From assembly GCA_964432115.1 (NCBI GenBank), contig CAYSMC010000024.1, positions 1-62,020 on the forward strand: a DNA stretch of 62,020 bases. The letters are read 5' to 3'. This document shows positions 1-62,020 of the stretch, piece by piece. The DNA comes from an uncultured Pseudomonadales bacterium (GTDB lineage: Bacteria > Patescibacteriota > Microgenomatia > UBA1400 > PJMF01). The translations under genes and the position numbers were made by a program. The number at the start of each line of letters is the position of its first letter. The stretch's first letter is position 1. The notes below the pieces were generated by a model. The model searched no databases. It was given only the letters and a program-made list of their open reading frames with translations, and was not told the DNA's origin.

Positions 1-63
1 GACATTCCCAGCCAGATCTTTAGTCACTTAAGGGCAGTGACTAAAGATCTGGCTGGGAATGTC
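1..63. repeat. Perfect 28-bp inverted repeat with 7-nt loop at window start (probable fold-back assembly artefact)
   Basis: 1-28 GACATTCCCAGCCAGATCTTTAGTCACT is the exact reverse complement of 36-63. Confidence 0.9.
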
Positions 64-174
64 GGTGAGTCTTTGGACAAGGTGGTAGTGACTCCCAAAG
101 CAACTGAGAACGCACTAGATTTAGTGATGAGTAACTTACAATTTGCCTTTGGCTTTTTAAATAGAAATAAGTAA
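1..174 (+). CDS. 3' end of a gene truncated by the window edge, possibly an Ig-like repeat protein
   Basis: Frame 1 open to TAA 172-174, which overlaps the next ATG; ...LRAVTKDLAGNVGES resembles the Ig-like 'DxAGN' motif. Confidence 0.5.
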   Translation, partial: DIPSQIFSHLRAVTKDLAGNVGESLDKVVVTPKATENALDLVMSNLQFAFGFLNRNK

Positions 175-593
175 TGAAAAAAAAGATAAAAAATAAAAAA
201 TTCAAAAACTACTGCTTTTTTCGCTTTTGTAAGCTGTTGCTATTAATAGCCTTGATTCTCGGCTTGTTTTTGGCTTGGTTGTTCTTTAATAGCAAATTAC
301 GCTCTATTGAAAGGAGACTGGAAATTACTTTTATTAGTCCTCATCAGGCGCTGATTTTTTGGAAGAGTGATAGTCAATCTTTGGGCTATGTTCGGTCTGG
401 AACTAGCAAATATTGGCGCAAAACAACAAGTTATCAAACCAGCAGTGAAGCGGGTGACATTCATGCTGTTTTACTAGAAGAAATTCCGGCTGAGGGCTTG
501 TATATTAGTATTCATAATGAAAACGACAACTTTTTTTATTTCCCAGAAATAATAAAGATTGGTTACGATTATGCAAAATCAGAGATTGAGTAA
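174..593 (+). CDS. Membrane-anchored hypothetical protein (possible FN3-like domain)
   Basis: N-terminal TM helix; translationally coupled to both neighbours. Confidence 0.65.
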   Translation: MKKKIKNKKFKNYCFFRFCKLLLLIALILGLFLAWLFFNSKLRSIERRLEITFISPHQALIFWKSDSQSLGYVRSGTSKYWRKTTSYQTSSEAGDIHAVLLEEIPAEGLYISIHNENDNFFYFPEIIKIGYDYAKSEIE

Positions 594-1435
594 TGAAAAA
601 AAATACAACTGAACAAAAAACTAGCAACAAACAAGCAATCTTAGAAATCAAAGATGTTCACAAGTCCTTTATGATTGGTAATAATGAGTTAGAAATCATT
701 AAAGGAGTAAGTTTTACGGTGTACAAGGGTGATTTTGTGATTGTTTTTGGTCCTTCAGGATGTGGTAAAAGTACCATTTTAAATATTTTACTAGGTTTAG
801 AGCCACCAACCCAGGGAACAGTTAATTTTTTAAGTCAAGATTTATACAAAATGTCAGAAGATAAGCGTTCACAATTGCGCAAAAAAGAAGTGGGTATGGT
901 TTATCAGCAATCAAATTGGATCAAAGCTCTCAAAGTGATTGAAAATGTTTGTTTTCCACTAACTTTGCAGGGAGTAACTATTGAAGAGAGAGATAAGCAG
1001 GCCAAAACCGCCCTTGAATTAGTGGATATGTTGCAGGCAGCAGAACAGATTCCAACTGAATTGTCAGCTGGACAACAGCAACGCGTATCTTTGGCTAGAG
1101 CTTTAATTACCAAACCGAGTTTGTTGGTGGCTGATGAGCCAACAGGCAATCTAGATTCAAAATCAAGCGAGGAGATTATGAATCTTTTTAAAGATTTTAA
1201 TGAGCAAGGCCATACGGTGGTGATGGTTACTCACGACTTAGAGTACTTGCGATATGCTTCTCGCTCCGTGCAAATATCTGATGGGGAAATAGTGGAAGAA
1301 CACAAGGCTAATGCTGAAACCTTGAAAGAATTGGCCGTTTCCAAGCGAGGCAATGGTTCTGTTTCGAGCTCCAACAGTCGACAAGAGGCCACTAGCAATC
1401 TAGAAGAAGAAACAAAAAATGTTGAAAAAAATTAA
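593..1435 (+). CDS. ABC transporter ATP-binding protein (LolD/MacB-like)
   Basis: Walker A GPSGCGKS, signature LSAGQQQRV, Walker B LLVADEPTGNLD, H-loop VTHD. Confidence 0.95.
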   Translation: MKKNTTEQKTSNKQAILEIKDVHKSFMIGNNELEIIKGVSFTVYKGDFVIVFGPSGCGKSTILNILLGLEPPTQGTVNFLSQDLYKMSEDKRSQLRKKEVGMVYQQSNWIKALKVIENVCFPLTLQGVTIEERDKQAKTALELVDMLQAAEQIPTELSAGQQQRVSLARALITKPSLLVADEPTGNLDSKSSEEIMNLFKDFNEQGHTVVMVTHDLEYLRYASRSVQISDGEIVEEHKANAETLKELAVSKRGNGSVSSSNSRQEATSNLEEETKNVEKN

Positions 1436-4037
1436 AATTAAACCAGCTGAAGTATTGCAGTTTGTCAAAGCTTTTCTTTTAGAATCTTTGCTGTTATTAA
1501 AATTCTTTTTCCTTTTGGCGGTGATAACCGTTTTTAGCACTGTGGATTTAATTTATAAAATAGCTTCTCTAATACCGGGTCTAAAAAAGTTAGCCAAAAA
1601 GAATAGTGTTTTGAGAAAGAAAATTTTAGATTTGATTGATCCCTATATAGAGGGGGAAATGAGCAATCGAGATATTATTCTTTTAGCAACTAAGCATTTA
1701 AAAACAAAAAAAACCAGAACGATAATTACCATAGGTGGTATGACCATAGGTTTTGGAGCGATTATCTTTTTATTATCACTGGGTTATGGTTTTGAAAGAC
1801 TAGTAGTTTCTCGAGTAACTAATTTGGGGGAAATGAAACAGGTTGATTTGAGCATTGGTCAAGCAAGCTCTTTGGTTTTTAGCGATGAGGTAATGCAACA
1901 GATGTTAGAGATTGAAGGAGTAGATGAAGTTTTGCCTATTGTTTCTTCAGTGGCTAGAGTTAGTTACCAAAATTCTATTTCAGATGTGGTGGCTTATGGA
2001 GTCACCACTCGCTTTTTGACCGAATCAGCGATGAGACCCAATCGAGGAGCAATTTTTGAAGATGAAAATTATTCTGCCGAAGAATATATATTAAAAGCCA
2101 AAGAAGCTGAACAAAAACGGTCAGAAGAAGAAGCAGAAAATGATGAAGAAGATGGAGAAGTAGCAGGAGCTAGTGTTGTAGTTAATAGCACTGTGGCTCT
2201 TGGTCAGGAGAGCGCTAAATTGAGTTATGAAATTTATCCTTTGGTTTGGAAGGCGGTTTATGATAGTCCTTCACCGAAAGCTAATATCATCGCTTATACC
2301 AAGCGTCAAGCAGGTTCGCAACAAGCCACTGAGGTTTGGGGTCAGCCTCATCCAGACGATCCCAATGCTAGTTCAGTACAAGATATTAATGGCAACTTTT
2401 TTAGCACTTGGATCTTTGATAGTTTTCCTCTTTGGGATAAAACTTCTTGTGATGAAGCAGCTGCAGATTGTATTGAAGGAAAATATCAGGTCAGCAAAAG
2501 TGCTTCTCGGCAAATGATTAGTGCTGGATATATTACTCAAGATTCAGTTAAAGTTGAGCGATTTAACATCATTTCTTTATCCAACCCCGTGCATATTGAA
2601 GGTGAGAGTTTGGGAGAAATCGATCTTAGCATCACTCATGACAATTGGTATCAGTTGTACGGCCAACCCAAAAAATCTGGCTTAATGCTTTTGCAATTTA
2701 CTAAAATGACAGAATTTCCCAAAACAATCAAAGCTGAATTGGTAGTGGGGGAGGCTTACTATGGGAAATATGGATCGGTACTAGAAAATTCATCTGGAAG
2801 AAAGTTGGGTTATTGGTTAAAAGCTGAGTGGCCAGTCTGGGAGCAAATTGACTGTGGAGAGGGTTGTGATCAGCACTTTTTAGCAAGAAGGGATATCGAC
2901 AGAAAACAAGAAACTGTTACTGCATATATCCGTGCAGAGAATTTAGAGCTACTAAATTTACCATTCAATCCTTCTCAAGGTAAAGTGTTAGGTGAAAGTA
3001 CTACTGCCGAAGATCAGTCAGCAAGCCTTGTTACAACGACTTCTGCCACAGATTCTACTGTGTCCATAAGCAGCAGTTCAGCTACCGCTACAACAAGCGC
3101 CACTCAGGCCTCAGTCACAGGTGATGAAGACTTGGATAGTTTGTTGGCGGAATTTAGTGAAGATGAAGATTTAGATTTGGTCGAGATAATTTCTCAACTA
3201 GAGGCTGTAAATCGTGTTGAAAAAATGATCATGCCCTTTAGTAGTGAAGCAAAAAAGATTGTTTTAGTGAATCGATCGATGTTAAATTTATTAGGTATTG
3301 ATGAGGGTGTAGCTCTGGGAGAAACATTTAGTGCGATTTTGGTTTTTGATGGTAAACTTTTTAATCAATCGGAAACCTTGGTTGAATCAGATGAGGTAAT
3401 TATGACTATAGCCGGAATTTTACCCGACGATCGAACACCAGCCTTTTATTTGCCATTTGGTGACGTAAAAGGTACAGGGATTGCAAATTATTCTCAAGCC
3501 AAGGTGATTGTCAATGATCAAGATAAATTAGCAGAAAGTCGAACAGAAATTGAAACTATGGGTTTTCGCACCAGCTCAGTAGTGGACACAGTAGAACAAA
3601 TTAATAGCTTGTTTCAAAGTTTAAGGTTAGGTTTATTAGTTTTTGGCATGGTTGCCTTGAGTGTAGCGGCTCTAGGGATGTTTAATACTTTGACCGTTTC
3701 TTTGTTGGAAAAGACTAGAGAAGTGGGATTGATGAAAGCAATAGGGATGAAATCTCAAGAAGTGAAAATGCTATTTTTGGCAGAGTCGGTAATTATGGGC
3801 TTTTTCGGAGGAGTTTTAGGTTTATTATTCGGTTTCCTAGCGGGTCAACTTTTGAGTATAGTTTTAAGTAGTATCGCTGTAGCCAGTGGTTTTGACCCAA
3901 TCACCGCTACCCATATACCTTTAAATTTAATTTTAACAATCACTGGCTCTTCGTTCTTAATTGGAGTTCTAACTGGTTTCTATCCGGCTTATCGCGCAAC
4001 CCACATTTCAGCACTTAATGCTTTGCGCTATGAGTAG
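1419..4037 (+). CDS. ABC transporter permease, MacB/FtsX family, with large extracytoplasmic insert
   Basis: KTRTIITIGGMTIG N-terminus; C-terminal EKTREVGLMKAIG and YPAYRA...ALRYE motifs. Confidence 0.92.
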   Translation: MLKKIKIKPAEVLQFVKAFLLESLLLLKFFFLLAVITVFSTVDLIYKIASLIPGLKKLAKKNSVLRKKILDLIDPYIEGEMSNRDIILLATKHLKTKKTRTIITIGGMTIGFGAIIFLLSLGYGFERLVVSRVTNLGEMKQVDLSIGQASSLVFSDEVMQQMLEIEGVDEVLPIVSSVARVSYQNSISDVVAYGVTTRFLTESAMRPNRGAIFEDENYSAEEYILKAKEAEQKRSEEEAENDEEDGEVAGASVVVNSTVALGQESAKLSYEIYPLVWKAVYDSPSPKANIIAYTKRQAGSQQATEVWGQPHPDDPNASSVQDINGNFFSTWIFDSFPLWDKTSCDEAAADCIEGKYQVSKSASRQMISAGYITQDSVKVERFNIISLSNPVHIEGESLGEIDLSITHDNWYQLYGQPKKSGLMLLQFTKMTEFPKTIKAELVVGEAYYGKYGSVLENSSGRKLGYWLKAEWPVWEQIDCGEGCDQHFLARRDIDRKQETVTAYIRAENLELLNLPFNPSQGKVLGESTTAEDQSASLVTTTSATDSTVSISSSSATATTSATQASVTGDEDLDSLLAEFSEDEDLDLVEIISQLEAVNRVEKMIMPFSSEAKKIVLVNRSMLNLLGIDEGVALGETFSAILVFDGKLFNQSETLVESDEVIMTIAGILPDDRTPAFYLPFGDVKGTGIANYSQAKVIVNDQDKLAESRTEIETMGFRTSSVVDTVEQINSLFQSLRLGLLVFGMVALSVAALGMFNTLTVSLLEKTREVGLMKAIGMKSQEVKMLFLAESVIMGFFGGVLGLLFGFLAGQLLSIVLSSIAVASGFDPITATHIPLNLILTITGSSFLIGVLTGFYPAYRATHISALNALRYE

Positions 4038-4045
4038 TTTTTTGA

Positions 4046-7000
4046 TTAGAATCTAATAGCTGCGTTATCGTTATATAAGAGCTTAATTTGTTCTAGGGTG
4101 AGGGCATAGTTATAAATCCGTACATCATCAATTTGGCCATTAAAATTATAATTTGTACCCTGATAGGTGCCGATTTTGGCACTGACATCATTGACTGCCA
4201 GATTACCAGTTATGGGAGTAGTGCCTACTAGTGTGCCATCTTTATAGATTTTAATATTTGCCCCATCATAAGTGCCGACAAAATGATACCAGCGATTCAA
4301 CTCATGGGTTTCGGAGTCAGCTGCATTTCTGTCCAGTCCGCCTACAGTTAGCCTGAAACGAATTTTGTTAGAAGGATTTTCCATTAAAAATGTCCAAGGA
4401 CTGCCTTTGACAGCAATCACTGAATAGGACTGCCCACCACCTCCATAAGCATTATATTTTGCCCAGGCAGAAACTGAAATTTGATTAGTAAAATCTTTAA
4501 TGCTGCTGTCATTTCCCAAATCTATATAATCATCAGTTCCATCAAAACTGAGCGAGCTATTGAATTGGCCATTTCTACCGTTATACCAGGCTTCTGTGGA
4601 ACTTCCAGAACGACAACTACCCAGGGCGTTTTGGGTACCGCTACTACCAATATTAATCGTACCATGATTATTATTACCAGATATATCGTTGGCTGTTGTT
4701 CCTTGACACTCATCTAGACGCCAATGGGCGACTGGAGCGCCACGATTGTAGTCCCAAGCGACTTGAGCAGGAGTACGAGCGTAGTCATAGATGCGGACGT
4801 TATCAATCGAGCCGCTATACCAAAAACTTGTTCCTGTATTTGCTTTGCCAAACATAACAGCTGTAGCTTGAAGATTGGGCGTATAAGTATCTGTCACTTT
4901 TAGTTTGCCATCGACATAAAGAGAGGCAGTACCGCTTGTGCCTCCACTAAAAGTCAGAGTTAAAAAGTGCCAGTCATTATCAGTAATGCCTGATCCATAA
5001 TTTCTTCCATAAAAACCACCGCCAATTGAATTTGATGTGCCCAAGCTAGCTGAAGAGCACCAACCGAGCCAAGCGGCTTGTGAAGTGCTGGCGTTTCCGA
5101 TAGAAACACCGAGCCCAAAAGTACTATGTGAGCCGGCTTTAAACCAGCCCTGCAGGGTAAAAGCTGAGCTTCCAAGAATTGTATTGCTACCTGCTTGAAC
5201 ATAATTATTACCATCAAAATTTAGAGCTGAACCAAGACTATTTACTCCTTTAATCCAGTTGCTATTACTCATATCAACTAAAGTTCCATCATTACTATTG
5301 TCTGAATAATCATGAGCGACAGTTCCAGTATTTTCATCAAAGGTCCACTCGCCAACTGGTGGTGAACAAGAACCAGTATCTCCGGGTACGCAATATTCGC
5401 TGGCCGAAGAACCAGCAGAACCAGCGGGACTTTCTGGAGATTGGCCCATTACAGTTGATACACCCTGATTGTATTCTTGAAGGATTTCTCCAGCACTAAG
5501 CGCTGAGTCATAAATTTTTACTTCATCAATAAGACCTTTGTATGGATAATTGACTAAATCATATTGGCCGATTCTAAAAGCTTGATTCCAACTAGGGCTT
5601 GTAGTGCTATGGGATGCACCAGATTGCTTGCCATTGATATACCATCTTTCTTCAGTGCCGTTAAACCAGTAAATGACGTGGGTCCAGCTGCCATTTGGTA
5701 CATCACCAGTCCCGTTGGACCAAAAATTACCGTCCTGTTGAGAGAGCATTGCACCACTAGATCCAATTAGCAGTCTGCGAGTGCCGCTATATCCAAGAAT
5801 TGCTCGATAGTTACCAGTGTTTTCGGGTTTCACCCAAACTGAAATGGTAAAAGGTGCACCTGAAGTTAAGCTGGTGATGGCAGGTACGCTAACATAATTG
5901 CTAGTCGTACCATCAAAACTTAAAGCACTGCCTTTTTTTCCCTGTTTTGTCCAAGTAGCACTGGTGATAGTGCCATGATTTTCTTGATCAGAAGAGTCAT
6001 AAGCGGTGCTTCCACTAGCTCCATCAAATTTCCAGTAAGCTAATAATTTGCTTGGAAGCGGAGTGATTGCGGCAGACCCCATTTGGTGGCCAAATACTGT
6101 TTTTGAACCAATTTTTGCACTACCAGCAATATAGTCTGCATTGATTTGTTCAGCACTCCGAGCATAGGGATAAATTTTAATTTCATCCATTAAGCCATCT
6201 GTCCACCAGCCGTACATAGTGCCAATGATGAGAGATTGAGCATTATCTATGCTATCCGTAACAGTTGAAATATTTAGTTCATTACTTTGTTTTTTCCCAT
6301 TGATATAGGCTAAAACTTTTCCATTGCTTCTATCAAAAACAAAATTATAATGAACCCATTGATTTATTAAATCACTTGGTTGACTGCCGTTGTTAAAACT
6401 TAGAGTAGATCGAACAAAATTATTTGATATGTCACGAATACAAATATCTATTCCAGTGCTTTTGTACCCATGACCAATGTCAAAGCCGGCATTTGCTACT
6501 CCATCTGCGTAACATTTAATAGATTTTTTGATCATAAAATTTGATCGAGGATAAGTATAATCGCGATGAAGGGCCCAAGCAGAAATTGTAAAATCTTTAG
6601 TATTAAAATTTAGTAGTTCGTCATCACTCACGGTAACAGTTCCAGGAAAATTTAGGCACTGGCCATCGATACAAGAATCAGGCGTTTCCCTCGTTGCCGT
6701 AGCAACTGTACCATGATTTTCCTGACCAGAAGAATCATAGGCAGTGCTTCCACTTTCTTCGTCAAATTTCCAATAGCCAACTGGAGCAGGGGAGCTTTCC
6801 TCACTAGAAGAGAGGCTGGTAGTTGGGTCAGTGCTCGCATATTGTCGGACAAACAAATTGTCATAATATGCTGTTCCAGCACTGTGACTCCAAATCCCTA
6901 TGTGAGAGTAACTATTAGTAATATCCCAATTATCAAAAGCTGTTTGACGAGTGGAGTCAAAATACAAGGCCTCTAAGAATCCTGCATTGACTACTGCTTT

Positions 7001-7846
7001 GTACACATGCCAATTGCTATCAATTGTTTGAGAATTAGTAAAAGAACCAAAAGCACCATCATGTGTTTCCACTATCTGGTTGGTAGATGCTCTAAGATAC
7101 ATTCCATAATAATCTGCGTTTGTTCCGTTGCTAGCAAAAATAAGTCCCGGATGAGGACTATTGGTTGCTGTGCTCGTGGCTCTTATAGCCATTTCCACGA
7201 TGTAGCTACTCTCCAGGCTAGCTTCTTTATAGATCTCTCCTGGTCCGTTGTTGCCACTAACTCCCAATACTTGTCGAGAACCATCAGTATCAAGAGCAAA
7301 ATTCTCTGTTTCGCCTATCCAATCAGAATATTCTGTAAAATCTTCAAAAAATTCAAAAACATTACTGCCATTTTCTGTGTTGCTGGCAGTACTATTTCCA
7401 TAGTAAATAAAAATAGTGCTAGCGTTATTTCCCTTATAAACTGTTGGAACCTTCACCCAGACTTTTGTATTAGCATTATTGCAGCCAGGGTTATCTTCCT
7501 CAATCCAGTGAGCTAAGAGATTGCCATCCCAATCAGTGACCCTTAAGTCTTCGCAAGCGCTTTGCATTTTATTGGCAGAAATTAAGCTCGCTGTGTCTAG
7601 CTCAAAGCTGATTTGAAAATTTTCTAAATCTGTTCCGTTGCTATTACTAATTAGTATGCCTCTTCGATACAACCAGGTTTCGTTCCACCACTCGGCTGCA
7701 ACTTGTTTGACTTGAGTTAAACTGTAGAGAGCTAAACCGAGTAGAAAGGGAAGAACAATCAATAAAATTGTCCACAATCTCGCTTTTTGTTGACTATTGT
7801 TTTTCTTTTTAGTAAAAAGGCTAGTGAAATAATTACTCAAGGCCAT
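4046..7846 (-). CDS. DUF2341 + four LamG/concanavalin-like domain surface protein
   Basis: WWNETWLYRRGI..DLRVTD..IYYGN (DUF2341-like); four 'W.FDE..G..A.D.S...N.GT ... G.IDEV.IY' repeats. Start moved to ATG 7846 because the ORF-track start lies inside tRNA-Arg. Confidence 0.9.
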   Translation of the reverse strand: MALSNYFTSLFTKKKNNSQQKARLWTILLIVLPFLLGLALYSLTQVKQVAAEWWNETWLYRRGILISNSNGTDLENFQISFELDTASLISANKMQSACEDLRVTDWDGNLLAHWIEEDNPGCNNANTKVWVKVPTVYKGNNASTIFIYYGNSTASNTENGSNVFEFFEDFTEYSDWIGETENFALDTDGSRQVLGVSGNNGPGEIYKEASLESSYIVEMAIRATSTATNSPHPGLIFASNGTNADYYGMYLRASTNQIVETHDGAFGSFTNSQTIDSNWHVYKAVVNAGFLEALYFDSTRQTAFDNWDITNSYSHIGIWSHSAGTAYYDNLFVRQYASTDPTTSLSSSEESSPAPVGYWKFDEESGSTAYDSSGQENHGTVATATRETPDSCIDGQCLNFPGTVTVSDDELLNFNTKDFTISAWALHRDYTYPRSNFMIKKSIKCYADGVANAGFDIGHGYKSTGIDICIRDISNNFVRSTLSFNNGSQPSDLINQWVHYNFVFDRSNGKVLAYINGKKQSNELNISTVTDSIDNAQSLIIGTMYGWWTDGLMDEIKIYPYARSAEQINADYIAGSAKIGSKTVFGHQMGSAAITPLPSKLLAYWKFDGASGSTAYDSSDQENHGTITSATWTKQGKKGSALSFDGTTSNYVSVPAITSLTSGAPFTISVWVKPENTGNYRAILGYSGTRRLLIGSSGAMLSQQDGNFWSNGTGDVPNGSWTHVIYWFNGTEERWYINGKQSGASHSTTSPSWNQAFRIGQYDLVNYPYKGLIDEVKIYDSALSAGEILQEYNQGVSTVMGQSPESPAGSAGSSASEYCVPGDTGSCSPPVGEWTFDENTGTVAHDYSDNSNDGTLVDMSNSNWIKGVNSLGSALNFDGNNYVQAGSNTILGSSAFTLQGWFKAGSHSTFGLGVSIGNASTSQAAWLGWCSSASLGTSNSIGGGFYGRNYGSGITDNDWHFLTLTFSGGTSGTASLYVDGKLKVTDTYTPNLQATAVMFGKANTGTSFWYSGSIDNVRIYDYARTPAQVAWDYNRGAPVAHWRLDECQGTTANDISGNNNHGTINIGSSGTQNALGSCRSGSSTEAWYNGRNGQFNSSLSFDGTDDYIDLGNDSSIKDFTNQISVSAWAKYNAYGGGGQSYSVIAVKGSPWTFLMENPSNKIRFRLTVGGLDRNAADSETHELNRWYHFVGTYDGANIKIYKDGTLVGTTPITGNLAVNDVSAKIGTYQGTNYNFNGQIDDVRIYNYALTLEQIKLLYNDNAAIRF

Positions 7847-7897
7847 AAGCTTGTTTTCAGTATAAAGAAAAAAAGAAATATCAGCTAGTGCTTTTTG

Positions 7898-7969
7898 TGC
7901 CTCCACCAAGAATCGAACTTGGATTTAAGGTTTAGGAAACCTTCGTTCTATCCATTGAACTATGGAGGC
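7898..7969 (-). tRNA. tRNA-Arg(CCT)
   Basis: Minus strand GCCTCCATAGTTCAATGGATAGAAC..AAGGT-TTCCTAA-ACCTT..GTTCGATTC..TGGAGGCA cloverleaf. Confidence 0.95.
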
Positions 7970-8012
7970 TAAATTTGCTTAGCTCTTAATTTTAATATTC
8001 AATTACTTCATT

Positions 8013-9239
8013 TTAAGTTGAGTGTAATTTAGCAATTTTATCATTGGCTCTTAATTTTGAATAGAATTCAGCTTTGATTATTACATAATTGATGATTATT
8101 AGTGGAATAATTCTAAAGAGGACTGTTATAACCCAAGCAAGATCTGTGATGTAGCGTCCTTCTGCTCCAATTTGCAGGAGGTAGAAGAAAATAAAAGGTG
8201 TTGGTAATAAGTACGACAAAGCACTAATTTTTACAATTTTTTTATTAAAAGATTTTTGAGTGAGGACGCCTAGAGCTAAAAAAGGAGCCAAACTCGTGTA
8301 ATGATATTCAAAAACTAAGTCATAGAATAATAAGTAGAAAGAAGTCCACATAAATAAACTAACAAAAAAGTTTGGTTTGACGCGCGTTTGTATTCTCAGA
8401 AGTATTAGGGCAGTGCTGATCTTCACCAAGTTGGCGTAGGGTTTTAAAACTACAAAATACCTGAGCAAAGCGTCCAGATTAAAAATTCCCGGAGGACCGC
8501 CAATTGGATCTCTAAAACGATTAAATAAATTACTAAAATAATAAAGACCTGCGCCACTAATGGCATAAGGTAGTGAAACCACGATAAAAATAAATAAACC
8601 TAGTGCTAGTGTTGTGTAGTGTTTTTTAAAGAATAGTGCAATTGCCCAGAGTAAACCAATGGGTTTAACTAGTAGAGCAAAGGTAAAAACAAATGCATTA
8701 ATAATTTGCGATTTTTTTGATGGGATTTGTTCCTTAAGATTGCTGATTAAAAAGAAAAAAATAGCTGTATCTAATAAAAAATGATATTGGCCGTTCCAAA
8801 TTTCCAAATAATGAGGAAAAATAGCGATTAATAGACAAATTGCTAAGGGAAAATTTTGGTGGTAGCGGTATTTTTTGAAGAGTGTAATTGCTAAAACCAG
8901 GGTAATAACTAAGCGGAAAAGTAACCATAGTCTAAAGGCAGTTGCTGCTTTGAATAATTGTAAAACACTACCAACAACAATTGTAAAAAAAGGATGGTAA
9001 ACATTAATATTACTGAACGGTGCGTAAGCTGGCACATCAGCATCACTTGGTAATTCACCTGTTAGAAAACCTCCTCTTAGCCATGCGTAAGCTCCATTGG
9101 GGACTTGAAAAAAATCAATACCTTGCAATTCATGAGTGTTGCCATGGGCAAAAAAAATATCAAAATGATGTGTTTGGAGTGCAGAAAGATAAAAAGCTAG
9201 GTGGATAACAATTGCCAAGATGATAATAAAGCGCTTCAT
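8013..9239 (-). CDS. Polytopic membrane glycosyltransferase (GT87/DUF2029-like, GT-C)
   Basis: DF after first TM, YHPFF, NGQ, ALLVKP motifs; start moved to ATG 9239 (ORF-track extension overlaps tRNA-Pro). Confidence 0.7.
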   Translation of the reverse strand: MKRFIIILAIVIHLAFYLSALQTHHFDIFFAHGNTHELQGIDFFQVPNGAYAWLRGGFLTGELPSDADVPAYAPFSNINVYHPFFTIVVGSVLQLFKAATAFRLWLLFRLVITLVLAITLFKKYRYHQNFPLAICLLIAIFPHYLEIWNGQYHFLLDTAIFFFLISNLKEQIPSKKSQIINAFVFTFALLVKPIGLLWAIALFFKKHYTTLALGLFIFIVVSLPYAISGAGLYYFSNLFNRFRDPIGGPPGIFNLDALLRYFVVLKPYANLVKISTALILLRIQTRVKPNFFVSLFMWTSFYLLFYDLVFEYHYTSLAPFLALGVLTQKSFNKKIVKISALSYLLPTPFIFFYLLQIGAEGRYITDLAWVITVLFRIIPLIIINYVIIKAEFYSKLRANDKIAKLHST

Positions 9240-9246
9240 TTTTTTG

Positions 9247-9320
9247 TCGGAGATGGCGGACTCGAACCGCCGACCTCGGCGTCCCGAACGCCGCACTCTA
9301 GCCATCTGAGCTAATCTCCG
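9247..9320 (-). tRNA. tRNA-Pro(CGG)
   Basis: Minus strand CGGAGATTAGCTCAG..CGGCG-TTCGGGA-CGCCG..GGTTCGAGTCC..ATCTCCGA. Confidence 0.95.
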
Positions 9321-9351
9321 GTCTTTATACTGGGCCTTTTTATGTACTAAG

Positions 9352-10884
9352 CTATTTTAAATTAATGGCGTATAAGTTGAAAGGCGAGTCTGGACTAAAA
9401 CTGGTATAAATAATGATTTGACTGCCGTCTGGCCAAGGATAAACAAACTCATCAATAAAAGGACCAGAATAAATGACCGTATTGTTATGACCATCATATT
9501 CCATGATGTGAATTTTACCATCTGCTACATAGAGTAGATGTTTAGAATCAGGAAACCATTGTAAACTGTTTAAACTGACTCCAGAATAATAGTTATTAAA
9601 ATTAATAGCAGTTGTTTCTTTATCATTGACTGAATCGGCCTGTAATCGTAAAAAGGCTTCGGGAGAAGCTTCTAACTGGCGCAGTTGATTATTAAATAAA
9701 TCATCACTAAGTAATTGTTTATCGAGAAAATTTAGCTCAATTTCTTCTTGTTCATCGTTGATTGCTTGATCAATGATTTGACTGTCGTTTTCGACAGGAT
9801 CTTCATTAGTTTCGGTACTTAAATTTTGTAAAGGAAAATTGGGACGAATATCTTCATTTAACACTAAAAAGTTTTTATCTTCCTCTCGGTCATAAACATA
9901 AATATTACCGATTTTTAAATCTCTATCTTCAGTCTGATTATTGGCAGCTGGTAAGGGAGGAATAAGTTCTTCTGTCAGGGTAACGTTAGCTGTGACGGTG
10001 TAGAGTAATCGTTTTTTATCTGGAGAGATGTAAACATTTTTAGCCGACTGGGTAGCAATTTGCAGAATTTCTTCAGGAAATTTTTCCAAAAACAAGCGTT
10101 CTTTTTGATAAATTTCTTCTTCCCAAGTAGACAGAGTGTTAGTTCTTAAATAAGAGATGTCCACTTGATTTGATAAAGTACTTTTTTTATCAACTGGAAT
10201 TAGGAATTCTTGGCCTCCAAACTTTTCATCAACCAGAATCATCACTTCTTGACTATCTGGTGACCAAATAATATGAGCTTTGTCTAATTCTAAATCAGGA
10301 AGATCATCACTAATTTGGCGAGGTCCACTCTGTAAAGATAAAAAATTACTAGTTAGTTCTAATAGATAAAAACCATTGCTGGTGGCAGAACCACCCTGGT
10401 TGAAATGGAAGAGAATTTTTTGCCCATCTGGAGAAGGATGAAGATTACTAATACCAGTTACAGTGAGAGGCAATAAACTTGGAGCGGTAGGGAATAGAGT
10501 AGCATTAGTTTGAGTAACTAATTCCTCTTGGACCAAGAGTTTTTTTTGCCAAACCGAATAACCTTCTTTGACAATTTTGATTTGGTATTCTCCTGGATCG
10601 ATATAAATAGTGTCATCGGTAGCAGTCACTAAGCGATCATCGATAAATACTTGAGCCCCAGTGGGAAAAGAATTAACGTTTAACAACCCAGTATTAGCGA
10701 CCATGCCTTCTTTGGTTAAACGCCAACTGCCACGAGCATAACGGATGGCAAAAATACTGCCAATCACAATGATTAATAAGGAAAACAAACTATACCCTAG
10801 TCGAGTAGTAAAAATTGCTTTGAAAATATTTTTGACTCGTCCAATTAAACGCTGGAAAATTTTCTTCTTTTTTTTAATTGCCAT
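9352..10884 (-). CDS. PEGA domain protein with TolB-like beta-propeller repeats
   Basis: TM then GLLNVNSFPTGAQVFID..PGEYQIKIVKEGY (PEGA); SPDG/WSPDS/WFPDS/WPDGS repeats. Confidence 0.85.
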   Translation of the reverse strand: MAIKKKKKIFQRLIGRVKNIFKAIFTTRLGYSLFSLLIIVIGSIFAIRYARGSWRLTKEGMVANTGLLNVNSFPTGAQVFIDDRLVTATDDTIYIDPGEYQIKIVKEGYSVWQKKLLVQEELVTQTNATLFPTAPSLLPLTVTGISNLHPSPDGQKILFHFNQGGSATSNGFYLLELTSNFLSLQSGPRQISDDLPDLELDKAHIIWSPDSQEVMILVDEKFGGQEFLIPVDKKSTLSNQVDISYLRTNTLSTWEEEIYQKERLFLEKFPEEILQIATQSAKNVYISPDKKRLLYTVTANVTLTEELIPPLPAANNQTEDRDLKIGNIYVYDREEDKNFLVLNEDIRPNFPLQNLSTETNEDPVENDSQIIDQAINDEQEEIELNFLDKQLLSDDLFNNQLRQLEASPEAFLRLQADSVNDKETTAINFNNYYSGVSLNSLQWFPDSKHLLYVADGKIHIMEYDGHNNTVIYSGPFIDEFVYPWPDGSQIIIYTSFSPDSPFNLYAINLK

Positions 10885-10957
10885 CTCATTTCATTTTTTT
10901 AATTAATATTTTTTGTGCCTTGTTCTTGTTGAGGTCTTTGACTATTATATCAATTAG

Positions 10958-12130
10958 ATGCCTAAAAGTCTTGATTTTACAAAGAAGACAAATAAACTCT
11001 CTCTGTGGCAACGTTTGGATTGGCGCCAAGCTTTAGCTATTGATTTAGGCAGTCATGAAATTCGCATTTTTCGAGCCAATCTTCGACAAAAAAGCCAAAT
11101 GGAAGTACTCAATATTGATCAGTCCTGTGTGGCTGTCAAACGAGCTAGAGTCTCAAGTCAAATTAAAGTATTAGCCATCGGTCGAGATGCTTTGGAAATG
11201 AGAGAAAGACTAGGAGATGAAGTTGAAGTCATTTTCCCGATTATTGCTGGGAGAATTATTAACGAAAAATTAGCTAAAATTTTACTTAAAGAATTACTAA
11301 AAAAAGCGTTGAGAGTAAATAGAATGTTACCTTTTGTTATCAGTCCCGTGGTGGTGGTCACTGTGAAAGCAGGAACAAGTGAATTTTCGCGCAGGAGTTT
11401 GAGTCGTTTATTTTATGATCTAGGAGTCAGTGAAGTGCATCTATTGTCAGAACCGTTGGCGGCCGCCATCGGTGTTGGCGTGCCGATTGCCGATGCCAGT
11501 GGGGTGATGTTAATGCAAATGGGAGCGGTAGGCGTTGAGGCGGCCGCCCTATCTTTAGGTTCAGTAGTGAGTTTTCAAAGTAATTTATGGACAGGCACAG
11601 TGGCTGGTTGGGAATTGGACGAATTATTGCGTGCTTATTTAGTCAAGAAACATCATTTATTAATTACCCTCGAAGCCAGTGAGACTCTCAAAAAACACAT
11701 CCAATTGACAACTAATATTGATGAACCAAGTACTGAAGTTAGTGAAGCCACTGAACAGACTCAGCACAAGGCACAAGCTGATGAGCTAATCAACCTGGTG
11801 GGTAGAGATTTAATCAGTCATCAAGCAAAAACTATCGCCGTTAGCAATCAAGAATTGGCCACAGCTATTAAACCAGTGATTAAAGATTATTTATTTTTGA
11901 TTGAACGTTTAATGGAAGAAATGCCTAACGCTTTATTAGCCGATGTTTTGGATAGAGGTTTGTTATTGTCTGGTAATTTGGCTAGATTAAATGGTTTAGA
12001 TCAATTTTTGGTTAATGCTTTAAAAATGCCGGTGGCTGTTGTTGATGACCCAGATTTGGCAGCCGCTACAGGTGCACTCACAGTTTTAGAAAATTTAGAA
12101 TTGTTTAAAGCAAGTTTAGCTTACACTTAA
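10958..12130 (+). CDS. mreB: Divergent MreB/Mbl actin-like protein
   Basis: AIDLGS, EPLAAAIGVG, DRGLLLSG, PVAVVDDP motifs. Confidence 0.8.
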   Translation: MPKSLDFTKKTNKLSLWQRLDWRQALAIDLGSHEIRIFRANLRQKSQMEVLNIDQSCVAVKRARVSSQIKVLAIGRDALEMRERLGDEVEVIFPIIAGRIINEKLAKILLKELLKKALRVNRMLPFVISPVVVVTVKAGTSEFSRRSLSRLFYDLGVSEVHLLSEPLAAAIGVGVPIADASGVMLMQMGAVGVEAAALSLGSVVSFQSNLWTGTVAGWELDELLRAYLVKKHHLLITLEASETLKKHIQLTTNIDEPSTEVSEATEQTQHKAQADELINLVGRDLISHQAKTIAVSNQELATAIKPVIKDYLFLIERLMEEMPNALLADVLDRGLLLSGNLARLNGLDQFLVNALKMPVAVVDDPDLAAATGALTVLENLELFKASLAYT

Positions 12131-12153
12131 TTGATTGGCCCTGTTTGCTCAGT

Positions 12154-13572
12154 CTATGCTTGATTTTTTAGTTTTAGCCAATAATCATTTTGACGACATA
12201 AAACTTTTTTAGCCATTTTTTCCTCTTTTAATAAGAGTTCCACTGCTTTTTCGAGGTAAATAGTGTTTTGTGAACCTTTAACTAAGACCAAATCACCTGT
12301 CTGTAAATTTTTGGCTAAAGCACTGCCAGCCAATTGACTATCAGTAAAAGTTGCAACTCGAGCGATCTTTCCTTCTTTTTTGGCAATTTTGTCTTGCAAA
12401 ATGGGCAAAACATAGTTTTTCATTAGTGGTCCAATCAGGTATATTTCTGTAAACTGCTTGGCCAATGCTCGAGCTGTCTCTTGATGAATCACTTGAGCTT
12501 CTTGACCTAATTCTCGAATATCTCCAACAATGGCCACTAGCCGTTTAACGTGTTGATCATTGTTGGCTAATTGTTCAGCCAGTTTGATCATTTCCAACAT
12601 GCCAGAGGCATTGTATGAACTATCCAAAATGTAGCTTCTGTTTTTACCAAGCAATAAGTTGCTCCTACCTGGTTCAACGGTCCAGTAATTTTCTAAGTTT
12701 TTTTTGATTTCAGTTTTGTTCAAACCAAGTTTTAATGCCAGCAAGATAGCACTAGCTAGAGCTGTAGAGTAATGTTGACCCAACACTAAATTTTTTAATT
12801 TAATCTCAATAAGTCGATTGGCTAGGTCGTATTTTTTTAAACGATTATTAATTTTAAAAACAAATAGGCTTCCATCAAGATTCACTTGCCAATTAACCAG
12901 TTTTAGATCTAGTTCATAATTTTGCGCAGGATCATTTTCACCAAAAGTTAAAATTTCAGCTTGAGTTTGACGACTAAATTGCCAAATAACTTGATCATCT
13001 CGATTAATAATCGCTAAACCATTATTGGGCAGTGATTGTGCTAATTTACTTTTTTCTGCAGCGATGAGTCTAATGGCTGTTTGTTCACGTTGCTCCGCAT
13101 TTTGTTCGCTAATAAATTGATCAAAATTTTGACTATGGATGGCTTTAGCATTTAACATAATAGCAATTTGTGGTTGAACGATGCTCAATAAATATTCCAT
13201 GTTCTTGGGTGGTAAAGGACTATCAATCCCCATTTCAATGACATACACATCAAATTGTTCCCAGTTACTCAACAATTTCCAAGGAGCCAGTAAAATCAGG
13301 CGGAGCCAATCTAGAGGACTATAATTTTTCACTTTTAGACCCAAAATATCTAAAGGAATACCTGATTCAGAATTGGCTTTATGACTAACTTTAATCTTGA
13401 AGTGAGCCTTATTCTTACCTAAGACAGCCAAGATCGCTGATTGACAACTAGTTTTACCAGCACTGCCAGTTATTCCCACGATTTTGGCTTGTTTATTCTT
13501 GGTCAATTGCAACTTAGCAAAAAAGCGCAAATAAGAAAGAACTAGAGAAGCGAGATTGTGTCTAATATTCAT
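12154..13572 (-). CDS. murF: UDP-N-acetylmuramoyl-tripeptide--D-Ala-D-Ala ligase
   Basis: GITGSAGKTS, EMG, DSSYNA, GDIRELG, LVKGSQ. Confidence 0.88.
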   Translation of the reverse strand: MNIRHNLASLVLSYLRFFAKLQLTKNKQAKIVGITGSAGKTSCQSAILAVLGKNKAHFKIKVSHKANSESGIPLDILGLKVKNYSPLDWLRLILLAPWKLLSNWEQFDVYVIEMGIDSPLPPKNMEYLLSIVQPQIAIMLNAKAIHSQNFDQFISEQNAEQREQTAIRLIAAEKSKLAQSLPNNGLAIINRDDQVIWQFSRQTQAEILTFGENDPAQNYELDLKLVNWQVNLDGSLFVFKINNRLKKYDLANRLIEIKLKNLVLGQHYSTALASAILLALKLGLNKTEIKKNLENYWTVEPGRSNLLLGKNRSYILDSSYNASGMLEMIKLAEQLANNDQHVKRLVAIVGDIRELGQEAQVIHQETARALAKQFTEIYLIGPLMKNYVLPILQDKIAKKEGKIARVATFTDSQLAGSALAKNLQTGDLVLVKGSQNTIYLEKAVELLLKEEKMAKKVLCRQNDYWLKLKNQA

Positions 13573-15038
13573 TTCTTTTTTTCTAAGTCATTAACAGCTA
13601 ATTGGAATTGTTGACCACGATCCTGATAGTCTTTAAATAAGCCAAAGCTGGCACAAGCTGGACTGAGCAGCACCACATCACCCGATTTAGCCCACTGGCT
13701 AGCTTGTTCGACTGCTTCAGTCATCGAATGACACAGTTTGTGTTTGGGGAAAATGTTAACTGCTAACTCCTGTTTTTGCCACATTTTTTGTAATTCCTGC
13801 AGGATTTTGTTTCCAACTGGAGGAAAAAGCAGTAGAGCTTTGACCTGGTGTTCGATAATACTATCTAAATATTCATTAAGATTAAGTTTTTTATCAGAAC
13901 CGCCGGCCAGGAGAATAATTTTTCCTTGAGGAAAACTACGGATTGCTGCACTGCCTGCAGTGGGATTAGTGGCAATAGAATCATCAAAATATTTAACACC
14001 ATTAATCTCAGCTACAAATTCCAAGCGATGAGCCAGGCCTTGAAAATTGCTAATACTCTGTTGCAAACTGGTGGCTTTGACTTGAAAAATTAAAGCGACC
14101 GCAATAGCACTTAATACATTATATAAATTGTGTCTCCCCAACAGTGGTACGTCCTTAACAGCCATTAATTTGACTAATTGAGTTGAATCATTAGTTTTTC
14201 GCCAGTAGATGTTTTCGTTTTTAATGAACACTCGGACGCTAGGATCAGCACTGGCATCTTGTAGAGAATGTTTAATTAAGTGATCATTCCGCACTGCACT
14301 TAATTCAGCTAATTGTCGAGCGCCATCAAGTTGCGGATTATAAACTAACCAATCATGAGGGCCTTGGTAACGAGTAATGGCTGTTTTTGAAGCAAAATAC
14401 TGTTCAAAATTAGCAAAATAATCTAAATGCTCTGGGGTCACATCAAGTAAAACTGCTACTTGAGGACTAGCTTTTAACTCAGCTAATTGATGAGAAGATA
14501 GTTCTGTTACTACCAAGGTATCTTGATCAATAACCGATAAATAATTAAGAGCTGGTCGGCCAATGTTACCGAGCAAGACAGTTTTTTGGCCATCTCGACT
14601 CAAGATATCAAAAATTAATTGACTAGTAGTACTTTTACCTTTACTACCGGTAATACCAATGATGGTGCCCTGACAGCGGTCAAAAAATAATTGCATGTTG
14701 GAAGTAATTTGCAAGCTTGGGTTGAGTTCTAGTGCTGTCTGAATGGCGGGTAGAGTAATAGGGATACCGGCAGTTTTGATTAAAAAATCAAAATTAGCTA
14801 AATTATCTAAATAATGATCGCCAATTTGCCAGACTAATTTTTGATCTAGTCGGCTAATTTCTTTCCATTCTGGAAAATTTGCTAGCAAAATATCGGTGGA
14901 GGATTGATCAGCTAAAGTCAGTTCTTGTTCGGGAAACTGTTCACGCAAAAAACGGTAACTAGACAAACTTTCTCTGCCGAGTCCCAGAATAATAATGCGT
15001 GCTCCAGCCAAGTCCGACATACTCTTATATTTTAGCAT
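13569..15038 (-). CDS. murD: UDP-N-acetylmuramoyl-L-alanine--D-glutamate ligase
   Basis: GITGSKGKSTT, GNIG, ELSS, HRLE, DDSIATN, LLSPACASF; true start may be ATG 15020. Confidence 0.93.
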   Translation of the reverse strand: MLKYKSMSDLAGARIIILGLGRESLSSYRFLREQFPEQELTLADQSSTDILLANFPEWKEISRLDQKLVWQIGDHYLDNLANFDFLIKTAGIPITLPAIQTALELNPSLQITSNMQLFFDRCQGTIIGITGSKGKSTTSQLIFDILSRDGQKTVLLGNIGRPALNYLSVIDQDTLVVTELSSHQLAELKASPQVAVLLDVTPEHLDYFANFEQYFASKTAITRYQGPHDWLVYNPQLDGARQLAELSAVRNDHLIKHSLQDASADPSVRVFIKNENIYWRKTNDSTQLVKLMAVKDVPLLGRHNLYNVLSAIAVALIFQVKATSLQQSISNFQGLAHRLEFVAEINGVKYFDDSIATNPTAGSAAIRSFPQGKIILLAGGSDKKLNLNEYLDSIIEHQVKALLLFPPVGNKILQELQKMWQKQELAVNIFPKHKLCHSMTEAVEQASQWAKSGDVVLLSPACASFGLFKDYQDRGQQFQLAVNDLEKKK

Positions 15039-15090
15039 TTTTGCTCTAGTTTTGGGCGATCATAAAAATTCTTTGTGCTATGATAAAAAA

Positions 15091-15951
15091 ATGAAATCTT
15101 TATTTTTCCAATTACCCATTTATACAACTGGTTGGAAAGATTTTTGGATATTGCTCAAAAATCATTTAGAAAAAGCAAATTCATCAGATTTATGCTTAAT
15201 TTTTACTCCTAATCCAGAAATTATTGTTCAGGTGGATGAAAATCCAACTTTGTTAAAAGTACTTAACCATGCAGACTTTTTACTGCCAGACGGAATTGGT
15301 TTGTTGTTAGCTAATCGCTGGATTCGTTTGCGTCAGCGCCTACTGTTTTGGCGAAAAAACCCACTAATGCCGGCTAAAATTAGTGAAAAAATGGCTGGTG
15401 TAGACTTAGCTGATAAATTATTGATCGAAGCAGCTAAGAAAAATTATGTCAGTTTAATTATTGGTGGACGTAATTATGCAGAATTCTGGGGTAAACGAGG
15501 TGGAGAATATCAAGGAGAAATATTTGAAGATGAAGCAAGTTTAATCAAACTAAAGAACAATTTGTATTGGACTGAGGCTTATCAAGATAAAGATGAACCT
15601 CTGTCGATTGAAGATCAGGCGATTGAACGAATTCTCAAAAAAGTTAAACCCCAGATAGTGTTTGTGGCCTTGGGTTCATTAGATCAAGAACAGTGGTTGG
15701 TGGAGTGGCGCGCGCGCCTAGAGCAAGCGGGCGTGTTGGTGGCGATTGGGGTAGGGGGAGCTTTTGATTTATTGTTTGGCCGAGTAGCGCGCGCGCCTCG
15801 TTTCTTTCGCGCCCTAGCTTTGGAATGGTTATGGCGCTTGCTACAACAACCGTGGCGCTGGCGACGTCAATTGCGTTTACTGAAATTTCTTATTTTAGTA
15901 AATAAAGAAGCCAAAAGTTGGCAAAAAATGACAAAAGCTCAGTTTAACTGA
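15091..15951 (+). CDS. WecB/TagA/CpsF family glycosyltransferase
   Basis: TPNPE, PDGIG, VALGS..QE, GVGGAFD, RAP..LEWLWRL..QPWRWRR; start reset to ATG 15091, after TGcTATGAT -10. Confidence 0.88.
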   Translation: MKSLFFQLPIYTTGWKDFWILLKNHLEKANSSDLCLIFTPNPEIIVQVDENPTLLKVLNHADFLLPDGIGLLLANRWIRLRQRLLFWRKNPLMPAKISEKMAGVDLADKLLIEAAKKNYVSLIIGGRNYAEFWGKRGGEYQGEIFEDEASLIKLKNNLYWTEAYQDKDEPLSIEDQAIERILKKVKPQIVFVALGSLDQEQWLVEWRARLEQAGVLVAIGVGGAFDLLFGRVARAPRFFRALALEWLWRLLQQPWRWRRQLRLLKFLILVNKEAKSWQKMTKAQFN

Positions 15952-15955
15952 GCTT
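15935..15955. terminator. Hairpin between convergent genes
   Basis: AAGCTCAGT-TTA-ACTGAGCTT. Confidence 0.55.
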
Positions 15956-15973
15956 AATTGTCTGTCAAATTAC

Positions 15974-16258
15974 TTAATTGTCTTTCAATTCCTCTGGATT
16001 AACGCCTAAGAGCCATAAAACGGCCTCTTTTTTGTAACGACGATCACCGCGAGAGTTGATTCTGATAGCGGGAAGTTTACCGCGTTTACCCCAGCGCTTA
16101 ATAGTGAGTGGAGAAACTCGCAGCAAATCAGCTACTTCTCTGACTGTTAAAAGATCGGGTAAGTTTTTGATGTCGAGTTTAGCGGCGTCAGTGGCCCGAC
16201 CGGTTTTTTTCTCGTCATCTTCATTGAGATTGACATTAATGCCTGGACTATCGCTCAT
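15974..16258 (-). CDS. MerR/excisionase-like helix-turn-helix protein (BldC-like, HTH_17)
   Basis: LLTVREVADLLRVSPLTIKRWGKRGKLPAIR..RGDRRY. Confidence 0.88.
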   Translation of the reverse strand: MSDSPGINVNLNEDDEKKTGRATDAAKLDIKNLPDLLTVREVADLLRVSPLTIKRWGKRGKLPAIRINSRGDRRYKKEAVLWLLGVNPEELKDN

Positions 16259-16550
16259 TTTGCCTTTCTGTGGCTTATTATTTTAAGCCTATAAAAGTTG
16301 TTAAGTTTAGTAATTGTTTGATCAATTATGATCTATACTTAACAATAGCAGACTAAGACAAATTAAGTCAATAAGCAATTTTTATTTCTAGATCAAAATT
16401 ATACAAATTATCTTTTTTGAGGCTTTTTTTCAATGCTTAAACGATGATCTGCTCAGTTGATATCCTATAATATTTTAGAATGAAGAAAATTAGTCCTATA
16501 ATTTATTTAAAATAATCAAAATGTAGCAAAAATCTTGTTCCAGATATAGC

Positions 16551-16574
16551 AAAAACCCCGTTGGTGACGGGGTT
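16551..16574 (-). terminator. Intrinsic terminator after rplL
   Basis: AACCCCG-TTGGTGA-CGGGGTT stem with U-tract on minus strand. Confidence 0.75.
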
Positions 16575-16619
16575 AATACATAATTTTTTGCTAAAAATTT
16601 GCTAGAAAATAGTCAACAC

Positions 16620-17021
16620 TTATTTAAGCTCGACTACACAGCCAGCTTCTTCCAAAGCTTTTTTGGCTGCTTCAGCATCTTCTTTTTTGGCACCTTCCAA
16701 GACTGGTTTAGGAGCTGATTCCACGAAGGTTTTAGCATCACCTAGACCGAGATCTGGTTTGAGAGTGCGAACTGCCTTGATAGCAGCAATTTTGTTGCTA
16801 CCAGCTTCTTTGAGGATGACGTCAAATTCATCTTTTTCCTCAGCAGCAGGGGCTGCAGCAACGGCTGGACCAGCAGCCATCATCATGGGAGCTGCGGCGT
16901 TAACGCCGAATTCTTCCTCAAGGGCGCTGACCAGTTCTGAAACTTCCATTAAGGAAAGTTCTTTGACTGCATCAACAAGTTTTTGCACTTTGGCGCTCAA
17001 TTTCTTTGCTTTTTCTGCCAT
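16620..17021 (-). CDS. rplL: 50S ribosomal protein L7/L12
   Basis: [33 protein letters not shown]. Confidence 0.97.
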
Positions 17022-17076
17022 TGTGATCCTTTCTGTTAATTAGTGGTTTGACTAATTATTAATAATTTTTAAATTT

Positions 17077-17583
17077 TTATTCTTTTTTAGTTGCAATAGC
17101 TTTGAGTACGTAAACTAAATCTTTACTCTTAGCAGTTAAAGTATTGACCAAGCCTTGTCCTGGACCCTTGAGTCGTTGAATTAACATGACTACCAATTCA
17201 CTCTTGCTTGGTAATTTGCTCAGGGCTTCAACTTCGTCAATTGATAACACTTTATCTTCCATAAAGCCCTGCTTAATACTTAATTTTTGTTGATCTTGGT
17301 GAAAATTAAAGAGGGCCTTCAAGCCAGAAACAGCATCTGTGTAAGAAAAAACAATAGCATTCATGCCAGTTAATGATTCACTAACTTTACCTTTACCAAG
17401 GGCAATATCAATCAGAGTATTCTTGGTGACAAACATTTCACCACCAGCTTCTTTGAGATCATTGCGCAGAGTGGTGAGATCATTAACATTACTTCCAGAG
17501 TAATCAACAATCACTAAAGATTTAGCTCGATCAATTTTTTCTTGAATAATTTTGACTTGTTCTAGATTGTCTTTACTTGGCAT
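17077..17583 (-). CDS. rplJ: 50S ribosomal protein L10
   Basis: DYSG..LR..VTKNTL..LSKLPS; directly upstream of rplL. Confidence 0.95.
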   Translation of the reverse strand: MPSKDNLEQVKIIQEKIDRAKSLVIVDYSGSNVNDLTTLRNDLKEAGGEMFVTKNTLIDIALGKGKVSESLTGMNAIVFSYTDAVSGLKALFNFHQDQQKLSIKQGFMEDKVLSIDEVEALSKLPSKSELVVMLIQRLKGPGQGLVNTLTAKSKDLVYVLKAIATKKE

Positions 17584-17669
17584 AAGTCCTTTTTCTTAAT
17601 GTTTTTTATTTACTAAAAATCACAGCTATCTTGTAGCCAAAAACTTGAGAAAAAGAAAAAACGAAATGC

Positions 17670-17725
17670 TTTTGCTTCCTCGGTGTGATGATTAAGCCTG
17701 GTGGCCCACACTGTCTTTGGACAAC
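17670..17725 (-). promoter_or_regulatory. L10 leader autoregulatory RNA
   Basis: Minus strand CCAAAGACAGTG..TTAA..CACCGAGG in the rplJ 5' region fits the L10-leader pattern. Confidence 0.65.
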
Positions 17726-17802
17726 AAAGGAATTATAGCAGAGAATAGTTGGCTGACAAGGCGCATTTACAAGCATTAACTAATGAGCAATAATAGGATT
17801 TG

Positions 17803-20004
17803 ATGAAAAAACAAGTTTTAATTCCCAAAATTTTTTTAGTATTTCTTCTTTTTTTATTTTCTTTGATTTCAAGCTTGTTGTTGAGCAAACCTATTTTGGC
17901 TAAAAGCTACAGCATTGATCAAACACAAATTGAAATATTTTTGCAAAGTGATGGTTCGGCCGAAGTGATCGAACAACGAGTTTTCAATTTCCAGGGTGAT
18001 TATCGTTTTGTGTATCAGAAAATTCCTTATCAAAACGAGCAAAGCTTGACTGATTCTGGTCGAAGCGAGCCATATTTGTTAAATAATTTTGAACTTTGTG
18101 AAGTTGATCAAAGCAGTGGAGTTAATCAGTACGATTGCTATGAATTTTTGGAACAAAATCAGGTAAATTTAAGCGAAGCGCGCAATAATCCAGAAAAAAC
18201 TTTTTACGTGGAGCTACGGCCAAACGAATATTTTTTACAATGGCACTATCAAGCCCTCAATGAAAAGAAAATTTTTGAGCTGCGATACGAAGTGGAAAAT
18301 TTACTCACTCAACAAAATAATGTTGCCGAATTATATTGGCAATTTGTTGGCGATGATTGGGAAGTAGCTCACGGTATCATTGATATTACCGTGTGGTTAC
18401 CAGCCAATTTTTTAGCTTCACAGTTAAAAGATGTTCAAGCTTGGGGTCATGGTCCTTTAGCTGGAGTAGTTAACATTGATGCTTTACCCTCTGATAATGG
18501 TTTATATGGTGTTCATTTTACAGCAGCTGCTTTACCCATTGCTCAATTTTTGGAGGGCAGAGTAATTTTACCCATGGAAGTGTTAATTGATGCGGAAACT
18601 TTACCAGTAGGTAAGCTCAATCGGCAAGAGATTAGTGAGCAAGAACAGCAATTTATTGCTGAAACAGAGGCAAAGTTAAAAAGAGAAGAGACAATAGCCA
18701 AAATTATATTTGTAATTGCTTCATTGTTGAGTATTTTAGGCATGATCTTTTTTGTTAAAAGTTTATTAGCTCATCTGAAATTAGCCAAGGAGGAACGCTT
18801 ACAAGCACTACCGGGTGTTTGGGAGCCACCTAGTGATTTAGAACCGGCTTTGGTTTATCAGTTGTTGCATAAGACTAAAAAGTTAAATCCTTCAGTTTTT
18901 ACTGCTACTGTTTTGTCGCTAGTACACAAAAAAGTGTGTCGGATTGTGCGCAGTGACAAAAAAGAAGGTTTTATCAAAAAAGACTATCGTTATTTTTTAG
19001 AGTTAACTGACAAAGCAGGCCAAGCAAAGTTATCAGTTATTGAACAAGAAGTTTTTGATTTTCTTTTTAATAAAGTGATCAAGTTATATGGTAAATATTA
19101 TCACCGATCCAGTAAAAAGTGGCTTAATGAACAAAAATTTAATCAGCTTTGGCGGAAAGCTAATCTCAAAGGTAGTCATGAAAATTTATTGAAGGCAAAA
19201 GAACAAACTCGCCAAAACTTGGATTTACAAGATATTGCTAAATATACCAAAACCTATGCTAGTAGTAGTTACCTTTTTTTTCAGGGTTTGGAAAAAAAAG
19301 CTTTCGCAGCTAATTTGGCTGATGGCTATTTTGATCAAAAGTCTCATCAATATGCTAGTGGTTTAAGCAATCTCAAGCTGTTTATTGCGCCTGTAATTAG
19401 TTTTTTGTTAATTATTATTATTGCTAATTTTTCAGAAAGCATTGATTCCTTGATCAGTGAAACTTGGTTGTCGATGACTTGGCCCTTGATTATTGCTAAT
19501 GTGTTATTTGGCACCAGTGCTGCAGTAGTGATGTTAATTTTGCAATACAGCAGTGAAAAAAGAAGCGAAAAGGGTCATCGCGAAGCTGAACAATGGTTGT
19601 CTTTTAAAAAACATTTAAAAGATTATAAAAAGACGAAAAATTATGCCATTGATTCAATTATTCTTTGGGAAAAATATTTAGTTTATGGCACTTTATTTGG
19701 TGTATCCATGAAGGCTTTATCTCAGTTACCGGTTAAATTTGAAGATTGGTCTAGAGCGGATCAACAGGCTTTGGTTAATTATTGGGGAATGTCCAGCGTT
19801 AATTTGAGTCAATCAGCCATAATAAATATGAATAATTTCAATTTGGGTAGTATCACTCATTCTTTGAATTCTTTAGGCAATGCTTTTAATACCATTAGCA
19901 GTGGGGCATCGCGCAGTTACGGAGCCAGTGGTGGCGGTTCTAGTGGTGGTTTTTCTGGTGGCGGTGGTGGTGGCGGCGGCGGTGGTGCTGGGGGTGCTGG
20001 TTAA
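17803..20004 (+). CDS. DUF2207 domain membrane protein
   Basis: Signal peptide, ELYWQFVGDDW, WGHGPL, WEKYLVYG, Gly-rich C-terminus GGFSGGGGGGGGG. Confidence 0.9.
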   Translation: MKKQVLIPKIFLVFLLFLFSLISSLLLSKPILAKSYSIDQTQIEIFLQSDGSAEVIEQRVFNFQGDYRFVYQKIPYQNEQSLTDSGRSEPYLLNNFELCEVDQSSGVNQYDCYEFLEQNQVNLSEARNNPEKTFYVELRPNEYFLQWHYQALNEKKIFELRYEVENLLTQQNNVAELYWQFVGDDWEVAHGIIDITVWLPANFLASQLKDVQAWGHGPLAGVVNIDALPSDNGLYGVHFTAAALPIAQFLEGRVILPMEVLIDAETLPVGKLNRQEISEQEQQFIAETEAKLKREETIAKIIFVIASLLSILGMIFFVKSLLAHLKLAKEERLQALPGVWEPPSDLEPALVYQLLHKTKKLNPSVFTATVLSLVHKKVCRIVRSDKKEGFIKKDYRYFLELTDKAGQAKLSVIEQEVFDFLFNKVIKLYGKYYHRSSKKWLNEQKFNQLWRKANLKGSHENLLKAKEQTRQNLDLQDIAKYTKTYASSSYLFFQGLEKKAFAANLADGYFDQKSHQYASGLSNLKLFIAPVISFLLIIIIANFSESIDSLISETWLSMTWPLIIANVLFGTSAAVVMLILQYSSEKRSEKGHREAEQWLSFKKHLKDYKKTKNYAIDSIILWEKYLVYGTLFGVSMKALSQLPVKFEDWSRADQQALVNYWGMSSVNLSQSAIINMNNFNLGSITHSLNSLGNAFNTISSGASRSYGASGGGSSGGFSGGGGGGGGGGAGGAG

Positions 20005-20054
20005 ATTAGGTTTTTATTAATGAAGCTTTTTTTTTCATGTTATAATGATTGGCA

Positions 20055-20099
20055 ATGTTAAAAATTATCTCAACTACCAACATTACTATTAGCCCCTAG
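20055..20099 (+). CDS. Putative Thr/Ile-rich leader peptide MLKIISTTNITISP
   Basis: 14 codons with 3 Thr and 4 Ile, 8 nt after TGtTATAAT, upstream of a terminator and thrS. Confidence 0.7.
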   Translation: MLKIISTTNITISP

Positions 20100-20142
20100 T
20101 GGGTGTGTGTAATGGAGTTTAGATAATTGACCATCAACGCAG

Positions 20143-20166
20143 ACCCGCAGCTAAGGCGGGTTTTTT
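20143..20166 (+). terminator. Attenuator terminator upstream of thrS
   Basis: ACCCGC-AGCTAAG-GCGGGT followed by T-tract. Confidence 0.8.
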
Positions 20167-20216
20167 AATAGCAATTATCTAAAAAATTCATTAAAATAAA
20201 CAATAGACAAGGATTT

Positions 20217-22232
20217 ATGAATCAAGAAGAAAAATTATTTGCCCTGCGTCATAGCGCTGAACACGTATTGACGCTAGCAATGGAGCGACTCTATTCGCCC
20301 AATACAAAGAATCAAGGCAAAATCAAAACAGCCAGTGGAGAATATAAATTAACTAAACCAGCAATAATCAAGGCAATGGGACCAGCGATTGCAGATGGTT
20401 TTTATTTTGATTTTGATTTGTCTAAAGAAGCAGAACAAGCAGGTTTTCACTTAATTGAAGCAGACTTAGCAAAAATTGAAAAAGCTATGGCTAAGCTCAT
20501 CGAACAAAATTTGCTTATGCAGCGTATAGAAATATCTATTGATTTAGCGCGAGCCATTTTTTATGACAACTCGTATAAACAAGAGTTATTGGATGGTTTG
20601 GCTGAACTGGATGCTCAAGAGAACCAAGTTGATCCAGTTTCGTTACGTTTAGATCAAGAACATGAATTGGTCAAACCAGGAATAGTCAGTATTTATTTAA
20701 CTGGTAAGCCAGAACAAATTAAGGCTGACCAACAGTTACTTGAGGGTTTAACTTCCAATAATTTAGCTAATGCTTCGAGTCAAGTTGACTTACAAAGCTT
20801 TGTCGATTTGTGTAAAGGTCCTCATGTGGAAAAAATTGGAGAAATCAAAGCCTTCAAACTGTTAAGTATTGCTGGTGCATATTGGCGAGGTAGCGAAGAC
20901 AACAAAATGTTAACGCGTATTTATGGTACAGCTTTTGCTAAACAAGTTGATCTAGACAAGTTTTTGCTTAATCGTCAACTGGCACTAGAACGCAATCACC
21001 GTAAAATTGGTAAAGAAATGAATCTTTTTGCAGTGATCAGTGAGATTGGGCAGGGCTTACCCGTGTGGTTGCCTAATGGTTATGCCATGCGTCGAGCCAT
21101 TGAAGATTATATGCTTAGATTTGAGCGGAGTTTCGGTTACAGTCACGTTTTGACGCCTCATATTCATCGAAAAGAATTGTTTGAGAAATCAGGTCATTTA
21201 GGTTTTTATGATGAAAATATGTACCCACCATTGACCTATCAAGAGGAGGGTGACCATTCGGTAGTCGATGAAACTTATTATCTAAAGCCCATGAACTGTC
21301 CGGCGGCAATGATGATTTATAAACTTAAACCTCATAGTTACCGCGAATTACCAATAAAGATGGGTGAGTTTGGCACAGTTTATCGTCGGGAAAAATCTGG
21401 TGAATTGCATGGTTTACAAAGAGTGCGTGGTTTTACGCAGAACGATGCTCATATTTTTTGTACTGAAAAACAACTCAAAACTCAGTTTTTAGAAGTGATG
21501 CAAATGTTAAAGATTTTTTACAAAGCGGTTGGTTTTGATAATTACAAGTTTAGATTATCTATTTCTGATCCTCAAGATAAAAAGTTTCAAGTTTGTGGTT
21601 CTCCAGCAGATTGGCAAAAAGCGGAAAACACTATGCGCGAAATTCTTGATGAAGCAAAAGTAGAGTACGAAGAAGTCAAAGGTGATGCAGCTTTTTATGG
21701 TCCCAAATTAGATGTACAAGCGATTAATGTTTTTGGTAAAGAAGACAGTATTTCTACAATTCAGGTAGATTTTAATTTACCGGAGCGTTTTGGGATAACT
21801 TACATTGATGAAGACGGTGTTGAACAAAGGCCATTGATGATTCATCGAGCTTTAATTGGTTCTTTCGAACGCTTCTTTGCTTTTTTAATTGAACATCATG
21901 GAGGAGATTTTCCGCTATGGTTTGCGCCAATCCAAGTGAAATTATTGCCGATTGCCGATCGTCATCTAGCTTATGCGCGCCAGGTAATGACTAAACTCCT
22001 AAGAGTGGGTGTGAGAGTTGAAATTGATGACCGCTCTGAGCGTCTACAAGCCAAAATTCGGCAAGCTGAAGCAGAAAGAGTGCCACTTATGTTAGTTATC
22101 GGTGATCGGGAAGTAGACAAACAAGAATTAAGCTTACGCACTCGTGGTCAAGCTCAAGGTTTATTGAAAGAAGGCACAATTAGCTTAGCTGAAATTATCG
22201 AAAAAGCGACAACTTTACCAGATCTAAGATAA
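20217..22232 (+). CDS. thrS: Threonine--tRNA ligase
   Basis: RHSAEH, DLCKGPH, GAYWRG, KPMNCP, GLQRVRGFTQNDAHIF, HRA..GSFERF. Confidence 0.98.
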   Translation: MNQEEKLFALRHSAEHVLTLAMERLYSPNTKNQGKIKTASGEYKLTKPAIIKAMGPAIADGFYFDFDLSKEAEQAGFHLIEADLAKIEKAMAKLIEQNLLMQRIEISIDLARAIFYDNSYKQELLDGLAELDAQENQVDPVSLRLDQEHELVKPGIVSIYLTGKPEQIKADQQLLEGLTSNNLANASSQVDLQSFVDLCKGPHVEKIGEIKAFKLLSIAGAYWRGSEDNKMLTRIYGTAFAKQVDLDKFLLNRQLALERNHRKIGKEMNLFAVISEIGQGLPVWLPNGYAMRRAIEDYMLRFERSFGYSHVLTPHIHRKELFEKSGHLGFYDENMYPPLTYQEEGDHSVVDETYYLKPMNCPAAMMIYKLKPHSYRELPIKMGEFGTVYRREKSGELHGLQRVRGFTQNDAHIFCTEKQLKTQFLEVMQMLKIFYKAVGFDNYKFRLSISDPQDKKFQVCGSPADWQKAENTMREILDEAKVEYEEVKGDAAFYGPKLDVQAINVFGKEDSISTIQVDFNLPERFGITYIDEDGVEQRPLMIHRALIGSFERFFAFLIEHHGGDFPLWFAPIQVKLLPIADRHLAYARQVMTKLLRVGVRVEIDDRSERLQAKIRQAEAERVPLMLVIGDREVDKQELSLRTRGQAQGLLKEGTISLAEIIEKATTLPDLR

Positions 22233-22245
22233 TTAATTTATAAAA

Positions 22246-23052
22246 TTATTTTTCTTCTTCTAATACACAGTTGACTCTGATTGATGGTCCCATGGTTGGA
22301 GCAAGAGCTAATTTGACGATTTTATTTTTTAAGGCTCGAATAACGGTGAGCAAATTTTCCTCTAGTATTGTATTGTCCATACTAACTTTACCAATAACCA
22401 AGTGCATTAATGGAGCTTTTTTCTCCGTTTGCAGGGTGAAAGCACCAGCTTCGAGTTCTTTCTTTTTTAGTTCTGGTTTAGGTGTCAAAGTACCATTTTT
22501 AGGATTAGGCATCAAGCCTTTTGGTCCCAAAATTTTTGCTAATTTGGCAAGTTTCGGCATGAATTCTGGTGAAGCTAAGAGCACATCAAAATTGATTTTG
22601 CCTTGTTCCACATCAGCCAATATTTGATCATTAGCGATGACCACATTGACACTTTTACCAGTGCTGTGAGGTAAAGTTAAATTAACACTAGTGCCAACTT
22701 CTTTGACCACAATGTGCACTTCGACAGATGCATCAAATTTAGCGTAAGAAAATTTTTTGACCAAAGTGATTGCTTGAGCCGGATCATAGATTTTGGTTTT
22801 ATCTAATTGAGCTCTGACAGCTTGATATTTTTTGCCGCGAACTTTTTTCGCTTTCTTTTGTAAAACTGGTTTTTTTTCAGCGCTAGTATTTTTTTTATCG
22901 CCAATTGCTTTTTTATCGTCGGTTTCTTTTTTTTTGCTGACTTCTTTTTCAACGTTAGCGTCTTTTTTGTTCACCTTTGTGACTTTGGCGGTTTTGACAA
23001 TTTTGACTTCACTTTCAGTTTGAGTCATGTCAACATTTTTTTTGCTTCCCAT
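22246..23052 (-). CDS. rplA: 50S ribosomal protein L1 (Lys-rich N-terminal extension)
   Basis: KFDASVE, LPHSTGK, LGPKGLMPNPKNGT, TMGPS. Confidence 0.95.
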   Translation of the reverse strand: MGSKKNVDMTQTESEVKIVKTAKVTKVNKKDANVEKEVSKKKETDDKKAIGDKKNTSAEKKPVLQKKAKKVRGKKYQAVRAQLDKTKIYDPAQAITLVKKFSYAKFDASVEVHIVVKEVGTSVNLTLPHSTGKSVNVVIANDQILADVEQGKINFDVLLASPEFMPKLAKLAKILGPKGLMPNPKNGTLTPKPELKKKELEAGAFTLQTEKKAPLMHLVIGKVSMDNTILEENLLTVIRALKNKIVKLALAPTMGPSIRVNCVLEEEK

Positions 23053-23069
23053 AATTCCTTTCTTTTAAC

Positions 23070-23107
23070 GTGGTGCAAACGACTGGGGTAAAGCTTAAGT
23101 CTGCCAC
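23070..23107 (-). promoter_or_regulatory. Possible L1-binding leader hairpin between rplK and rplA
   Basis: Minus strand GTGGCAGAC...GTTTGCACCAC bulged stem just upstream of the rplA SD. Confidence 0.4.
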
Positions 23108-23136
23108 ATTAATATTTTTTAATATTTAAATCTTTT

Positions 23137-23562
23137 TTAATCAACGATATCAACGCCCATGCTCTGAGCAGCACCGATCACGTTGCGCATCGCTGCCTCA
23201 ATATCTCTGGTATTTAAATCACCTAATTTTGCTTCAGCGATTTCTCTAACTTGAGCTTTGCTTAATTTACCTTTATTTTCTCTACCAGCCAAAGCACTGC
23301 CTTTTTTCAGTTTAATTTTTTGTTTGATTAAATCAGAAACTGGAGGTAATTTCAGTACAAAAGTAAAAGAGCGATCTTCATAAACAGTAATTTCAGCAGG
23401 AATAATTTGACCACGTTTGTCGGCACTTTGATCATTATATTGTTTAATAAAATCCATCATATTAATACCCGCTTGACCTAAAATTGGACCAACTGGGGGA
23501 GCGGGAGTAGCACTACCTGCTGGTAAATTTAACTTTAAGATTTGTTTAACTTTTTTTGCCAT
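23137..23562 (-). CDS. rplK: 50S ribosomal protein L11
   Basis: AGSATPAPPVGPILGQ, YEDRSF, SMG. Confidence 0.97.
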   Translation of the reverse strand: MAKKVKQILKLNLPAGSATPAPPVGPILGQAGINMMDFIKQYNDQSADKRGQIIPAEITVYEDRSFTFVLKLPPVSDLIKQKIKLKKGSALAGRENKGKLSKAQVREIAEAKLGDLNTRDIEAAMRNVIGAAQSMGVDIVD

Positions 23563-23575
23563 GACTTTCTTTCTA

Positions 23576-24325
23576 CTAAACTTTTTTGACTTGTAAGAAA
23601 TCTAATTCAACTGGAGTTTCTCGACCAAAAATATTGATTAAAACAGTCACTTTACCTCTCTCTTCATCAATATTATTAACCGTACCCAAGAAATCATTAA
23701 ATGGTCCATCGGTAATACGCACTGCTTCACCATCAACAAAATCAGCTTTGTATTGAGTGTCACTTTGTTCAGCATATTTCATGATTGCCTCAACCTCGCT
23801 TTTAGGGAGTGGGGTAGGCCGACTACTCATACCCACAAAGCCAGTCACACCTTCGGTGGTGCGAATTGCTAACCAGGCGTTATCTGTAATTTCCATTTCC
23901 ACCAAAATATAGCCAGGAAATATTTTTTCACTCACTGTGCGTCTTTGACCACGTCTAATTTGAATTTTATCTTGAGTAGGAATAAAAACGCGCAAGATTT
24001 TATCTAATAAATGTAAGGTTTCAGTTCTTTGACGCAGCGCTTCTGCCACTTTTTTTTCATGACCAGAATAAACGTGAACCACATACCAACGAGCTTTTTT
24101 ATTAGTTGCTTGACTAATGACAATTAAATTTTCATTAGTTTTTTGTTCAGTTTTAGTATTTTCTGCTGTTGAATCGTCTTTTTCTTTAACTTGTTTATCA
24201 GCCACAATTGGAGTGTCTTGAGCTTTAACTGCTGGAGCAGTTTTAGCTTTGACCGCTTTTTTTGCTTTGACGACAGGTTTTTTCACTGTTTTTGTTTTAG
24301 TTTTGCTGTCTTTACGCTTGACCAT
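23576..24325 (-). CDS. nusG: Transcription termination/antitermination factor NusG
   Basis: WYVVHVYSGHE, FPGYILVEM, GPFNDF, IFGRETPVEL; ~75-aa low-complexity N-terminal extension. Confidence 0.97.
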   Translation of the reverse strand: MVKRKDSKTKTKTVKKPVVKAKKAVKAKTAPAVKAQDTPIVADKQVKEKDDSTAENTKTEQKTNENLIVISQATNKKARWYVVHVYSGHEKKVAEALRQRTETLHLLDKILRVFIPTQDKIQIRRGQRRTVSEKIFPGYILVEMEITDNAWLAIRTTEGVTGFVGMSSRPTPLPKSEVEAIMKYAEQSDTQYKADFVDGEAVRITDGPFNDFLGTVNNIDEERGKVTVLINIFGRETPVELDFLQVKKV

Positions 24326-24369
24326 AAATACCTTTTGACTTGCTTTTTGCGAAAGATAATTATACCAGA

Positions 24370-24552
24370 TTAAACAAAAAGTGCTATCAGCTTTTGCAAG
24401 ACGAAATCGAAGAAGCCAATATAAATGGCTAATAACAAACTGACTAGGACTACTAAAATGCTGAGATTCTTGGTGGTTTTTTTATCTGGCCAAGTGGTTT
24501 TACTAAGTTCGGTTTTGACTTCTAATAAGTATTTCTTAATTGCTTGCAACAT
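24370..24552 (-). CDS. secE: Preprotein translocase subunit SecE
   Basis: ELSKTTWP motif + single TM, upstream of nusG. Confidence 0.9.
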   Translation of the reverse strand: MLQAIKKYLLEVKTELSKTTWPDKKTTKNLSILVVLVSLLLAIYIGFFDFVLQKLIALFV

Positions 24553-24566
24553 AGATTGGCATTTTA

Positions 24567-26522
24567 TCACAGATCAAGCTGTTTATTTTCTGGAATTGTT
24601 GCTTGTTCTTTTTTACTAACTTTGCTTTTTTTATGTTGACGAGGGTTATGATTTAAACCCAAAAAAATAAAAACGAGAGCAATAATAATTAATAAACCAG
24701 CCAAGGCTAGATATTGCCAATTAAAATTATTAAAAAAGTTGTTTAAGGCGGCAGATAATTTAGTCAAAACAGCTGAATAAGTTTTTGTAGTATCTGTTCG
24801 ACTTTTTTCTTCTGCTTGTGTTGGTTCGGCAATGGTTGTTTCAGTAGAGCTAGTTGCTTTTTCTTCATCTGATGTTTCAACGATTGAAGGAACTGTAGTA
24901 GGACTTAATTGCTCAATTATGACTTGCTCATCTTCAAGCCCAATGCCTTTTTGCTCGGTAAGTTCAGGAATTGTAACGACATCAGCAGCTTCACAAGTAG
25001 TACTTTCTGGATTACTCGCTAAACGACATTGTCCTTTATAACAGCGATAATCAGCCATACAATCACGATTCGTATTGCAACCGTGATTGCAAGCGTAAGT
25101 GTTGATGTCATAGACTTCACTCGGTAAAAAAGGTCCTTGAATAATAATATCAGAGTCAGCTATTTGAGTATTAATTCCGGCCACACTTCCCAAGTTGCCT
25201 GTGTCACTGATCAGATTTTCATCAAAACACCATTGGTTTTGTGGATTGCTTTCCAAAAGACAGCGACCATCGATGCAAGTTAAACCAGTTAGACAATTAG
25301 AACCTTGCTCAGTTTTGGTGCAAGATTGTTGACAATCGAGACGATGACTTTGTTCTTGATTACAGTAATTTAAATATAATTTGGGTCCAAAAACAAATTC
25401 TTCAGTTTGATCGTTATACAATCGGAAATAATAATTTTGATCTGCCTGAAAATTTAATATTTGTCCTTCAACTGCTTGAGAAAAACCGGTAAATCCAGTC
25501 AAATCGATTATTGCATAATCACCATTTTTAACCGCGGTTTTAGTGGATTTTTGATAAAAATTAGTAAAACGATGATCAAGACTAACATCTAACCAATCAA
25601 ATTCAGGATATTGTTTGGTATTCCAAATTAAATAGAAATTTTCCCCTTGATTACTATCACTGAGACAAGTGGCAAAATAATGAAGAAAGAAATTTGCTGA
25701 ATTACTTAAAGTTAAATTATCTGTCTGTGCTTCCTGACACTGACGACTCAGTGGTTCTAGAGGTGTTATCTCGTGCCAATGACAATTGACTGGCACTACT
25801 TGATATTGGCGAGTTTGCCAGAAGTTTTGACAGTCACTCCACTCGTCATACAGGTATTGGCATTGGGCAAAATCGATGCCATTATCACTCACGTAATAAG
25901 TGAATTGAGCCGAATCGATATTTTGTAAAATATTTTGACCACTACCATGTTCGTTAATTTGACTGGGGTGGGCGAGTTTTAGAGTAATTGCTCCTTCTTT
26001 TTGTGGAATAAATTCCAAATTAGCGATTGAAGTGGAGACATTGCGACTGGTAAAAGGCGCACTGGCTTGATTACTAGTTAGCAGCAAAGTTAATAAGTAG
26101 CAGTCATGTTGCGAGTCGCAATTAATTTGCTGAATATCTGCGTGAACCAATTTTAGTACTTTATCTCTAGATTCACTAATTTTTAAATCCGATTCGCGCC
26201 ATAATCCTCGATCTGTTTCAATTTGCAAATTAAGTTCCAAGGCGTCAACCAAATGATTGTAAGTATTAATTTGTAATTCAATATGACTTGATTCTTGAAC
26301 TTTAAAAAAACTTTGGCTAAAAGGATAAGTGTTGAAATCAACTCGTTTATTGACAACAAGCGCTTGTTTGCGCAAATCCAAACTCTCATCGACTGATTGC
26401 AGAAAAATCAAGCCAAATAAGGTGGCACTTAAAATAAAAATAAGAAGTAATACTCCCAAGACGAAAAAAATATAAGACCAAAATGGCTTTTTTTGCGATT
26501 GTTGTAAGTAGTTATCTTCCAT
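24567..26522 (-). CDS. Membrane-anchored Cys-rich surface protein with cohesin-like N-terminal domain
   Basis: N- and C-terminal TMs; cohesin-like strands IELQINT..VDALEL and IANLEFIP..GAITL; two CxxxC..C..C.xGxC.L.SNP modules. Confidence 0.65.
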   Translation of the reverse strand: MEDNYLQQSQKKPFWSYIFFVLGVLLLIFILSATLFGLIFLQSVDESLDLRKQALVVNKRVDFNTYPFSQSFFKVQESSHIELQINTYNHLVDALELNLQIETDRGLWRESDLKISESRDKVLKLVHADIQQINCDSQHDCYLLTLLLTSNQASAPFTSRNVSTSIANLEFIPQKEGAITLKLAHPSQINEHGSGQNILQNIDSAQFTYYVSDNGIDFAQCQYLYDEWSDCQNFWQTRQYQVVPVNCHWHEITPLEPLSRQCQEAQTDNLTLSNSANFFLHYFATCLSDSNQGENFYLIWNTKQYPEFDWLDVSLDHRFTNFYQKSTKTAVKNGDYAIIDLTGFTGFSQAVEGQILNFQADQNYYFRLYNDQTEEFVFGPKLYLNYCNQEQSHRLDCQQSCTKTEQGSNCLTGLTCIDGRCLLESNPQNQWCFDENLISDTGNLGSVAGINTQIADSDIIIQGPFLPSEVYDINTYACNHGCNTNRDCMADYRCYKGQCRLASNPESTTCEAADVVTIPELTEQKGIGLEDEQVIIEQLSPTTVPSIVETSDEEKATSSTETTIAEPTQAEEKSRTDTTKTYSAVLTKLSAALNNFFNNFNWQYLALAGLLIIIALVFIFLGLNHNPRQHKKSKVSKKEQATIPENKQLDL

Positions 26523-26935
26523 TATTCTTCGTTTCTAGTATCGTCGTTTGCTTGCGAGCGAATAATATAAGCCAAGATAGCATAGTCTTGAGTATCAACT
26601 CGGCTGTCTTGATTAAGATCAGCTACTAGACTTTTGCTATCGATATTTAAAAAAGCTGCTTGCATGACTTCAATGTCTAGTTGATCAATTTTTTCGTCTT
26701 GGTTAAGATCAGCTTGCTTTAACATGTCTGCGTTGATATCTAGTTGATTAATTTGGTTCATTTCAGCCGCTTGCAAGTCTTGGATTTGTTGCCAGCGGAG
26801 CTGCTGTTGTTGAGTAAAATAATGTCGGTAAGTTAAACACCCCAAAAAAGCTACTAAGAACAACAAAAAAATTATGCTTGGCCAATCTATTTGTTTAATG
26901 AATTTAGAACGAGACTGATTTTTTTTAGCCATCAA
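26522..26935 (-). CDS. Dockerin type I / EF-hand-like domain protein
   Basis: Two repeats ADLNQDEKIDQLD and ADLNQDSRVDTQD after a TM. Confidence 0.8.
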   Translation of the reverse strand: MMAKKNQSRSKFIKQIDWPSIIFLLFLVAFLGCLTYRHYFTQQQQLRWQQIQDLQAAEMNQINQLDINADMLKQADLNQDEKIDQLDIEVMQAAFLNIDSKSLVADLNQDSRVDTQDYAILAYIIRSQANDDTRNEE

Positions 26936-27015
26936 TCTAGCATACTAAACTTGAAGGGGGAAGGTCAAGCGCTAAGGGGATTTTTACTAGCAAATATGTT
27001 ATACTCGTTGGCGTT

Positions 27016-27924
27016 ATGACCGAAAAAAAAGTTCGTAAAGCCATTATTGCTGACGCTGGTTTTGCCAGTCGTTATTTACCAATTACTAAGACTCTGCCGA
27101 AGGCAATGTTACCGTTAGGTAATCGACCCATTATGCAGTTTGTGATTGAGGAATGTATTGAGGCAGAAATTGAAGAAATTATTGTGGTGGCAACCCCAGA
27201 AGGTAAACCTATTTATGAAGATTATTTCAATAACAGTGTTAATCGCATTCGTAAACAATTAGCCGCTCAAGGCAAAGATGATCGTTATGTACCAGTTCAG
27301 GAGGTTTTAAATTTTCCCAAAATTATAGTTATTACTCAGGATTCAAGTTTGCCTTATGGGAATGGTTCGCCATTTGCTAGCGCCAAAAACTATGTGGAAA
27401 CAGAAGAAGCTTTTTTAGCTTTTTATAGTGATGACGTGGTGTTTGGCAAACCAGGGGATGCCAAAACTTTAATTAATGCTTATCATCGTTCACCAGATGC
27501 AGATGCAATCATTATGGTGAAGGAAACTCCAGGTGAAGAAATTGCTAAATATGCTGCTGTTTCTCTAAAAGACGGTCAATATCGCGATGAGCAAGAAAAT
27601 GTTTTAGCAGATATCGTTGAAAAGCCAGATCCAGCCAAAGCGCCCACTCATTTAGCCTCTTATGGTCGTTACTTATTAACTCCCAAAATTTTTGAATTTT
27701 TATCACCGCAAAATGTCGGTAAAGATGGAGAATTATGGACAGCTGATGCCATTGGTCAACTCAATCAAAGCGGTGGTAAAGTGTTAGTGCAAAAATCTGC
27801 GGGAGAATGGATGACTACTGGCGATCCAGAAAACTATTTCAAAGCCCATTTAAAATTTGTGATTAATCGCGAGAAATATGGTCCAAAGATAGCTGATTGG
27901 TTAGAAGAATTTCTAAAAGACTAA
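27016..27924 (+). CDS. galU: UTP--glucose-1-phosphate uridylyltransferase-like nucleotidyltransferase
   Basis: KAIIADAGFASRYLPITKTLPKAMLP, IVEKP, GRYLLTP. Confidence 0.8.
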   Translation: MTEKKVRKAIIADAGFASRYLPITKTLPKAMLPLGNRPIMQFVIEECIEAEIEEIIVVATPEGKPIYEDYFNNSVNRIRKQLAAQGKDDRYVPVQEVLNFPKIIVITQDSSLPYGNGSPFASAKNYVETEEAFLAFYSDDVVFGKPGDAKTLINAYHRSPDADAIIMVKETPGEEIAKYAAVSLKDGQYRDEQENVLADIVEKPDPAKAPTHLASYGRYLLTPKIFEFLSPQNVGKDGELWTADAIGQLNQSGGKVLVQKSAGEWMTTGDPENYFKAHLKFVINREKYGPKIADWLEEFLKD

Positions 27925-28027
27925 ATAAAAAAAGCTTTCACAAGCTAATACTCCATTTTAGCAAATTTTTGCTATTTGTAACAGCTGTTTTTTTATTGAC
28001 AAACTTTTTAGAATGAACTTGTACCTT

Positions 28028-28187
28028 AAAACTCCACCTTCTTTTGCAGGGAGCTATAGCATTTTTTCCTCAACAGCTTTTGTCAGGGCTAATGGGTTGT
28101 AAAGTTTTTCCGTGGAAAAATTTTCGCCTTGCCCACCTGGTTTACCAGGGGAAAGACGCTGGTTTCCTGCAAAGGAGGGTGGATTTA
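28028..28187 (+). ncRNA. Rod-shaped structured RNA candidate (6S-like)
   Basis: TCCACCTTCTTTTGCAGGGA pairs with TTCCTGCAAAGGAGGGTGGA, G-U pairs on + strand; central bubble, apical hairpin; no ORF. Confidence 0.5.
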
Positions 28188-28286
28188 GCTTTCCATTAAG
28201 GTGACTTTATTTTCTTTAATAAGAGCTGGGCTGTTTTTTTTGAGTTTTTTCAATATAATAATGAGGCATTGTGAGGCTAGGTATTA

Positions 28287-28362
28287 GCCTTTGTAGCTCA
28301 GTTGGTAGAGCGCAGTCTTGGTAAGACTGAGGTCTCGGGTTCGATCCCCGACAAAGGCTCCA
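28287..28362 (+). tRNA. tRNA-Thr(GGT)
   Basis: CAGTC-TTGGTAA-GACTG anticodon arm; encoded CCA. Confidence 0.96.
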
Positions 28363-28423
28363 GGTTTATGCTTAGCCAAACCAAGCAACAGCATAGTAAA
28401 CTTGTAATTTAACATTGGTGTGC

Positions 28424-28505
28424 GCCAGGATACTCAAGCGGTCAACGAGGGCAGTCTGTAAAACTGCTGGCTTAGCCTACGTAGGTTCGAATCCTACTCC
28501 TGGCA
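28424..28505 (+). tRNA. tRNA-Tyr(GTA)
   Basis: GCAGT-CTGTAAA-ACTGC arm, long variable arm, GGTTCGAATCC. Confidence 0.96.
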
Positions 28506-28510
28506 CCGAC

Positions 28511-28584
28511 GCCCCCCTAGCTCAACTGGTTAGAGCACCTGTTTTGTAAACAGGAGGTTCAGGGTTCGAGTCCCTGGGGTGGCT
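28511..28584 (+). tRNA. tRNA-Thr(TGT)
   Basis: CCTGT-TTTGTAA-ACAGG arm, GGTTCGAGTCC; one acceptor-stem mismatch. Confidence 0.93.
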
Positions 28585-28673
28585 CAATTTAATCTTGAGA
28601 GTTTAATTTTCACTTATCAATCTTTTATGTTAGAATACTGGCTTGTTATCGCAAAGTGACTTAAAAGGAAAAT

Positions 28674-28877
28674 ATGGCAAAATCAAAAAAGGGTCCTCGA
28701 CAAGCTATCGGTCTACAATGCACTGTGTGTAAAGCCTTTGGTTATGTAAGTACCTATAATAAAAACAATGAATTATTAAAAAAGCAAACTGTTGGGACAA
28801 GTGCTTTTCCAATTAATAAATATTGCAAAGTTTGTCGTAAGACTACCCCTCATCGTTTGATGAAAAAATTGAAATAA
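28674..28877 (+). CDS. rpmG: 50S ribosomal protein L33 (Zn-binding type)
   Basis: LQCTVC..KYCKVCRKTTPH. Confidence 0.9.
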   Translation: MAKSKKGPRQAIGLQCTVCKAFGYVSTYNKNNELLKKQTVGTSAFPINKYCKVCRKTTPHRLMKKLK

Positions 28878-28881
28878 AAGC

Positions 28882-29478
28882 TTAGTCGTTAAAAATTTTC
28901 ACTAGATTTTTGTTTTTTCCATCTTCAAACAAGAAATGTTTGATCAAGCCCAAACCCTTTAGGTGGTTAGGATTGTGTTTATCAAAGTGAATGGAGAAGA
29001 TATCCTGGCCCTTAATCCGATCATAAGCCAAGTGAATGTGGCCGATGCGCAATGATTTTTTATGATTACCGCTCGTAGAAATAAATCTAGCCAGAATTTG
29101 TCGTGGTTTGAAATTTTGTAATAGTTTTTTATTATCTTGATGAATTTGCGCAAAAGGACCAGTGTTGAGCCAGTTATCTATTTCCACATTAAATACCCCC
29201 CTAGGGTATTTTTGGCGCAGATAAATCGAAAGTAGTAAAGATCTTTGGGTTTTATGATCGGCTAGCTGCCAAAACTTCTGAAAAAACACTTCTTTTCTCA
29301 GTTTCGCTAATTCTTTTTTAAGAGCTTCCTTGAGGAAATGATTTTTATCATCAGTGTAATCTAAAGATAGATCGAGAGGAATAATTTTTTTCCATTTTTT
29401 TTTGGGAAATTGGCGACAAGTGATTAATTGGTAGTGTTGTTGTTCGTCAAAACAACAGTAATAGCGAGTGAGAGTCAT
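28882..29478 (-). CDS. Hypothetical protein
   Basis: 198-aa ORF coupled to the upstream gene (4-nt overlap). Confidence 0.6.
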   Translation of the reverse strand: MTLTRYYCCFDEQQHYQLITCRQFPKKKWKKIIPLDLSLDYTDDKNHFLKEALKKELAKLRKEVFFQKFWQLADHKTQRSLLLSIYLRQKYPRGVFNVEIDNWLNTGPFAQIHQDNKKLLQNFKPRQILARFISTSGNHKKSLRIGHIHLAYDRIKGQDIFSIHFDKHNPNHLKGLGLIKHFLFEDGKNKNLVKIFND

Positions 29479-30929
29479 GATTGTTGTTGAACTTTGAGAA
29501 TATTGTGAGCGCCTTGATAGAAAATTTTAGGTAAGTGTTGGGTGTTGATCATGGCCTGAGTAATCCAGCTAGATTGATTGCTAATCTGACTGTCTGGTTT
29601 GGGTATTGGACGAGCACTACTGCTAATTAACTGACTTTGTTGGGTGTGAACTGGTTGTTTTTGGCTAAGGTGAATAAGCTGTTTAATAATATGATCAACC
29701 TCAACTTTTTGGCTGATGCCATATTTTTCAAAAACCGCTCGTACATTATGTTCCCATTCACCCCATTCTTTCATAGTCAGCAAAGCTGCTCTAGACAAAG
29801 CAGCATCATAAGCCATGTCTCCTGAAGGTTTGCTAATAATTACATCAGCCCAAGGAAACCCGTAGCGAATTAAAAGTTCATTGGCATCGATAATTTGAGG
29901 ATGATAAATAATATGAAATTTAATATTACTTTTTTGATGATGACGGACCTTATTGAGCCAACCGGCTTGGATAAAAGCAGCTGGGTCATGGGGACTAATT
30001 AAATTGAATTGCACTTGATATTTTTTGGCTAAGTTGCTGGCCATTTTTTGGTGATCAGCGTGGGTTCCGGTGTAATACATGAGTTCAAATTTAGGTAAAC
30101 CTACTTGGGTTTTTTTGAGAGTTGGCAACAATTGATCAAGAATTTTTTTAATTTCTTGTTTATTAGTGCCTAAGCCACCTGTGCTAATTAAAATTTTTAG
30201 AGGTTTATCACCAGTCCAAGCCTTTTTCTTTGTGGCGGTAGCCAGAATACGGGGGTCAACCGGAGGGCCGGTCACAATTACTTTATCTTGGATTTGTTGT
30301 GCAGGAATCTTAATATTTTCTGCCGCCGCCACTTTAAAAAATTCTTCTTTGGTCTGTTCATCAAAAACCATAAAGCGGATATTTGCTTTATTAGCGTTTT
30401 TGACATAATCGCTTCGTACATGAGGGTCAGTAATCATTTGCAAGACTTGTTTGCCATTTTCAGCTAAGATATTACCAGCAGCAATGTGAAAAGATAAAAT
30501 ACTTTGATCGAGATTTTGCGTTAAAAATTTAGTAGCTGGTTCAATGTTGCTCAGAATTGGCAGTTTGGAACGGCCAAATCGATCTACTAAATCTTTAAGT
30601 CCCTTGAGTATTGGTCGACGAGCAATAGTTTTACCAATTTCATCTGTTAGTCTGATTTGTTTCCAGTCTTCTTGTTTAATGTGATTGGTGGGATCTACTA
30701 ACCACGCTTTTTGGGGATCAATTTGTTTATCCCAGGCGGCGACTGCAATAGCCAGAGCCATAGAATAGTGAGCTCGGGAAAAGACTATATCTTGAATTTG
30801 ATCATTTTCCACTTCGCCATGAAAACCTTTAAGATCTTCTTTAAACGAAGCAGAAACGGTGATAATTGCTACTTTGGTATTTTCCAATAATTTTTTATCT
30901 CGATAGAGAAGGGCAAAGTCTTGTTGCAT
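29475..30929 (-). CDS. GT-B fold glycosyltransferase-like protein (MurG/MGDG synthase-like)
   Basis: VTGPPVDP, ISTGGLG, DVIISKPSG motifs. Confidence 0.6.
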   Translation of the reverse strand: MQQDFALLYRDKKLLENTKVAIITVSASFKEDLKGFHGEVENDQIQDIVFSRAHYSMALAIAVAAWDKQIDPQKAWLVDPTNHIKQEDWKQIRLTDEIGKTIARRPILKGLKDLVDRFGRSKLPILSNIEPATKFLTQNLDQSILSFHIAAGNILAENGKQVLQMITDPHVRSDYVKNANKANIRFMVFDEQTKEEFFKVAAAENIKIPAQQIQDKVIVTGPPVDPRILATATKKKAWTGDKPLKILISTGGLGTNKQEIKKILDQLLPTLKKTQVGLPKFELMYYTGTHADHQKMASNLAKKYQVQFNLISPHDPAAFIQAGWLNKVRHHQKSNIKFHIIYHPQIIDANELLIRYGFPWADVIISKPSGDMAYDAALSRAALLTMKEWGEWEHNVRAVFEKYGISQKVEVDHIIKQLIHLSQKQPVHTQQSQLISSSARPIPKPDSQISNQSSWITQAMINTQHLPKIFYQGAHNILKVQQQS

Positions 30930-31086
30930 GTTCTTAGCCTAGCAGTTTTTTGCAAACTGCGCTAGCTTTGTTTTGAGAGTATTTATTAGAGATTTTGATA
31001 TAAAACTTTTGGGTTTTTTATTGACTTTTATGCTAAAATAGCACGACGTTAGAGTATTCTTTTGAAGATGAAAGTATCTTTTAGAT

Positions 31087-32064
31087 ATGAATAATGCCGA
31101 AAAAAGCAGAGCCAACATTAATAATGGTCACTCTATCCCTTATTGGTCGGCTACTTTGATAGAACGGTTTGCTGGTAAAATCTTATCATTCGCTGATAGA
31201 TTCTTATTAAAAGATGATGAGGAAGTAGATAAAACCCAGCAATTAGTTAATCAGTCCAGGTATAGATTGATTAAAGAAAGAGCTTTGGGTTTAGCAGAAG
31301 ATGCAACAATTAAAGTTGCTGGAGAGCGATTTCTAAAACAGCATAATTTACCCAGATATAATAAAGTTAAATGGCCCTTAATAGAATTTTTAGAAAATTC
31401 TCAAGAACGTCTGGATAATTTTGTGAGTCCAACTGGTTTGTATTTTCCCGAGTTTATTAACCTAAAAACTGAACATAGAATTTATGCGTTGAGCCAAACT
31501 AGAGATGAAGTTGAAAAGTTTATTTTACAAATGTTGGAAGACGAGCAATGCACACCTGAAGATTATTTATTTGTGTTATCAGAATTTTGGCCCAACGATT
31601 ATGGGGGCAGTGTCATAATTAATAAAGCAGGTGATGTGTCGATAGAATTGATGAAAGGATCACACACGCCACTAACTACAGGTAGGGGTAAAATTTTGCT
31701 AACTGCTAAGAGTGATTGTTATACTAAATTATTAAAATTTATAGAATATCAAGAGATCGACCCAGACTTACAAACAGAGCTTCGTCAGACCATTAATAAG
31801 ATTCTGGCCTTAATCCCCAAAAAATCAGTGCTGGTTAGTAAACAAGTAACGGGCAGGTTTCAAGAGGTAATAGACAATGGTGATGGGCCATCTGTAAAAC
31901 TTCCTTATGCTGGTTATTTTGAATTTATTTTATCCAGGTTAAAAACCGATTCAACATTAAGACCATTTTTTATTGATGCGCGAGTTGGCAAAGCAGGAGA
32001 TAAATATTATTCTGTGAACAAAAATTTGTCAGAGGAAAATAATCTATCTCAGATGGCCCGTTAA
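31087..32064 (+). CDS. Hypothetical protein
   Basis: 325-aa ORF, no recognised motif. Confidence 0.7.
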   Translation: MNNAEKSRANINNGHSIPYWSATLIERFAGKILSFADRFLLKDDEEVDKTQQLVNQSRYRLIKERALGLAEDATIKVAGERFLKQHNLPRYNKVKWPLIEFLENSQERLDNFVSPTGLYFPEFINLKTEHRIYALSQTRDEVEKFILQMLEDEQCTPEDYLFVLSEFWPNDYGGSVIINKAGDVSIELMKGSHTPLTTGRGKILLTAKSDCYTKLLKFIEYQEIDPDLQTELRQTINKILALIPKKSVLVSKQVTGRFQEVIDNGDGPSVKLPYAGYFEFILSRLKTDSTLRPFFIDARVGKAGDKYYSVNKNLSEENNLSQMAR

Positions 32065-32089
32065 CTGCTATAATAATGCCTATTAACAA

Positions 32090-32160
32090 GGGGCGGTAGT
32101 TCAACGGTAGAATCAAGGTCTCCAAAACCTTTGATGAGGGTTCGATTCCTTCCCGCCCTG
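32090..32160 (+). tRNA. tRNA-Trp(CCA)
   Basis: GGGGCGGTAGTTCAACGGTAGAA..AAGGT-CTCCAAA-ACCTT..GAGGGTTCGATTCCTTCCCGCCCTG; TATAAT just upstream. Confidence 0.95.
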
Positions 32161-32161
32161 C

Positions 32162-32201
32162 ATTATAAAAATAGAGCTAAATTTAGCTCTATTTTTATAA
32201 T
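32162..32201. terminator. Perfect 40-bp palindrome directly after tRNA-Trp
   Basis: ATTATAAAAATAGAGCTAAA|TTTAGCTCTATTTTTATAAT. Confidence 0.7.
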
Positions 32202-32208
32202 TGATAAG

Positions 32209-32365
32209 TGAGAGGAATCGAATGCCGGAGCAATAGGGCAATCTAAAGCCCATATTGCGAGGCGGGGTCGACGGGCGCGACCGAGTGAGTAGAAGCTTCA
32301 CGAGAGTGTGAAGCTTCGTAACGAACGACCGAGCGAACCGGTGACCGATTCCTTCCCGCCCTGCA
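32209..32365. other. GC-rich multi-hairpin element ending in a 20-nt duplicate of the tRNA-Trp 3' end
   Basis: CGATTCCTTCCCGCCCTGCA at 32346-32365 equals 32143-32162; outer AGGAATCG/CGATTCCT pairing; three internal hairpins. Confidence 0.8.
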
Positions 32366-32604
32366 AAACCATTTACTCAATAATTATTTCTCTATTTTTA
32401 TCTACTAAAATCCACTTCAAATTAGTTATTTATTTATTAGGTGGTTGATAATTATTAGATATTTATATATCAAATGATATAATAAAGGTTATCAGGGCAG
32501 TAAAAAGACTTGATCTTCTTTTTAAAGCAAAAAGAAAGATGAGACTACTTTTTTCTACCTGAGCACATTAACTTCTAAGCAAAAAAAATCAAACCTAGGA
32601 GGTT

Positions 32605-32820
32605 ATGATGGATGAATTTTTTCAAATAATGATTGTTTTTGTTGGCGTTGGTCTGATAATGACCATTCAAAGCTTTAGGTTTATGCTGGAACGGGCTGGT
32701 CTTTTAATAGCTCTTTTTAGCTTATTTGCATGGTGCGTCCCAATGGCTGGTTGGCTTTTTATGTTTTATGCGGCAATCATGCAAACTATGGAAGACTTGG
32801 GAATGGAACCTCCACTCTAA
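32605..32820 (+). CDS. Small hydrophobic membrane protein
   Basis: AGGAGG SD, hydrophobic 71-aa ORF, followed by a terminator. Confidence 0.7.
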   Translation: MMDEFFQIMIVFVGVGLIMTIQSFRFMLERAGLLIALFSLFAWCVPMAGWLFMFYAAIMQTMEDLGMEPPL

Positions 32821-32846
32821 TCAGCTTAGATGAAAGAATGTGAATG

Positions 32847-32880
32847 AAGCGCCCTTTTAAAAGAAGGCGCTTTTGCTTTT
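32847..32880 (+). terminator. Intrinsic terminator
   Basis: AAGCGCC..GGCGCTT followed by T-rich tract. Confidence 0.7.
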
Positions 32881-32897
32881 GTTTTTATTAAATAACC

Positions 32898-32930
32898 AAA
32901 ATAAGTTCCAACATCCTTCACCAATCCCTC
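32898..32930 (+). repeat. Cassette-boundary repeat R1
   Basis: AAAATAAGTTCCAACATCCTTCACCAATCCCTC. Confidence 0.92.
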
Positions 32931-32990
32931 TAGCATATAAAAAGAACTAAAGGTTATTCTTTTTTGATACATGTTAGAATTAATTAACTT

Positions 32991-33401
32991 ATGAATGAGG
33001 TAGATAATGATAGGGAGAGTCCCAAACATCCTAATAATTTATCAATTATTGATCTTTGTAACATATATTTAGAGATTATTGGTCAAAGTAAGAAACATAG
33101 TGAAGATAATTGGAATACTGCTATCGATCAGCTACTGCAGATTTATGAAGACCAGCCCGATTTATTGAAAAGAGACACCATTCGTTTGTGGAATGAAAAA
33201 CCAGATATTATTATTTCTTTCTTGGCAAGAATAAATTCAACTAAAAAAACTATTGGTATGGAATCAGGATTAGATATTAAAACTGGAGATGAAGAAGCTT
33301 CAATTATGAACGAAATCGATGCTAAATTAAATGAAGAAAAAGAAAATGCTTTTCTCAAAGGTATTCTAAGTGGAAGAATCAAAGGCTCCACATCTTATTA
33401 G
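32991..33401 (+). CDS. Hypothetical protein (cassette cargo)
   Basis: 136-aa ORF preceded by TGtTAGAAT. Confidence 0.7.
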   Translation: MNEVDNDRESPKHPNNLSIIDLCNIYLEIIGQSKKHSEDNWNTAIDQLLQIYEDQPDLLKRDTIRLWNEKPDIIISFLARINSTKKTIGMESGLDIKTGDEEASIMNEIDAKLNEEKENAFLKGILSGRIKGSTSY

Positions 33402-33418
33402 TCTGCAAGAATTAATTT

Positions 33419-33904
33419 ATGATAATAGTTACTAATTCACCATTAGAAAGATGGGAAGAATATAAACAATTACGGTTAGAATCGCTTAGCGACTCACCTC
33501 AGTCGTTTCTAGATGATATTGACAAAACTCAGGAGATATCAAAAGAAGAGTGGCAAAAAAAGCTTGAAAACATATATTTTGCCGAAATGGATGGTAAGTG
33601 GGTAGGAATGATTGGTGCTTATCAGGACGAAAGATCTAAATTAAATCACATTATGAAAGTTGTAAGTTTTTATGTATCTCCAAAATATCGTGGTCATGGA
33701 ATAGGGAAAGCACTTTTGTCAGAAGTTATTGATAAATCTAAGAAAGTTAAGGGAGTTAAGAAGTTAGAATTAGGTGTAATTACCACACAGGAAGCAGCTT
33801 ATCAGCTATATTTAACTCTTGGATTTAAAAAAGTTGGTGAACAAAAGTATTCAGTTAGGGTTGGAGATAAGTATTTTGATGAATATTTAATGGAACTTTA
33901 TTGA
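33419..33904 (+). CDS. GNAT family N-acetyltransferase
   Basis: YVSPKYRGHGIGKALL, LYLTLGF. Confidence 0.92.
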   Translation: MIIVTNSPLERWEEYKQLRLESLSDSPQSFLDDIDKTQEISKEEWQKKLENIYFAEMDGKWVGMIGAYQDERSKLNHIMKVVSFYVSPKYRGHGIGKALLSEVIDKSKKVKGVKKLELGVITTQEAAYQLYLTLGFKKVGEQKYSVRVGDKYFDEYLMELY

Positions 33905-33908
33905 GATT

Positions 33909-33942
33909 AAACCAAGTTCCAACATCCTCTACCAGTCCCTGC
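33909..33942 (+). repeat. Cassette-boundary repeat R2
   Basis: AAACCAAGTTCCAACATCCTCTACCAGTCCCTGC, 4 nt after GNAT stop. Confidence 0.92.
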
Positions 33943-34003
33943 GAAATATATTAAGTCAAAGCGTTCAGCACTATTAATCTCTAATCATTTATAATAAATT
34001 TAT

Positions 34004-34531
34004 ATGGAAAAAATATATTTTGTTCGTCATGGGGAGAGTGAAGCAAATGTAGAGCGAAAATTTGCTGGGCAAAAAGAGGATTCTCCATTAACTGAGCTTG
34101 GTCGAGAACAAGCTAAACAAGCTGCTTTAGACTTATTGCATTACAATTATCAGATTGATCGAGTTATTTCTTCACCGCTCGCAAGAGCTTATAAAACTGC
34201 GCAAATATTAATCAAAGAAGCAGGCTTGGATCTAGAAATTGAAATTGATCAAAGACTAGCTGAATATGATATGGGATCACTAACCGGCACCACTTATCAC
34301 AAAATAAATTCAAGGGAGCTGATAAGTGCCGAGGGAGCAGAAGACCCTCAGGCATTTCAAGGTCGTGTACAAAGTTTATTGGATGAACTTAGTCATGGGG
34401 ATAAAAATGTATTACTAGTTAGTCACGCGGGTGTGGGGAGAATAATTGAGGTAGCTAAAAAAAGTTTAGATCCTAATGATTTTTATGATCTTGAAGCTTT
34501 GCCAAATGCAAAAATTATTGTCCTTTATTGA
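34004..34531 (+). CDS. Histidine phosphatase family protein
   Basis: RHGES, SSPLARA..TA, E..MG, VSHAG. Confidence 0.93.
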   Translation: MEKIYFVRHGESEANVERKFAGQKEDSPLTELGREQAKQAALDLLHYNYQIDRVISSPLARAYKTAQILIKEAGLDLEIEIDQRLAEYDMGSLTGTTYHKINSRELISAEGAEDPQAFQGRVQSLLDELSHGDKNVLLVSHAGVGRIIEVAKKSLDPNDFYDLEALPNAKIIVLY

Positions 34532-34541
34532 TTTTTTTGAG

Positions 34542-34573
34542 TAAGCAAGTTCCAACATCCTTCCCGCCCTGCA
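34542..34573 (+). repeat. Cassette-boundary repeat R3 (hybrid with exact tRNA-Trp 3' end)
   Basis: AAGTTCCAACA + TCCTTCCCGCCCTGCA (16 nt identical to 32147-32162). Confidence 0.93.
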
Positions 34574-34634
34574 AATGATGCATTGTGATACAATTAAATT
34601 ATTGATAAAGCCAATTTATTAAATTAAGGAAAAC

Positions 34635-34946
34635 ATGACAAGAACTAAATATTCACCAGAAATAATGAGGGAGGGTATTGAGGAGATGTTACAAAGAAAT
34701 TTTTCTTTAAAAACATATCAGAGTCCTGAATTAAACCAAGCGATTGGCAGATCAATTCAAGAAAAAGTAGCTGAAGGCTTTAATTGGGGAACTATTATTT
34801 ATCCAGTATTTGTCCCGTTTTTTGTTTCTGATGATCCTGAAATTAAGAAAAATAGGCAGCAATTCATAGAAGAACATGGTGGAGAAGAAAATATTGAATT
34901 TTATTTAATTCGCAGAACGGGTGAAATCATTGTTTTGACAAAATAA
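34635..34946 (+). CDS. Hypothetical protein (cassette cargo)
   Basis: AAGGA SD; TAA stop lies inside repeat R4. Confidence 0.75.
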   Translation: MTRTKYSPEIMREGIEEMLQRNFSLKTYQSPELNQAIGRSIQEKVAEGFNWGTIIYPVFVPFFVSDDPEIKKNRQQFIEEHGGEENIEFYLIRRTGEIIVLTK

Positions 34947-34973
34947 GTTCCAACATCCTTCACCAGTCCCTGC
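34940..34973 (+). repeat. Cassette-boundary repeat R4
   Basis: AAAATAAGTTCCAACATCCTTCACCAGTCCCTGC. Confidence 0.93.
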
Positions 34974-35011
34974 TTGATAAAATTAATTCAATTTTAGAGG
35001 AAGATAGAGTA

Positions 35012-35353
35012 TCATTTCACAAATTTCAATTGCTCAGACGACCATCTTGGTATGTTAACTAGAACAAGCTTAAGTTCTTTTCCTTTAGACCAGTATTTTT
35101 CACCTTTCTTAAAATGGTAGAAGTCGCCTTTCTCAATAATAAAATTGCCAAATTCCGAGTGAATGACTCCAGAACCACTTAACACGTAGTAAATCTCTTC
35201 ACATTCAGTGTTTACAACTCTTTTCTGTTCTGGAAATCTTCCATTAATATATGCTATTGCAAAACTTACATCTTTACTTTGAGAGTCATACTCCCAAAAA
35301 ATACATTGATCAGAATTTATTTTCTTTTTTACCTGTGATTTTTTAATTAACAT
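35012..35353 (-). CDS. Cupin domain protein
   Basis: EEIYYVLSGSG..GDFYHFKKGEKY cupin motifs. Confidence 0.85.
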   Translation of the reverse strand: MLIKKSQVKKKINSDQCIFWEYDSQSKDVSFAIAYINGRFPEQKRVVNTECEEIYYVLSGSGVIHSEFGNFIIEKGDFYHFKKGEKYWSKGKELKLVLVNIPRWSSEQLKFVK

Positions 35354-35513
35354 AATTAAACTTGATTGGTTGGTATTTTAACGTTTATCACAGTTAGTCA
35401 TTATCTATGCTGTTGACATAACCAAGTAATACTTTTACAACAAAGCTGCTTTTAATATATCAAATCTTAAAGATTTATACGATAACCACTGTATGACACT
35501 CACGTTTTTTCTT

Positions 35514-35548
35514 AAAATAAGTTCCAACATCCTTTGTTAACCTTTGCA
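35514..35548 (+). repeat. Cassette-boundary repeat R5
   Basis: AAAATAAGTTCCAACATCCTTTGTTAACCTTTGCA. Confidence 0.9.
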
Positions 35549-35602
35549 AATACAAAAAAACTTGATTCTAAGTATCAAGCTCATAAGCTATAATTATTGA
35601 AA

Positions 35603-36168
35603 ATGTCAAATAATCGATTAATTAACTCTATTGCTATAAAACTTGTAGAAAAGCCTAGTCAAACACAAAAAAAACAAATTTTTAGACTCCAACAAGAAGT
35701 TTTTTCTTATATAGATGAAAAGGAAGCAAAAGAAGATTTTTATCATCCCGAATCAGCGCATGTTTTAGCTTATCTTGGTGATGACTTAGTTTCTTGGGCT
35801 GGCGTGCATATAAGTCAGCAAGTATTTCAAGATAAAAGTATTAAATTGGGTGGCTATGGAATTTGTACCCATACTAATTATCAGGGTCAAGGCATTGGTT
35901 CTTTAGTTTCCAAAAAGCCATGGAGTATCTTAAAAATAATGGGGTAGAGGTGGCATTTTTATCAGTTGATTTAGATAATGAATCATCAATAGCATTTCAT
36001 AAAAAGAACGGATTTGTGATGCTCCCACAGAAATATTCTTGGACAAATTCTAGTGGTGAGCTCAAGGAAGATAAGGGAGCAATGATTGCACCAGTCAATT
36101 CTCAAGAGTTATTCAACTATATCTTAAAAACAAACAAAGTTTTATATGTGGGCAATGGTTATTGGTGA
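35603..36168 (+). pseudogene. Frameshifted GNAT acetyltransferase (AAC(2')/Eis-like), split at an A5 run
   Basis: First ORF ends ..THTNYQGQGIGSLVSK; second frame continues AMEYLKNNG..FHKKNGF; one extra A at 35912-35916 would fuse them. Confidence 0.8.
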
Positions 36169-36171
36169 GTT

Positions 36172-36206
36172 AAAATAAGTTCCAACATCGTTCACTAATC
36201 TCTACA
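36172..36206 (+). repeat. Cassette-boundary repeat R6
   Basis: AAAATAAGTTCCAACATCGTTCACTAATCTCTACA, 3 nt after TGA. Confidence 0.9.
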
Positions 36207-36301
36207 AAATAAATTTTTAATTTACAGTTTTTCTATATCCTGATCTTAATGTCTCAAATAAAGATAATTTAATTGCATTTAAACTCTGATAAAATAAGAG
36301 T

Positions 36302-37174
36302 ATGAAAATAGTTGAAACAAAAACTTCCAAAGGAATAACATATAAAGGACTATTGTCCGTTCCCGAAAAGAATAGTAATAAGATTATTATTCACGTTCAT
36401 GGGATGGGAGGAAGTATTATCTATAACGATTTTTATGTCTCAATGCATGAAAAATATCCGCAGAATGCTTATTCGTTTTTAGTTGGTGAAAATCGGGGAT
36501 CAGAAATTATTAAAGGTTTTAAACGAGGTGATGAGTCTGTACTTTTAGGTAATGCTTTTGAAAGATTTGAAGATTGTGTGGAAGATATTCAGGCATGGAT
36601 CAACTTTGCTGTGGAAAGAGGATACGAAGAGATTTGGTTGCAGGCTCATAGTTTGGGTCCATCCAAAGTAGCTTATTATCTAAATCAAAAAAACCCTAAA
36701 AACATTAAGGGGGTTATTTGGTTAAGTCCTTCAGATATAATTGGTCTAGTTCGCTATTCTGAAATGATAAATGAACATAAGAAGCTAATGAAAGAGGCAA
36801 AAGAACTAATAAATAGAGGAAAAGGGAATGAACTTCTTTCTGATAAGTTATGGGGAGAATATTTACTGAGTGCAAAGACTTACATTGATTTTTTTGAAGA
36901 GACAGCTAATACGGCAATCTTTAATTATAGAGATAATTCTTTGGGTTGGCAGGTTGTAAATGATATAAGTGTGCCTGTTTTTACTATCACAGGGACTGAG
37001 GATGATGGCATTAAACCAGTTATTGATCCTAAAGAAGCAATGGTGCTATTGGAGTCAGAATTAAAGAATTCCCCCAGAGTTAAAACTGTTGTCTATGAGG
37101 GTGCTGAACACAGTTTTAATGGTTTTGAGCTAAGAATAGTCGATGATGTTTTGGAGTTCATAAGTAAGGAATAA
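36302..37174 (+). CDS. Alpha/beta hydrolase (DUF1749-like)
   Basis: HVHGMGG, AHSLG nucleophile elbow, GTEDD, GAEHSF. Confidence 0.88.
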   Translation: MKIVETKTSKGITYKGLLSVPEKNSNKIIIHVHGMGGSIIYNDFYVSMHEKYPQNAYSFLVGENRGSEIIKGFKRGDESVLLGNAFERFEDCVEDIQAWINFAVERGYEEIWLQAHSLGPSKVAYYLNQKNPKNIKGVIWLSPSDIIGLVRYSEMINEHKKLMKEAKELINRGKGNELLSDKLWGEYLLSAKTYIDFFEETANTAIFNYRDNSLGWQVVNDISVPVFTITGTEDDGIKPVIDPKEAMVLLESELKNSPRVKTVVYEGAEHSFNGFELRIVDDVLEFISKE

Positions 37175-37227
37175 TTTTAATTCGTTTAACTGAAAAGGCT
37201 AGGTAAACAAATACCGTAATAAAACCG

Positions 37228-37260
37228 AAAATAAGTTCCAACATCCTTCACTAAGCTTTG
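37228..37260 (+). repeat. Cassette-boundary repeat R7
   Basis: AAAATAAGTTCCAACATCCTTCACTAAGCTTTG. Confidence 0.9.
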
Positions 37261-37371
37261 TTTGAAGGATTAACCCTCATGTTTTTCTATAATTGACTGC
37301 TGAATGTTGAAAAAGCTTCAACAGCGTTAGCAATTTCTGATTAATTAATACATTGTGATCTATTTTGATTT

Positions 37372-38550
37372 TCAGTTAAAAGTATGTATTATTAAATTTA
37401 TCCAATTTTCTTTAGTATTTTTTTGTTTTTTTTGATAATTTAAATATAAATTAAATACATGTATAACTAGCGCTAAATAGAATAATACCTCAAAAGATTC
37501 TCTCCAAATAACTAAAAATCTAAGAGTTGTAAAAAAATCTGGTAAAATTCCTAAATTATGATATAGGTCAATGAGTGACGTCCCCCGGTCTGAAAATAGG
37601 CTACGATCTGCATAGGGGTTAAAAATAAAAGTTGGTAATAAATATAATACTTCTTGACCACGAAAACAAAATAAGTTTCTCCAAGCTATTTGCTGTTGAT
37701 TTTGTGTTGGCTTACTCTTTTTTAAATATTGTCCAATGCGCCAACTGGTGAAGCCGTAAACAAAGGCAAAGATATATAAAAGAATAAAAAATTCATTTAT
37801 TTCTTTCATATTGTGAATATTTAACTCATTTTGGTAGCTATTGTTTGTTTTTACTCGCATATTTAGTAGACGCTGTCCCCAAGAAATTTCCTCGCCAATT
37901 AAAAAAATAAATATAAAAATTAAACAAACAAAAATAATTCTTAAGAAAGGATTGATTTGTCTTTTTTTGGTGTTTTTTATAGTTGCCAAAAGAACGCTAA
38001 ATATTAATCCAATGCCTAATACGACAACCTGCAGCCATTCCATAAAATTATCATCATCAGTTCCACCAAAATTAGCACTAATTTTTATAAAAACTTCAGA
38101 ATTATAGATGTAAATATAAAAACACAATAAAAGAAAACTGAAGAAAAATAATTTTGCCCAATTTTTTTTGATAATTTTCCAACCAGTAGTCAATATTTTT
38201 AGGAAATAACTAAAAATTAATAAATCAAGTAAGATTGCTTGATTAAGACCAAAATTTTTGGTGACAAATGTTGGATGTGTAAAAGCATCTATTCCAAATA
38301 AAATAATGACTAACGTAAGTGTTATTGGTAAAAAATAATGATTATTAAATTTAATTAACCACCAACCAGAATTTAGATTTTTTTTAGGAAAAAAACTCAC
38401 AAAAGTTATAGATGCTAATAGTATTGCAATAAGAAGTCTTAAATCAAATAGTAAATACTCACCAATTATACCTCGATAGTTAAGTAGCTCAATTATGCCG
38501 AGAAGAATAATTAAAAAATAGGCAATAATCAATGCTATTTTAATTTTCAT
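37372..38550 (-). CDS. Polytopic membrane protein (EEISWGQR..ELNIHN family)
   Basis: Multiple TMs, very AT-rich. Confidence 0.75.
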   Translation of the reverse strand: MKIKIALIIAYFLIILLGIIELLNYRGIIGEYLLFDLRLLIAILLASITFVSFFPKKNLNSGWWLIKFNNHYFLPITLTLVIILFGIDAFTHPTFVTKNFGLNQAILLDLLIFSYFLKILTTGWKIIKKNWAKLFFFSFLLLCFYIYIYNSEVFIKISANFGGTDDDNFMEWLQVVVLGIGLIFSVLLATIKNTKKRQINPFLRIIFVCLIFIFIFLIGEEISWGQRLLNMRVKTNNSYQNELNIHNMKEINEFFILLYIFAFVYGFTSWRIGQYLKKSKPTQNQQQIAWRNLFCFRGQEVLYLLPTFIFNPYADRSLFSDRGTSLIDLYHNLGILPDFFTTLRFLVIWRESFEVLFYLALVIHVFNLYLNYQKKQKNTKENWINLIIHTFN

Positions 38551-38633
38551 GCTGACGCTAATTGTAACATTTAAACTTTAATTAGTTTGTATCCATTATT
38601 GGGGTTATTAGATAATAAAACCATAAAAAACCC

Positions 38634-38668
38634 AAAAGAAGTTTTAACTTCTTTCACCACTCCCTGCA
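38634..38668 (+). repeat. Cassette-boundary repeat R8 (diverged)
   Basis: AAAAGAAGTTTTAACTTCTTTCACCACTCCCTGCA, colinear with R4. Confidence 0.75.
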
Positions 38669-38700
38669 GAGAAAATATGGAGGCATAGTATAATTAAACT

Positions 38701-39777
38701 ATGCATAAAAAACCACTTTTTTCGCCGCATTTTGCGAAACGCCTCAATCTCAATCAAGCGGAAATGTCAACACTGCTCAATCGGGTAGTCACAGCTTATA
38801 ATTTAGGTCAATTCATCGCAGCCAAGGGTATAGAAATTGGCTACGAAGATGTTAATATTATTCTTAAAACAAACACTGGTAAATACCTTTTAAAAGTTTT
38901 AATTGATTTTATTCTCAAAAAACCACGTTCGATAGTTGCTAGTCGACGTTATGTTGAAACTATGGAGAGCTTTCGAGCTGATGGGATTCCTGTTCCTAAA
39001 TTGTACCCAGTGGTTAATGTTTCTCAAAAAGAACAAACACTAGATACTTATTTGCTCCAACAACAGCTGCCTCACAATCATCAGCCAGTTTGGATGTTGG
39101 TCATGGAATTTTTTGCAGGAAATGATTTTATTAAGCAGCCACCTACCATTGAGGACATTAAAACAGTGGCTAAGTATCTGGCCAAGATCAATAATTCTAA
39201 ATTAGAACGTCAACCTGCCTATGATCCATGGCAACCACATTATTTCCTACGCTCTTACAAAGAGTCTGCTGACTTACTAAAAGAACCGGCAAAAAGTTTG
39301 ATTCAAGATTTATTGGAAAATTTTAAAAAAATTGATCAAAAAAAGTTACCAAAGTCAGTTATCCATGCTGATTTTATGAGAAATAATTTATTAAAGAATA
39401 ATCGAGGTCAATATTGTTTACTTGATTTTGGAGTAGTTAATTTTGGGCCAAGAATTACTGATTTAGCAGTATTTTTAGCCGGTTTTTGTATGAATCCGTA
39501 TGATTCTTTGGAGAAAAATCGCTTAGCCTATCAAGCTGGTTTAACTGCGTATGATCAAGAAATACATTTGACTGCTTATGAAAAAACTCATCTTGTTACT
39601 ATGGTACAAGCAGCTTATGCATGTTTTTACATGCCAGCTCTTTATGAAAAAATGTTAGAAAACAATCAGACAGCGGAAAATGATTACTGGATTGGTGTAG
39701 GTGAAACTGGTTTAATAATGATTCAACAGTTGGAGCTGGAGCTGGAGTTGGAGCAAGAAAGTGATATGAGGAGATAA
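38701..39777 (+). CDS. APH / type II homoserine kinase-like phosphotransferase
   Basis: IHADFMRNN and LDFG motifs. Confidence 0.85.
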   Translation: MHKKPLFSPHFAKRLNLNQAEMSTLLNRVVTAYNLGQFIAAKGIEIGYEDVNIILKTNTGKYLLKVLIDFILKKPRSIVASRRYVETMESFRADGIPVPKLYPVVNVSQKEQTLDTYLLQQQLPHNHQPVWMLVMEFFAGNDFIKQPPTIEDIKTVAKYLAKINNSKLERQPAYDPWQPHYFLRSYKESADLLKEPAKSLIQDLLENFKKIDQKKLPKSVIHADFMRNNLLKNNRGQYCLLDFGVVNFGPRITDLAVFLAGFCMNPYDSLEKNRLAYQAGLTAYDQEIHLTAYEKTHLVTMVQAAYACFYMPALYEKMLENNQTAENDYWIGVGETGLIMIQQLELELELEQESDMRR

Positions 39778-39780
39778 ATT

Positions 39781-40356
39781 ATGTTGCAAAAGACACCTGA
39801 GAACCTAGAAATCAATCATCTAGACTATATTTGGCCAACTATTATGGCTGGAGACTTAGAAACAGCTAGACAGACAGCAGTCAAATACCGAGAGGCGGAA
39901 CTACGCACTGCTGACCGATTGGTTGAGGGTAGAACTGAAAGCGATATGGGTACTTTAATTCTTTATGCTGTTGCCCACGGTCAGGATGTACCACTGACCG
40001 AAATAGACCCTAACTTAGTAGAAATTTTACAAGCTACTTCTTGGGAAAGATTAGTGACTAAATTTCGTCGCCTCTTTATATCTAGGGAATTTAATAGGCC
40101 GGGTGATAGAGAAAGGCTGCTAAAAGAAATTGTACGAAAAAAAGAGGATTTTAGCAAAGTGCCTCCCATTGTTGTGTCTTTAAATGAGCAAGGTAAATAT
40201 TTTTTATTTGATGGTCAAACTAGAACGCGTCGAGCGCGAGAATTAAAAATGAAGACAATCAGAGCCTACCTTCTACCAAATGATTACCATCAGGGACAAA
40301 TTATTAGTCAAGCTGCAGAGATGTATAAGCAAGTTATTCCGCAGTTTAGAGGATAA
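39781..40356 (+). CDS. Protein with C-terminal ParB/Srx-like nuclease domain
   Basis: PPIVV..YFLFDGQTR..A. Confidence 0.65.
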   Translation: MLQKTPENLEINHLDYIWPTIMAGDLETARQTAVKYREAELRTADRLVEGRTESDMGTLILYAVAHGQDVPLTEIDPNLVEILQATSWERLVTKFRRLFISREFNRPGDRERLLKEIVRKKEDFSKVPPIVVSLNEQGKYFLFDGQTRTRRARELKMKTIRAYLLPNDYHQGQIISQAAEMYKQVIPQFRG

Positions 40357-40473
40357 GGTTTTTGATATTAATTTATCTACAATAGTATAACTTTTTTACA
40401 TTTGTTAAATAAGTTATTTTTTGCTAGAATTACCCAGGTTAAATCAAAAATATTTAAATAGAAAGTGAGAAAT

Positions 40474-40740
40474 ATGTCTGACTTAGAACGCAATATTGAA
40501 ACCGGAACACAATTTGGACCAAACTTAAAGCCAAATTCAGAAGTAGATTCAAAAGCAGACTCAGGACCAACATCAGCAGAGGCAAAAAAAGCAACTTTAC
40601 CTGAGGGTTATTCCATAGATGAAATGGGTGTTGATGTTGTCAAGTTAATGAGTCCTAGTGGAGAAGTGCTTGGCATGTACGTACCAGCTGCTACTCAAAT
40701 TATCCAAGATGCGATAAAACATTCACGATCACAGAAATAA
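40474..40740 (+). CDS. Hypothetical protein
   Basis: Short ORF, co-oriented with neighbours. Confidence 0.6.
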   Translation: MSDLERNIETGTQFGPNLKPNSEVDSKADSGPTSAEAKKATLPEGYSIDEMGVDVVKLMSPSGEVLGMYVPAATQIIQDAIKHSRSQK

Positions 40741-40840
40741 TTATTGACAGCTTGTTTGAATAATGTCTAACTTTGTTGACAATCAACTGTGCTAAAAAAT
40801 TTTACTTGTTGTTAGATTTGTTACTGACTATAATGAGTTA

Positions 40841-41074
40841 GTGACTAATAGTATATTTAATTTACAACGACAAATTGCTGAACATTTAATTAATTTATTG
40901 GAAAATCGAGAAATCACCATTAAGCGAGCAGCTGAAATAGCAAAACAAGTGATAAATATTATTCCAGAAGATTTTCCAGATTCCACACTAATTACAAATA
41001 ATGTCGACGCAGTTTTAGCAAAAATTAAACAAGAATTGCAAGTCATTCCCGAGTTAAAAAGCCTAATACTATAG
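40841..41074 (+). CDS. Hypothetical small helical protein
   Basis: GTG start 6 nt after TATAAT. Confidence 0.55.
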   Translation: MTNSIFNLQRQIAEHLINLLENREITIKRAAEIAKQVINIIPEDFPDSTLITNNVDAVLAKIKQELQVIPELKSLIL

Positions 41075-41097
41075 AAATCACAGGAAATTGAAGTGTA

Positions 41098-44000
41098 ATG
41101 AATAAAAACGGAGAAATTCATGTACCAGTCGAGGAAAAAGCAAAACAATTGAAAACAGTATCTCATTCTAATTTGCCAGAAAAAGCTATTAAACCAGAAA
41201 CTCCCGAACAATTTGCAAAACTAAAACACTGGTTTAAGGTTTTGCGTCAAATTTGTCAAGAAAGACCAGAGATAGTATTGAAAGCACTCAGTAAACTAGA
41301 AAAATCAACTGATCCATGGTCATGGGATGGTTTTTACACTGATACTTTGATAAAGGCAGAACCTCTAGCATGGGAATTGGGTGGAAAAAAACGAGCAGAA
41401 AAGCAATTTCTTGAATATGATTTAGATCCAGTTAAAACCATGCAAGTTGTGGAATTTTTGCGATCAAACGTCTCAAAGAAAGAAATTTTTAAAAAGAAAA
41501 AAGCTGAAAAAATTATTTCTAAACACTATATTCAAAGGTTCTATCAATATAAGGAACAAGATTTAGAAATTATTAAAGAATTTATTAATTCTTGTGATAA
41601 TCCTGTTCATTTATTGAAAGAAATAGAAACAATAATGGACTATTCCCATATTGGGAATCAATATTTAAAACAATTCTTAATATATGGCAAATCTCTGGCT
41701 AATAATGCTAAAGCTTTAGAAATCATAACTCAGCTCAAAAAATTTGATAATCTTGAAAAATTAGATGCCGGATCTTTAAGCTCTCTCAAAGATGAAAATA
41801 GTGAAAATCATTATTTTTTTCATAATGTACTAGATCCAATTCAATCTTTTTCACAATTAGATGAGGACATTTATCAAGAGCTATTTAGCCAAGAGAACAT
41901 TGATCATGCTCAACAACTATGGAAAAGATTGACCAAAAAGCCTCTACAAATCGCGGCTCTTTATGATTTATTAATGCTTGCTCACAATCCAAAAATTGAA
42001 TTAGCTTTTGTAGTCAATTTATCATTTCATTTAAATGAAATAGAAGGATCTCTTTTTAAATCTCCCGTGCAACTTAAAAGAGAAATAAACAAAATTGAAA
42101 TGGTTTACAAACTGTTTCCAGAGATATGGGAACTTTATAAGGAAGGTTTTAATGTAGATAATTATTTAAATCTTAGTTTATTTGATGACCAAAATAATTT
42201 ACTCAATGAGATTGAAAAAATAATTGCCGAAAAAGAAAAATTTTTAACAGTGATTAATAATAAACAGATTAGGAAAAATGCACAAATTCTTAAAAAATAT
42301 GGGTTAAGAATGTTTTTACCTAATGATGAAAAGTCTAGTCCCAAAGTAAGTCTTGATTATTTAATAAATTCCGATCCAGCTTGTTTAGAAAAAAGTTTAA
42401 TTATAGCTGACACAGGACTGTATGGAGACTTGATTGATTCTTTTTATCGACAAAATAATCTTTTTAAAGATGTTTGGCGACAAACTAAGAATTGGTTATC
42501 AGCATTTTCAGTGGAAGAGATAAATGAGGCTTTTCTACCAATAAAAAAAGAAAACAATATTAATTTAAAACCAGATCTGTCATTAATTGTTAATAACTTA
42601 GATTCAATTGAAGATCTAAAAAAGAGAGTGGCAGCCATTGTTAATCCAGACATTAGAAATTTGGTGGAAGACGAAGAATTTTTAAATAAGGTTGCTTTTT
42701 ATGAGCAGAGAGGTAGTCCTGACAAGCAAATATGGGCTCATATATTAAAAAAACCAGATTTATATATAGATTTATATCGAAATCAAAAAATATTTACGAA
42801 AAAATTAGATATTTTGCTTGAAAATAAATTTGATCTTCAGGGTTTACTTTATCCAGAGGGATTAAGTTTGTTGAATGATATGACCGAGGAAGAATTGACT
42901 CAAGCTAGTCAAGCTTTATTGACTGAAGATAATTCCTTAGGTAAATATTTAGCTGTTGATAATCTTAAAAAAGCCCGACTTCTTTCCAAATTGGACCAAA
43001 CAGAGCTAACTCAAATAGAAACTGATTTTCAATCAAATAGCACTTTTTTTAACAATTTCTATTCTGAAACATGGTACAACGATCAATATCTAAAGGCTGA
43101 AGATTTAGAGTTGTATTTAAGCTTTGATCAAGAACAAAGAGAACGGGTTTGGCAATTATTAAACTCTCTCAATGAGCGTTATGATTTTCGAAGAGGAAAG
43201 GAAATTTTTGAAAAGGATGTTCTACATGATTTAGGATTTTTATGTCGATTAAGTAATAACGAAATTCATCAGCAAAGATTTCAATTATTTTTAGATCTTT
43301 TAAACAATGAACAAGAAAACATTAATATTAATGATTTAAAAATTAGTGCCAATCAGCGAATTTTTGAGAAAATTCTAAATTTTTTAGAAAATAATTCTGA
43401 ATTGACTATTAATGACTACTTCGATGAAGAAGGAGTGGCTACTGTTAGATTGTTAAATGATTTATCTAAAATTCAGGATAAGGAAACTAATTTTTACGAA
43501 ATTACAGAGTTATTAAATGAAAAATCTCTAGCCAAGATGGATAGCATACAAAGAATTTTTTGGCAATTTTGGCAAAAACAAAACCATGGACATATAAAAC
43601 GGAGTTTATTGGAAAAGAAAGATCAATTTGATGCTTTGTCACGAGATAAATTAACAGCAAACCAGTGGTTGTTAGAGGTTAGTCAATCAGCTAAAGACAG
43701 TTTTGAAGTTAATACTGTTGGTGAAAATCAGAAAAATGTTTCAAAAACCAGACTTAGCTTAGTAGAGGAACAAGAATTTAAAAAGAAAATTTTAGAATTA
43801 GTTGTCAAGAAAAATTTAGTTTCTCCAAAATTTTATACTGTTTGTTCCGTGTTGAGACACAATCTTGATGAAAATAGTTATTTAATTGAATCTTTCGCTC
43901 CAGCTTTTAAAGAAGCATTTGGCTTTGACTTGTCGGAAGATTTTGTCAAAAAATATGATAGATTCTTTCAGAAATCACAAGGAGAAGATTTTGCTGCTTT

Positions 44001-45876
44001 AATTACTGATCACCTATCTTATTGGAAAAACAACAGTGATTTATTAAGAAAATTGGAGTTAATCGGTTGGGAGGTAAATAATTTTGATAAGTTTCGGAGT
44101 CTGGTGCAGAATCCAGAAATTAACACTGTGCTTGGGAATACAGATAAAGAATTATTAATCAGTTTATCTAGAGATATTGGTTTAAGTCCCAACAACATTT
44201 ATTATGCGAACAAAAGCTCTCTTGAGTGGTTAGAACAGAACTTAGACTCTACGGAAAGGAAAACTTTTTTCAAAAAAATTCTCAATGAAAAACCTTCCAG
44301 TTTCAATAGTTGTGTGGCAGCATTTAGATCAATAGATAAAAAAACAATTAATCAAATCATTACTGAGCCTCTTTACACCGAAAGACTTTTAGACGCTATG
44401 AGGGAATTTAATAACATTACTCCTTCTTTAATTACTGTGTATATTCTCAATCCTAGTGAAGGAGCTAGATCAGAATATCGTGAGAAAATAACCAAATTTA
44501 AAGAGGGTGTCCACATTAATGTGCCGATTATGTCTTTAGCTAAAGGTAGTGGTGGTATTGATTTTTTAACAGACATGATTGCTTTGACTTTTCCTGGAAC
44601 TAATTTTACAGAAATTAAGCGCGAATTAAGTCAATTGCAGGATCGTTGTCAAGATTTGGCCAATCTCAACATTCGTGAACAAGGCTATCAAGGACAAATT
44701 GTTTCTAAAGAAAAAATAGTACAGCTAAAAGACATTAATAAGCCAATAGATGACGGAGTAGTTAATTTAATCAAAGTGATTTTTGCCGATCAACAAGAAA
44801 AAGAATATTTAGCTTTAGGAGGTGATGACAAACTAGCTTTTCAGGGTTGGGCTAGGTTGTTGGTTGAAGCAGGAGCTACTAATCAACAAACTTTATTTAA
44901 AGATAATTTAACTGAGGTAATAGCTTGTAGTCGTGTTTCTTTGGGGGACAAAATTACGTTATTTGCTGAAAAAATGGGTGGTGACACCTCTCAAATACCA
45001 GCTAAAAATGAAGTTTTAAGTAAGGCGAAAGAATTGTTTGGTATTTATTACAAAGATAATGCGCCAGAAGCAATTGAGCTTTTTTTGCAGAAACATCAAA
45101 CAGAGGCCGATATCTTATTAAACAGATTAAGTGTTAAGAGGTTGAATAATTTAGAAAAAAACATTGCTGGTGCCAAAACAATTGATGAGGAAAGTCGGGC
45201 TAACTTTAAAGAAATCATTGAGGAATTGCGCAATAGTGGATTAGCCGAAGCAGAAAGACGGCAGTTATTAGCCAGATTATTAGCTTTTATGACTGATCGT
45301 AGCATTTTTGCTGGAACAACTGGTCTAAGAAGAAAAGTTAGTAAGGAAGCTGGTAAGATTGTTTTGCGAGATAAGGAGGGTCAAGATATCGATCCCAATT
45401 TAATTATTTCTGGGCACGTAACTAAAAATGCTGCTTCTTATTTCGCCAAAAATACAGCTGGTGTTTGCACCGCTGGAGATAAGGAACTATTTAATCGACC
45501 AGATCATTTTCATGTTAATTTAGTTAACACAGGAGGAATTGTTGTTGGAAATATTCAAGCTTATCAAACTACTTGTAACGGGCAGTCCGCTCTCATTTTT
45601 AGAGGTTTTAATCCTTCCACAAGCATTGTTTCTGCTACTAACGCTGAGATTTTGTGTGATCAGATGGTAGATATCGTTAAGCAAATTGCTGCAGATAATG
45701 ACATTACTCAGATACTAATTCCTGAGCAGGATTTTTGGCATCCTTTAACTAATCGTGTTGGTGAAGGGATAGATAAGTATTTTGCTCAAAGATTTTATCG
45801 TCCAGAAAACAAAGTTAAACTTTCATTTAATATTACAAATCGTAAAACAGTTGACTCTTTTTATCGTATCACCTAA
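41098..45876 (+). CDS. Large hypothetical protein (1592 aa)
   Basis: Long uninterrupted ORF; helical-looking body, compact C-terminal domain with GVCTAGD. Confidence 0.85.
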   Translation: MNKNGEIHVPVEEKAKQLKTVSHSNLPEKAIKPETPEQFAKLKHWFKVLRQICQERPEIVLKALSKLEKSTDPWSWDGFYTDTLIKAEPLAWELGGKKRAEKQFLEYDLDPVKTMQVVEFLRSNVSKKEIFKKKKAEKIISKHYIQRFYQYKEQDLEIIKEFINSCDNPVHLLKEIETIMDYSHIGNQYLKQFLIYGKSLANNAKALEIITQLKKFDNLEKLDAGSLSSLKDENSENHYFFHNVLDPIQSFSQLDEDIYQELFSQENIDHAQQLWKRLTKKPLQIAALYDLLMLAHNPKIELAFVVNLSFHLNEIEGSLFKSPVQLKREINKIEMVYKLFPEIWELYKEGFNVDNYLNLSLFDDQNNLLNEIEKIIAEKEKFLTVINNKQIRKNAQILKKYGLRMFLPNDEKSSPKVSLDYLINSDPACLEKSLIIADTGLYGDLIDSFYRQNNLFKDVWRQTKNWLSAFSVEEINEAFLPIKKENNINLKPDLSLIVNNLDSIEDLKKRVAAIVNPDIRNLVEDEEFLNKVAFYEQRGSPDKQIWAHILKKPDLYIDLYRNQKIFTKKLDILLENKFDLQGLLYPEGLSLLNDMTEEELTQASQALLTEDNSLGKYLAVDNLKKARLLSKLDQTELTQIETDFQSNSTFFNNFYSETWYNDQYLKAEDLELYLSFDQEQRERVWQLLNSLNERYDFRRGKEIFEKDVLHDLGFLCRLSNNEIHQQRFQLFLDLLNNEQENININDLKISANQRIFEKILNFLENNSELTINDYFDEEGVATVRLLNDLSKIQDKETNFYEITELLNEKSLAKMDSIQRIFWQFWQKQNHGHIKRSLLEKKDQFDALSRDKLTANQWLLEVSQSAKDSFEVNTVGENQKNVSKTRLSLVEEQEFKKKILELVVKKNLVSPKFYTVCSVLRHNLDENSYLIESFAPAFKEAFGFDLSEDFVKKYDRFFQKSQGEDFAALITDHLSYWKNNSDLLRKLELIGWEVNNFDKFRSLVQNPEINTVLGNTDKELLISLSRDIGLSPNNIYYANKSSLEWLEQNLDSTERKTFFKKILNEKPSSFNSCVAAFRSIDKKTINQIITEPLYTERLLDAMREFNNITPSLITVYILNPSEGARSEYREKITKFKEGVHINVPIMSLAKGSGGIDFLTDMIALTFPGTNFTEIKRELSQLQDRCQDLANLNIREQGYQGQIVSKEKIVQLKDINKPIDDGVVNLIKVIFADQQEKEYLALGGDDKLAFQGWARLLVEAGATNQQTLFKDNLTEVIACSRVSLGDKITLFAEKMGGDTSQIPAKNEVLSKAKELFGIYYKDNAPEAIELFLQKHQTEADILLNRLSVKRLNNLEKNIAGAKTIDEESRANFKEIIEELRNSGLAEAERRQLLARLLAFMTDRSIFAGTTGLRRKVSKEAGKIVLRDKEGQDIDPNLIISGHVTKNAASYFAKNTAGVCTAGDKELFNRPDHFHVNLVNTGGIVVGNIQAYQTTCNGQSALIFRGFNPSTSIVSATNAEILCDQMVDIVKQIAADNDITQILIPEQDFWHPLTNRVGEGIDKYFAQRFYRPENKVKLSFNITNRKTVDSFYRIT

Positions 45877-46096
45877 TCAATTTCCTTTTTACAAATTTGA
45901 TTACTTTTGATATATTACCAACATGAAAATTAAAACAGCTGGGAATATTGTATCAACACATCTTGGTTTTATTCCTCAATCAGCCAATGAAGCCGAGGAA
46001 ATTTTGGATCAATACGATAGAGGTCATTGAGTTGATTGTATACGAGCTCAACGCCGAGCTGCCGAAAAAAAACGCAATCGTCAAAGAAGTTAATCC

Positions 46097-46732
46097 ATGC
46101 TTAAAGAAACTCTGCATCAATTCCAACAAGTGGAAACTAGTCCAGACTTCCAAGAAAACTGCCGAATTGCTGATGGACTCTTTTCTGAATTCTTAGCTTA
46201 CATGCTTAATAAACAAGAGTTTCCCAATCAAAACATTAATTTGTTAACACAATTCGTGCTTAACTTATTTCGCGATGAACATATTTCTTTAGTTGCTTTT
46301 AAAAAAAAAGATTTTTATGATCATCTAATGTTATTTGTTGATCGGGAGGGGATGAAAGAGACCCCTTGTTTGTATATACCTAAGTGTTTTGTTGAGGATG
46401 TCGCTGAAACACCCGAACAACAAATAGGAATCATAGCTTCAGTAATGAGTCAGTGTCGAGATTATTTTTGTGGTAAATATAACGCTCAAAATTCCAAAAA
46501 TACACAAATAAGAGCTTTGGCTTATCAAGCAGAAGCGCTTAACACATTAGTAAAGCTAGCAAAAGAAGAGAAAGTTGTTCTGAATCTTAGCGATTTTCAA
46601 ATAGGTTTATTAAGTGAATTTCCTAATGGTTTAGCAGATTTAGAGGAATGGCTGTGGTATCCTGACCCAAAATACCAAGAAACTTTTAGTCCACCTTTAT
46701 ATAATTTTTTATATAATCCTTCACGCAATTAA
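46097..46732 (+). CDS. Hypothetical protein
   Basis: 211-aa ORF. Confidence 0.7.
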   Translation: MLKETLHQFQQVETSPDFQENCRIADGLFSEFLAYMLNKQEFPNQNINLLTQFVLNLFRDEHISLVAFKKKDFYDHLMLFVDREGMKETPCLYIPKCFVEDVAETPEQQIGIIASVMSQCRDYFCGKYNAQNSKNTQIRALAYQAEALNTLVKLAKEEKVVLNLSDFQIGLLSEFPNGLADLEEWLWYPDPKYQETFSPPLYNFLYNPSRN

Positions 46733-46799
46733 TTTGCTATAATTATTTTTTAGTAAATATTCGCAAAATAGAAAGTTAGCTATGCTTGATTTAGAATAG

Positions 46800-47078
46800 A
46801 TGCCTTTGAGAGTTAATAAGCGAGGAGAGGATAGGGTAGAGATAGAAGGAGGTTTGGGAGAGACCAGTGTTGTAGATTTAGAGATTGCTAAACAAAGATT
46901 AGAAAATTTAAAAAATCAAAAAAATAGTTTTGTCGATCAAAATTCATGGCGAGCTAGAGTCGATGCTGCTGAAAGAGCCGTTGCTCTCTTAGATCAAGCT
47001 GATCGCGATAAAAAAAAGAGTGGTGGGTTAAAAATGATCAATGTTATTAAAAAAGCGGCGGCTATGTTGATAAAGTAG
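46800..47078 (+). CDS. Hypothetical protein
   Basis: 92-aa ORF. Confidence 0.6.
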   Translation: MPLRVNKRGEDRVEIEGGLGETSVVDLEIAKQRLENLKNQKNSFVDQNSWRARVDAAERAVALLDQADRDKKKSGGLKMINVIKKAAAMLIK

Positions 47079-47168
47079 GGAGAGATATTAAGTTAGGTAT
47101 TACTCGTTTCACCACAGACTTATCATAAAATTTTCCCAAACAATCACTCGTATGCTACACTAAACCTA

Positions 47169-48107
47169 GTGTCAAAAGCTAATTTTGCTTTAATTATCCA
47201 CGCACTTCTGCTTTCTCTTTTTATTTTAGCTATTTTTGTGTATTGGTTTGCTATTTTGGATCGCGAGCTAATTTTTCTTTATGGACACATGGGTCATGCT
47301 GGCTTGGCTGATTTTAATATTTCTCGACATTGGATGACAGGTTTGGTAGTGGGGGAAATGGTTTTAGTTATTTATCTACCACTTAACTTCATCTTAAAAA
47401 AGTTTTTTAAACACTATCAATTTCCTGACTGGGCAAATTTGAGTTGTTATCTTTGTCTATATTTATCGCTACCCTTATTTATTTTACTAAACTTTGTTGC
47501 CAAGCCAACCTTACCTTTTTTACTTAATTTCTGGATTTTTCTAATTTTGTTTTTGGCCTTGCGCCTGACTTTATATTTGACTAATTTAGCGCTTAAAAAT
47601 TTAAAGTATTTTATTTGGGTGACTATTAATGCTTTTTCACTCCTGCCGGTGCTCATGATTGTGCCAACGCTCATGCAATATGGCTTGAAGCGTTCTTTTC
47701 CACTGTTTGGTCTTTTTGTGTTATTGCCTTTAGCAATGATGTTCTTGGGTTGGCTGTGGTTTAGTTTTATGACGCTGATTTCAAAGCGCTTTAAGCAACC
47801 TAAACCAAGTTCGCTACACTTGCTTTTATCTGCGTTGGAGAGTGCTTATCTCTTTTTTCCTTTTTTGCATTATTTTTCTTCCAATCCGGGACAAACTTTA
47901 TATATTACTAATAGTGATAATTTTTTTGCTAGTAACCCACTAATTCAGTCAGCAGTTTTTATATTGACTTTAATTTTGCTAAAAATCTTTATGAGACTGC
48001 GCAGACAGAGTAGTAGTGATGATTTCCGTTCCACGCTCAAACTGTTTATGCTTTTATTAGTTTTAGTTTTAATTAATTTTTGTTTGCGTCAACTTCTAGT
48101 TATTTAG
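47169..48107 (+). CDS. Polytopic membrane protein
   Basis: About 8 hydrophobic segments; GTG 7 nt after TGcTACACT. Confidence 0.75.
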   Translation: MSKANFALIIHALLLSLFILAIFVYWFAILDRELIFLYGHMGHAGLADFNISRHWMTGLVVGEMVLVIYLPLNFILKKFFKHYQFPDWANLSCYLCLYLSLPLFILLNFVAKPTLPFLLNFWIFLILFLALRLTLYLTNLALKNLKYFIWVTINAFSLLPVLMIVPTLMQYGLKRSFPLFGLFVLLPLAMMFLGWLWFSFMTLISKRFKQPKPSSLHLLLSALESAYLFFPFLHYFSSNPGQTLYITNSDNFFASNPLIQSAVFILTLILLKIFMRLRRQSSSDDFRSTLKLFMLLLVLVLINFCLRQLLVI

Positions 48108-48178
48108 TTTTGTTTTTAACTTGACAAGGTAAAAAGCTCAAGTTTATTATGAATATATAGCAATTAAAGAAAATTTTT

Positions 48179-49372
48179 ATGCCCAAAACCCCTCGTCCCA
48201 AACTAGCTATTTTATTTACTCCTATGATCATTTTTATCATGGTTTCAGCACTGATCATGCTAGTTGTTACTTATTGGCGGAATAGTCAATCAGCAATTAA
48301 TGGGATCTTATTATTGAGTGAAAACACTGGTGATATTTCTGGTTATTATAAGTGGGAAGAGGTTTTGGATACTAAAGATTTTAAGGCAATTATTAAGCCA
48401 GAGCGTAGTGTTTTGGAGAAATATCCTGATTATTTTCGTAATTTAGCGGCTAAAGGTTATGAAGTGGCGACTGGTTATGGTGAAGCACCATTTTGGCACA
48501 TGCCTTATGAGGAACAGTATGCAATTATGAAAGAGTATAAGGAATCTGCTGAAGCAATTTTGGGCCAGCCAATTAAAATTTTTAGTTCCAAATATTTTAC
48601 CTATGATGAAAATACTCTCAAGGCTGCTGATGCTTTGGGCATTCCTTACATTCTTGGTCGAGGTAGTGACATTAGAGCAGTCATCTATGCCCCCCAGGAG
48701 TATCAAGCCAAAATTTTGTCTGTTTCCAACTTGGTTTTTGGTGAAATGGGTTCGGGTTCATTGTGTGATGTCAGTTTATATCAGCGCGGTTCCACCGCCG
48801 AAGATTTTGCTCGTGTTGTGCAGGAAAGTATTGACCAACAACCTCGAGATATGGTTTTAGTCTCACATGTTTATATTGGCGGCACTCGAGTTGGTTGGTG
48901 GGATGTTTATGAGGAGGCCATTAATTCTAAACAGGTTAAATGGCAGAGTTTTGATGATTGGGCAACCTCTGCGCAGGTGATTAGTCAACCCTATAGTGAA
49001 ATTCCTTTTAATGACGAGGTGAAATATGTTGAACCTCAACCCGCCGTCCCGTTGGAAGAAATTGAACTTTTGCCAGAACTACAAAAAAACACTCTTAAAG
49101 TTTTTCATAATGGTCAAGGCGAGATGTGTTTACAATTTTTGGAATTTGCTGAAACTATCGATTATCCTATTGAAGAGCATTTAGTTACGGATGAAGATTT
49201 TTATGCTCTATTGACTAAATATCAAAATCAGTTTGGTCAGAGTAGCGGAGTATCTGAAGAGTTTGCTTACTATCCGATCATTTTTATTAATGACCAGGCG
49301 TTTAGTGGTTTTAATGATGAGGTTCAAACCGCTATTGTGCAAGAAATTGAGATAAACTTGGAGCCTTCATAA
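48179..49372 (+). CDS. Polysaccharide deacetylase-like protein with C-terminal glutaredoxin-like domain
   Basis: TM; NodB-like KGYEVA..YEEQY..YDENTLKAADALG; C-terminal YPIIFINDQAFSGF. Confidence 0.6.
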   Translation: MPKTPRPKLAILFTPMIIFIMVSALIMLVVTYWRNSQSAINGILLLSENTGDISGYYKWEEVLDTKDFKAIIKPERSVLEKYPDYFRNLAAKGYEVATGYGEAPFWHMPYEEQYAIMKEYKESAEAILGQPIKIFSSKYFTYDENTLKAADALGIPYILGRGSDIRAVIYAPQEYQAKILSVSNLVFGEMGSGSLCDVSLYQRGSTAEDFARVVQESIDQQPRDMVLVSHVYIGGTRVGWWDVYEEAINSKQVKWQSFDDWATSAQVISQPYSEIPFNDEVKYVEPQPAVPLEEIELLPELQKNTLKVFHNGQGEMCLQFLEFAETIDYPIEEHLVTDEDFYALLTKYQNQFGQSSGVSEEFAYYPIIFINDQAFSGFNDEVQTAIVQEIEINLEPS

Positions 49373-50273
49373 TTTTTAACAACTCATTTTGTTTATGAGG
49401 AAAAAGATGGTGCATTTTTTCAGGTGTCCACTGACCATCTTTATTAAAATACATCTTTTCAGCTTCTTGAGGATTAATTTCAAAATCTCTTAAAAATTTT
49501 ATCCAAGCGATGCTCTCATCAGTACCAGCCAGAATAATGGATATTCTAAAAGCACTCGTGCCTTTTTCTTTATAGGTGGCTAGAGCAGTATAATAATGAG
49601 TAGCTGCTTCATCAAATTGTTCTAGGAAAAAATTACTGCTACTTAGAACATGTAAGCATTCATGATAAATGATTGCCCATAAAGTTTTTTTTAACATCTC
49701 TGCTTTAAGCTCCTCACCATCAGACTCCTTTTTTTTAAATACTATGTTGTTTAATGATTTATCGGTTATTCTTGTATGAAATGGAATAAAATCAGCTAAA
49801 AACTCAATCATTTTCTCCCGATCATCTGGTAGGCTAAATTGTTTTCTTTTAATTAGTTTGTAAATTGCGATTAATTTGGGATCAGTAATGTCATTTGCTA
49901 TCAGTTCTTGATTAAATAAAATTAACCCCTTTCTTAATGTCATCGCATAATTAGATTGCATATTAATTTCACTACTATAAGTGTTAGTGAAAGTTACGAA
50001 ATCATCATTGTTAAGGAAAAAGGCTTTTTTATTGCCCAGTAATGAAAAATATGTTTGTGATAATTGACTGGCTTTATCAAAATAATCTTTAGTTACCACT
50101 TGATAAGCATCTTGGAAAACTTGTTGCCGGTCTAGATCAAGTAATTCTGGTGCTTCATTAAAATTGCTAATTAGATCATAAGCCAAAGAATCCATTTGTG
50201 CTTTATGAGCAAGCACGCTGTTATAACTCGCTAATTCTTGATCTTCTTCTTGTTGATCTTTTTGAATAGCCAT
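49332..50273 (-). CDS. Putative zinc metallopeptidase (HExxH)
   Basis: YHECLH followed by FDEAAT (gluzincin-like spacing). Confidence 0.6.
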   Translation of the reverse strand: MAIQKDQQEEDQELASYNSVLAHKAQMDSLAYDLISNFNEAPELLDLDRQQVFQDAYQVVTKDYFDKASQLSQTYFSLLGNKKAFFLNNDDFVTFTNTYSSEINMQSNYAMTLRKGLILFNQELIANDITDPKLIAIYKLIKRKQFSLPDDREKMIEFLADFIPFHTRITDKSLNNIVFKKKESDGEELKAEMLKKTLWAIIYHECLHVLSSSNFFLEQFDEAATHYYTALATYKEKGTSAFRISIILAGTDESIAWIKFLRDFEINPQEAEKMYFNKDGQWTPEKMHHLFPHKQNELLKIMKAPSLSQFLAQ

Positions 50274-50515
50274 AATTAATTCTTAACTCAATTATAAATT
50301 AACAATGCTTGATATAGTAGTATTAAGTTGGGTTTGTTAGATTGGCACTAAAACTTTGGATTAGATTGTCAAATATACAAAGAATCTAACAAATTAGCAC
50401 AAGAAGATTAAGCTTTAACCGCTAAATTTTCCCGAGATAAAAAATTGCTTGAAAGAAAAATAGCTTTTTTTTGGTATTACAGTTAGATACAAGTTGTAAA
50501 CAGAAAGGAGGTAAA

Positions 50516-50908
50516 ATGTTAAAAAAGCAAATAATTTCCCTAGGAGTGCTAAGTCTATTGACCACTGGAGTTTTTTTATTCCCCAAAGTCGCTGATGCTT
50601 ATCGTGGTGACCCTAGTATTGAGGGTCCAAATTGCACTGCTGAACGACATGAGGCTATGACTACTGCTTTTGCCAATCTTGATTATTCAGCTTGGCAAGA
50701 ACTAATGAGTGGTCGAGGCAGAGTAGCGGAAGTGGTTAACGAAGAAAATTTTGCTAGGTTTGCAGAGGCTTATCAATTAACTCAAGAAGGTAAAGTTGAA
50801 GAAGCTAAACAAATTAGGGCAGAATTAGGTTTGGGACTTGGCAATGGTGCTGGCGTAGGTCAAGGTGCTAGTGAAGGTCAAGGTCAGATGAAACGTTACA
50901 ATCGCTAA
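50516..50908 (+). CDS. Secreted small protein with Gly-rich tail
   Basis: AGGAGG SD before ATG 50516; signal peptide ending VADA. Confidence 0.75.
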   Translation: MLKKQIISLGVLSLLTTGVFLFPKVADAYRGDPSIEGPNCTAERHEAMTTAFANLDYSAWQELMSGRGRVAEVVNEENFARFAEAYQLTQEGKVEEAKQIRAELGLGLGNGAGVGQGASEGQGQMKRYNR

Positions 50909-50920
50909 ACGCTTTGTTCA

Positions 50921-50956
50921 AAAAAAGCCCTTTTATTTGTTTAAGTGGGCTTTTTG
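50921..50956. terminator. Intrinsic terminator
   Basis: AAAAAAGCCC...GGGCTTTTTT. Confidence 0.6.
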
Positions 50957-51001
50957 ACTTTTTAGCCAGAATTAAATATATAATAGTTGTGATTAATAGT
51001 T

Positions 51002-51547
51002 ATGATAGATTATAAAAAATTAGCTGATGAAGAGCTAGTGAGCTTGGTCAGAGATCAAGATCAGGAACTATATCGTTACTTGATTGATCGTTATCAGGCT
51101 AAATTATTGCGTTACGCTGTCTATTTAACTGATGATGATCGGGCAGCAGACGTAGTACAGGAGGCTTTTATTAAAGCTTTTGTTAATTTGCAATCTTTTA
51201 ATACAAAAAAAAAGTTTAGTAGTTGGTTGTATCGTATTACGCACAATGAAGCGATGAATATACTAAATCACCATAAACAAGAAGTATCTATCCTACAAGA
51301 TGTCGATTTTGCCAGCGAGATTGATTTGGAAGATGATTTGATTAAAAAAGAATTGGTAAGTCGGGCTAAAAAATGTTTGGCGCAAATGCCAGTTATTTAT
51401 AAAGAGGTTTTGACCCTCTATTATTTGGAAGAGCAATCTTATGAGGAAATTGGTGATATTTTACGAATAGCTATTGGCACGGTTGGTACCAGACTAAATC
51501 GGGCTAAAATTATTATGAAAAAAATATGTCAAAAACAAAAAAAGTAG
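51002..51547 (+). CDS. ECF RNA polymerase sigma factor
   Basis: DVVQEAFIKA, FSSWLYRITHN, SYEEIGDIL..GTVGTRLNRA. Confidence 0.95.
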   Translation: MIDYKKLADEELVSLVRDQDQELYRYLIDRYQAKLLRYAVYLTDDDRAADVVQEAFIKAFVNLQSFNTKKKFSSWLYRITHNEAMNILNHHKQEVSILQDVDFASEIDLEDDLIKKELVSRAKKCLAQMPVIYKEVLTLYYLEEQSYEEIGDILRIAIGTVGTRLNRAKIIMKKICQKQKK

Positions 51548-52083
51548 AAATACAGAAAACATCAGCGCAACAAACTAGCAATTTTAGTCAAAAAATTATG
51601 GCTAAGGTGAAAGCAGGTGAAATTAACATGAAACCTAAATGGCATTTTGTTTTGGGTTCTAGTTTACTGTTTTTTGCTGTAGTGCTTTTAATAGTATTAG
51701 CAGTTTTTCTTTTTAATTTAACTTTATTTATCTTGCGTCGTCAGGGACCGATGCAACTCTGGCGTTTAGAAGTGCTTGTTAGTAATTTACCATTGTGGAT
51801 ACCGGTTTTAGCCATTGTTGCATTGTGGGGCGGAATTAAATTATTAAAAAAATATGATTTTGCTTATAAGAAGAATTTTTTACTAATTATTGCTAGTTTG
51901 GTGATGGCAATTGTTTTAGCCGCATGGGCTATTGATAGTTTGGGATTTAATGAATTTTGGTCAAGAAAAGAACCGATGCGCCGTTTTTACCAAAATTTAG
52001 ATTCAGCTATTAGGGATAATGAAAGTAGAAATTTTGAAAATACACCAAAAAAAGGTAACGGCAAACAATTTTTATTAAATTAA
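51526..52083 (+). CDS. Putative membrane anti-sigma factor
   Basis: Overlaps ECF sigma; FSQKIM motif then 3 TMs. Confidence 0.6.
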   Translation: MSKTKKVEIQKTSAQQTSNFSQKIMAKVKAGEINMKPKWHFVLGSSLLFFAVVLLIVLAVFLFNLTLFILRRQGPMQLWRLEVLVSNLPLWIPVLAIVALWGGIKLLKKYDFAYKKNFLLIIASLVMAIVLAAWAIDSLGFNEFWSRKEPMRRFYQNLDSAIRDNESRNFENTPKKGNGKQFLLN

Positions 52084-52108
52084 CGAACTTACTAAATTAA
52101 CAAACTTG

Positions 52109-52723
52109 CTAAACGAGTAGATTAGTTAGTAAATTTAAAATGGGGCCAAGTAGCTGAACCACTGCAGATTGACCATTAAAAATAGGTAAAATTAGAAATA
52201 ACAAAATAAACTGACCATAACGTTCCATAGTTACTTCATATTCAAGACTACTTTCTCTGGGTAAAATGGCTCTCATGATCTTTCCACCATCGAGTGGGTA
52301 AACTGGTAGCAGATTGAATAAGGCCAAGGCAAGATTAATGTGAATTAAAAATTCAGCAAATACGGTAATTAAATCATTACCAATTAAGCGATTTAGTAAA
52401 GCTAATAAAAGAGCAATTAAAATATTAGTGAGTGGTCCGGCAACAGCAATAATAGCGGTGTCGCGGATAGGAGATTTAAGATTATAAGGGTCGTAGGGGG
52501 CCGCCTTGCCCCAGCCAAAACCAGTCAAGATGATAAGCACAGTCCCCAGTGGATCTAGATGAGCGCGTGGATCAAACGTCAGGCGGCCCCTCACTCTTGG
52601 AGTGGGATCGCCCAATTTATCAGTGACATAGCAGTGTGCCGCCTCATGCAAGCTAATAGATAATAACAAGCCAATTAAAATTAAAAAGAAAGCTAATGGA
52701 TTGCTAAACAATAATCCGAGCAT
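52109..52723 (-). CDS. Site-2 protease (M50)
   Basis: HEAAH, GDPTP, AGP, FNLLPVYPLDGG. Confidence 0.93.
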   Translation of the reverse strand: MLGLLFSNPLAFFLILIGLLLSISLHEAAHCYVTDKLGDPTPRVRGRLTFDPRAHLDPLGTVLIILTGFGWGKAAPYDPYNLKSPIRDTAIIAVAGPLTNILIALLLALLNRLIGNDLITVFAEFLIHINLALALFNLLPVYPLDGGKIMRAILPRESSLEYEVTMERYGQFILLFLILPIFNGQSAVVQLLGPILNLLTNLLV

Positions 52724-52817
52724 TGTTCTATTTTACTATATATAGCAAATGGTCAATACTAGTTTTTAAACTTGAGCTAATTGCAGAAAGGATCGCTCCA
52801 TGTTAAAATTCCTTTCT

Positions 52818-53048
52818 ATGAAAAAAGCTCAAATTAGTCAGCTAGTCAAGAAATTTCCCAAAGTATCTCATACTGGACATAACGTTTCTCACGCCAAAAA
52901 CAGAACTAAGCGTCAATTTAAATATAATTTACACTCAGTCACCGTCGTGTTAGATGGGGTTAAGAAAAAAATTAGAGTACCCACTAGTCAGTTGCGCCAG
53001 TTAAAAAAAGCTGGTTTAACTACTCATTATCAAAAACCGACTGAATAA
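52818..53048 (+). CDS. rpmB: 50S ribosomal protein L28
   Basis: GHNVSHAKNRTKRQFKYNL. Confidence 0.9.
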   Translation: MKKAQISQLVKKFPKVSHTGHNVSHAKNRTKRQFKYNLHSVTVVLDGVKKKIRVPTSQLRQLKKAGLTTHYQKPTE

Positions 53049-53050
53049 TT

Positions 53051-54127
53051 TTATTTAATCAGATTTTTCAGCTGTTTAAACTGGCATGGTTCTTTACCAG
53101 CCACTTGCACTTTTTTGAGAACCAAGCGTTGACCACTCAGCAATTTTTCTATTTTACAACTAAGAATTTTTAATCTTTGATCACCTTTGTGAGTAGGTAC
53201 AATTGTCCACAATCCAGGCCAAGGTTGAAAAGCTTGGCACGCATTTTTGACAAATTGCATTTGTTCTAAAATAGTGAGTGGGTAATTGCCTAAAATTCCC
53301 TGACCAGCCAGTAATTGGCTTAAGAGTGCTTCTTTTTGACTACTCAAAGACGACTTATTTTCACTTAGAGAATGTACTTGAGTTGTTGGTGTAAGAGTTG
53401 TAAGTTTTTTTAATTGTGACCAAGGCAGATAAGCATCTGTTTTACTCAAGCGTTGAGCGAAGGGGGTGGGTGATGGTTTGGGTTGGGGAACACTGGCTAA
53501 TTGACCCTCAACAAATTGCTTAATGTTTTTGACCAAAGATTTATTAATCAGTTGAAAAGCATATTGATAATATTCTGTTAATGTCCAATCTTCTTGGATA
53601 GTGAATTTTTTCTGAACAATAATATCGCCAGCATCGAGTTCTTGACTAACAGTCATCAGCGTGACGGCAGTTTGTGTACCACTAATTGTTTGTTCTTGCC
53701 AGGGTCGTTGAAAATCTTTAAATAAGATAGCAAATTGGCCAGGAGAACTACCGCGCCAACGTGGCAACAGAGAAGGATGAATATTAAGCGCATCAATTTT
53801 AGGAAAAGCTAAAAGCCAATCGGGCACAAAATAACCAAAATCAACTATTAATAGTATATCAACTTCTTGAGCGCGGATTTGTTTCTTAAGCTGAAGATTT
53901 TTGAGATTGTCTGGAACTAAAAATGTGTTAATTTTTTCTGCCTTGGCCCATTGGGCGAGAGGATTAATAGTTAATAATTGGCTGCGACCCACTTTTTTAG
54001 GTGGTGGGGTTAGTATCCACCTTAGATCAAAGATTGGACTTTTGGCCAATCTTTCAGCAATTATTTGACTATAGTGAGTTGATCCAGCGATAGCCAAACG
54101 ATAAGTTTTGGAAAGTCGAGTGGTCAT
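53051..54127 (-). CDS. fmt: Methionyl-tRNA formyltransferase
   Basis: NIHPSLLPRWRGSSP, LDAGDI, AFQPWPG; adjacent to def. Confidence 0.9.
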   Translation of the reverse strand: MTTRLSKTYRLAIAGSTHYSQIIAERLAKSPIFDLRWILTPPPKKVGRSQLLTINPLAQWAKAEKINTFLVPDNLKNLQLKKQIRAQEVDILLIVDFGYFVPDWLLAFPKIDALNIHPSLLPRWRGSSPGQFAILFKDFQRPWQEQTISGTQTAVTLMTVSQELDAGDIIVQKKFTIQEDWTLTEYYQYAFQLINKSLVKNIKQFVEGQLASVPQPKPSPTPFAQRLSKTDAYLPWSQLKKLTTLTPTTQVHSLSENKSSLSSQKEALLSQLLAGQGILGNYPLTILEQMQFVKNACQAFQPWPGLWTIVPTHKGDQRLKILSCKIEKLLSGQRLVLKKVQVAGKEPCQFKQLKNLIK

Positions 54128-54140
54128 GTTAATCTTTGAT

Positions 54141-54737
54141 TTAAAAATTTGCTAAAATTTCTCGATCTTCAAGCTCTACCCACTGATCCTGTTCAATAAT
54201 GTAGGCTGGTAAATCGTTTTCTAAGAGATGGTCGGTAAATAAAATGCCCTGTAGATGATCATATTCATGTTGAATTACCCTGGCCAGAAAATCTTGATAT
54301 TTTTCTTTTATTTTGACTACTTGTCCCTGTTGATTGATCTTTTGATATTCAATTTCTACCCATTCCCAACGAGGTACGGGGCCATAAATTTTGGGAATTG
54401 ATAAACAACCTTCAAAATGCTCACTTTCTTTGAGCAATATCTTGTTTTGGCTATGAGCCGTAATCTGGGGATTGATAAAAGCTATCAATTGTTCTGGTTT
54501 TTGTCTTTTGTTGTCCTTTGCGTCTTGCTGGCCTCGATTGCGTCCAGAAGGGCGTATGATAAAGATTTGCCAAGATTTATTGACTTGAGGGGCAGCTAAA
54601 CCCACTCCTTCAGGATCTTTTTCTAGTAGTAGTTGTTGTTTAAGGCGTTCTGTAAATTTTATGAGTCGTTTGTCAAATTTTTCGACTGAATTAGCCACCC
54701 GACGCAAAGTTGGATGGGGAGCACTAATAACTTTCAT
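54141..54737 (-). CDS. def: Peptide deformylase
   Basis: GVGLAAPQV, EGCLS, QHEYDHLQG; start ATG 54737. Confidence 0.95.
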   Translation of the reverse strand: MKVISAPHPTLRRVANSVEKFDKRLIKFTERLKQQLLLEKDPEGVGLAAPQVNKSWQIFIIRPSGRNRGQQDAKDNKRQKPEQLIAFINPQITAHSQNKILLKESEHFEGCLSIPKIYGPVPRWEWVEIEYQKINQQGQVVKIKEKYQDFLARVIQHEYDHLQGILFTDHLLENDLPAYIIEQDQWVELEDREILANF

Positions 54738-54783
54738 GGAAATATTATACCCCAAAAGGCTTGTTTTATTAATCTTTATTCTT

Positions 54784-56919
54784 TTATTCTACAGTTTGCG
54801 CTGCTAGGGCTTGTTTCGCCAAATTGTTGTTTGGGTCGATCTTATCCAATATGTATTGATAATAATTTGTGGCTTCAGCTGTTTTGCCTTGTAAATCTAA
54901 AATTTGACCGAGAGCGAAGTAAGCTTGCCAATAATTAGCTTTGAGAGCTATGGTTTCTTCCAAGATTTTAATGGCCTGTTCTTGATTACCTAGTTTTTCT
55001 TCCACCAAAGCTAAATTATAGTAAAGTTTAGCTTCACTAGGTGACAGCGCAATCGCTTTTAGCAGACTATCTTTGGCAACCTGATAAAACCCATCATCAA
55101 GTTGGGCTAATCTGATGAAAATTTTTGCTCGACTTTTATGAAAATTAAGATGTACCGGATTAAGTTTTTGTACAAAATTGCTGGTTTCAATGGCTGCCTC
55201 AGCAAATTTAGCACTATTAGTTGCTTGGCCATCCTTAGCAAAATCTATGGCTAGAATACTATATTGGCTGGCTAATTCATCATAAAATAAAGCTTCTTGG
55301 GGAGATTGTTCAATGGCGTTTTGTATTAAGCTTAGACCAGTTTGCCAGTTACCGTCTTGGATATGATTTTTGGCATTATAAAAAAGATAATCTGCTCGCC
55401 AGATTCGCCAGAGAGCCATATTGCTTGCGATTACTATTGATAATAGAGCGACTATAAGCAGATATTGTGGCCAATGCAGGCTTTCTTTTTTAATCTTGGG
55501 CCAAATTATCTCTTCTTTGACGATCGCTGCAGCAAAAATGCTAAAGAGTAAATTACTAGTCACTGTCGAAAAACCGAAGAAATTACTAATAAACATGGCT
55601 ACGAGCGCACTCGCTAAAGCAATTTTTTGACTGCTTAGGTGTTTTTTTTGCCATTGTTTAAACAGAAAAATAAATAAGGCCACAAATAAATTAAGATAGC
55701 TAATTAAACCAACCAGCCCGGTGGTGGCCAAGAAATTTAACAATTCATTGTGTGCTTTATTGTATAAAAAATCCCATTCTGAGAGGAGATTATGCGCCAC
55801 CGGTCGATCTTGATAATAACTATAAGCAAATGTTTCCATTCCTGAGCCAAAAATGGGGTAACGTTGCCAAACTTTCCAAGCGCCTTCCCAAACTACTTTT
55901 CGAATATCGCTCGATTTAGAACCACCTGCTTCAACGTTGGAACTTGTTGGCTCTGTACTCATTTCACTTGTGACATCCAAACCTTCGGTCAGAGAACTTA
56001 AGATAGACTGATTGGCTTGAGTCAAACTTAAGTTTTGTCCAAAAATCATCAAGGCCACTAATATCAAGCCAATTGGTAACAATAATTGACCTAAATTTAG
56101 TTGTTTTTTAGCTTGATTCTGTAAAAATCGCTGAGCAATTATTTGCATCAGGGTTGCTAAACCAAGGGCTAAAATTCCTGATCGAGATTTGGTAAAAAAT
56201 AGGGCGATAGTTAACAACATTAATAGGAGTGCATAACAAATAATAGCAATTAACTGGTGATTTTCGCGTTTTTTTTGCATTGTTTGCCATAATTGCCAAA
56301 TGACCAGGGGTATAGTCATTAATAAAAAGCTAGCTAGCCAATTGGGTTGCCCAAAAGTGGCAAACACTCGATTTTGTACATCTTGCACCCAACAACTAAC
56401 ATCATATTTGCCAGTTACAATCAAACAGCTAAAAGAATGAGCAAAATGTTCAGGAATGGCATATAAACTAATCAATAAAGCGGCAAACAGTAAGTTTTTT
56501 AACAGTAAGTTCAATTGTTTTTTGTTAAGGTTATATTGAGCAGCGAAAAACAATGAAATATAGCTAATGATTGATAACAAACCACCATTAAACCGAGTGT
56601 AATAACCAAAAATTGAAGTACGCTGATGCATGGAAAAAATGGTGGCTAATAATTGAGAGATCAAAAACAAACCAACAATCAGATTTTGTGTTTTATTTTT
56701 CCATAACAATTTTCCTCTCACTAGAGAACGCAAGCCCCAGACAGCAACAATTAGACTTGTGAGGGCATACACAAAGATCATTTTGTTAAATTCAAACAGT
56801 TCTTGATTAAACCACGTAAAAACAAAGGGAGTAGCAAAAACTAAAATATTAAAAAAAGCAAAAATAATATTATGGAAATAGTCATCAATTTTTTGTCTTG
56901 GACTAGTCATAATGGGCAT
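54784..56919 (-). CDS. O-antigen ligase-like (Wzy_C) membrane protein with C-terminal TPRs
   Basis: FATFGQPNWLA, TKSRSG, IR..W, GSG.ETF, KAHNE; TPR-like tail. Confidence 0.88.
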   Translation of the reverse strand: MPIMTSPRQKIDDYFHNIIFAFFNILVFATPFVFTWFNQELFEFNKMIFVYALTSLIVAVWGLRSLVRGKLLWKNKTQNLIVGLFLISQLLATIFSMHQRTSIFGYYTRFNGGLLSIISYISLFFAAQYNLNKKQLNLLLKNLLFAALLISLYAIPEHFAHSFSCLIVTGKYDVSCWVQDVQNRVFATFGQPNWLASFLLMTIPLVIWQLWQTMQKKRENHQLIAIICYALLLMLLTIALFFTKSRSGILALGLATLMQIIAQRFLQNQAKKQLNLGQLLLPIGLILVALMIFGQNLSLTQANQSILSSLTEGLDVTSEMSTEPTSSNVEAGGSKSSDIRKVVWEGAWKVWQRYPIFGSGMETFAYSYYQDRPVAHNLLSEWDFLYNKAHNELLNFLATTGLVGLISYLNLFVALFIFLFKQWQKKHLSSQKIALASALVAMFISNFFGFSTVTSNLLFSIFAAAIVKEEIIWPKIKKESLHWPQYLLIVALLSIVIASNMALWRIWRADYLFYNAKNHIQDGNWQTGLSLIQNAIEQSPQEALFYDELASQYSILAIDFAKDGQATNSAKFAEAAIETSNFVQKLNPVHLNFHKSRAKIFIRLAQLDDGFYQVAKDSLLKAIALSPSEAKLYYNLALVEEKLGNQEQAIKILEETIALKANYWQAYFALGQILDLQGKTAEATNYYQYILDKIDPNNNLAKQALAAQTVE

Positions 56920-56993
56920 AGTATAACGGATTTTCTGCTTCTTTTTACTCTTAATTTATGTTAAATTAAAGGAGTAAATAAGAAAGCCTGCCT

Positions 56994-58058
56994 ATGACCA
57001 ATATTCAAGATAATCAAAATCCTAAAGCTAAACCCAGCCAAGCTGAGGTTGATGAGTTATTAAAGCAACTTGAGGCTCTCAATCAAGAAATAGCCGCTAA
57101 AACGGTTGTTGATCAACCCCAATTAGCAGAAAAAAAAGATGAAACCGAAAAATTAGAAGCCCCACCGATTCCACCCGCCATTGACAGCAGTCAAGAAATA
57201 TCATTACCGGTTGGTGATAAAGCTAGTAGTGTTTCACCATCTAATGATCAAGAAACGACTCGAGCAAAAGAGTTAGATTTAGACAGCTTTATCGATGATC
57301 TAGAAGCAAAAATTGCTGAAAAAGACGAAAAAATCCAGGAGGAAGCAACAACCGATCAAGTTAAACCGGTTGAAGAGCAATCTCAGCCACAAGAATCAGC
57401 CGCTGTTGAAGAAAATTTTGCTCGTCAACGACCATCATTAGATTTATCAACTGTGGGAGGAGAAACAACTCCAAGTTTAACTTTAAAGGATGGGCAATTG
57501 GAAGAAAACAAAAGCAAAGAAACACCAAGTTTGACATTAACACCACCACCTGTCGCAGAACCGAAAGCATCTGTCGAACCCGTTACACCAACGCCATCTG
57601 CCAATCAAGGAACAGTTAATGAGGAAAATTTGGAGAGCCAAAATATTTTTACCATGTTGGGTTTAGAAAATTTGGAAGAAACAGAAAAAGAGGCCTTTTT
57701 AGCCGATCTGGAAAAGTTAATTTGGGATAATTTTATTGAAGTTGAATTACCACTATTATTAAATAATGAAGAAAGAACTCAAGCTGAGCAAATTTTAGCT
57801 GATAATTCTAAAACAGAAGACGAACGCAAAGAAGCTCTCTTAGTATATTTAGAAAAATTTGTACCTAATTTGGAAGAAGTAATGTATAAAAAGGCTTTGT
57901 CTCTGAAAAAAGAAATGTTTGAAGAGAGACTCAACAAACTGAGAAATCAGGCCACTGAGAACAATAATTTAAGTCTCATTGCCGATTTAGACCAGATACA
58001 AGAATTAATTGTTGCAAAACGATATAAGACCGCCACAGAACTTTTGAATAAAGCCTAA
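56994..58058 (+). CDS. Acidic low-complexity hypothetical protein
   Basis: Disordered N-terminal half; C-terminal QNIFTMLGL helical domain. Confidence 0.75.
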   Translation: MTNIQDNQNPKAKPSQAEVDELLKQLEALNQEIAAKTVVDQPQLAEKKDETEKLEAPPIPPAIDSSQEISLPVGDKASSVSPSNDQETTRAKELDLDSFIDDLEAKIAEKDEKIQEEATTDQVKPVEEQSQPQESAAVEENFARQRPSLDLSTVGGETTPSLTLKDGQLEENKSKETPSLTLTPPPVAEPKASVEPVTPTPSANQGTVNEENLESQNIFTMLGLENLEETEKEAFLADLEKLIWDNFIEVELPLLLNNEERTQAEQILADNSKTEDERKEALLVYLEKFVPNLEEVMYKKALSLKKEMFEERLNKLRNQATENNNLSLIADLDQIQELIVAKRYKTATELLNKA

Positions 58059-58079
58059 GTTTCTGCTAAGCTTTGATAT

Positions 58080-58796
58080 ATGGAGAAAGGGATTGAGCTA
58101 ATTGATCTTAGCTACCAACCTTGGGTTTTTTTGTGGGATTCCAATCAAGAACAAATTATTAATTTTGGTCGGGAAGCTCTAGAGTGGTGGCAACTATATC
58201 GACAAGATTCAGGCAATGAACACTGGCAAGTTATTTATCCGTTTAAATCTGGAATCTTGCAATCTAAGTGGGCGTTGGAACAAGTTTTACAAAATAATTT
58301 TGTGCTAGATCATGAACAATTAAAAAAAGCAAAACACTTACGAGTGGTACTAACGGGAGCGAATACTGATTTAGAGAAAGTGACTATTAAACGTAGTTTT
58401 GCGCAGAATTTTTTAAAACCAGTTAGCATTGTGGATCGAGCTGATTTTTTTAATTCTCATTTGAGAGCTAAACAAGATTTCTCAAAATTAAAATTAATTA
58501 TTGATTTAAACCTAGATTTTGCTGAATTATCTTTATTTTTATTGGATAAAAGATTAAAGATGAAGCACTTGCCTTTAAGCGAAAATCTTGATGAAGCGTT
58601 ATTAATTAAACATCTTAAATCAGCGGTTGATAGTTTTATTTTGAATGTACCCAGTAAGCTTTTTCAAGAAAAATGGCAGTATTTTTATTTTTTTATTCAT
58701 CCTAATATTAAAAATTCTTTGATATTAGATGAATTAAGTCGCCATTTGCAAATGGAAGGTATTCTTAATCAGGAACATCTTGCTGCCTATGTTTAA
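58080..58796 (+). CDS. Degenerate, shortened MreB-like protein
   Basis: IDL, G.EA, IYPFKSGI, T..EK, LIIDL..AELS traces; sits directly upstream of mreC. Confidence 0.55.
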   Translation: MEKGIELIDLSYQPWVFLWDSNQEQIINFGREALEWWQLYRQDSGNEHWQVIYPFKSGILQSKWALEQVLQNNFVLDHEQLKKAKHLRVVLTGANTDLEKVTIKRSFAQNFLKPVSIVDRADFFNSHLRAKQDFSKLKLIIDLNLDFAELSLFLLDKRLKMKHLPLSENLDEALLIKHLKSAVDSFILNVPSKLFQEKWQYFYFFIHPNIKNSLILDELSRHLQMEGILNQEHLAAYV

Positions 58797-59556
58797 TCAT
58801 CAAAAAATTAGTCGTTATTTTTTAGTTATTGTCTTATTAGTGTTTATATTTTTGTTGGATTTTTTAAAACTTTTGGCTTTACCAGGTTTGCGTCGTTTAG
58901 CAATTGATTGGCAAGCGCGCAATTATCAAACAATTTTAACTTTGACTCAACCGGTGACTAAGTTAAAACAATTTTGGCAATTACGTCAAAAACTGGAAGA
59001 TCTTGAATATCGTTATCGAGAAGCTTCGGTACAGTTGACTGAATTGGAGGCTCTGCGTGAAGAAAATCAGGCTCTCAGAGCTCTATTGGGCACGACAGAT
59101 CGAGCTTTAGGGAAAAAACTAGTGACACGACCAATTAGTTCTTTTGCTAAACCAGTATTGGCTGTGGGCAGTGACAGTGGTTTGCAGCCTGGTTCTTTGG
59201 TTTTGGGAGAGGGTAATTTATTGGGCGTGGTTGATAATGTTAATCAACAACAAGCGCGAGTATTATTGCTCAAGAATATGTTGGATCAGGGTGTGGTGGC
59301 GAAAACAGAATCTGGAGTGAAGGGGATAGTCAAAGGAGACGGTAAAAATATTTTATTAACTGAAGTAGCTAGTGAGGAAACTTTAAAATTGCGAGAGAGG
59401 GTGGTAACGGTAGGGCAGACGGGTATTGGTCCAGATATTTTTATTGGCAGAATTGTTAGTCTGAAAGAACTTAATCCAGCCAAGTCAACTCAGCAAGCAA
59501 TTTTGCAACAAGACGTTAATTTTTACGAATTAAGTTTAGTTGAGGTGCAACCATGA
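58789..59556 (+). CDS. mreC: Rod shape-determining protein MreC
   Basis: TM, coiled coil LREENQALRALL, GSDSG, LLGVV, VVT.G..P..IFIG. Confidence 0.88.
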   Translation: MFNHQKISRYFLVIVLLVFIFLLDFLKLLALPGLRRLAIDWQARNYQTILTLTQPVTKLKQFWQLRQKLEDLEYRYREASVQLTELEALREENQALRALLGTTDRALGKKLVTRPISSFAKPVLAVGSDSGLQPGSLVLGEGNLLGVVDNVNQQQARVLLLKNMLDQGVVAKTESGVKGIVKGDGKNILLTEVASEETLKLRERVVTVGQTGIGPDIFIGRIVSLKELNPAKSTQQAILQQDVNFYELSLVEVQP

Positions 59557-59996
59557 TTTATTTAAATTATTTATTGCAAGTTATTTTATTATTGGTTTTA
59601 TTGAGTGTTGAATCAACGTTGGCCTTACCAATTTTTAGCTTGTTTTTTGCTTTTAAACTGCTAGATAAATTAAATCCTAGAGATGATCAAAGTTTTTATT
59701 ATTTAATTTTAGCTTTAGTAGTGTTGAGCATAGTGATAGCTGTTTTTTATCAATTGACTATTACTTTAGCCGTATTGCTAATGTGTAGTTATTATTATTT
59801 GAGAACTTTAGTGGGAAGCAGGGTTTTTATTAAAAGTTTTCAACAGTGGCAATTTTTACAACTCTTATTATTTGCTATTTTACAATTAGTAATCTTTTTT
59901 ACATCAGGTTTAAGCATGAATGTGTTTATGATTGGACAAGGCCTGCTAGTTGTACTTATCTTAATTTTTAAAACGATAATCATTAATAAGTTATGA
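59553..59996 (+). CDS. MreD-like membrane protein
   Basis: Fully hydrophobic; between mreC and PBP2. Confidence 0.55.
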   Translation: MIYLNYLLQVILLLVLLSVESTLALPIFSLFFAFKLLDKLNPRDDQSFYYLILALVVLSIVIAVFYQLTITLAVLLMCSYYYLRTLVGSRVFIKSFQQWQFLQLLLFAILQLVIFFTSGLSMNVFMIGQGLLVVLILIFKTIIINKL

Positions 59997-61843
59997 AAAA
60001 AAACAGTTTTATTAATCGTGATCGCAAGAAATTATTTTGGCTTACAATCTTATTGTTTGTGGTTTTTACTTTGTTATTACTGCGTCTAGCTGATTTACAA
60101 TTAATTCGTGGTCAAGAGTTGGCTCAGTTGGCAGAACAAAATCGTTATTTTGCCAAAACCTATTTAACTGAACGAGCCTTAATTTTTGATCGTTATCAGC
60201 AACCGTTGTTAAAAAATCACCCCAATTATTATTTACTAGCTGATCCTAAGCAACTTTATAGTCAACAAGAATTAATAGATCACGATCAGGCTTTATTTCT
60301 CATGGCAAGTGATAGCGCACAAATTAATCGGGATTTTTCTAGAGTCTATCTTTATCCTCAAGCCCTCGCTCACGTTCTGGGGTATGTAACTGGTGTGACA
60401 GCTGATGATCTAGCCAATAATCAACAATTAAATTTTACTGAACAATTTGGACGAATGGGCTTAGAAGCTTATTTTGATAATCAATTACATTCTAGTGCTG
60501 GTATCAAGATCTATGAAGTTGATGCTTTAGGTAATATGCAACAATTAGTTAGTGAAACCGAGCCTGAAACTGGTGAAAATTTGTTTACTAGTCTTGATCC
60601 CTTTTTATCTGAGGTAGCATACCAAGCCTTAGGTGATAAAAAGGGTGCGGTAGTGATTATGGATGCTCAAACTGGACAAATTCTGACTTTACTGAGTAGT
60701 CCAAGTTTTGATCCAAATTTGTTTGAAGCAGTGCGGATGGCGAATTTATTAGATCAAACTGACAGCGAAGCTCAACAAGAATTAACCAGCTATTTAACCG
60801 ATGATCGGCAATTATTTTTTAATCGAGCAGTGAGTGGAAATTATCCACCTGGATCAGTATTTAAAGTCGTGACTGCTCTGGCTGCCTTAGAAGAAGGAGT
60901 AGTTGATTCATCTACGACGATCCTTGACGAAGGTGTGTTGCAAGTAGGTGACTATCAATATGCTAATTGGTATTACACTCAGTATGGTCGCGTCGAAGGA
61001 GAGATTAATATATCGAAAGCCATTATTCGTAGTAACGACATTTTCTTTTATAAAATTGCTGAATGGCTTGGTCCAGAAAAATTAGCTGACTATGCTCGTT
61101 TGCTAGGTTTAGGTCAAACAACCGGCATTGAATTGAGTAATGAAACTCCTGGCTTAGTACCTGATCCAGCCTGGAAAGAAGAATATTTTGGTGAAAAATG
61201 GTTTTTAGGTAATACTTATCATTATGGCATTGGTCAGGGAGATTTATTGCTTAGTCCTCTGCAAATAGCGAGAGTATTTCAAGCTATTTTTAATCAAGGA
61301 GTAATTTGTCGTCCGACTTTATTAAGTGATGTCCGAGAGTGTTATGATTTAGCTTTTAATCAGGAAAATTTAGATTTACTCAATCAGGCTTTGTTGGGAG
61401 TGACTCAAACAGGAGGAACAGCTTTTCCTTTGTTTGATTATAATCAAAATGTAGCCAGCACTCTTAGTCAACGTTTGGGTGATGAAACTTTTAATGACAT
61501 GATTGCTAGAGAAAAAATTAGAGCGGGGATGATAGCTGGTAAAACTGGTACTTCTGAGTTTGGTGCAGTGAATGAAAGAGGTTATCGAGCCACTCACGCT
61601 TGGTTTTCTAGTGTTGTTGGTCTAAATAAACAGTTAATTCTTGATCATTGGCAGGAATTAGGTATAGACAGTGCTAATGCTGTTCAAAAAACCTGGTTAG
61701 AGGCTTTAAAGAATGATCAATTACCTCAAGAAATAGTGATCACAGTGTTAGTGGAAAGCGATGGTGAAACTATTTATCGAGAGGGTTCGGCTGATGCGGC
61801 ACCGATCGTTAGAGAAATCTTAGCTTGGATGACTGGTTTTTAA
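59993..61843 (+). CDS. mrdA: Penicillin-binding protein 2 (class B transpeptidase)
   Basis: PPGSVFK (SxxK), SND, KTGT, AHVLGY. Confidence 0.92.
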   Translation: MKKNSFINRDRKKLFWLTILLFVVFTLLLLRLADLQLIRGQELAQLAEQNRYFAKTYLTERALIFDRYQQPLLKNHPNYYLLADPKQLYSQQELIDHDQALFLMASDSAQINRDFSRVYLYPQALAHVLGYVTGVTADDLANNQQLNFTEQFGRMGLEAYFDNQLHSSAGIKIYEVDALGNMQQLVSETEPETGENLFTSLDPFLSEVAYQALGDKKGAVVIMDAQTGQILTLLSSPSFDPNLFEAVRMANLLDQTDSEAQQELTSYLTDDRQLFFNRAVSGNYPPGSVFKVVTALAALEEGVVDSSTTILDEGVLQVGDYQYANWYYTQYGRVEGEINISKAIIRSNDIFFYKIAEWLGPEKLADYARLLGLGQTTGIELSNETPGLVPDPAWKEEYFGEKWFLGNTYHYGIGQGDLLLSPLQIARVFQAIFNQGVICRPTLLSDVRECYDLAFNQENLDLLNQALLGVTQTGGTAFPLFDYNQNVASTLSQRLGDETFNDMIAREKIRAGMIAGKTGTSEFGAVNERGYRATHAWFSSVVGLNKQLILDHWQELGIDSANAVQKTWLEALKNDQLPQEIVITVLVESDGETIYREGSADAAPIVREILAWMTGF

Positions 61844-61903
61844 TTTTTTTAGATATTGTTTGAATGTCAAATCTTTGTCAATTGTTTATTTGATAATAAT
61901 TTA

Positions 61904-62020
61904 ATGAAGCAATTTGGCAAAGATCATTTAACAGCACTGTGGTCAGTAACGGGAATAGGGAGACAAAGTTATCAGCGCTGTTTACTTGCGCAAAAAAAAG
62001 CGCAAATTAGTGACGAGGAT
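61904..62020 (+). CDS. 5' end of a truncated gene, possibly DprA
   Basis: MKQFGKDHLTALWSVTGIGRQSYQR resembles the HhH/SAM-like N-terminus of DprA; runs off window. Confidence 0.35.
   Translation, partial: MKQFGKDHLTALWSVTGIGRQSYQRCLLAQKKAQISDED

Follow-up and report, generated by a model that had tools for sequence, protein, structure and literature searches.

The window, a 62,020-nucleotide stretch of DNA that we analyzed whole, belongs to the tiny genome (785,920 bases) of a CPR bacterium. It contains eight co-oriented copies of one repeat (32899-38668), located immediately 3' of a tRNA-Trp gene (Table 1). A 13-mer within the repeat, AAGTTCCAACATC, is exact and on the + strand at seven starts (32903, 33914, 34547, 34945, 35519, 36177, and 37233), and the eighth, diverged copy at 38639 was recovered via repeat finding and a profile search. 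When up to two mismatches were allowed, the 13-mer matched the window 11 times, compared with a shuffle mean of 2.49, and 11 matches were reached in 0 of 100 shuffles. Start-to-start distances between repeats were 1011, 633, 398, 574, 658, 1056, and 1406 bases, and the inter-repeat intervals held one gene apiece, except for the first, which held two; two genes lie on the - strand. The initial annotation had described this layout (eight copies, 0.4-1.4 kb apart, with genes in either orientation), and the 13-mer, repeat finding, and profile searches all bear it out. It had also noted no copy of the motif elsewhere in the window. Consistent with this, a profile of 88 copies recovered just the eight array copies in the whole genome (E, 1.9e-12 to 2.5e-6), and the next match had an E of 0.68. 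One further exact 13-mer on contig C12 (position 2405) lies in unrelated sequence, with flanks that show no similarity.

Table 1. Features of the tRNA-Trp array and its surroundings, in window coordinates
Feature	Position	Strand	Details
tRNA-Trp (CCA anticodon)	32090-32161	+	ARAGORN; Rfam tRNA, 63 bits
Perfect palindrome (20+20 nt), then GC-rich structured stretch	32162-32365	+	folding z -5.0
Unit 1	32366-32898	+	ORF 32605-32820, 71 aa, no family
Repeat 1	32899-32932	+	13-mer, repeat finding, profile
Unit 2	32933-33909	+	ORF 32991-33401 (136 aa, no family) and ORF 33419-33904
Unit 2, second ORF, GNAT acetyltransferase	33419-33904		161 aa; PF00583, 67.8 bits
Repeat 2	33910-33943	+	13-mer, repeat finding, profile
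Unit 3, histidine phosphatase	33944-34542	+	ORF 34004-34531; PF00300, 125 bits
Repeat 3, hybrid	34543-34573	+	left half repeat-type (..AACATCCTTC), right half equal to tRNA-Trp end CCGCCCTGCA
Unit 4	34574-34940	+	ORF 34635-34946, 103 aa, no family; stop codon inside repeat 4
Repeat 4	34941-34974	+	nearest to consensus of all copies; E 1.9e-12
Unit 5	34975-35514	-	ORF 35012-35353, 113 aa; weak cupin match (PF07883, 22.3 bits, under Pfam cut-off 27.2)
Repeat 5	35515-35548	+	right half degenerate
Unit 6, GNAT gene in two frames	35549-36172	+	ORFs 35597-35947 and 35920-36168
Repeat 6	36173-36206	+	13-mer, profile
Unit 7, alpha/beta hydrolase	36207-37228	+	ORF 36302-37174, 290 aa; PF12146, 35.2 bits
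Repeat 7	37229-37262	+	right half degenerate
Unit 8	37263-38634	-	ORF 37372-38550, 392 aa, no family
Repeat 8, last, diverged	38635-38668	+	AAGTTTTAACTTC...CCCTGCA; repeat finding, profile E 1.3e-6
Variable region, repeat-free	38669-46096	.	APH/homoserine-kinase-like gene 38701-39777, 191-aa ORF, 1592-aa ORF, others

The GC-rich stretch behind the tRNA gene is closed by an exact 20-nt duplicate of the tRNA-Trp 3' end (32346-32365), and unit 1 begins directly after this copy. The stretch at 32162-32365, which matched no Rfam family, is possibly a small RNA or mini-element. The sequence directly 3' of the hybrid repeat matches the sequence 3' of the tRNA-end copy in G006. The GNAT gene of unit 6 is frameshifted by a 1-nt deletion; it is intact in the matching unit of G005, and a variant with the extra G is present in the public runs X1 and X2, which may include the very sample behind the window's assembly. 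The initial annotation did not list this frameshift in the fifth interval, the hybrid nature of the copy at 34543-34573, or the tRNA-end copy. The start of unit 3 was also found at a contig end in G005, and its histidine phosphatase gene also occurs in the G006 island, there without flanking repeats. The array of this genome looks partly fossil, with degenerate right halves in several sites and a frameshift in one cargo gene. Similarity to G006 picks up again with a short match at 45874-45939 and then an ORF at 46097.

The conserved unit is 34 nt long (AAATAGGTTCNAACATCNTTCACTAGTCCCTGCA); in 97 distinct copies, drawn from many genera, its edges are sharp and two of its positions are free. The direct repeat of the initial annotation is real, with its length corrected from ∼33 bp. 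The echo of the tRNA-Trp gene that had been noted held in part: the repeat and the tRNA end have GGTTC.A, CCTTC, and CCCTGCA in common, but the repeat exceeds the tRNA segment by 5 nt, and its sequence stays constant in genera with differing tRNA-Trp T-stems and acceptor stems, without co-variation. Such sharp edges and free internal positions would fit recognition of the block by a protein. The site often overlaps the stop codon of a gene. No hairpin potential was detected in 103 copies, for which the mean DNA folding energy of the core, alone or with 15 or 30 nt of flank, equaled that of shuffles on both strands; the consensus site had folding energies of 0.0 and -0.4 kcal/mol.

We measured 79 units, which had a median length of 805 bp (range, 364 to 3241 bp), and 47 of the 79 contained one ORF of at least 60 aa. 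Relative to the repeat, 94 ORFs ran with it and 22 against it. The cargo includes toxin-antitoxin pairs, GNAT, NUDIX, and Fic proteins, and methyltransferases, a mix that is typical of chromosomal cassette arrays. No recombinase family was present among the 25 listed of the 58 families matched by 107 unit ORFs, nor in the 9 ORFs of the window. A promoter scan returned 28 sites versus 32.2 expected, and no terminator-like sites were found in 32000-39000 versus 3.9 expected. On visual inspection, several sites are followed by -10-like TGATATAAT or TATAAT boxes; these boxes, together with the 22 inverted ORFs, hint at cassettes with their own promoters. Integron cassettes, by comparison, lack promoters and are transcribed from a shared one (Pc).

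The 34-nt site recurs in arrays across one order of Patescibacteria. A 17-mer (up to two mismatches) matched 68 of 140 family genomes, a count that takes in the unpublished G088, on which no result rests. These matches often formed one-strand clusters, and no copies were found in complete array-free genomes such as G017. A 29-mer (up to three mismatches) matched 47 of the 286 genomes of the order, with 0 control matches in any of them. Outside the order, it matched 1 of the 364 genomes examined from the same class. Copies were co-oriented in all multi-copy stretches (26/26 from genomes and 36/36 from metagenomes), and wherever a stretch held both tRNA-Trp and repeats (22/22 and 16/16, respectively), all repeats lay 3' of the tRNA on the same strand. 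Single units were also present behind tRNA-Ser and tRNA-Met, the ends of which share only GGTTCGA...GCA with the site. The flank upstream of tRNA-Trp is syntenic across relatives, and the content past the last tRNA base is unrelated. For instance, G006 and G005 match at 95.1% identity across the 3508 nt that lead up to the end of the tRNA, with no further match reported beyond it. As the initial annotation had anticipated, the tRNA-Trp loci of relatives hold different genes at the same site, with breakpoints at the tRNA end or at repeats.

Whole units are common to several genera and occupy different positions in their arrays. Unit 2 of G059 and unit 4 of G148, from different genera, are 98.9% identical (730 of 735 nt), and the 4-kb upstream flanks of the two arrays have the tRNA alone in common. 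A 592-nt unit is found in G021, G143, G060, G146, and G093 at positions 3, 6, 4, 4, and 2, respectively. Unit 6 of the window is 92.5% identical to its G005 counterpart over 624 of 624 nt, compared with about 73% in the flank. Further, the block after the tRNA (...CCGCCCTGCA) in G003 is the block found after an ordinary repeat (...CAGTCCCTGCA) in L115 and L077, with 99.1% identity over 1258 nt beginning at CCCTGCA; on this alignment, the tRNA end is interchangeable with a repeat. Exactly one unit separates the L069 array from that of L082, and the site at the junction combines the left part of one of the two L082 sites with the right part of the other. In runs X1 and X2, contigs connect 32929 with 35555, omitting 2625 nt, and also lead from 36193 back to 33909. 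Repeats lie at both joints, which link units in other orders, as had been foreseen. The 36193-to-33909 joint, known from contigs, may stem from rearrangement of the array and not from a circle, and no circular intermediates were seen.

No recombinase gene adjoined an array in any array examined. Tyrosine and serine recombinase genes lay tens of kilobases or more away or on other contigs in all five array-rich genomes, and on other contigs in the window's own genome, where PF00589 had no match near the array. The integron integrase model TIGR02249 stayed under its 265-bit cut-off in six of six genomes (best scores, 72.5 bits in the window's genome and 133 bits, at least 170 kb from the array, in the five array-rich genomes), in agreement with the lack of intI noted initially. 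PF00239 had no match in G082, G147, and G242 (three of the five array-rich genomes, 89 to 97% complete), and large serine recombinases were present in four of five array-free genomes. Two Xer-like tyrosine recombinases were equally present in all five array-free genomes, and Xer-like enzymes were the sole recombinases shared by every array genome checked. Viral contigs yielded no donor element; two matches there were due to chance.

We consider it likely that this locus is a chromosomal platform for gene cassettes, operated through site-specific recombination by a putative recombinase acting in trans. The fixed entry site, comparable to attI, would be the tRNA-Trp 3' end (...CCCTGCA). The mobile unit would be a small DNA segment, in most cases with a single accessory gene, and would carry one copy of the 34-nt recombination site, which partly mimics the tRNA's T-arm and acceptor end. 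A putative recombinase encoded elsewhere would join unit sites to the tRNA end or to one another, by which units would be inserted, excised, reordered, and passed between genomes of the order. The data support the initial annotation's proposal that units were added at the tRNA by site-specific recombination, in which we infer both the site specificity and the point of entry. Entry of new units at the tRNA end is suggested by G003 versus L115 and by a tRNA-end element in G064 that is displaced 2.7 kb into the array. Several observations count against the platform reading: no recombinase is linked to the arrays, neither a circular intermediate nor a donor element was found, and the crossover point is inconsistent across events. 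It lies at the 3' edge, CCCTGCA, in two recent pairs, and in the left or central part of the site in the one-unit indel of L069/L082 and in the window's hybrid copy.

Alternatively, the repeats could act as portable homology, with natural transformation and RecA-type exchange between 34-nt repeats, loss by slippage or recombination, and conservation that reflects a shared gene pool. Direct-repeat deletions need no dedicated enzyme, and the dedicated recombinase that we searched for was not found in or beside the arrays. The crossover of the L069/L082 indel falls within a stretch identical in both repeats, and the window's hybrid copy is joined at the common CCTTC. Sites also do not stay with their units over time; the downstream sites of nine shared-unit pairs had a likeness of 0.814, just above the background of 0.779 for random sites. 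However, identity in the 98.9% and 99.1% pairs starts within or at the last 7 nt, CCCTGCA, with the upstream site or tRNA otherwise different, and the homology on that side is therefore too short for RecA-type exchange. Homology alone does not require the strict single orientation and single locus, and it does not account well for a sharp-edged block with two free internal positions in 97 distinct copies or for units behind tRNA-Ser and tRNA-Met. We thus regard this explanation as unlikely, and the recombination as probably site specific rather than homology driven.

The array could also be debris of tRNA-targeting integrative elements (prophages or tycheposon-like islands) that integrated serially with their own integrases and of which little survives except cargo and the scars of attachment sites. 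Integration classically targets tRNA genes, and when it is serial it leaves partial-tRNA repeats and degenerate remnants, as described for Prochlorococcus (bioRxiv 10.1101/2020.12.28.424599). The exact tRNA-end duplicate at 32346-32365 is in keeping with such a history. Nevertheless, we find this origin very improbable, given that the repeat does not duplicate the end of the resident tRNA and stays constant despite differing tRNA stems, that the units are small, that neither the listed unit families nor the window ORFs include a recombinase, and that site-bounded whole units are exchanged as such. The Prochlorococcus study also describes islands in streamlined genomes that are seeded at tRNA genes and carry adaptive cargo, with incoming elements pushing older ones inward, and tycheposons that have their own integrase and replication genes and are flanked by partial tRNA copies (bioRxiv 10.1101/2020.12.28.424599). 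The tRNA-Trp arrays likewise lie in streamlined genomes, with tRNA anchoring, adaptive cargo, tRNA-end-like repeats around units, and older units pushed away (G003 versus L115 and the displaced G064 element). Unlike tycheposons as described there, the present units are about 0.4 to 3 kb long, have no integrase among the families listed, and end in a conserved site of their own, the sequence of which does not follow that of the tRNA. A tycheposon or classical tRNA-integrating element was rejected on the same grounds, with recombinase genes far from the arrays and only 32346-32365 as a true tRNA-end duplicate. It is hardly credible that the motif is an expression signal after each island gene (terminator, processing site, or tRNA-like RNA tag) that plays no part in rearranging DNA: ORFs do mostly run with the site and their stop codons are often overlapped by it, but it folds no better than shuffles on either strand, the scan found no terminator-like sites, its orientation is kept where the gene is inverted (22 ORFs), it is confined to this locus in the genome, and homology breakpoints coincide with it.

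Among known systems, the platform most resembles sedentary chromosomal integrons and CALINs, in which a one-directional array of small, mostly single-ORF units likewise extends from one fixed entry site and each unit ends in its own recombination site. Integron cargo is similarly rich in toxin-antitoxin pairs, acetyltransferases, NUDIX proteins, and methyltransferases, and units are common to several taxa and reordered. The look is integron-like because, among relatives, this site recurs at tRNA-Trp with genes that differ and have sometimes been exchanged. In contrast, integrons have the IntI tyrosine recombinase, and the tRNA-Trp array has no intI by TIGR02249. Integron attC sites have an imperfectly palindromic structure and little sequence conservation, and they fold as single-stranded hairpins, whereas the 34-nt sites are conserved in sequence and, as the initial annotation stated, do not form attC hairpins. 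The anchor is a tRNA gene end, unlike attI, and the host is a CPR lineage. The best reading is an integron analogue, not a member of the integrons.

Staphylococcal SCC composite islands sit at rlmH/orfX, where Ccr large serine recombinases are present; their tandem cargo units lie 3' of this housekeeping gene between direct repeats that mimic its end, and units without a recombinase are moved in trans. The tRNA-Trp array shares the tandem cargo and the end-mimicking direct repeats, but SCC units are much larger. An SCC-type island was rejected, as the serine recombinase PF00239 was not found in three of the five array-rich genomes. In pdif modules and IMEX, small modules between short recombinase sites, as here, are mobilized by a recombinase that the host encodes; the pdif sites occur in alternating orientations and are similar to the chromosomal dif site. 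A host-encoded recombinase of this kind, which would act in trans, would fit the present arrays because Xer-like enzymes are the only recombinases common to all array genomes checked. Unlike pdif sites, the 34-nt sites all point one way, and Xer-like genes are equally present in array-free genomes. Xer/dif modules were provisionally rejected on this single orientation and on the lack, in the window's genome, of any further site copy to act as a dif counterpart.

More tentatively, and with rather less than even confidence, we suggest that the platform is a gene-capture system of this CPR order, an integron by function with none of its parts: entry at a tRNA, a 34-nt double-stranded mimic of the tRNA end, an Xer-like or unrecognised recombinase, and a cross-genus cassette pool. 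If this is true, the entry site would be the end of an essential tRNA gene, and the system would put a housekeeping Xer-like recombinase to a second use or employ a recombinase family so far unrecognised. A cassette pool common to genera would then be one of the chief ways in which these sub-megabase genomes gain genes.

The 13-mer AAGTTCCAACATC was present in seven exact copies in the window. With up to two mismatches allowed, 11 matches were found against 2.49 expected, and none of 100 shuffled sequences reached 11. The diverged eighth copy was recovered by both repeat finding and profile searches. The repeat array described in the initial annotation is real. We also examined whether the motif is a genome-wide element. 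A profile of copies from many genomes, searched against the window genome (785,920 bases in 42 contigs, the window being contig C24), found only the eight array copies (E values, 1.9e-12 to 2.5e-6), and the next match had an E value of 0.68. The sole other exact 13-mer in this genome (C12:2405) has flanks without similarity and is a chance match, as are the weak profile matches in contigs C9, C26, and C2. In an Rfam-type RNA search of positions 31500 to 39500, nothing other than the tRNA reached the gathering score.

Features of the tRNA-Trp array and related loci. Units are in array order, with families from a Pfam scan of the window.
Feature	Location	Strand	Description
325-aa ORF	31087-32064		Just 5' of the tRNA
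tRNA-Trp	32090-32161		
Element behind tRNA-Trp	32162-32365		Perfect 20+20-nt palindrome directly 3' of the tRNA, then a ~160-nt GC-rich stretch
Copy of tRNA 3' end	32346-32365		Exact, 20 nt
Exact 13-mer copies	32903 to 37233	+	Seven
Hybrid copy	34543-34573		Repeat-type left half; right half identical to the tRNA end
Diverged eighth copy	38639		
Unit 1			71-aa ORF, no family
Unit 2			136-aa ORF without family and GNAT acetyltransferase
Unit 3			Histidine phosphatase
Unit 4			103-aa ORF, no family
Unit 5		-	Weak cupin match, below cut-off
Unit 6			Split GNAT
Unit 7			Alpha/beta hydrolase
Unit 8		-	392-aa ORF, no family
Unit compared with G005	35549-36172		
GNAT gene	35597-36168		1-nt deletion
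Missing G	35916/35917		In an AAAAAGG run
Variable region	38669 to ~46 kb		Site-free
tRNA-Ser unit	L064 (G060:C4, around 9684-10409)		Single unit with the same 34-nt site
tRNA-Met unit	L065 (G094:C2, 3-912)		Single unit with the same 34-nt site
Tandem duplication	L030/L031 (G148:C1, ~844.2-846.7 kb)		Two adjacent units
Elements ending in a tRNA-Trp end	L017:3572-3794 (G006); L039 (G146); L036 (G064)		180 to 220 nt
Xer-like gene and adjacent ORF	L010:1162-3140 (G000, contig C5)		

An alignment of 97 distinct copies defined the site that closes each unit as a 34-nt block, AAATAGGTTCNAACATCNTTCACTAGTCCCTGCA, with both edges sharp and two nearly free positions seven bases apart. In the window, its orientation was constant whichever way the gene ran. 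The initial annotation had noted that the repeat echoes the end of tRNA-Trp, and this holds in part: GGTTC.A, CCTTC, and CCCTGCA are common to the site and the tRNA-Trp end of the window's genus, but the site is 5 nt longer than the tRNA segment and does not follow the tRNA, remaining constant in genera with different tRNA-Trp T- and acceptor-stem sequences. The tRNA-Trp genes beside arrays all end in ...CTG followed by CA, and three array-free relatives encode ...CTGCCA. Because two other array-free genomes also have the CTGCA end, it is only a hint of a link to the arrays. The site showed no potential to form a hairpin: for 103 copies, folding energies matched those of shuffled sequences whichever strand was taken and whether or not flanks were included. 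No terminator-like sites were found in the array region.

Upstream of tRNA-Trp, synteny was found across the family (ribosomal protein L33, a 198-aa ORF, a 484-aa DUF6938 protein, and the 325-aa ORF); downstream, none was found across the family relatives compared. Further species of the window's genus, and other genera too, had the repeat 3' of their tRNA-Trp. A scan of the family with a 17-mer (up to two mismatches) gave matches in 68 of 140 genomes, including the unpublished genome G088, from which no conclusion is drawn, and many matches were clustered on one strand (15 in G148, 8 in G094); a reversed-pattern control gave 0 to 2 scattered matches in nearly all genomes (max, 4). With a 29-mer (up to three mismatches), 47 of 286 genomes in the order matched, three other families among these, and the control was zero in every genome; the same pattern matched 1 of 364 genomes of the class outside the order. 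The system spans a whole order of Patescibacteria. Exact matches in a named genome collection (12 stretches) were all in metagenome-assembled genomes, labeled mostly as Patescibacteria, Pacebacteria, or Paceibacterota and as proteobacterial in four.

Among fetched stretches with at least two copies, all were fully co-oriented (26/26 from genomes and 36/36 from metagenomes). All copies lay downstream of tRNA-Trp on the same strand in every stretch that contained both (22/22 genome and 16/16 metagenome stretches), a count that covers pieces carrying the tRNA and leaves outside it 12 genome and 32 metagenome repeat-bearing stretches without tRNA-Trp on the piece. Single units were observed directly 3' of, and co-oriented with, a tRNA-Ser in G060 and a tRNA-Met in G094, whose ends share GGTTCGA...CGCA with the site; these loci look like secondary entry sites. 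Contigs of the same genus broke 0.2 to 2.4 kb 3' of tRNA-Trp (G001:C48, G003:C10, and G005:C27) or within the tRNA gene itself (G002:C26), as would happen with a locus that is variable in the populations sampled.

If the units are cassettes, they should be gained, lost, or reordered exactly at the repeats, as the initial annotation had predicted, and comparisons among relatives bore this out. Unit 2 of G059 and unit 4 of G148, genomes of different genera, were 98.9% identical (730/735 nt), and over the 4 kb upstream of the tRNA the two had nothing in common but the tRNA. A 592-nt unit was shared by five genomes belonging to several genera, occupying positions 3, 6, 4, 4, and 2 of their arrays. 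In the best pair, the upstream sites are otherwise different and identity begins directly behind their CTGCA; it covers the whole downstream site (32/34 nt) and ends behind the CTGCA of that site. The arrays L069 and L082 differed by exactly one unit, and at the junction in the shorter array the site combines a left flank from one L082 site with a right half from the other. Between the window and its same-genus relative G005, one unit was 92.5% identical over its full 624 nt with flanks at ~73%, and the order of units differed: the histidine-phosphatase unit precedes the GNAT unit in the window but follows it in G005. G006 and G005 were 95.1% identical over the 3.5 kb that finish with the tRNA's last base, and no further match was reported past that point. 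The block directly 3' of the tRNA in G003 was found behind an ordinary repeat in a metagenome contig (99.1% over 1,258 nt), with identity starting at the common CCCTGCA; therefore, the tRNA end and the site are interchangeable partners. Units shared across genera, with breakpoints at sites or at the tRNA end, support the reading of the locus as a cassette platform.

Repeat-to-repeat joints, which the initial annotation had proposed as a sign of circles, were found at sites in contigs from two public sequencing runs (X1 and X2) that contain this stretch: in some contigs 32929 is linked by a clean site to 35555, so that four units are left out, and in others 36193 is linked back to 33909. These are contigs from two studies, one run is possibly the source sample, and the variant GNAT unit is ~8% different, so all that the joints show is a different order of units in a co-occurring relative, or perhaps a circle. 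Further public-run joints had short sides (31931 to 32089; 35683 to 36206 in X3 and X4), with many loose ends; uncovered parts were not counted as evidence. In G148, two adjacent units formed a tandem duplication, with site spacing recurring at 1,732 nt and 100% identical copies of a 582-nt unit, which suggests recent activity.

The comparisons did not agree on the position of the exchange. The two most recent pairs put it at the 3' edge of the site, and the one-unit indel and the hybrid copy in the window, which had been missed initially, put it in the left or central part. Across the nine shared-unit pairs of this comparison, the sites of older pairs do not stay with their units. Some unit losses may be deletions between direct repeats. 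An apparent common start after the tRNA in G001 and G021 was a ~30-nt promoter-like stretch rather than a common unit.

The 79 intervals between successive sites were 364 to 3,241 bp long (median, 805 bp); 47 of them held one ORF of at least 60 aa, and 94 unit ORFs were co-directional with the site and 22 opposed. In other genomes, the 107 unit ORFs scanned with Pfam matched 58 families. Among the 25 commonest were toxins of the RelE, YafQ, and HigB types with small ribbon-helix-helix partners, Fic/DOC, GNAT, NUDIX, methyltransferases, HD domains, M48 peptidase, and a RecQ-like helicase, and none of these 25 was a recombinase family.

The exact duplication of the tRNA 3' end, also missed initially, closes the GC-rich stretch behind tRNA-Trp, which folds far better than shuffled sequences (z = -5.0). 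Similar elements were found in three other genomes. The tRNA-Trp ends there are different, and in each case the element closes with a copy of the local one. The G064 element follows an ordinary repeat, 2.7 kb inside the array. No match to an Rfam family was obtained, and the element could be either a small RNA whose tail is tRNA-like or a mini integrative element. ARAGORN found no tmRNA gene in the window genome (G000; a 96%-complete assembly with 46 tRNA genes).

We mapped tyrosine (PF00589) and serine (PF00239) recombinases in the window genome and 15 others. None of either family adjoined an array in these 16 genomes, and none distinguished array-rich genomes from array-free ones. Recombinase genes were far from the arrays in 5/5 array-rich genomes and on other contigs in the window genome. 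An integron-integrase model was below the cut-off in 6/6 genomes, which, together with the folding of the site, agrees with the initial description of a platform without attC hairpins or intI. Large serine recombinases were present in 4/5 array-free genomes and undetected in 3/5 array-rich genomes. Most of the 16 genomes had two Xer-like tyrosine recombinases (~290 and ~320 aa) and all 16 had at least one; these enzymes were equally present in array-free genomes. A profile search found no other copy of the site in the window genome that could be a dif counterpart, and no repeat-like or tRNA-end-like site was found on its recombinase contigs (C29, C10, and C31). Three scans of viral contigs did not find the site; two matches in a fourth, to the right half only and inside coding sequence, were due to chance.

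Other candidates were rejected. The 484-aa DUF6938 neighbor resembles glycosyltransferase-type proteins in an Atlas search, has no PDB relative, and is also in array-free genomes. The 325-aa gene is confined to the genus, where it is found in all species, and has no Pfam, NCBIfam, or PDB relative; this fast-evolving gene is 38 to 62% identical between species, whereas its neighbors are 66 to 98% identical. At their distal edge, arrays are bordered by ordinary genes, which encode a metallo-beta-lactamase-fold protein, an M50 peptidase, a methyltransferase, and a protein without a Pfam family. When recombinases of the window genome served as tblastn queries, the only match among 48 metagenome stretches was in L115, 5 kb from the first repeat in an uninformative context. 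In the window genome, an Xer-like gene lies directly 5' of an ORF resembling tryptophanyl-tRNA synthetase by eye; this is probably a coincidence, though curious by a tRNA-Trp array. Three candidates are left by elimination: a re-used Xer-like recombinase, an unrecognized enzyme, or one from elements missing in the assemblies. Such an enzyme, supplied in trans, would join unit sites to the tRNA-Trp end or to each other.

Left halves of the window sites were perfect in seven copies, right halves were degenerate in several, and the terminal TGCA was intact in only 3/8. The deletion in the GNAT gene, also missed initially, is a frameshift or an assembly error; the G is present in the intact G005 gene and in the variant contig in X1 and X2. 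Beyond the last site, similarity to G006 returns only at ~45.9 to 46.1 kb, and G006 carries a homologous histidine phosphatase within its island without flanking sites. Due to these degenerate right halves, the frameshifted cargo gene, the site-free distal region, and the G006 phosphatase without sites, arrays seem to decay distally, and those in the window's genus may be little active.

The array resembles integrons in architecture and cargo, but the defining parts of integrons, intI and hairpin attC, were both tested and neither was found. SCC composite islands and pdif/Xer modules are partial analogues. Tycheposons and tRNA-anchored islands have the tRNA anchor and push-in polarity in common with the arrays; those elements carry integrases and leave true partial tRNAs (bioRxiv 10.1101/2020.12.28.424599). 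A full-text literature search, with subscription journals and supplements outside its coverage, found no account of such arrays. The available part of a paper on Patescibacteria gene exchange (PMC12455944) contains the words tRNA, integrase, and cassette 0 times each and describes no such arrays.

Taken together, the array finding is real, and the initial cassette reading is supported. Patescibacteria (CPR) have very small genomes, and how these gain genes is poorly understood. If true, a cassette platform found across a lineage and fixed at a single tRNA would give this group a route of gene flow that is concrete and can be tested, and an integron-style organization of accessory genes would have arisen independently of IntI and attC. 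The platform points to a recombinase with a short, well-defined double-stranded site, of possible practical interest, and the 34-nt site provides a sequence tag with which cassettes can be fished from any metagenome.

Follow-up and report, generated by a model that had tools for sequence, protein, structure and literature searches.

An array of repeats behind a patescibacterial tRNA-Trp gene, probably half-sites of large serine recombinases closing stacked cassettes

The window, the whole stretch of 62,020 nt analysed here, comes from an uncultured member of the Patescibacteriota. Its + strand carries eight copies of a repeat of about 34-36 nt (R1 to R8, spanning 32898-38669), arrayed behind a tRNA gene and separated by short cassettes. 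The features are, in order:

32090..32161, +, tRNA-Trp(CCA) (ARAGORN; Rfam 63 bits); its 3' end (GGTTCGATTCCTTCCCGCCCTGCA), with GTTC 19 nt before TGCA, is a putative B-type half-site with core CCCTGCA
32162..32365, +, module of about 200 nt delimited by repeat-family comparison: perfect 20+20 hairpin (32162-32201), GC-rich stretch (32202-32345), exact 20-nt copy of the tRNA 3' end (32346-32365)
32605..32820, +, cassette 0: 71-aa hydrophobic ORF, then a hairpin; no Pfam match
32899..32932, +, R1: putative P-type half-site and degenerate core (CCCTCTAG); nhmmer 31.0 bits
32991..33904, +, cassette 1: 136-aa ORF (32991-33401) and GNAT acetyltransferase (33419-33904; PF00583, E = 1.3e-18)
33910..33943, +, R2; nhmmer 29.3 bits
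34004..34531, +, cassette 2: histidine phosphatase (PF00300, E = 3.5e-36)
34543..34573, +, R3, a chimera: left part from the repeat (GTTCCAACATCCTTC), right part from the tRNA-Trp 3' end (CCGCCCTGCA)
34635..34946, +, cassette 3: 103-aa ORF with its TAA stop within R4
34941..34974, +, R4, the best copy; nhmmer 38.6 bits
35012..35353, -, cassette 4: cupin-like ORF (PF07883, E = 1e-4, under the curated cut-off)
35515..35548, +, R5; nhmmer 27.1 bits
35597..36168, +, cassette 5: GNAT gene in two overlapping frames (35597-35947 and 35920-36168), each with a Pfam match
36173..36206, +, R6; nhmmer 33.2 bits
36302..37174, +, cassette 6: alpha/beta hydrolase (PF12146, E = 1e-8)
37229..37262, +, R7; nhmmer 31.5 bits
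37372..38550, -, cassette 7: 392-aa hydrophobic ORF; no Pfam or NCBIfam match
38635..38668, +, R8, last in the array and the most diverged of the copies, core intact (CCCTGCAG); nhmmer 27.7 bits

The eight copies and their minus-strand translations, as listed by a first-pass annotation, were recovered exactly: LEGLVKDVGTYF and SQGLVEDVGTWF for R1 and R2, (H)LQGGKDVGTCL for R3, KQGLVKDVGTYF and LQRLTKDVGTYF for R4 and R5, L*RLVNDVGTYF for R6, KQSLVKDVGTYF and LQGVVKEVKTSF for R7 and R8. The antisense of tRNA-Trp does read in the same register (MQGGKESNPHQRFW), as had been noted. Searching with a 19-mer and at most 3 mismatches gave 7 matches, where shuffled sequence would be expected to give 0.01. 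Across all 786 kb of the genome, a profile search returned the same 8 copies and none besides, and no further copy was found by nhmmer downstream of R8 within the window. R3 owes its 3 missing nt to a right half made up of the tRNA 3' end and not to an in-frame deletion, and a few copies in relatives differ by 1 nt (e.g. L017:9508 and L052:9689).

The annotation had further proposed that the repeats diverge like protein-coding sequence, which the counts do not bear out. R3 was left out because it is a chimera; the 7 other copies, compared with their consensus, show 15, 7 and 15 substitutions on codon positions 1, 2 and 3, and of their codon differences 11 are synonymous, 15 are non-synonymous and 1 is a stop. 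In a larger set, 35 loci with 110 unique copies, the mean column entropies by phase are 0.61, 0.76 and 0.42, and the 3-base periodicity is not significant in a permutation test (p = 0.13). Selection on the minus-strand peptide, a recombinase tail QGLVKDVGTYF translated now or recently, is thus unlikely to be what maintains the repeat. In the frame xQGLVKDVGTYF, synonymous differences do make up a larger share than in any of the other five (142 of the 344 codons differing from the consensus in the 110 copies), and genuine large serine recombinases (LSRs), described below, read the core in that frame; yet 187 of these codons are non-synonymous and 15 are stops. Within the core, variation is highest at a column (C/G/T/A) that the frame reads as codon position 1, yielding G, R, R or stop. 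Several third positions (e.g. the T's of GTTC) hardly vary, a sign of constraint at the DNA level. Reading frames that stay open across a copy are short, with a median of 19 codons and a maximum of 90 (n = 130), and a search for proteins with the QGLVKDVGTYF tail found none, 9 out of 9 database homologues having a tRNA-antisense tail or being cut short. The fixed half-site geometry of a serine integrase explains the conserved spacing equally well as the keeping of a frame.

GTTC and TGCA are 24 nt apart in 58 of 58 repeats counted, versus 19 nt in 25 of 25 tRNA-Trp genes. The P and B half-sites of serine integrases are described in PMC3783163 as sharing a distal motif, that of the zinc-ribbon domain, which in attP lies 5 bp further from the centre than in attB. 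The difference of 24 versus 19 nt equals this published shift, and the repeat is therefore best read as an LSR attachment half: a P-type left half-site of about 28 nt (AAATA[AG]GTTC.AACATCCTTCAC.A.T) followed by the core CCCTGCA. To the right of the core the sequence is not conserved among cassettes, so that most internal sites are not complete attP. The repeat shows no tendency to form hairpins (mean z -0.15 over 78 copies), which suggests that it acts as duplex DNA, like the sites of serine integrases. A role in RNA, whether in termination, in processing or as a tRNA-like 3' tag on cassette transcripts, might be imagined from its position directly behind + strand ORFs and its resemblance to a tRNA 3' half. 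It is hardly conceivable, since the fold does not exceed chance, no Rfam family matches, the orientation of the repeat is unchanged at cassettes of the opposite strand, and the core changes with the tRNA next to it (Trp or Ser), as expected of an attachment site.

Among related Patescibacteria, arrays of the repeat directly follow tRNA-Trp(CCA) at 25 of 36 loci (13/18 and 12/18), the loci without an upstream tRNA-Trp mostly ending at contig ends. All 111 profile matches lie on a single strand within each locus. In an order-wide scan, at least two same-strand matches were found in 26 of 286 genomes, against 3 of 286 with a reversed-pattern control. One array, in genome G053 (locus L019), is located at a tRNA-Ser(CGA) and its cores match that tRNA. 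Relatives of the 200-nt module occur in G222 (5 copies) and at L031, L034, L035 and L053, located behind tRNA-Trp or an array repeat, with a tRNA-Ser version at L019; no Rfam family matches it.

The cassettes measure 0.4-1.4 kb and encode GNAT, phosphatase, cupin and hydrolase proteins, and also Fic, NUDIX and methyltransferases. Between genera, entire repeat-bounded cassettes share 79-92% DNA identity while standing at differing array positions, and the adjacent core protein has only 40-50% amino-acid identity between those genera. In the window, the start of cassette 2 is 92% identical to a cassette of G005 (L016), and cassette 5 in its entirety is 91.7% identical over 674 nt to another G005 cassette, each found there at another array position. 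The repeats could in principle be old scars through which RecA-type homologous recombination (e.g. after natural transformation) shuffles cassettes, via the 36-nt repeats and the tRNA, with no site-specific enzyme now at work. A tandem duplication of two cassettes in G222, 99.8-100% identical, would agree with this, as would R3 and a chimera of the same type in G002 (L053), both joined in the shared TCCTTC between unrelated cassettes, which fits crossing-over at short homology; the cognate LSR is moreover missing from most array genomes. We nevertheless hold it rather improbable: repeats of 36 nt offer little homology for efficient RecA exchange, and functionless scars should decay in AT-rich streamlined genomes, whereas the block of 34 nt persists, with a spacing of exactly 24 nt, over 36 loci of many genera.

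A candidate enzyme is found in relatives. In G158 (L071 and L103), tRNA-Trp is followed by an LSR of 576-578 aa on the opposite strand, whose stop lies within the tRNA and whose tail is ...ISTLQGWRESNSRQGFWRPLFYH; about 4.4 kb of element genes come next, then the first canonical repeat, which forms the far end of the element, and the array. The LSR genes of relatives converge on tRNA-Trp in this manner, their last 19 or so codons being antisense tRNA (…STLQGGKESNPH…), and they read the shared core as L-Q-G in the register of the window repeats. The attP was rightly placed by the annotation within the 3' end of a recombinase gene, and its shared TGCAGGG corresponds to CCCTGCA(AA), the identity common to the tRNA and repeat sides. 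Read through the far-end repeat, the G158 LSR would end QGLVEDVGTYFLHPDTMLSC, and in the integrated state it has the antisense-tRNA tail. From these two alternative ends, the predicted swap of the C-terminus on integration follows. The same layout is seen in G044 (L068) at a tRNA-Ser: the left arm of the repeat is the same, the core matches the tRNA-Ser end, the block common to both element ends is CTCCTCCGCCA, and the DVGT[YF] motif recurs. The alternative G158 end and this recurrence are what else could be cited for selection on the peptide. In G053:C26 (L069) an LSR is again followed by a repeat, the tRNA end falling beyond the contig end.

The G158 LSR has five close homologues (57-60% identity), one of them in G005, of the window's own genus. 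In all four loci with enough flank (G005, G045, G251 and G158) the gene abuts tRNA-Trp; of the two types that the annotation had named for testing, serine and tyrosine recombinases, the one seen here is the large serine type. The G005 LSR ends in ...STLQGGKESNPHQRFWRPLFYR, i.e. the antisense-tRNA reading, and the tRNA 3' end there is identical to that of the window over the 30 nt compared. More generally, the LSR stop codon is located within a tRNA gene of the opposite strand (Trp, Gln, Asn, Ser or Met) at 10 of the 16 loci with the frame recovered. The window's genome has one such overlap, an LSR of contig C31 ending on tRNA-Ser(GGA). In this genome (95.8% complete) no LSR of the tRNA-Trp clade was found, the best match reaching 36% identity, over the N-terminal half. 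By the same scan, a member of this clade is present in only 2 of the 26 array genomes (G158 and G005); G213 and G196 have one as well, with 1 pattern match each in the order-wide scan (3 repeats in G213 by profile search). The left arm is nearly constant across LSRs only about 30% identical, as judged by matches to the same two queries, which would be unusual if protein-DNA recognition alone fixed the arm. Each repeat copy had been taken for an orphaned integrase tail; this is not supported, sequences that join repeat and core to an LSR 3' stub (minus strand ...VISTLQG|LV.DVGT..) occurring at only 3 of 125 genome-locus repeats and on 4 metagenome contigs, with the coding stub on the other side of the core. 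Where they do occur, these junctions speak for a site of LSR attachment. Overall, the observation of the first-pass annotation was partly confirmed, its interpretation partly supported and its mechanism largely borne out.

In about 484 kb of array loci, no recombinase similarity was detected except for the G158 element. This counts against the LSR reading, and it also bears on an integron-like platform, in which a tyrosine recombinase (IntI-like, or two Xer-like) would use tRNA-Trp as attI and the repeat as attC. Co-oriented cassettes of one or two genes (132 of 174 ORFs on the array strand), contents typical of integrons (GNAT, Fic, NUDIX, methyltransferases), the many cassette ORFs that stop at a TAA or TAG within the repeat, and two conserved tyrosine recombinases in every genome examined would all suit it. 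But these recombinases lie at least 89 kb from the array in G222 and give 0 matches in the 484 kb, the repeat lacks the hairpin potential of attC, the conserved neighbour of tRNA-Trp is presumably not a recombinase, having glycosyltransferase-like motifs, and the 5-nt offset from the tRNA end agrees with the geometry of serine integrases. We consider such a platform very unlikely.

We therefore favour, as the probable reading, LSR half-sites closing cassettes stacked at tRNA-Trp. In mobile elements of this order, the 3' end of the LSR gene would span the element's own attP. Integration would take place at the tRNA-Trp end, or at other tRNAs in sister clades, after which the LSR gene would converge on the tRNA, leaving the P half-site and core at the far end. 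Repeated integration at one tRNA would stack cassettes of 0.4-1.4 kb, each closed by a half-site copy, and trans-mobilisation of integrase-less cassettes bearing the same site probably contributes. The window would then hold an eight-site array whose cognate LSR is absent from the assembled genome. LSRs of the tRNA-Trp clade presumably cut these sites, with a crossover that may fall within CCCTGCA; the apparent link of clade and repeat comes from the sequences of three element layouts, only one of them at tRNA-Trp, and viral contigs yielded no element with its attP in free form. To our knowledge, canonical serine integrases recombine attP with attB only, so that stacking at an occupied site would need a non-canonical pairing or a regenerated site.

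The array resembles the sites of large serine integrases (A118/LI, Bxb1 and phiC31 type), described in PMC3783163 as duplexes of 40-50 bp without accessory sites, by its exact +5 relation between repeat and tRNA end and by the LSR gene adjoining the site in relatives. It differs in its target, a tRNA gene 3' end, in an integrase ORF that crosses its own attP and has its tail altered by integration, and in tandem P-type half-sites without integrase genes and with an unconserved right half-site. Prochlorococcus tycheposons also integrate at tRNA genes, newcomers displacing older elements outward and leaving remnants separated by attachment-site repeats; a minority (27/937) have a large serine recombinase (bioRxiv 10.1101/2020.12.28.424599). 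As described there, they share tRNA-anchored serial integration with our array, but their separators are partial tRNA copies instead of an element-type half-site, and their units comprise several genes, with integrase and replication genes, instead of 1-2 genes and no integrase. Integrons similarly have co-oriented, promoter-proximal cassettes at a fixed primary site, similar contents and cassettes common to distant hosts; unlike them, the array has no IntI tyrosine recombinase and no attC-like fold, and its primary site is a tRNA end. In the SSV1 type, a tyrosine integrase gene is split in two by integration at attP, and in the integration-dependent immunity of mycobacteriophages, also with a tyrosine integrase, the repressor loses a tag: here too integration alters the product of a gene spanning attP, although by tyrosine integrases in those systems. 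Finally, in staphylococcal SCCmec, large serine recombinases (Ccr) integrate cassettes at a conserved gene 3' end, forming tandem arrays that include recombinase-less pseudo-cassettes, with direct repeats overlapping the coding 3' end of the host gene rlmH and units of tens of kb. Tandem recombinase-less cassettes are common to both systems, but the coding end overlapped in ours is that of the recombinase and not of a host gene.

The tRNA-Trp(CCA) gene of the window, contig C24 of a 786-kb genome (95.8% complete, 42 contigs), is followed by eight co-oriented copies of a repeat block of about 34 nt (R1 to R8, 32898-38669), whose consensus in the window is AAAATAAGTTCCAACATCCTTCACCAGTCCCTGC. Successive copies are 398-1406 nt apart. 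This repeat is real and far from chance: only 0.01 matches to its 19-nt core are expected by chance, and a profile search of the whole genome returned the eight window copies and no others. The units between copies, called cassettes below, contain one or two genes each:

32090-32161: tRNA-Trp(CCA)
Cassette unit: 71-aa hydrophobic ORF
Cassette unit: 136-aa ORF and GNAT acetyltransferase
Cassette unit: histidine phosphatase
Cassette unit: 103-aa ORF
Cassette unit, opposite strand: cupin-like ORF
35597-36168, cassette unit: GNAT gene in two frames
Cassette unit: alpha/beta hydrolase
Cassette unit, opposite strand: 392-aa membrane ORF

Neither a recombinase, in or beside the array, nor an integrase remnant was found in the window. 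The GNAT gene of cassette 5 (35597-36168) is split into two overlapping frames, its copy in G005, a genome of the same genus, being a single 188-aa frame; since the contigs of a co-occurring relative also have one extra base behind 35916, the gene looks frameshifted in the window. Many cassette ORFs on the array strand end at the repeat's own TAA or TAG (five in locus L018, two in L017 and one in the window, 34944-34946), so that the stop codon is supplied by the repeat site. Finally, the tRNA-Trp gene is separated from the homologue of window position 45877 by about 4.7 kb in another genome of the genus (G004, locus L040) against 13.7 kb in the window (32162-45877), so that the variable region extends past R8 and includes a kinase-like gene (38701-39777), a ParB-like ORF and a 1592-aa ORF (41098-45876).

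The first-pass annotation had taken the repeat for the protein-coding tail of a recombinase, read on the minus strand as QGLVKDVGTYF and diverging accordingly. Its twelve-residue translations and its antisense reading of the tRNA, MQGGKESNPH, were exact. The claim of a coding-like divergence was not borne out statistically. In the window, substitutions relative to the consensus were distributed 15/7/15 over codon positions 1, 2 and 3 of seven copies (R3 omitted), corresponding to 11 synonymous and 15 non-synonymous codon differences and 1 stop. The missing 3 nt of R3 are explained by its chimeric make-up, the left half being repeat and the right half the last 10 nt of the tRNA. The codon test was then enlarged to 110 unique copies from relatives (112 copies scoring at least 20 bits, the tRNA-Ser array being omitted), and no significant codon-position bias emerged: the column-entropy means of the three phases were 0.61, 0.76 and 0.42, with a permutation p of 0.13. 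The proposed frame was the best of six, yet it gave 142 synonymous versus 187 non-synonymous and 15 stop differences, and the core column that varies most falls at a first codon position. The open frames that cross the repeats are short, with a median of 19 codons and a maximum of 90 (n = 130). The coding-like look of the repeat is thus without statistical support.

When 286 genomes of the same order were scanned with the repeat pattern, 26 had at least two same-strand matches, versus 3 with a reversed-pattern control, and 36 loci were fetched from relatives. In the first set of loci, the 111 profile matches were confined to one strand per locus. In 25 of the 36 loci the tRNA-Trp(CCA) gene immediately precedes the repeats and is oriented like them, and contig ends cut most of the others. 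Among these others, one has the tRNA-Trp gene 6.1 kb upstream with an inserted element in between (L036), one array stands behind tRNA-Ser(CGA) (L019), one has only a tRNA-Lys upstream, at 3.7 kb (L051), and one is a weak match (L041). The motif CCTGCA forms both the 3' end of all tRNA-Trp genes and the right end of the repeat. Behind tRNA-Ser, the repeats of the array keep this left arm unchanged, and their right end matches that of tRNA-Ser. The right flanks of array copies are not conserved. The largest array comprises 18 copies (G222), and within it a cassette pair (1116 + 616 nt) is tandemly duplicated at 99.8-100% identity (locus L026, 13147-16655).

Array ORFs of at least 70 aa number 145 and include GNAT (6), Fic (5), NUDIX (4), methyltransferase (3), HIT and CYTH domains. 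No recombinase occurs among the 25 commonest of the 55 array-ORF families. Whole repeat-to-repeat cassettes recur in other genera and at other array positions with 79-92% DNA identity, in contrast to the conserved protein adjoining tRNA-Trp, whose amino-acid identity is only 40-50%. One two-gene cassette is common to five genomes, and the window GNAT cassette is 91.7% identical to that of G005. A strict 27-mer of the repeat hit 6 records in a scan of public genome contigs, and searches of viral contigs with the repeat and with the repeat-core-P' junction gave 0 matches each. Contigs from public runs (four runs, two studies) were also compared with window 31500-39500 at 90% likeness. One contig in each of two runs, X1 and X2, joins 32929 to 35555, thus linking R1 to a point shortly behind R5 through 8 unrelated letters, and one contig each goes back from 36193 to 33909. 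The sides measure 25 and 81 letters. The many base differences in 35599-36150 assign these contigs to a co-occurring relative with a G005-like cassette order; the joins are only a weak hint of another order of cassettes and are not evidence of excision in the window strain, and gaps in coverage carry no information.

GTTC is located 19 nt before TGCA in 25 of 25 tRNA-Trp genes and 24 nt before it in 58 of 58 repeats (copies of at least 25 bits with both landmarks present, those missing a landmark being omitted). With the centre placed inside CCCTG, the GGTTC.AAC block of the repeat spans about 17-25 and the GGTTCGA block of the tRNA about 12-20. According to Rutherford et al. (2013, PMC3783163), attB has the motif of the serine-integrase zinc-ribbon domain 5 bp nearer to the crossover than attP has it. 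The 5-nt shift matches this rule, which argues that the repeat and the tRNA end are, respectively, the P-type (element-side) and B-type (tRNA-side) half-sites of one enzyme family. Such a reading accounts for the likeness of repeat and tRNA, for the additional 5 nt and for the near lack of length changes, and needs no reading frame to do so. Compared by eye, the P arm, i.e. the conserved left half of the repeat, shows only partial symmetry with the P' side of four elements encoding a large serine recombinase (LSR). We conclude that the repeat is probably a serine-integrase P-type half-site plus core, bounding mobile cassettes behind tRNA-Trp.

The candidate enzymes were sought in the same genomes. 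Tyrosine recombinases are found on other contigs or far from the arrays. The LSR domain PF07508 was detected in 42 of 61 relatives, among which its presence does not track that of arrays. The genome of the window encodes two LSRs, listed here with a tyrosine recombinase:

Contig C31, 555-2223: LSR of 536 aa, ending ...ELRRVRDSNP, stop 28 nt inside the antisense tRNA-Ser(GGA)
Contig C10, 4216-5658: second LSR, not adjoining a tRNA
Contig C29, 4065-4403: tyrosine recombinase, cut by the contig end

The first of these shows that another tRNA of this genome holds an integrated element of this kind, the contig ending just beyond.

An LSR gene beside the site is present in relatives and not in the window. 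The decisive locus for the link between LSR and repeat is that of G158 (L071/L103), where an LSR of 576-578 aa, encoded on the opposite strand, converges on tRNA-Trp and has its stop codon far within the tRNA. The tail of this LSR, ...ISTLQGWRESNSRQGFWRPLFYH, is encoded by antisense tRNA, the core being read as L-Q-G in the register of the first-pass annotation. Beyond the LSR come about 4.4 kb of further genes, the first canonical repeat and then the array, and the two ends of the element share the core CCCTGCAAA. At the tRNA-Ser(GGA) of G044 (L068), the tRNA is followed by a converging LSR, about 3 kb and a repeat with the usual left arm, both ends of the element having the block CTCCTCCGCCA in common. 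Contig C26 of G053 (L069) shows the same layout of LSR then repeat, its tRNA end lying beyond the contig end.

Close homologues of the G158 LSR are five among the 286 genomes, with 57-60% identity, and one of them is in G005, which has an array. Those with available flanks (G005, G045 and G251) adjoin tRNA-Trp; the G005 enzyme ends ...STLQGGKESNPHQRFWRPLFYR, and the last 30 nt of its tRNA are those of the window. In more distant homologues the gene ends within a tRNA-Gln, -Asn, -Ser or -Met. Overall, the LSR stop codon falls inside an antisense tRNA in 10 of the 16 loci whose frame was recovered. Nine database homologues of the LSR C-terminal third were retrieved, carrying PF00239 (Resolvase) and PF07508 (Recombinase); seven have a tail of the antisense-tRNA type and two are cut short. 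The predicted tail QGLVKDVGTYF ends none of the nine. The tRNA-Trp-clade LSR is absent from the window's genome and from most array genomes, hence the arrays would be either fed by visiting elements or largely fossil.

The mechanism put forward by the first-pass annotation, an attP within the 3' end of a recombinase gene, with every repeat copy an orphaned integrase tail, stands in part. For the elements of relatives, attP does span the 3' end of the recombinase gene, the enzyme being of the serine type, and the shared core is the TGCAGGG originally pointed out. Integration must also change the tail of the enzyme: in the same register, the G158 LSR would end QGLVEDVGTYFLHPDTMLSC across the far-end repeat instead of QGWRESNSRQGFWRPLFYH. 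Most array copies have no integrase stub. Stubs exist at 4 metagenome contigs and at 3 of 125 genome-locus repeats, and they lie to the right of the core, in the order repeat, core, ...VISTLQG-coding sequence, so that the minus strand reads ...VISTLQG followed by LV.DVGT....

How the cassettes are stacked is a further matter. Since attP is not recombined with attL or attR by canonical serine integrases, stacking would require that pairing be relaxed, that a directionality factor act or that B-type sites be regenerated. Two features are perhaps relevant here. Chimeras of the R3 type, repeat on the left and tRNA on the right, occur between unrelated cassettes in the window and in another genome (G002). 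The second feature is a module of about 200 nt in which a hairpin is followed by a GC-rich part, about 145 nt long, and then by the 3' end of the local tRNA, copied over 19-20 nt. It occurs at the following places:

Window 32162-32365; L034, 5770; L035, 5777: module after tRNA-Trp
G222, five modules (one at L026 13184-13382); L031, two (1170, 2916): module after array repeats
L053, about 5630-5811: module
L019, 5362: tRNA-Ser version, after tRNA-Ser; a second, partial copy at 8261, further inside the array

The 5' end of the module can pair with its tRNA-like 3' end in the fashion of an acceptor stem, a pairing that changes with the tRNA type (Trp or Ser), and its internal hairpin shows compensatory changes. 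E-value scans of window 32050-32950 and of a G222 module against Rfam gave nothing credible. The module could be a small RNA that resembles a tRNA, or a landing site that can move.

Other candidates around the array were considered. At the gathering threshold, Rfam matched only tRNAs and the L10 leader in the whole window. The neighbouring 484-aa gene (29475-30929, minus strand) was rejected as the recombinase: it stays with the tRNA-Thr/Tyr/Thr cluster in both of its arrangements, being upstream of tRNA-Trp in most genera and, in one genus (L028, L029 and L033), inverted together with that cluster on the far side of the array. The protein has a weak DUF6938 match and none in PDB or NCBIfam; its invariant motifs resemble those of a GT-B glycosyltransferase. 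The 325-aa ORF at 31087-32064 could be assigned to no family, and none of the other loci contains a homologue of it. No IS110-type recombinase (PF01548) was detected in the window's genome, and a dif-like site as counterpart of the repeat was dropped, the comparison being weak.

Taken further, these data can be assembled into a scheme that we offer tentatively and regard as rather doubtful in its entirety. This order of Patescibacteria would run an LSR-driven, integron-like gene capture in which the tRNA-Trp 3' end is the primary site, the 34-nt P half-site plus core is the cassette site, and integrase-less one-gene cassettes are moved in trans between genera. The C-terminal ~20 residues of the LSR would switch between an antisense-tRNA (integrated) and a P-arm (free) form, and the ~145-nt tRNA-like RNA module would re-create B-type landing sites in the array. 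We found no description of these arrays in the literature on integrons, gene cassettes, serine recombinases and tRNA islands of Patescibacteria/CPR, where supplementary files may mention them. The genomes of Patescibacteria are tiny and leave accessory genes little space, and to our knowledge the exchange of such genes in the group is poorly understood. A hot spot of this kind, conserved behind a single tRNA, with up to 18 copies per genome and common to several genera, would be a principal route for gene flow in these bacteria. To recombinase biology, it would contribute a natural serine-integrase family directed at tRNA ends, with attP and attB half-sites that are directly legible in genome sequences, and an enzyme whose own tail is rewritten by integration, a possible built-in switch of directionality or stability.

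Several known systems invite comparison. Staphylococcal SCC islands are tandem serine-recombinase cassettes at a coding 3' end. The Prochlorococcus tycheposons (bioRxiv 10.1101/2020.12.28.424599) are islands anchored at a tRNA that arise by serial integration and have repeats of the attachment site between their units. Islands of that kind have a full tRNA at one end and partial tRNA copies as separators. Here the full tRNA-Trp is present, and true partial copies occur in the window at two places only, 32346-32365 and the R3 chimera, the other 7 separators not being tRNA fragments. Their units carry an integrase or its remnants; here there are none in the window, and an LSR 3' stub was seen at only 3 of 125 repeats in relatives. 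Integrons have an IntI-type tyrosine recombinase beside the primary site and an attC that folds as an imperfect hairpin. Here PF00589 lies elsewhere, with no occurrence in the 484 kb of array loci, and the repeat with its flanks has no folding potential (mean z-score -0.15, 78 copies). These two defining features are thus lacking, but the cassette logic is common to both systems: a co-oriented array of mobile cassettes, each with one recombination site.

Follow-up and report, generated by a model that had tools for sequence, protein, structure and literature searches.

A tandem array of small mobile cassettes 3′ of tRNA-Trp in a 786-kb bacterial genome, bounded by tRNA-hybrid sites probably left by large serine recombinase elements

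Organization of the tRNA-Trp locus

The window analysed, a stretch of 62,020 nt, is the entire contig C24 of a genome (G000) comprising 785,920 bp in 42 contigs. It carries a tRNA-Trp gene followed on its 3′ side by a terminator-like hairpin, a GC-rich element, a 19-nt copy of the tRNA end and seven short units, each of which terminates in a 29-nt site (Table 1). The hairpin, the GC-rich element and the tRNA-end copy together form a module of about 200 bp. Directly 5′ of the tRNA, at 31087–32064, lies the gene for a 325-aa protein (P0001) that is syntenic in congeners with and without arrays; given this conserved synteny and the lack of a Pfam match, the protein was rejected as a candidate recombinase.

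The 11-mer core of the sites, AAGTTCCAACA, has seven exact copies in the window, all on the forward strand and each just 3′ of a gene; they begin at the first positions of R1 to R7. When up to one mismatch was allowed, 11 matches were found against 2.21 expected. The eighth, degenerate copy (R8) follows a 392-aa ORF without a Pfam match on the reverse strand (37372–38550). In a scan of the 786-kb genome the family was found at the tRNA-Trp locus only. The sites are direct, asymmetric hybrids in which a conserved arm, consisting of AAGTTCCAAC plus 13 nt, is joined to the terminal ~6 nt of the tRNA next to them. The parts common to tRNA-Trp and the sites are the T-loop GTTCGAT and the last nucleotides CCCTGC.

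A Pfam scan of the window identified no recombinase gene in or beside the array. The recombinase matches of G000 comprise three tyrosine recombinases (contigs C39, C5 and C29) and two large serine recombinases (LSRs; C31 and C10), none of them on C24. Contig C29 carries tandem ~35-nt repeats (including CCGGAATCACTGTGCG) in its first ~90 bases, with a partial tyrosine recombinase gene at the opposite end.

Table 1. Features of the tRNA-Trp locus in the window
Feature	Positions	Strand	Description
tRNA-Trp(CCA)	32090..32161	+	ARAGORN; Rfam tRNA, 63 bits
Palindrome / bidirectional terminator-like hairpin	32163..32201	.	Perfect; directly after the tRNA; left end of the ~200-bp module
GC-rich structured element	32205..32346	+	~60% GC, ~140 nt
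tRNA-Trp 3′-end copy	32347..32365	+	From the T-loop onward, GATTCCTTCCCGCCCTGCA; attB-like geometry
Cassette 1	32366..32902	+	71-aa ORF 32605–32820; no Pfam match
R1	32903..32931	+	Canonical length; tail CCCTCT, two mismatches to CCCTGC
Cassette 2	32932..33913	+	136-aa ORF 32991–33401; GNAT acetyltransferase 33419–33904
R2	33914..33942	+	Canonical: AAGTTCCAAC + 13 nt + CCCTGC
Cassette 3	33943..34546	+	Histidine phosphatase 34004–34531; 92% identical to a G005 cassette with other neighbours
R3	34547..34573	+	AAGTTCCAACA outer arm joined to 16 nt of the tRNA-Trp 3′ end; core at offset 10
Cassette 4	34574..34944	+	103-aa ORF 34635–34946; no Pfam match
R4	34945..34973	+	Canonical; right flank like the P′ arm of the tRNA-Trp-targeting LSR element L158
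Cassette 5	34974..35518	-	Cupin-like ORF 35012–35353
R5	35519..35547	+	Degenerate tail CTTTGC
Cassette 6	35548..36176	+	GNAT split into ORFs 35597–35947 and 35920–36168; 92% identical to an intact G005 gene
R6	36177..36205	+	Degenerate tail
Cassette 7	36206..37232	+	Alpha/beta hydrolase 36302–37174
R7	37233..37261	+	Degenerate tail
R8	38639..38667	+	Degenerate arm AAGTTTTAACT; canonical tail CCCTGC at offset 13

Cassette mobility

In the congener G005, a 3.4-kb contig bears four such sites, and its histidine phosphatase and GNAT cassettes are 92% identical to those of the window; their order and neighbours, including a Fic gene, differ. For the core genes 5′ of tRNA-Trp, identity between G000 and G005 is just 73%. 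This difference between species, ~92% for cassettes as against ~73% for core genes, suggests that these organisms trade small enzyme genes, among them acetyltransferases, phosphatases, hydrolases and kinases, via tRNA-anchored sites. In a genome as small as 786 kb, the site family accounts for a hypervariable hotspot of gene exchange.

Contigs of two public sequencing runs, X1 and X2, carry a second, G005-like variant with the joints 32929→35555 and 36193→33909 and matching SNPs, and this reordering of cassettes indicates a coexisting G005-like strain. As read from these comparisons, the units are mobile cassettes that have been shuffled between species. The GNAT gene of cassette 6 (35597–36168) consists of two overlapping ORFs in the window. 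As its G005 homologue is one intact ORF of 188 aa and the coexisting variant in X1 and X2 has an extra G after 35916, the window copy appears to be frameshifted.

The site family in related genomes

The exact 13-mer AAGTTCCAACNTC is present in 57 of the 286 genomes of the order. Arrays were found 3′ of tRNA-Trp (G158, G200 and G276), tRNA-Pro (G157, G077 and G078) and tRNA-Ser (G053, G025 and G160), on the same strand as the tRNA. The left 20 nt of the sites are conserved and the last 6–10 nt match the 3′ end of the neighbouring tRNA, so that in other genomes the tail varies with the tRNA beside it (Ser, Pro, Gln, Asp and Tyr). Across all loci examined, 26 sites combined the motif (at most one mismatch) with a perfect match to the final 6 nt of the tRNA upstream. 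The tRNA-derived 6-mer stands at offset 13 after AAGTTCCAAC in 25 of these, R3 being the sole member at offset 10.

The first-pass annotation had taken R3 to be the direct link between the repeat family and the tRNA-Trp 3′ end, and the TCCTTC shared by the two to be a candidate crossover region. That repeats and tRNA are linked by recombination is borne out, the canonical sites all ending in the last ~6 nt of the tRNA. R3 itself is not what makes the link, since every canonical member already has the CCCTGC of the tRNA and the tails track the tRNA elsewhere. TCCTTC was likewise not upheld as the regular crossover, the position of the 6-mer in 25/26 sites placing the core at the extreme 3′ end of the tRNA.

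Two established types of integration were considered and rejected. For a tyrosine-integrase tRNA island, no such gene lies at tRNA-Trp or at the related arrays, and long duplications (15–50 nt or more) would be expected; long tRNA-end duplications (16–19 nt) are confined to 32347–32365 and R3. For a Xer/dif-type system (IMEX, pdif), a reading of the 29-mer revealed no inverted arms.

LSR–Rep elements bounded by the motif

In related genomes and in metagenome contigs, the motif bounds elements of 3.5–7.5 kb that carry an LSR and a Rep gene. The full unit was found at two of the 15 loci taken around single motif matches, L061 (in G044) and L062 (in G276). At both, the order is tRNA-Ser, a convergent LSR gene overlapping the tRNA 3′ end, a rolling-circle Rep gene, a few small ORFs and, ~4.4 kb from the tRNA, the motif with the tail of that tRNA-Ser. 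PHROGs assigned the respective proteins to ‘integrase’ (phrog_95; E 2e-69 and 5e-83) and ‘rolling circle DNA replication initiation’ (phrog_3419). LSRs 41–68% identical to the L062 enzyme are encoded in 16 of 286 genomes, and the exact 13-mer occurs in 9/16 LSR-bearing genomes as against 48/270 others, counts in which related genomes are not independent. Nine genome loci extended far enough on the far side, and eight of them showed this order of a tRNA, a convergent LSR gene overlapping its 3′ end, a rolling-circle Rep gene and a few ORFs, closed by a motif site that stands on the strand of the tRNA and has its tail. Further sites follow some of the elements, together with small cassettes in G158 (L071 and L056) and in numbers of two to three at each of L086, L104, L114, L124 and L158.

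A metagenome search with a profile of 11 LSRs gave 80 contigs, and in 60 of them a tRNA abuts the LSR 3′ end (Ser, Gln, Asp, Trp, Pro, Asn, Tyr, Val and Leu). A site was called when the motif (at most two mismatches) was followed exactly 13 nt later by the last 6 nt of the tRNA (at most one mismatch). At least one site was present in 19 of the 34 contigs that extend at least 4.5 kb beyond the LSR-abutting tRNA. The wrong strand gave 1/34, an artefact from a single locus whose core is empty, and exchanging the tRNA cores among loci gave 0.04/34. That only 19 of the 34 loci have a site also counts against an LSR origin.

In the congener G005, an LSR gene (PF00239 + PF07508) abuts tRNA-Trp, and the tRNA in antisense provides its final ~20 codons. 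In G000, a 538-aa LSR ORF on C31 (L037, 549–2223) extends into tRNA-Ser(GGA) in antisense orientation. Related LSRs have the consensus C-terminus WRRRWDSNPR, for which the antisense strand of the tRNA 3′ end is the coding sequence; were such an element free, the LSR ORF would run into the AAGTTCCAAC arm instead of the tRNA. At L069, L070, L073, L079, L103 and L104, the LSR-targeted genes were called by ARAGORN as tRNA-Ser with the unusual anticodon ACT.

Other results from G000 count against an LSR origin of the sites. The LSRs on C31, beside tRNA-Ser, and on C10 are only 30–37% identical to those adjoining motif-bounded elements, and no Rep homologue was found in this genome. The C10 recombinase was rejected as the local enzyme, its 3′ end abutting neither a tRNA nor a site. 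In the 80 metagenome loci and in two of the four viral loci (L080 and L081), neither a terminal overlap nor a P arm beside the LSR 3′ end pointed to a free circular form (attP), and no empty attB pair was recovered; for this reason we infer the cut position and the P′ arm. A viral scan with a single protein found no relative.

Site geometry and proposed mechanism

Measured from GTTC to where the shared core ends, the distance is 22–24 nt in the tRNA and 27–29 nt in the site, and the cores common to site and tRNA range from 6 to 14 nt. Relative to the tRNA, the element-type arm has its GTTC(G/C)AA motif 5 bp more distant from the core, a shift seen in 10/10 exact pairs and likewise at L061, L062, L080 and in the window. 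For serine integrases (A118/LI integrase), Rutherford et al. (2013; PMC3783163) place the motif of the zinc-ribbon domain at bp 16–24 in attP and bp 11–19 in attB, and the 5-bp shift matches this published half-site rule. The sites resemble that model in having a common motif 5 bp further out in the phage-type site and a short core, and the LSR elements resemble it in having the integrase gene adjoin the site (PMC3783163). They differ from it in that the recombinase ORF crosses the site into the tRNA, in that the P′ arm, with the consensus AAAATCA...TTTT over 66 attL sites, is without a clear mirror of AAGTTCCAAC and in that the present system is known from sequence. The fixed shift provides a testable model for how one recombinase family uses many tRNA targets.

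We consider it probable that the repeats are attR-type scars of tRNA-targeting LSR elements and that R3 is a secondary, non-canonical product. The recombinase would bind GTTC(G/C)AA, offered by the T-loop of the tRNA in attB and, 5 bp further out, by AAGTTCCAAC in attP, and would cut within the shared core at the extreme tRNA 3′ end (CCCTGC for Trp). The AAGTTCCAACATC... repeats would then each combine a phage- or plasmid-type half-site (P arm) with the terminal nucleotides of the tRNA targeted, and would be left by small mobile elements that insert at tRNA 3′ ends via their LSR. In the window, tRNA-Trp would be the attB-type target, behind which at least seven recombinase-less, mostly single-gene cassettes have been stacked by tandem accretion, most likely by an LSR. 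The LSR gene is absent from the tRNA-Trp array, and we infer the enzyme acting there, the cut position and the origin of R3.

A recombinase gene stands beside the attL end in the relatives (8/9 and 19/34 loci) and not in the window. Consistent with tandem accretion, the window has eight sites without a recombinase, and an element with further sites behind it occurs in G158 and in metagenome loci. We know of no LSR that takes attL as its target, which counts against LSR accretion of recombinase-less tandem cassettes. The sequence after R4 (34974–35000, TTGATAAAATTAATTCAATTTTAG) resembles the P′ arm beside tRNA-Trp in the metagenome element L158, which gives the R4 junction the look of a complete attP-type site.

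The position of the repeats right after stop codons, with no recombinase gene nearby, would also suit a regulatory or terminator-type intergenic repeat, and R3 could be imagined as an assembly chimera. Explanations of this kind, which dispense with recombination, are very improbable and have been largely refuted: the sites have no hairpin, the tail tracks the tRNA, the motif bounds LSR–Rep elements at tRNAs in many genomes, and R3 is bridged by contigs of two runs.

Relation to known systems

SCC and SCCmec elements are integrated at the 3′ end of the essential gene rlmH by the large serine recombinases CcrAB and CcrC. They are unlike the array in having a protein-gene target, a size of tens of kb, often a need for two recombinases and no T-loop-type motif. 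They are like it in forming tandem arrays that include recombinase-less pseudo-elements, each bounded by a repeat of the integration-site sequence, as generally known and as touched on in part of McMurdie et al. (2011; PMC3146451).

By our comparison, the closest published system is that of the Dehalococcoides ssrA islands, which are tandem and have a CcrB-like serine recombinase, DsiB, beside attL (McMurdie et al. 2011; PMC3146451). Like the array, the islands described there stand in tandem 3′ of a t(m)RNA-type gene; a direct repeat of the 3′ end of that gene bounds each island, a further conserved motif lies immediately 5′ of the repeat, and some units without an integration module are discussed as cis-mobilisable and formed by accretion. 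Like the LSR elements, they carry a serine recombinase (~540 aa) on the reverse strand beside attL. The present system differs in targeting many different tRNAs rather than ssrA, in its core of ~6–14 nt rather than 20 bp, and in its autonomous elements of about 3.5–7.5 kb, which have a rolling-circle Rep and in which no DsiA/ParB-type module was seen; its cassettes are mostly single genes of 0.4–1 kb and its hosts have ultra-small genomes.

Like integrons, CALINs included, the array consists of mostly single-gene, promoter-poor cassettes lying on one strand, with a recombination site at the end of each; also in common are a cargo of GNATs and small hydrolases and the occurrence of arrays with no integrase nearby. 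The resemblance is confined to layout. It differs from integrons in that its sites are tRNA 3′-end hybrids rather than imperfect palindromes and the associated enzyme is a serine recombinase, with no IntI. An integron reading was rejected, there being no PF00589 match near the array and, on reading the 29-mers with their flanks, no inverted partner of the core downstream. A full-text literature search gave no description of such arrays in candidate-phyla bacteria; the locus is a variant of already known tandem-accretion systems.

The junction site R3

In R3, AAGTTCCAACA at 34547–34557 is followed immediately by the 16-mer TCCTTCCCGCCCTGCA at 34558–34573; the start at 34542 given in the first-pass annotation adds five unremarkable bases. 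The 16-mer has exactly three copies in the window, the others being at 32147–32162, in tRNA-Trp, and at 32350–32365, and the identities claimed for it in that annotation proved exact. With up to three mismatches allowed, three matches were reached in 0/100 shuffles (mean 0.20). Spanning support, also called for at that stage, was obtained from independent contigs of X1 and X2, which bridge R3 with zero differences over 864 nt (34108–34971), one of the two runs possibly being the source sample of the window. As far as contigs can show, R3 is no assembly artefact.

The sole difference between R3 and the canonical R4 is the inner segment between the common TCCTTC and CCCTGCA, where ACCAGT is replaced by the CCG of the tRNA. 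The outer P-arm motif is kept and the inner 13 nt (ATCCTTCACCAGT) are exchanged for the inner 10 nt of the tRNA (ATCCTTCCCG), so that the inner arm is tRNA-like and 3 nt short of canonical. The tRNA 6-mer, which canonical members have 13 nt after AAGTTCCAAC, is thereby found at 10 nt. This offset and the tRNA-like inner segment suggest that R3 is no direct product of the regular exchange. Of the earlier proposal that R3 is attR-like or a product of recombination at TCCTTC, its nature as a junction-type site has held, and that of a regular attR has not, given an offset that occurs in 1/26 sites. TCCTTC falls in the putative recombinase-binding part of the arm and not in the core. That site and tRNA-Trp have it in common seems in part coincidental; the arm in its general form is ATC-NTYC..., as in ATCGTCCCA at sites of Ser and Pro. 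As judged by these features, R3 is an atypical member of the family and not its archetype. It serves as a caution that the most tRNA-like repeat is the atypical one and misleads in the placement of the crossover.

A comparable hybrid was found at one related locus, in the congener G002, where a GC-module tRNA-end copy, one cassette and a hybrid with the same junction as R3 (AAGTTCTAACATCCTTCCCGCCCTACA) follow one another. Among the species representatives of the genome collection the R3 pattern was found in G002 only, and viral contigs gave 0 matches, in scans that may leave out the record of the window's own genome. This second hybrid, being also 3′ of a GC-module copy, could point to a regular rather than an accidental process.

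If R3 is a secondary product, it would have come from a recombinase-independent event at the fortuitous 6–7-nt identity (A/T)TCCTTC, the partners being a canonical site and a tRNA-type 3′-end copy such as that of the GC-rich module. One such event would be a microhomology deletion that removed the DNA between a canonical site and a downstream tRNA-end copy, and tandem modules and cassettes in this site-then-module order exist in G034 and G002. Among the possible origins of R3, a microhomology deletion is favoured over block integration or a conversion patch, without decisive evidence. The deletions envisaged in the first-pass annotation, of 32163–34573 or 32366–34573, did not appear as a joint in contigs of X1–X4, although contigs drop rare variants and cannot show absence.

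Block integration would make R3 a genuine site-specific attR. A circular block of cassettes 1–3 with AAGTTCCAACA+TCCTTCCCGCCCTGCA would have entered the 32347–32365 copy or the tRNA, by exchange inside the 16-nt identity, which would thereby have been duplicated. The block 32366–34557 is indeed flanked by exact 16-nt direct repeats, the same layout recurs in G002, and the right flank of R3 is weakly like the sequence after the tRNA-end copy of G006. We nevertheless regard such an origin as unlikely, with an offset of 10 in 1/26 sites that has neither attP-type nor attB-type spacing, a pattern shared by one other species representative only and by no viral contig, and, as weak evidence, no excision joint in contigs. 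The resemblance to G006 extends over ~35 nt after R3, which are also weakly like the sequence after the tRNA in G001; about 24/33 nt outside the core are alike between R3 and G006. Synteny with G006 beyond this point was rejected, as the following ORFs are unrelated.

A canonical site might instead have been patched by gene conversion or template switching from tRNA-Trp or a copy of it, with nothing rearranged. In favour of such a patch, R3 differs from R4 in the internal segment only, with identities on both sides, and the same strand holds three donor-type copies within 2.4 kb. The flanking identities of 6–7 nt each are very short for conversion, however, and the same patch would have to arise in, or spread to, G002, which makes this origin quite improbable.

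The GC-rich module and the tRNA-end copy

The hairpin that follows tRNA-Trp in the window also follows it in G034 and G075. Between the window and these two other genera, the ~200-bp module (32163–32365) is 85–92% identical and the GC-rich element itself 89–92%, as against about 64% for neighbouring genes. Folding of the GC-rich element gave z-scores of -4.7 and -5.6 on the two strands. Its 5′ end pairs with the T-loop/T-stem part of the tRNA copy, and the pairing varies with the tRNA: GGAATCG/CGATTCC in the window, GGATTCG/CGAATCC in G034 and G075, and ACAGGAC/GTCCTGT at tRNA-Pro. A second type of module occurs in G006, G002 and G034, and further types are present after tRNA-Ser or tRNA-Pro genes and many 29-mers in G053, G157, G077 and G274. 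At its left end the module is similar to the P′ arms of the LSR elements, which bear terminators.

One possibility is that the tRNA-end copy of the module is a spare landing site. A wider proposal, which we put forward as speculative and doubtful, is that ultra-small bacteria capture genes by an integron-like process based on a serine recombinase. If so, single-gene cassettes lacking a recombinase would be cut out and inserted anew at tRNA 3′ ends by an enzyme acting in trans, and the portable ~200-bp modules would be spare attB-like pads that protect the tRNA. Hybrids of the R3 type, whose spacing is nearer to attB than to attP, would be functional products of exchange between cassette and landing pad rather than accidents.

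Several identities were considered for the GC-rich element and rejected. Against Rfam it gave no match (E up to 1–5) besides tRNAs. As a part of the LSR–Rep elements, such as a single-strand origin, it was searched for with an nhmmer profile of 10 copies, and no match lay inside an element; the profile matched its own 10 copies (one twice, in overlapping loci) and one new copy after a site. It is not the tmRNA either, as ARAGORN finds no tRNA or tmRNA in the element and the tmRNA of G000 lies on contig C4. ARAGORN missed that gene, and the Rfam tmRNA model places it at 18184–18588 with 98 bits.
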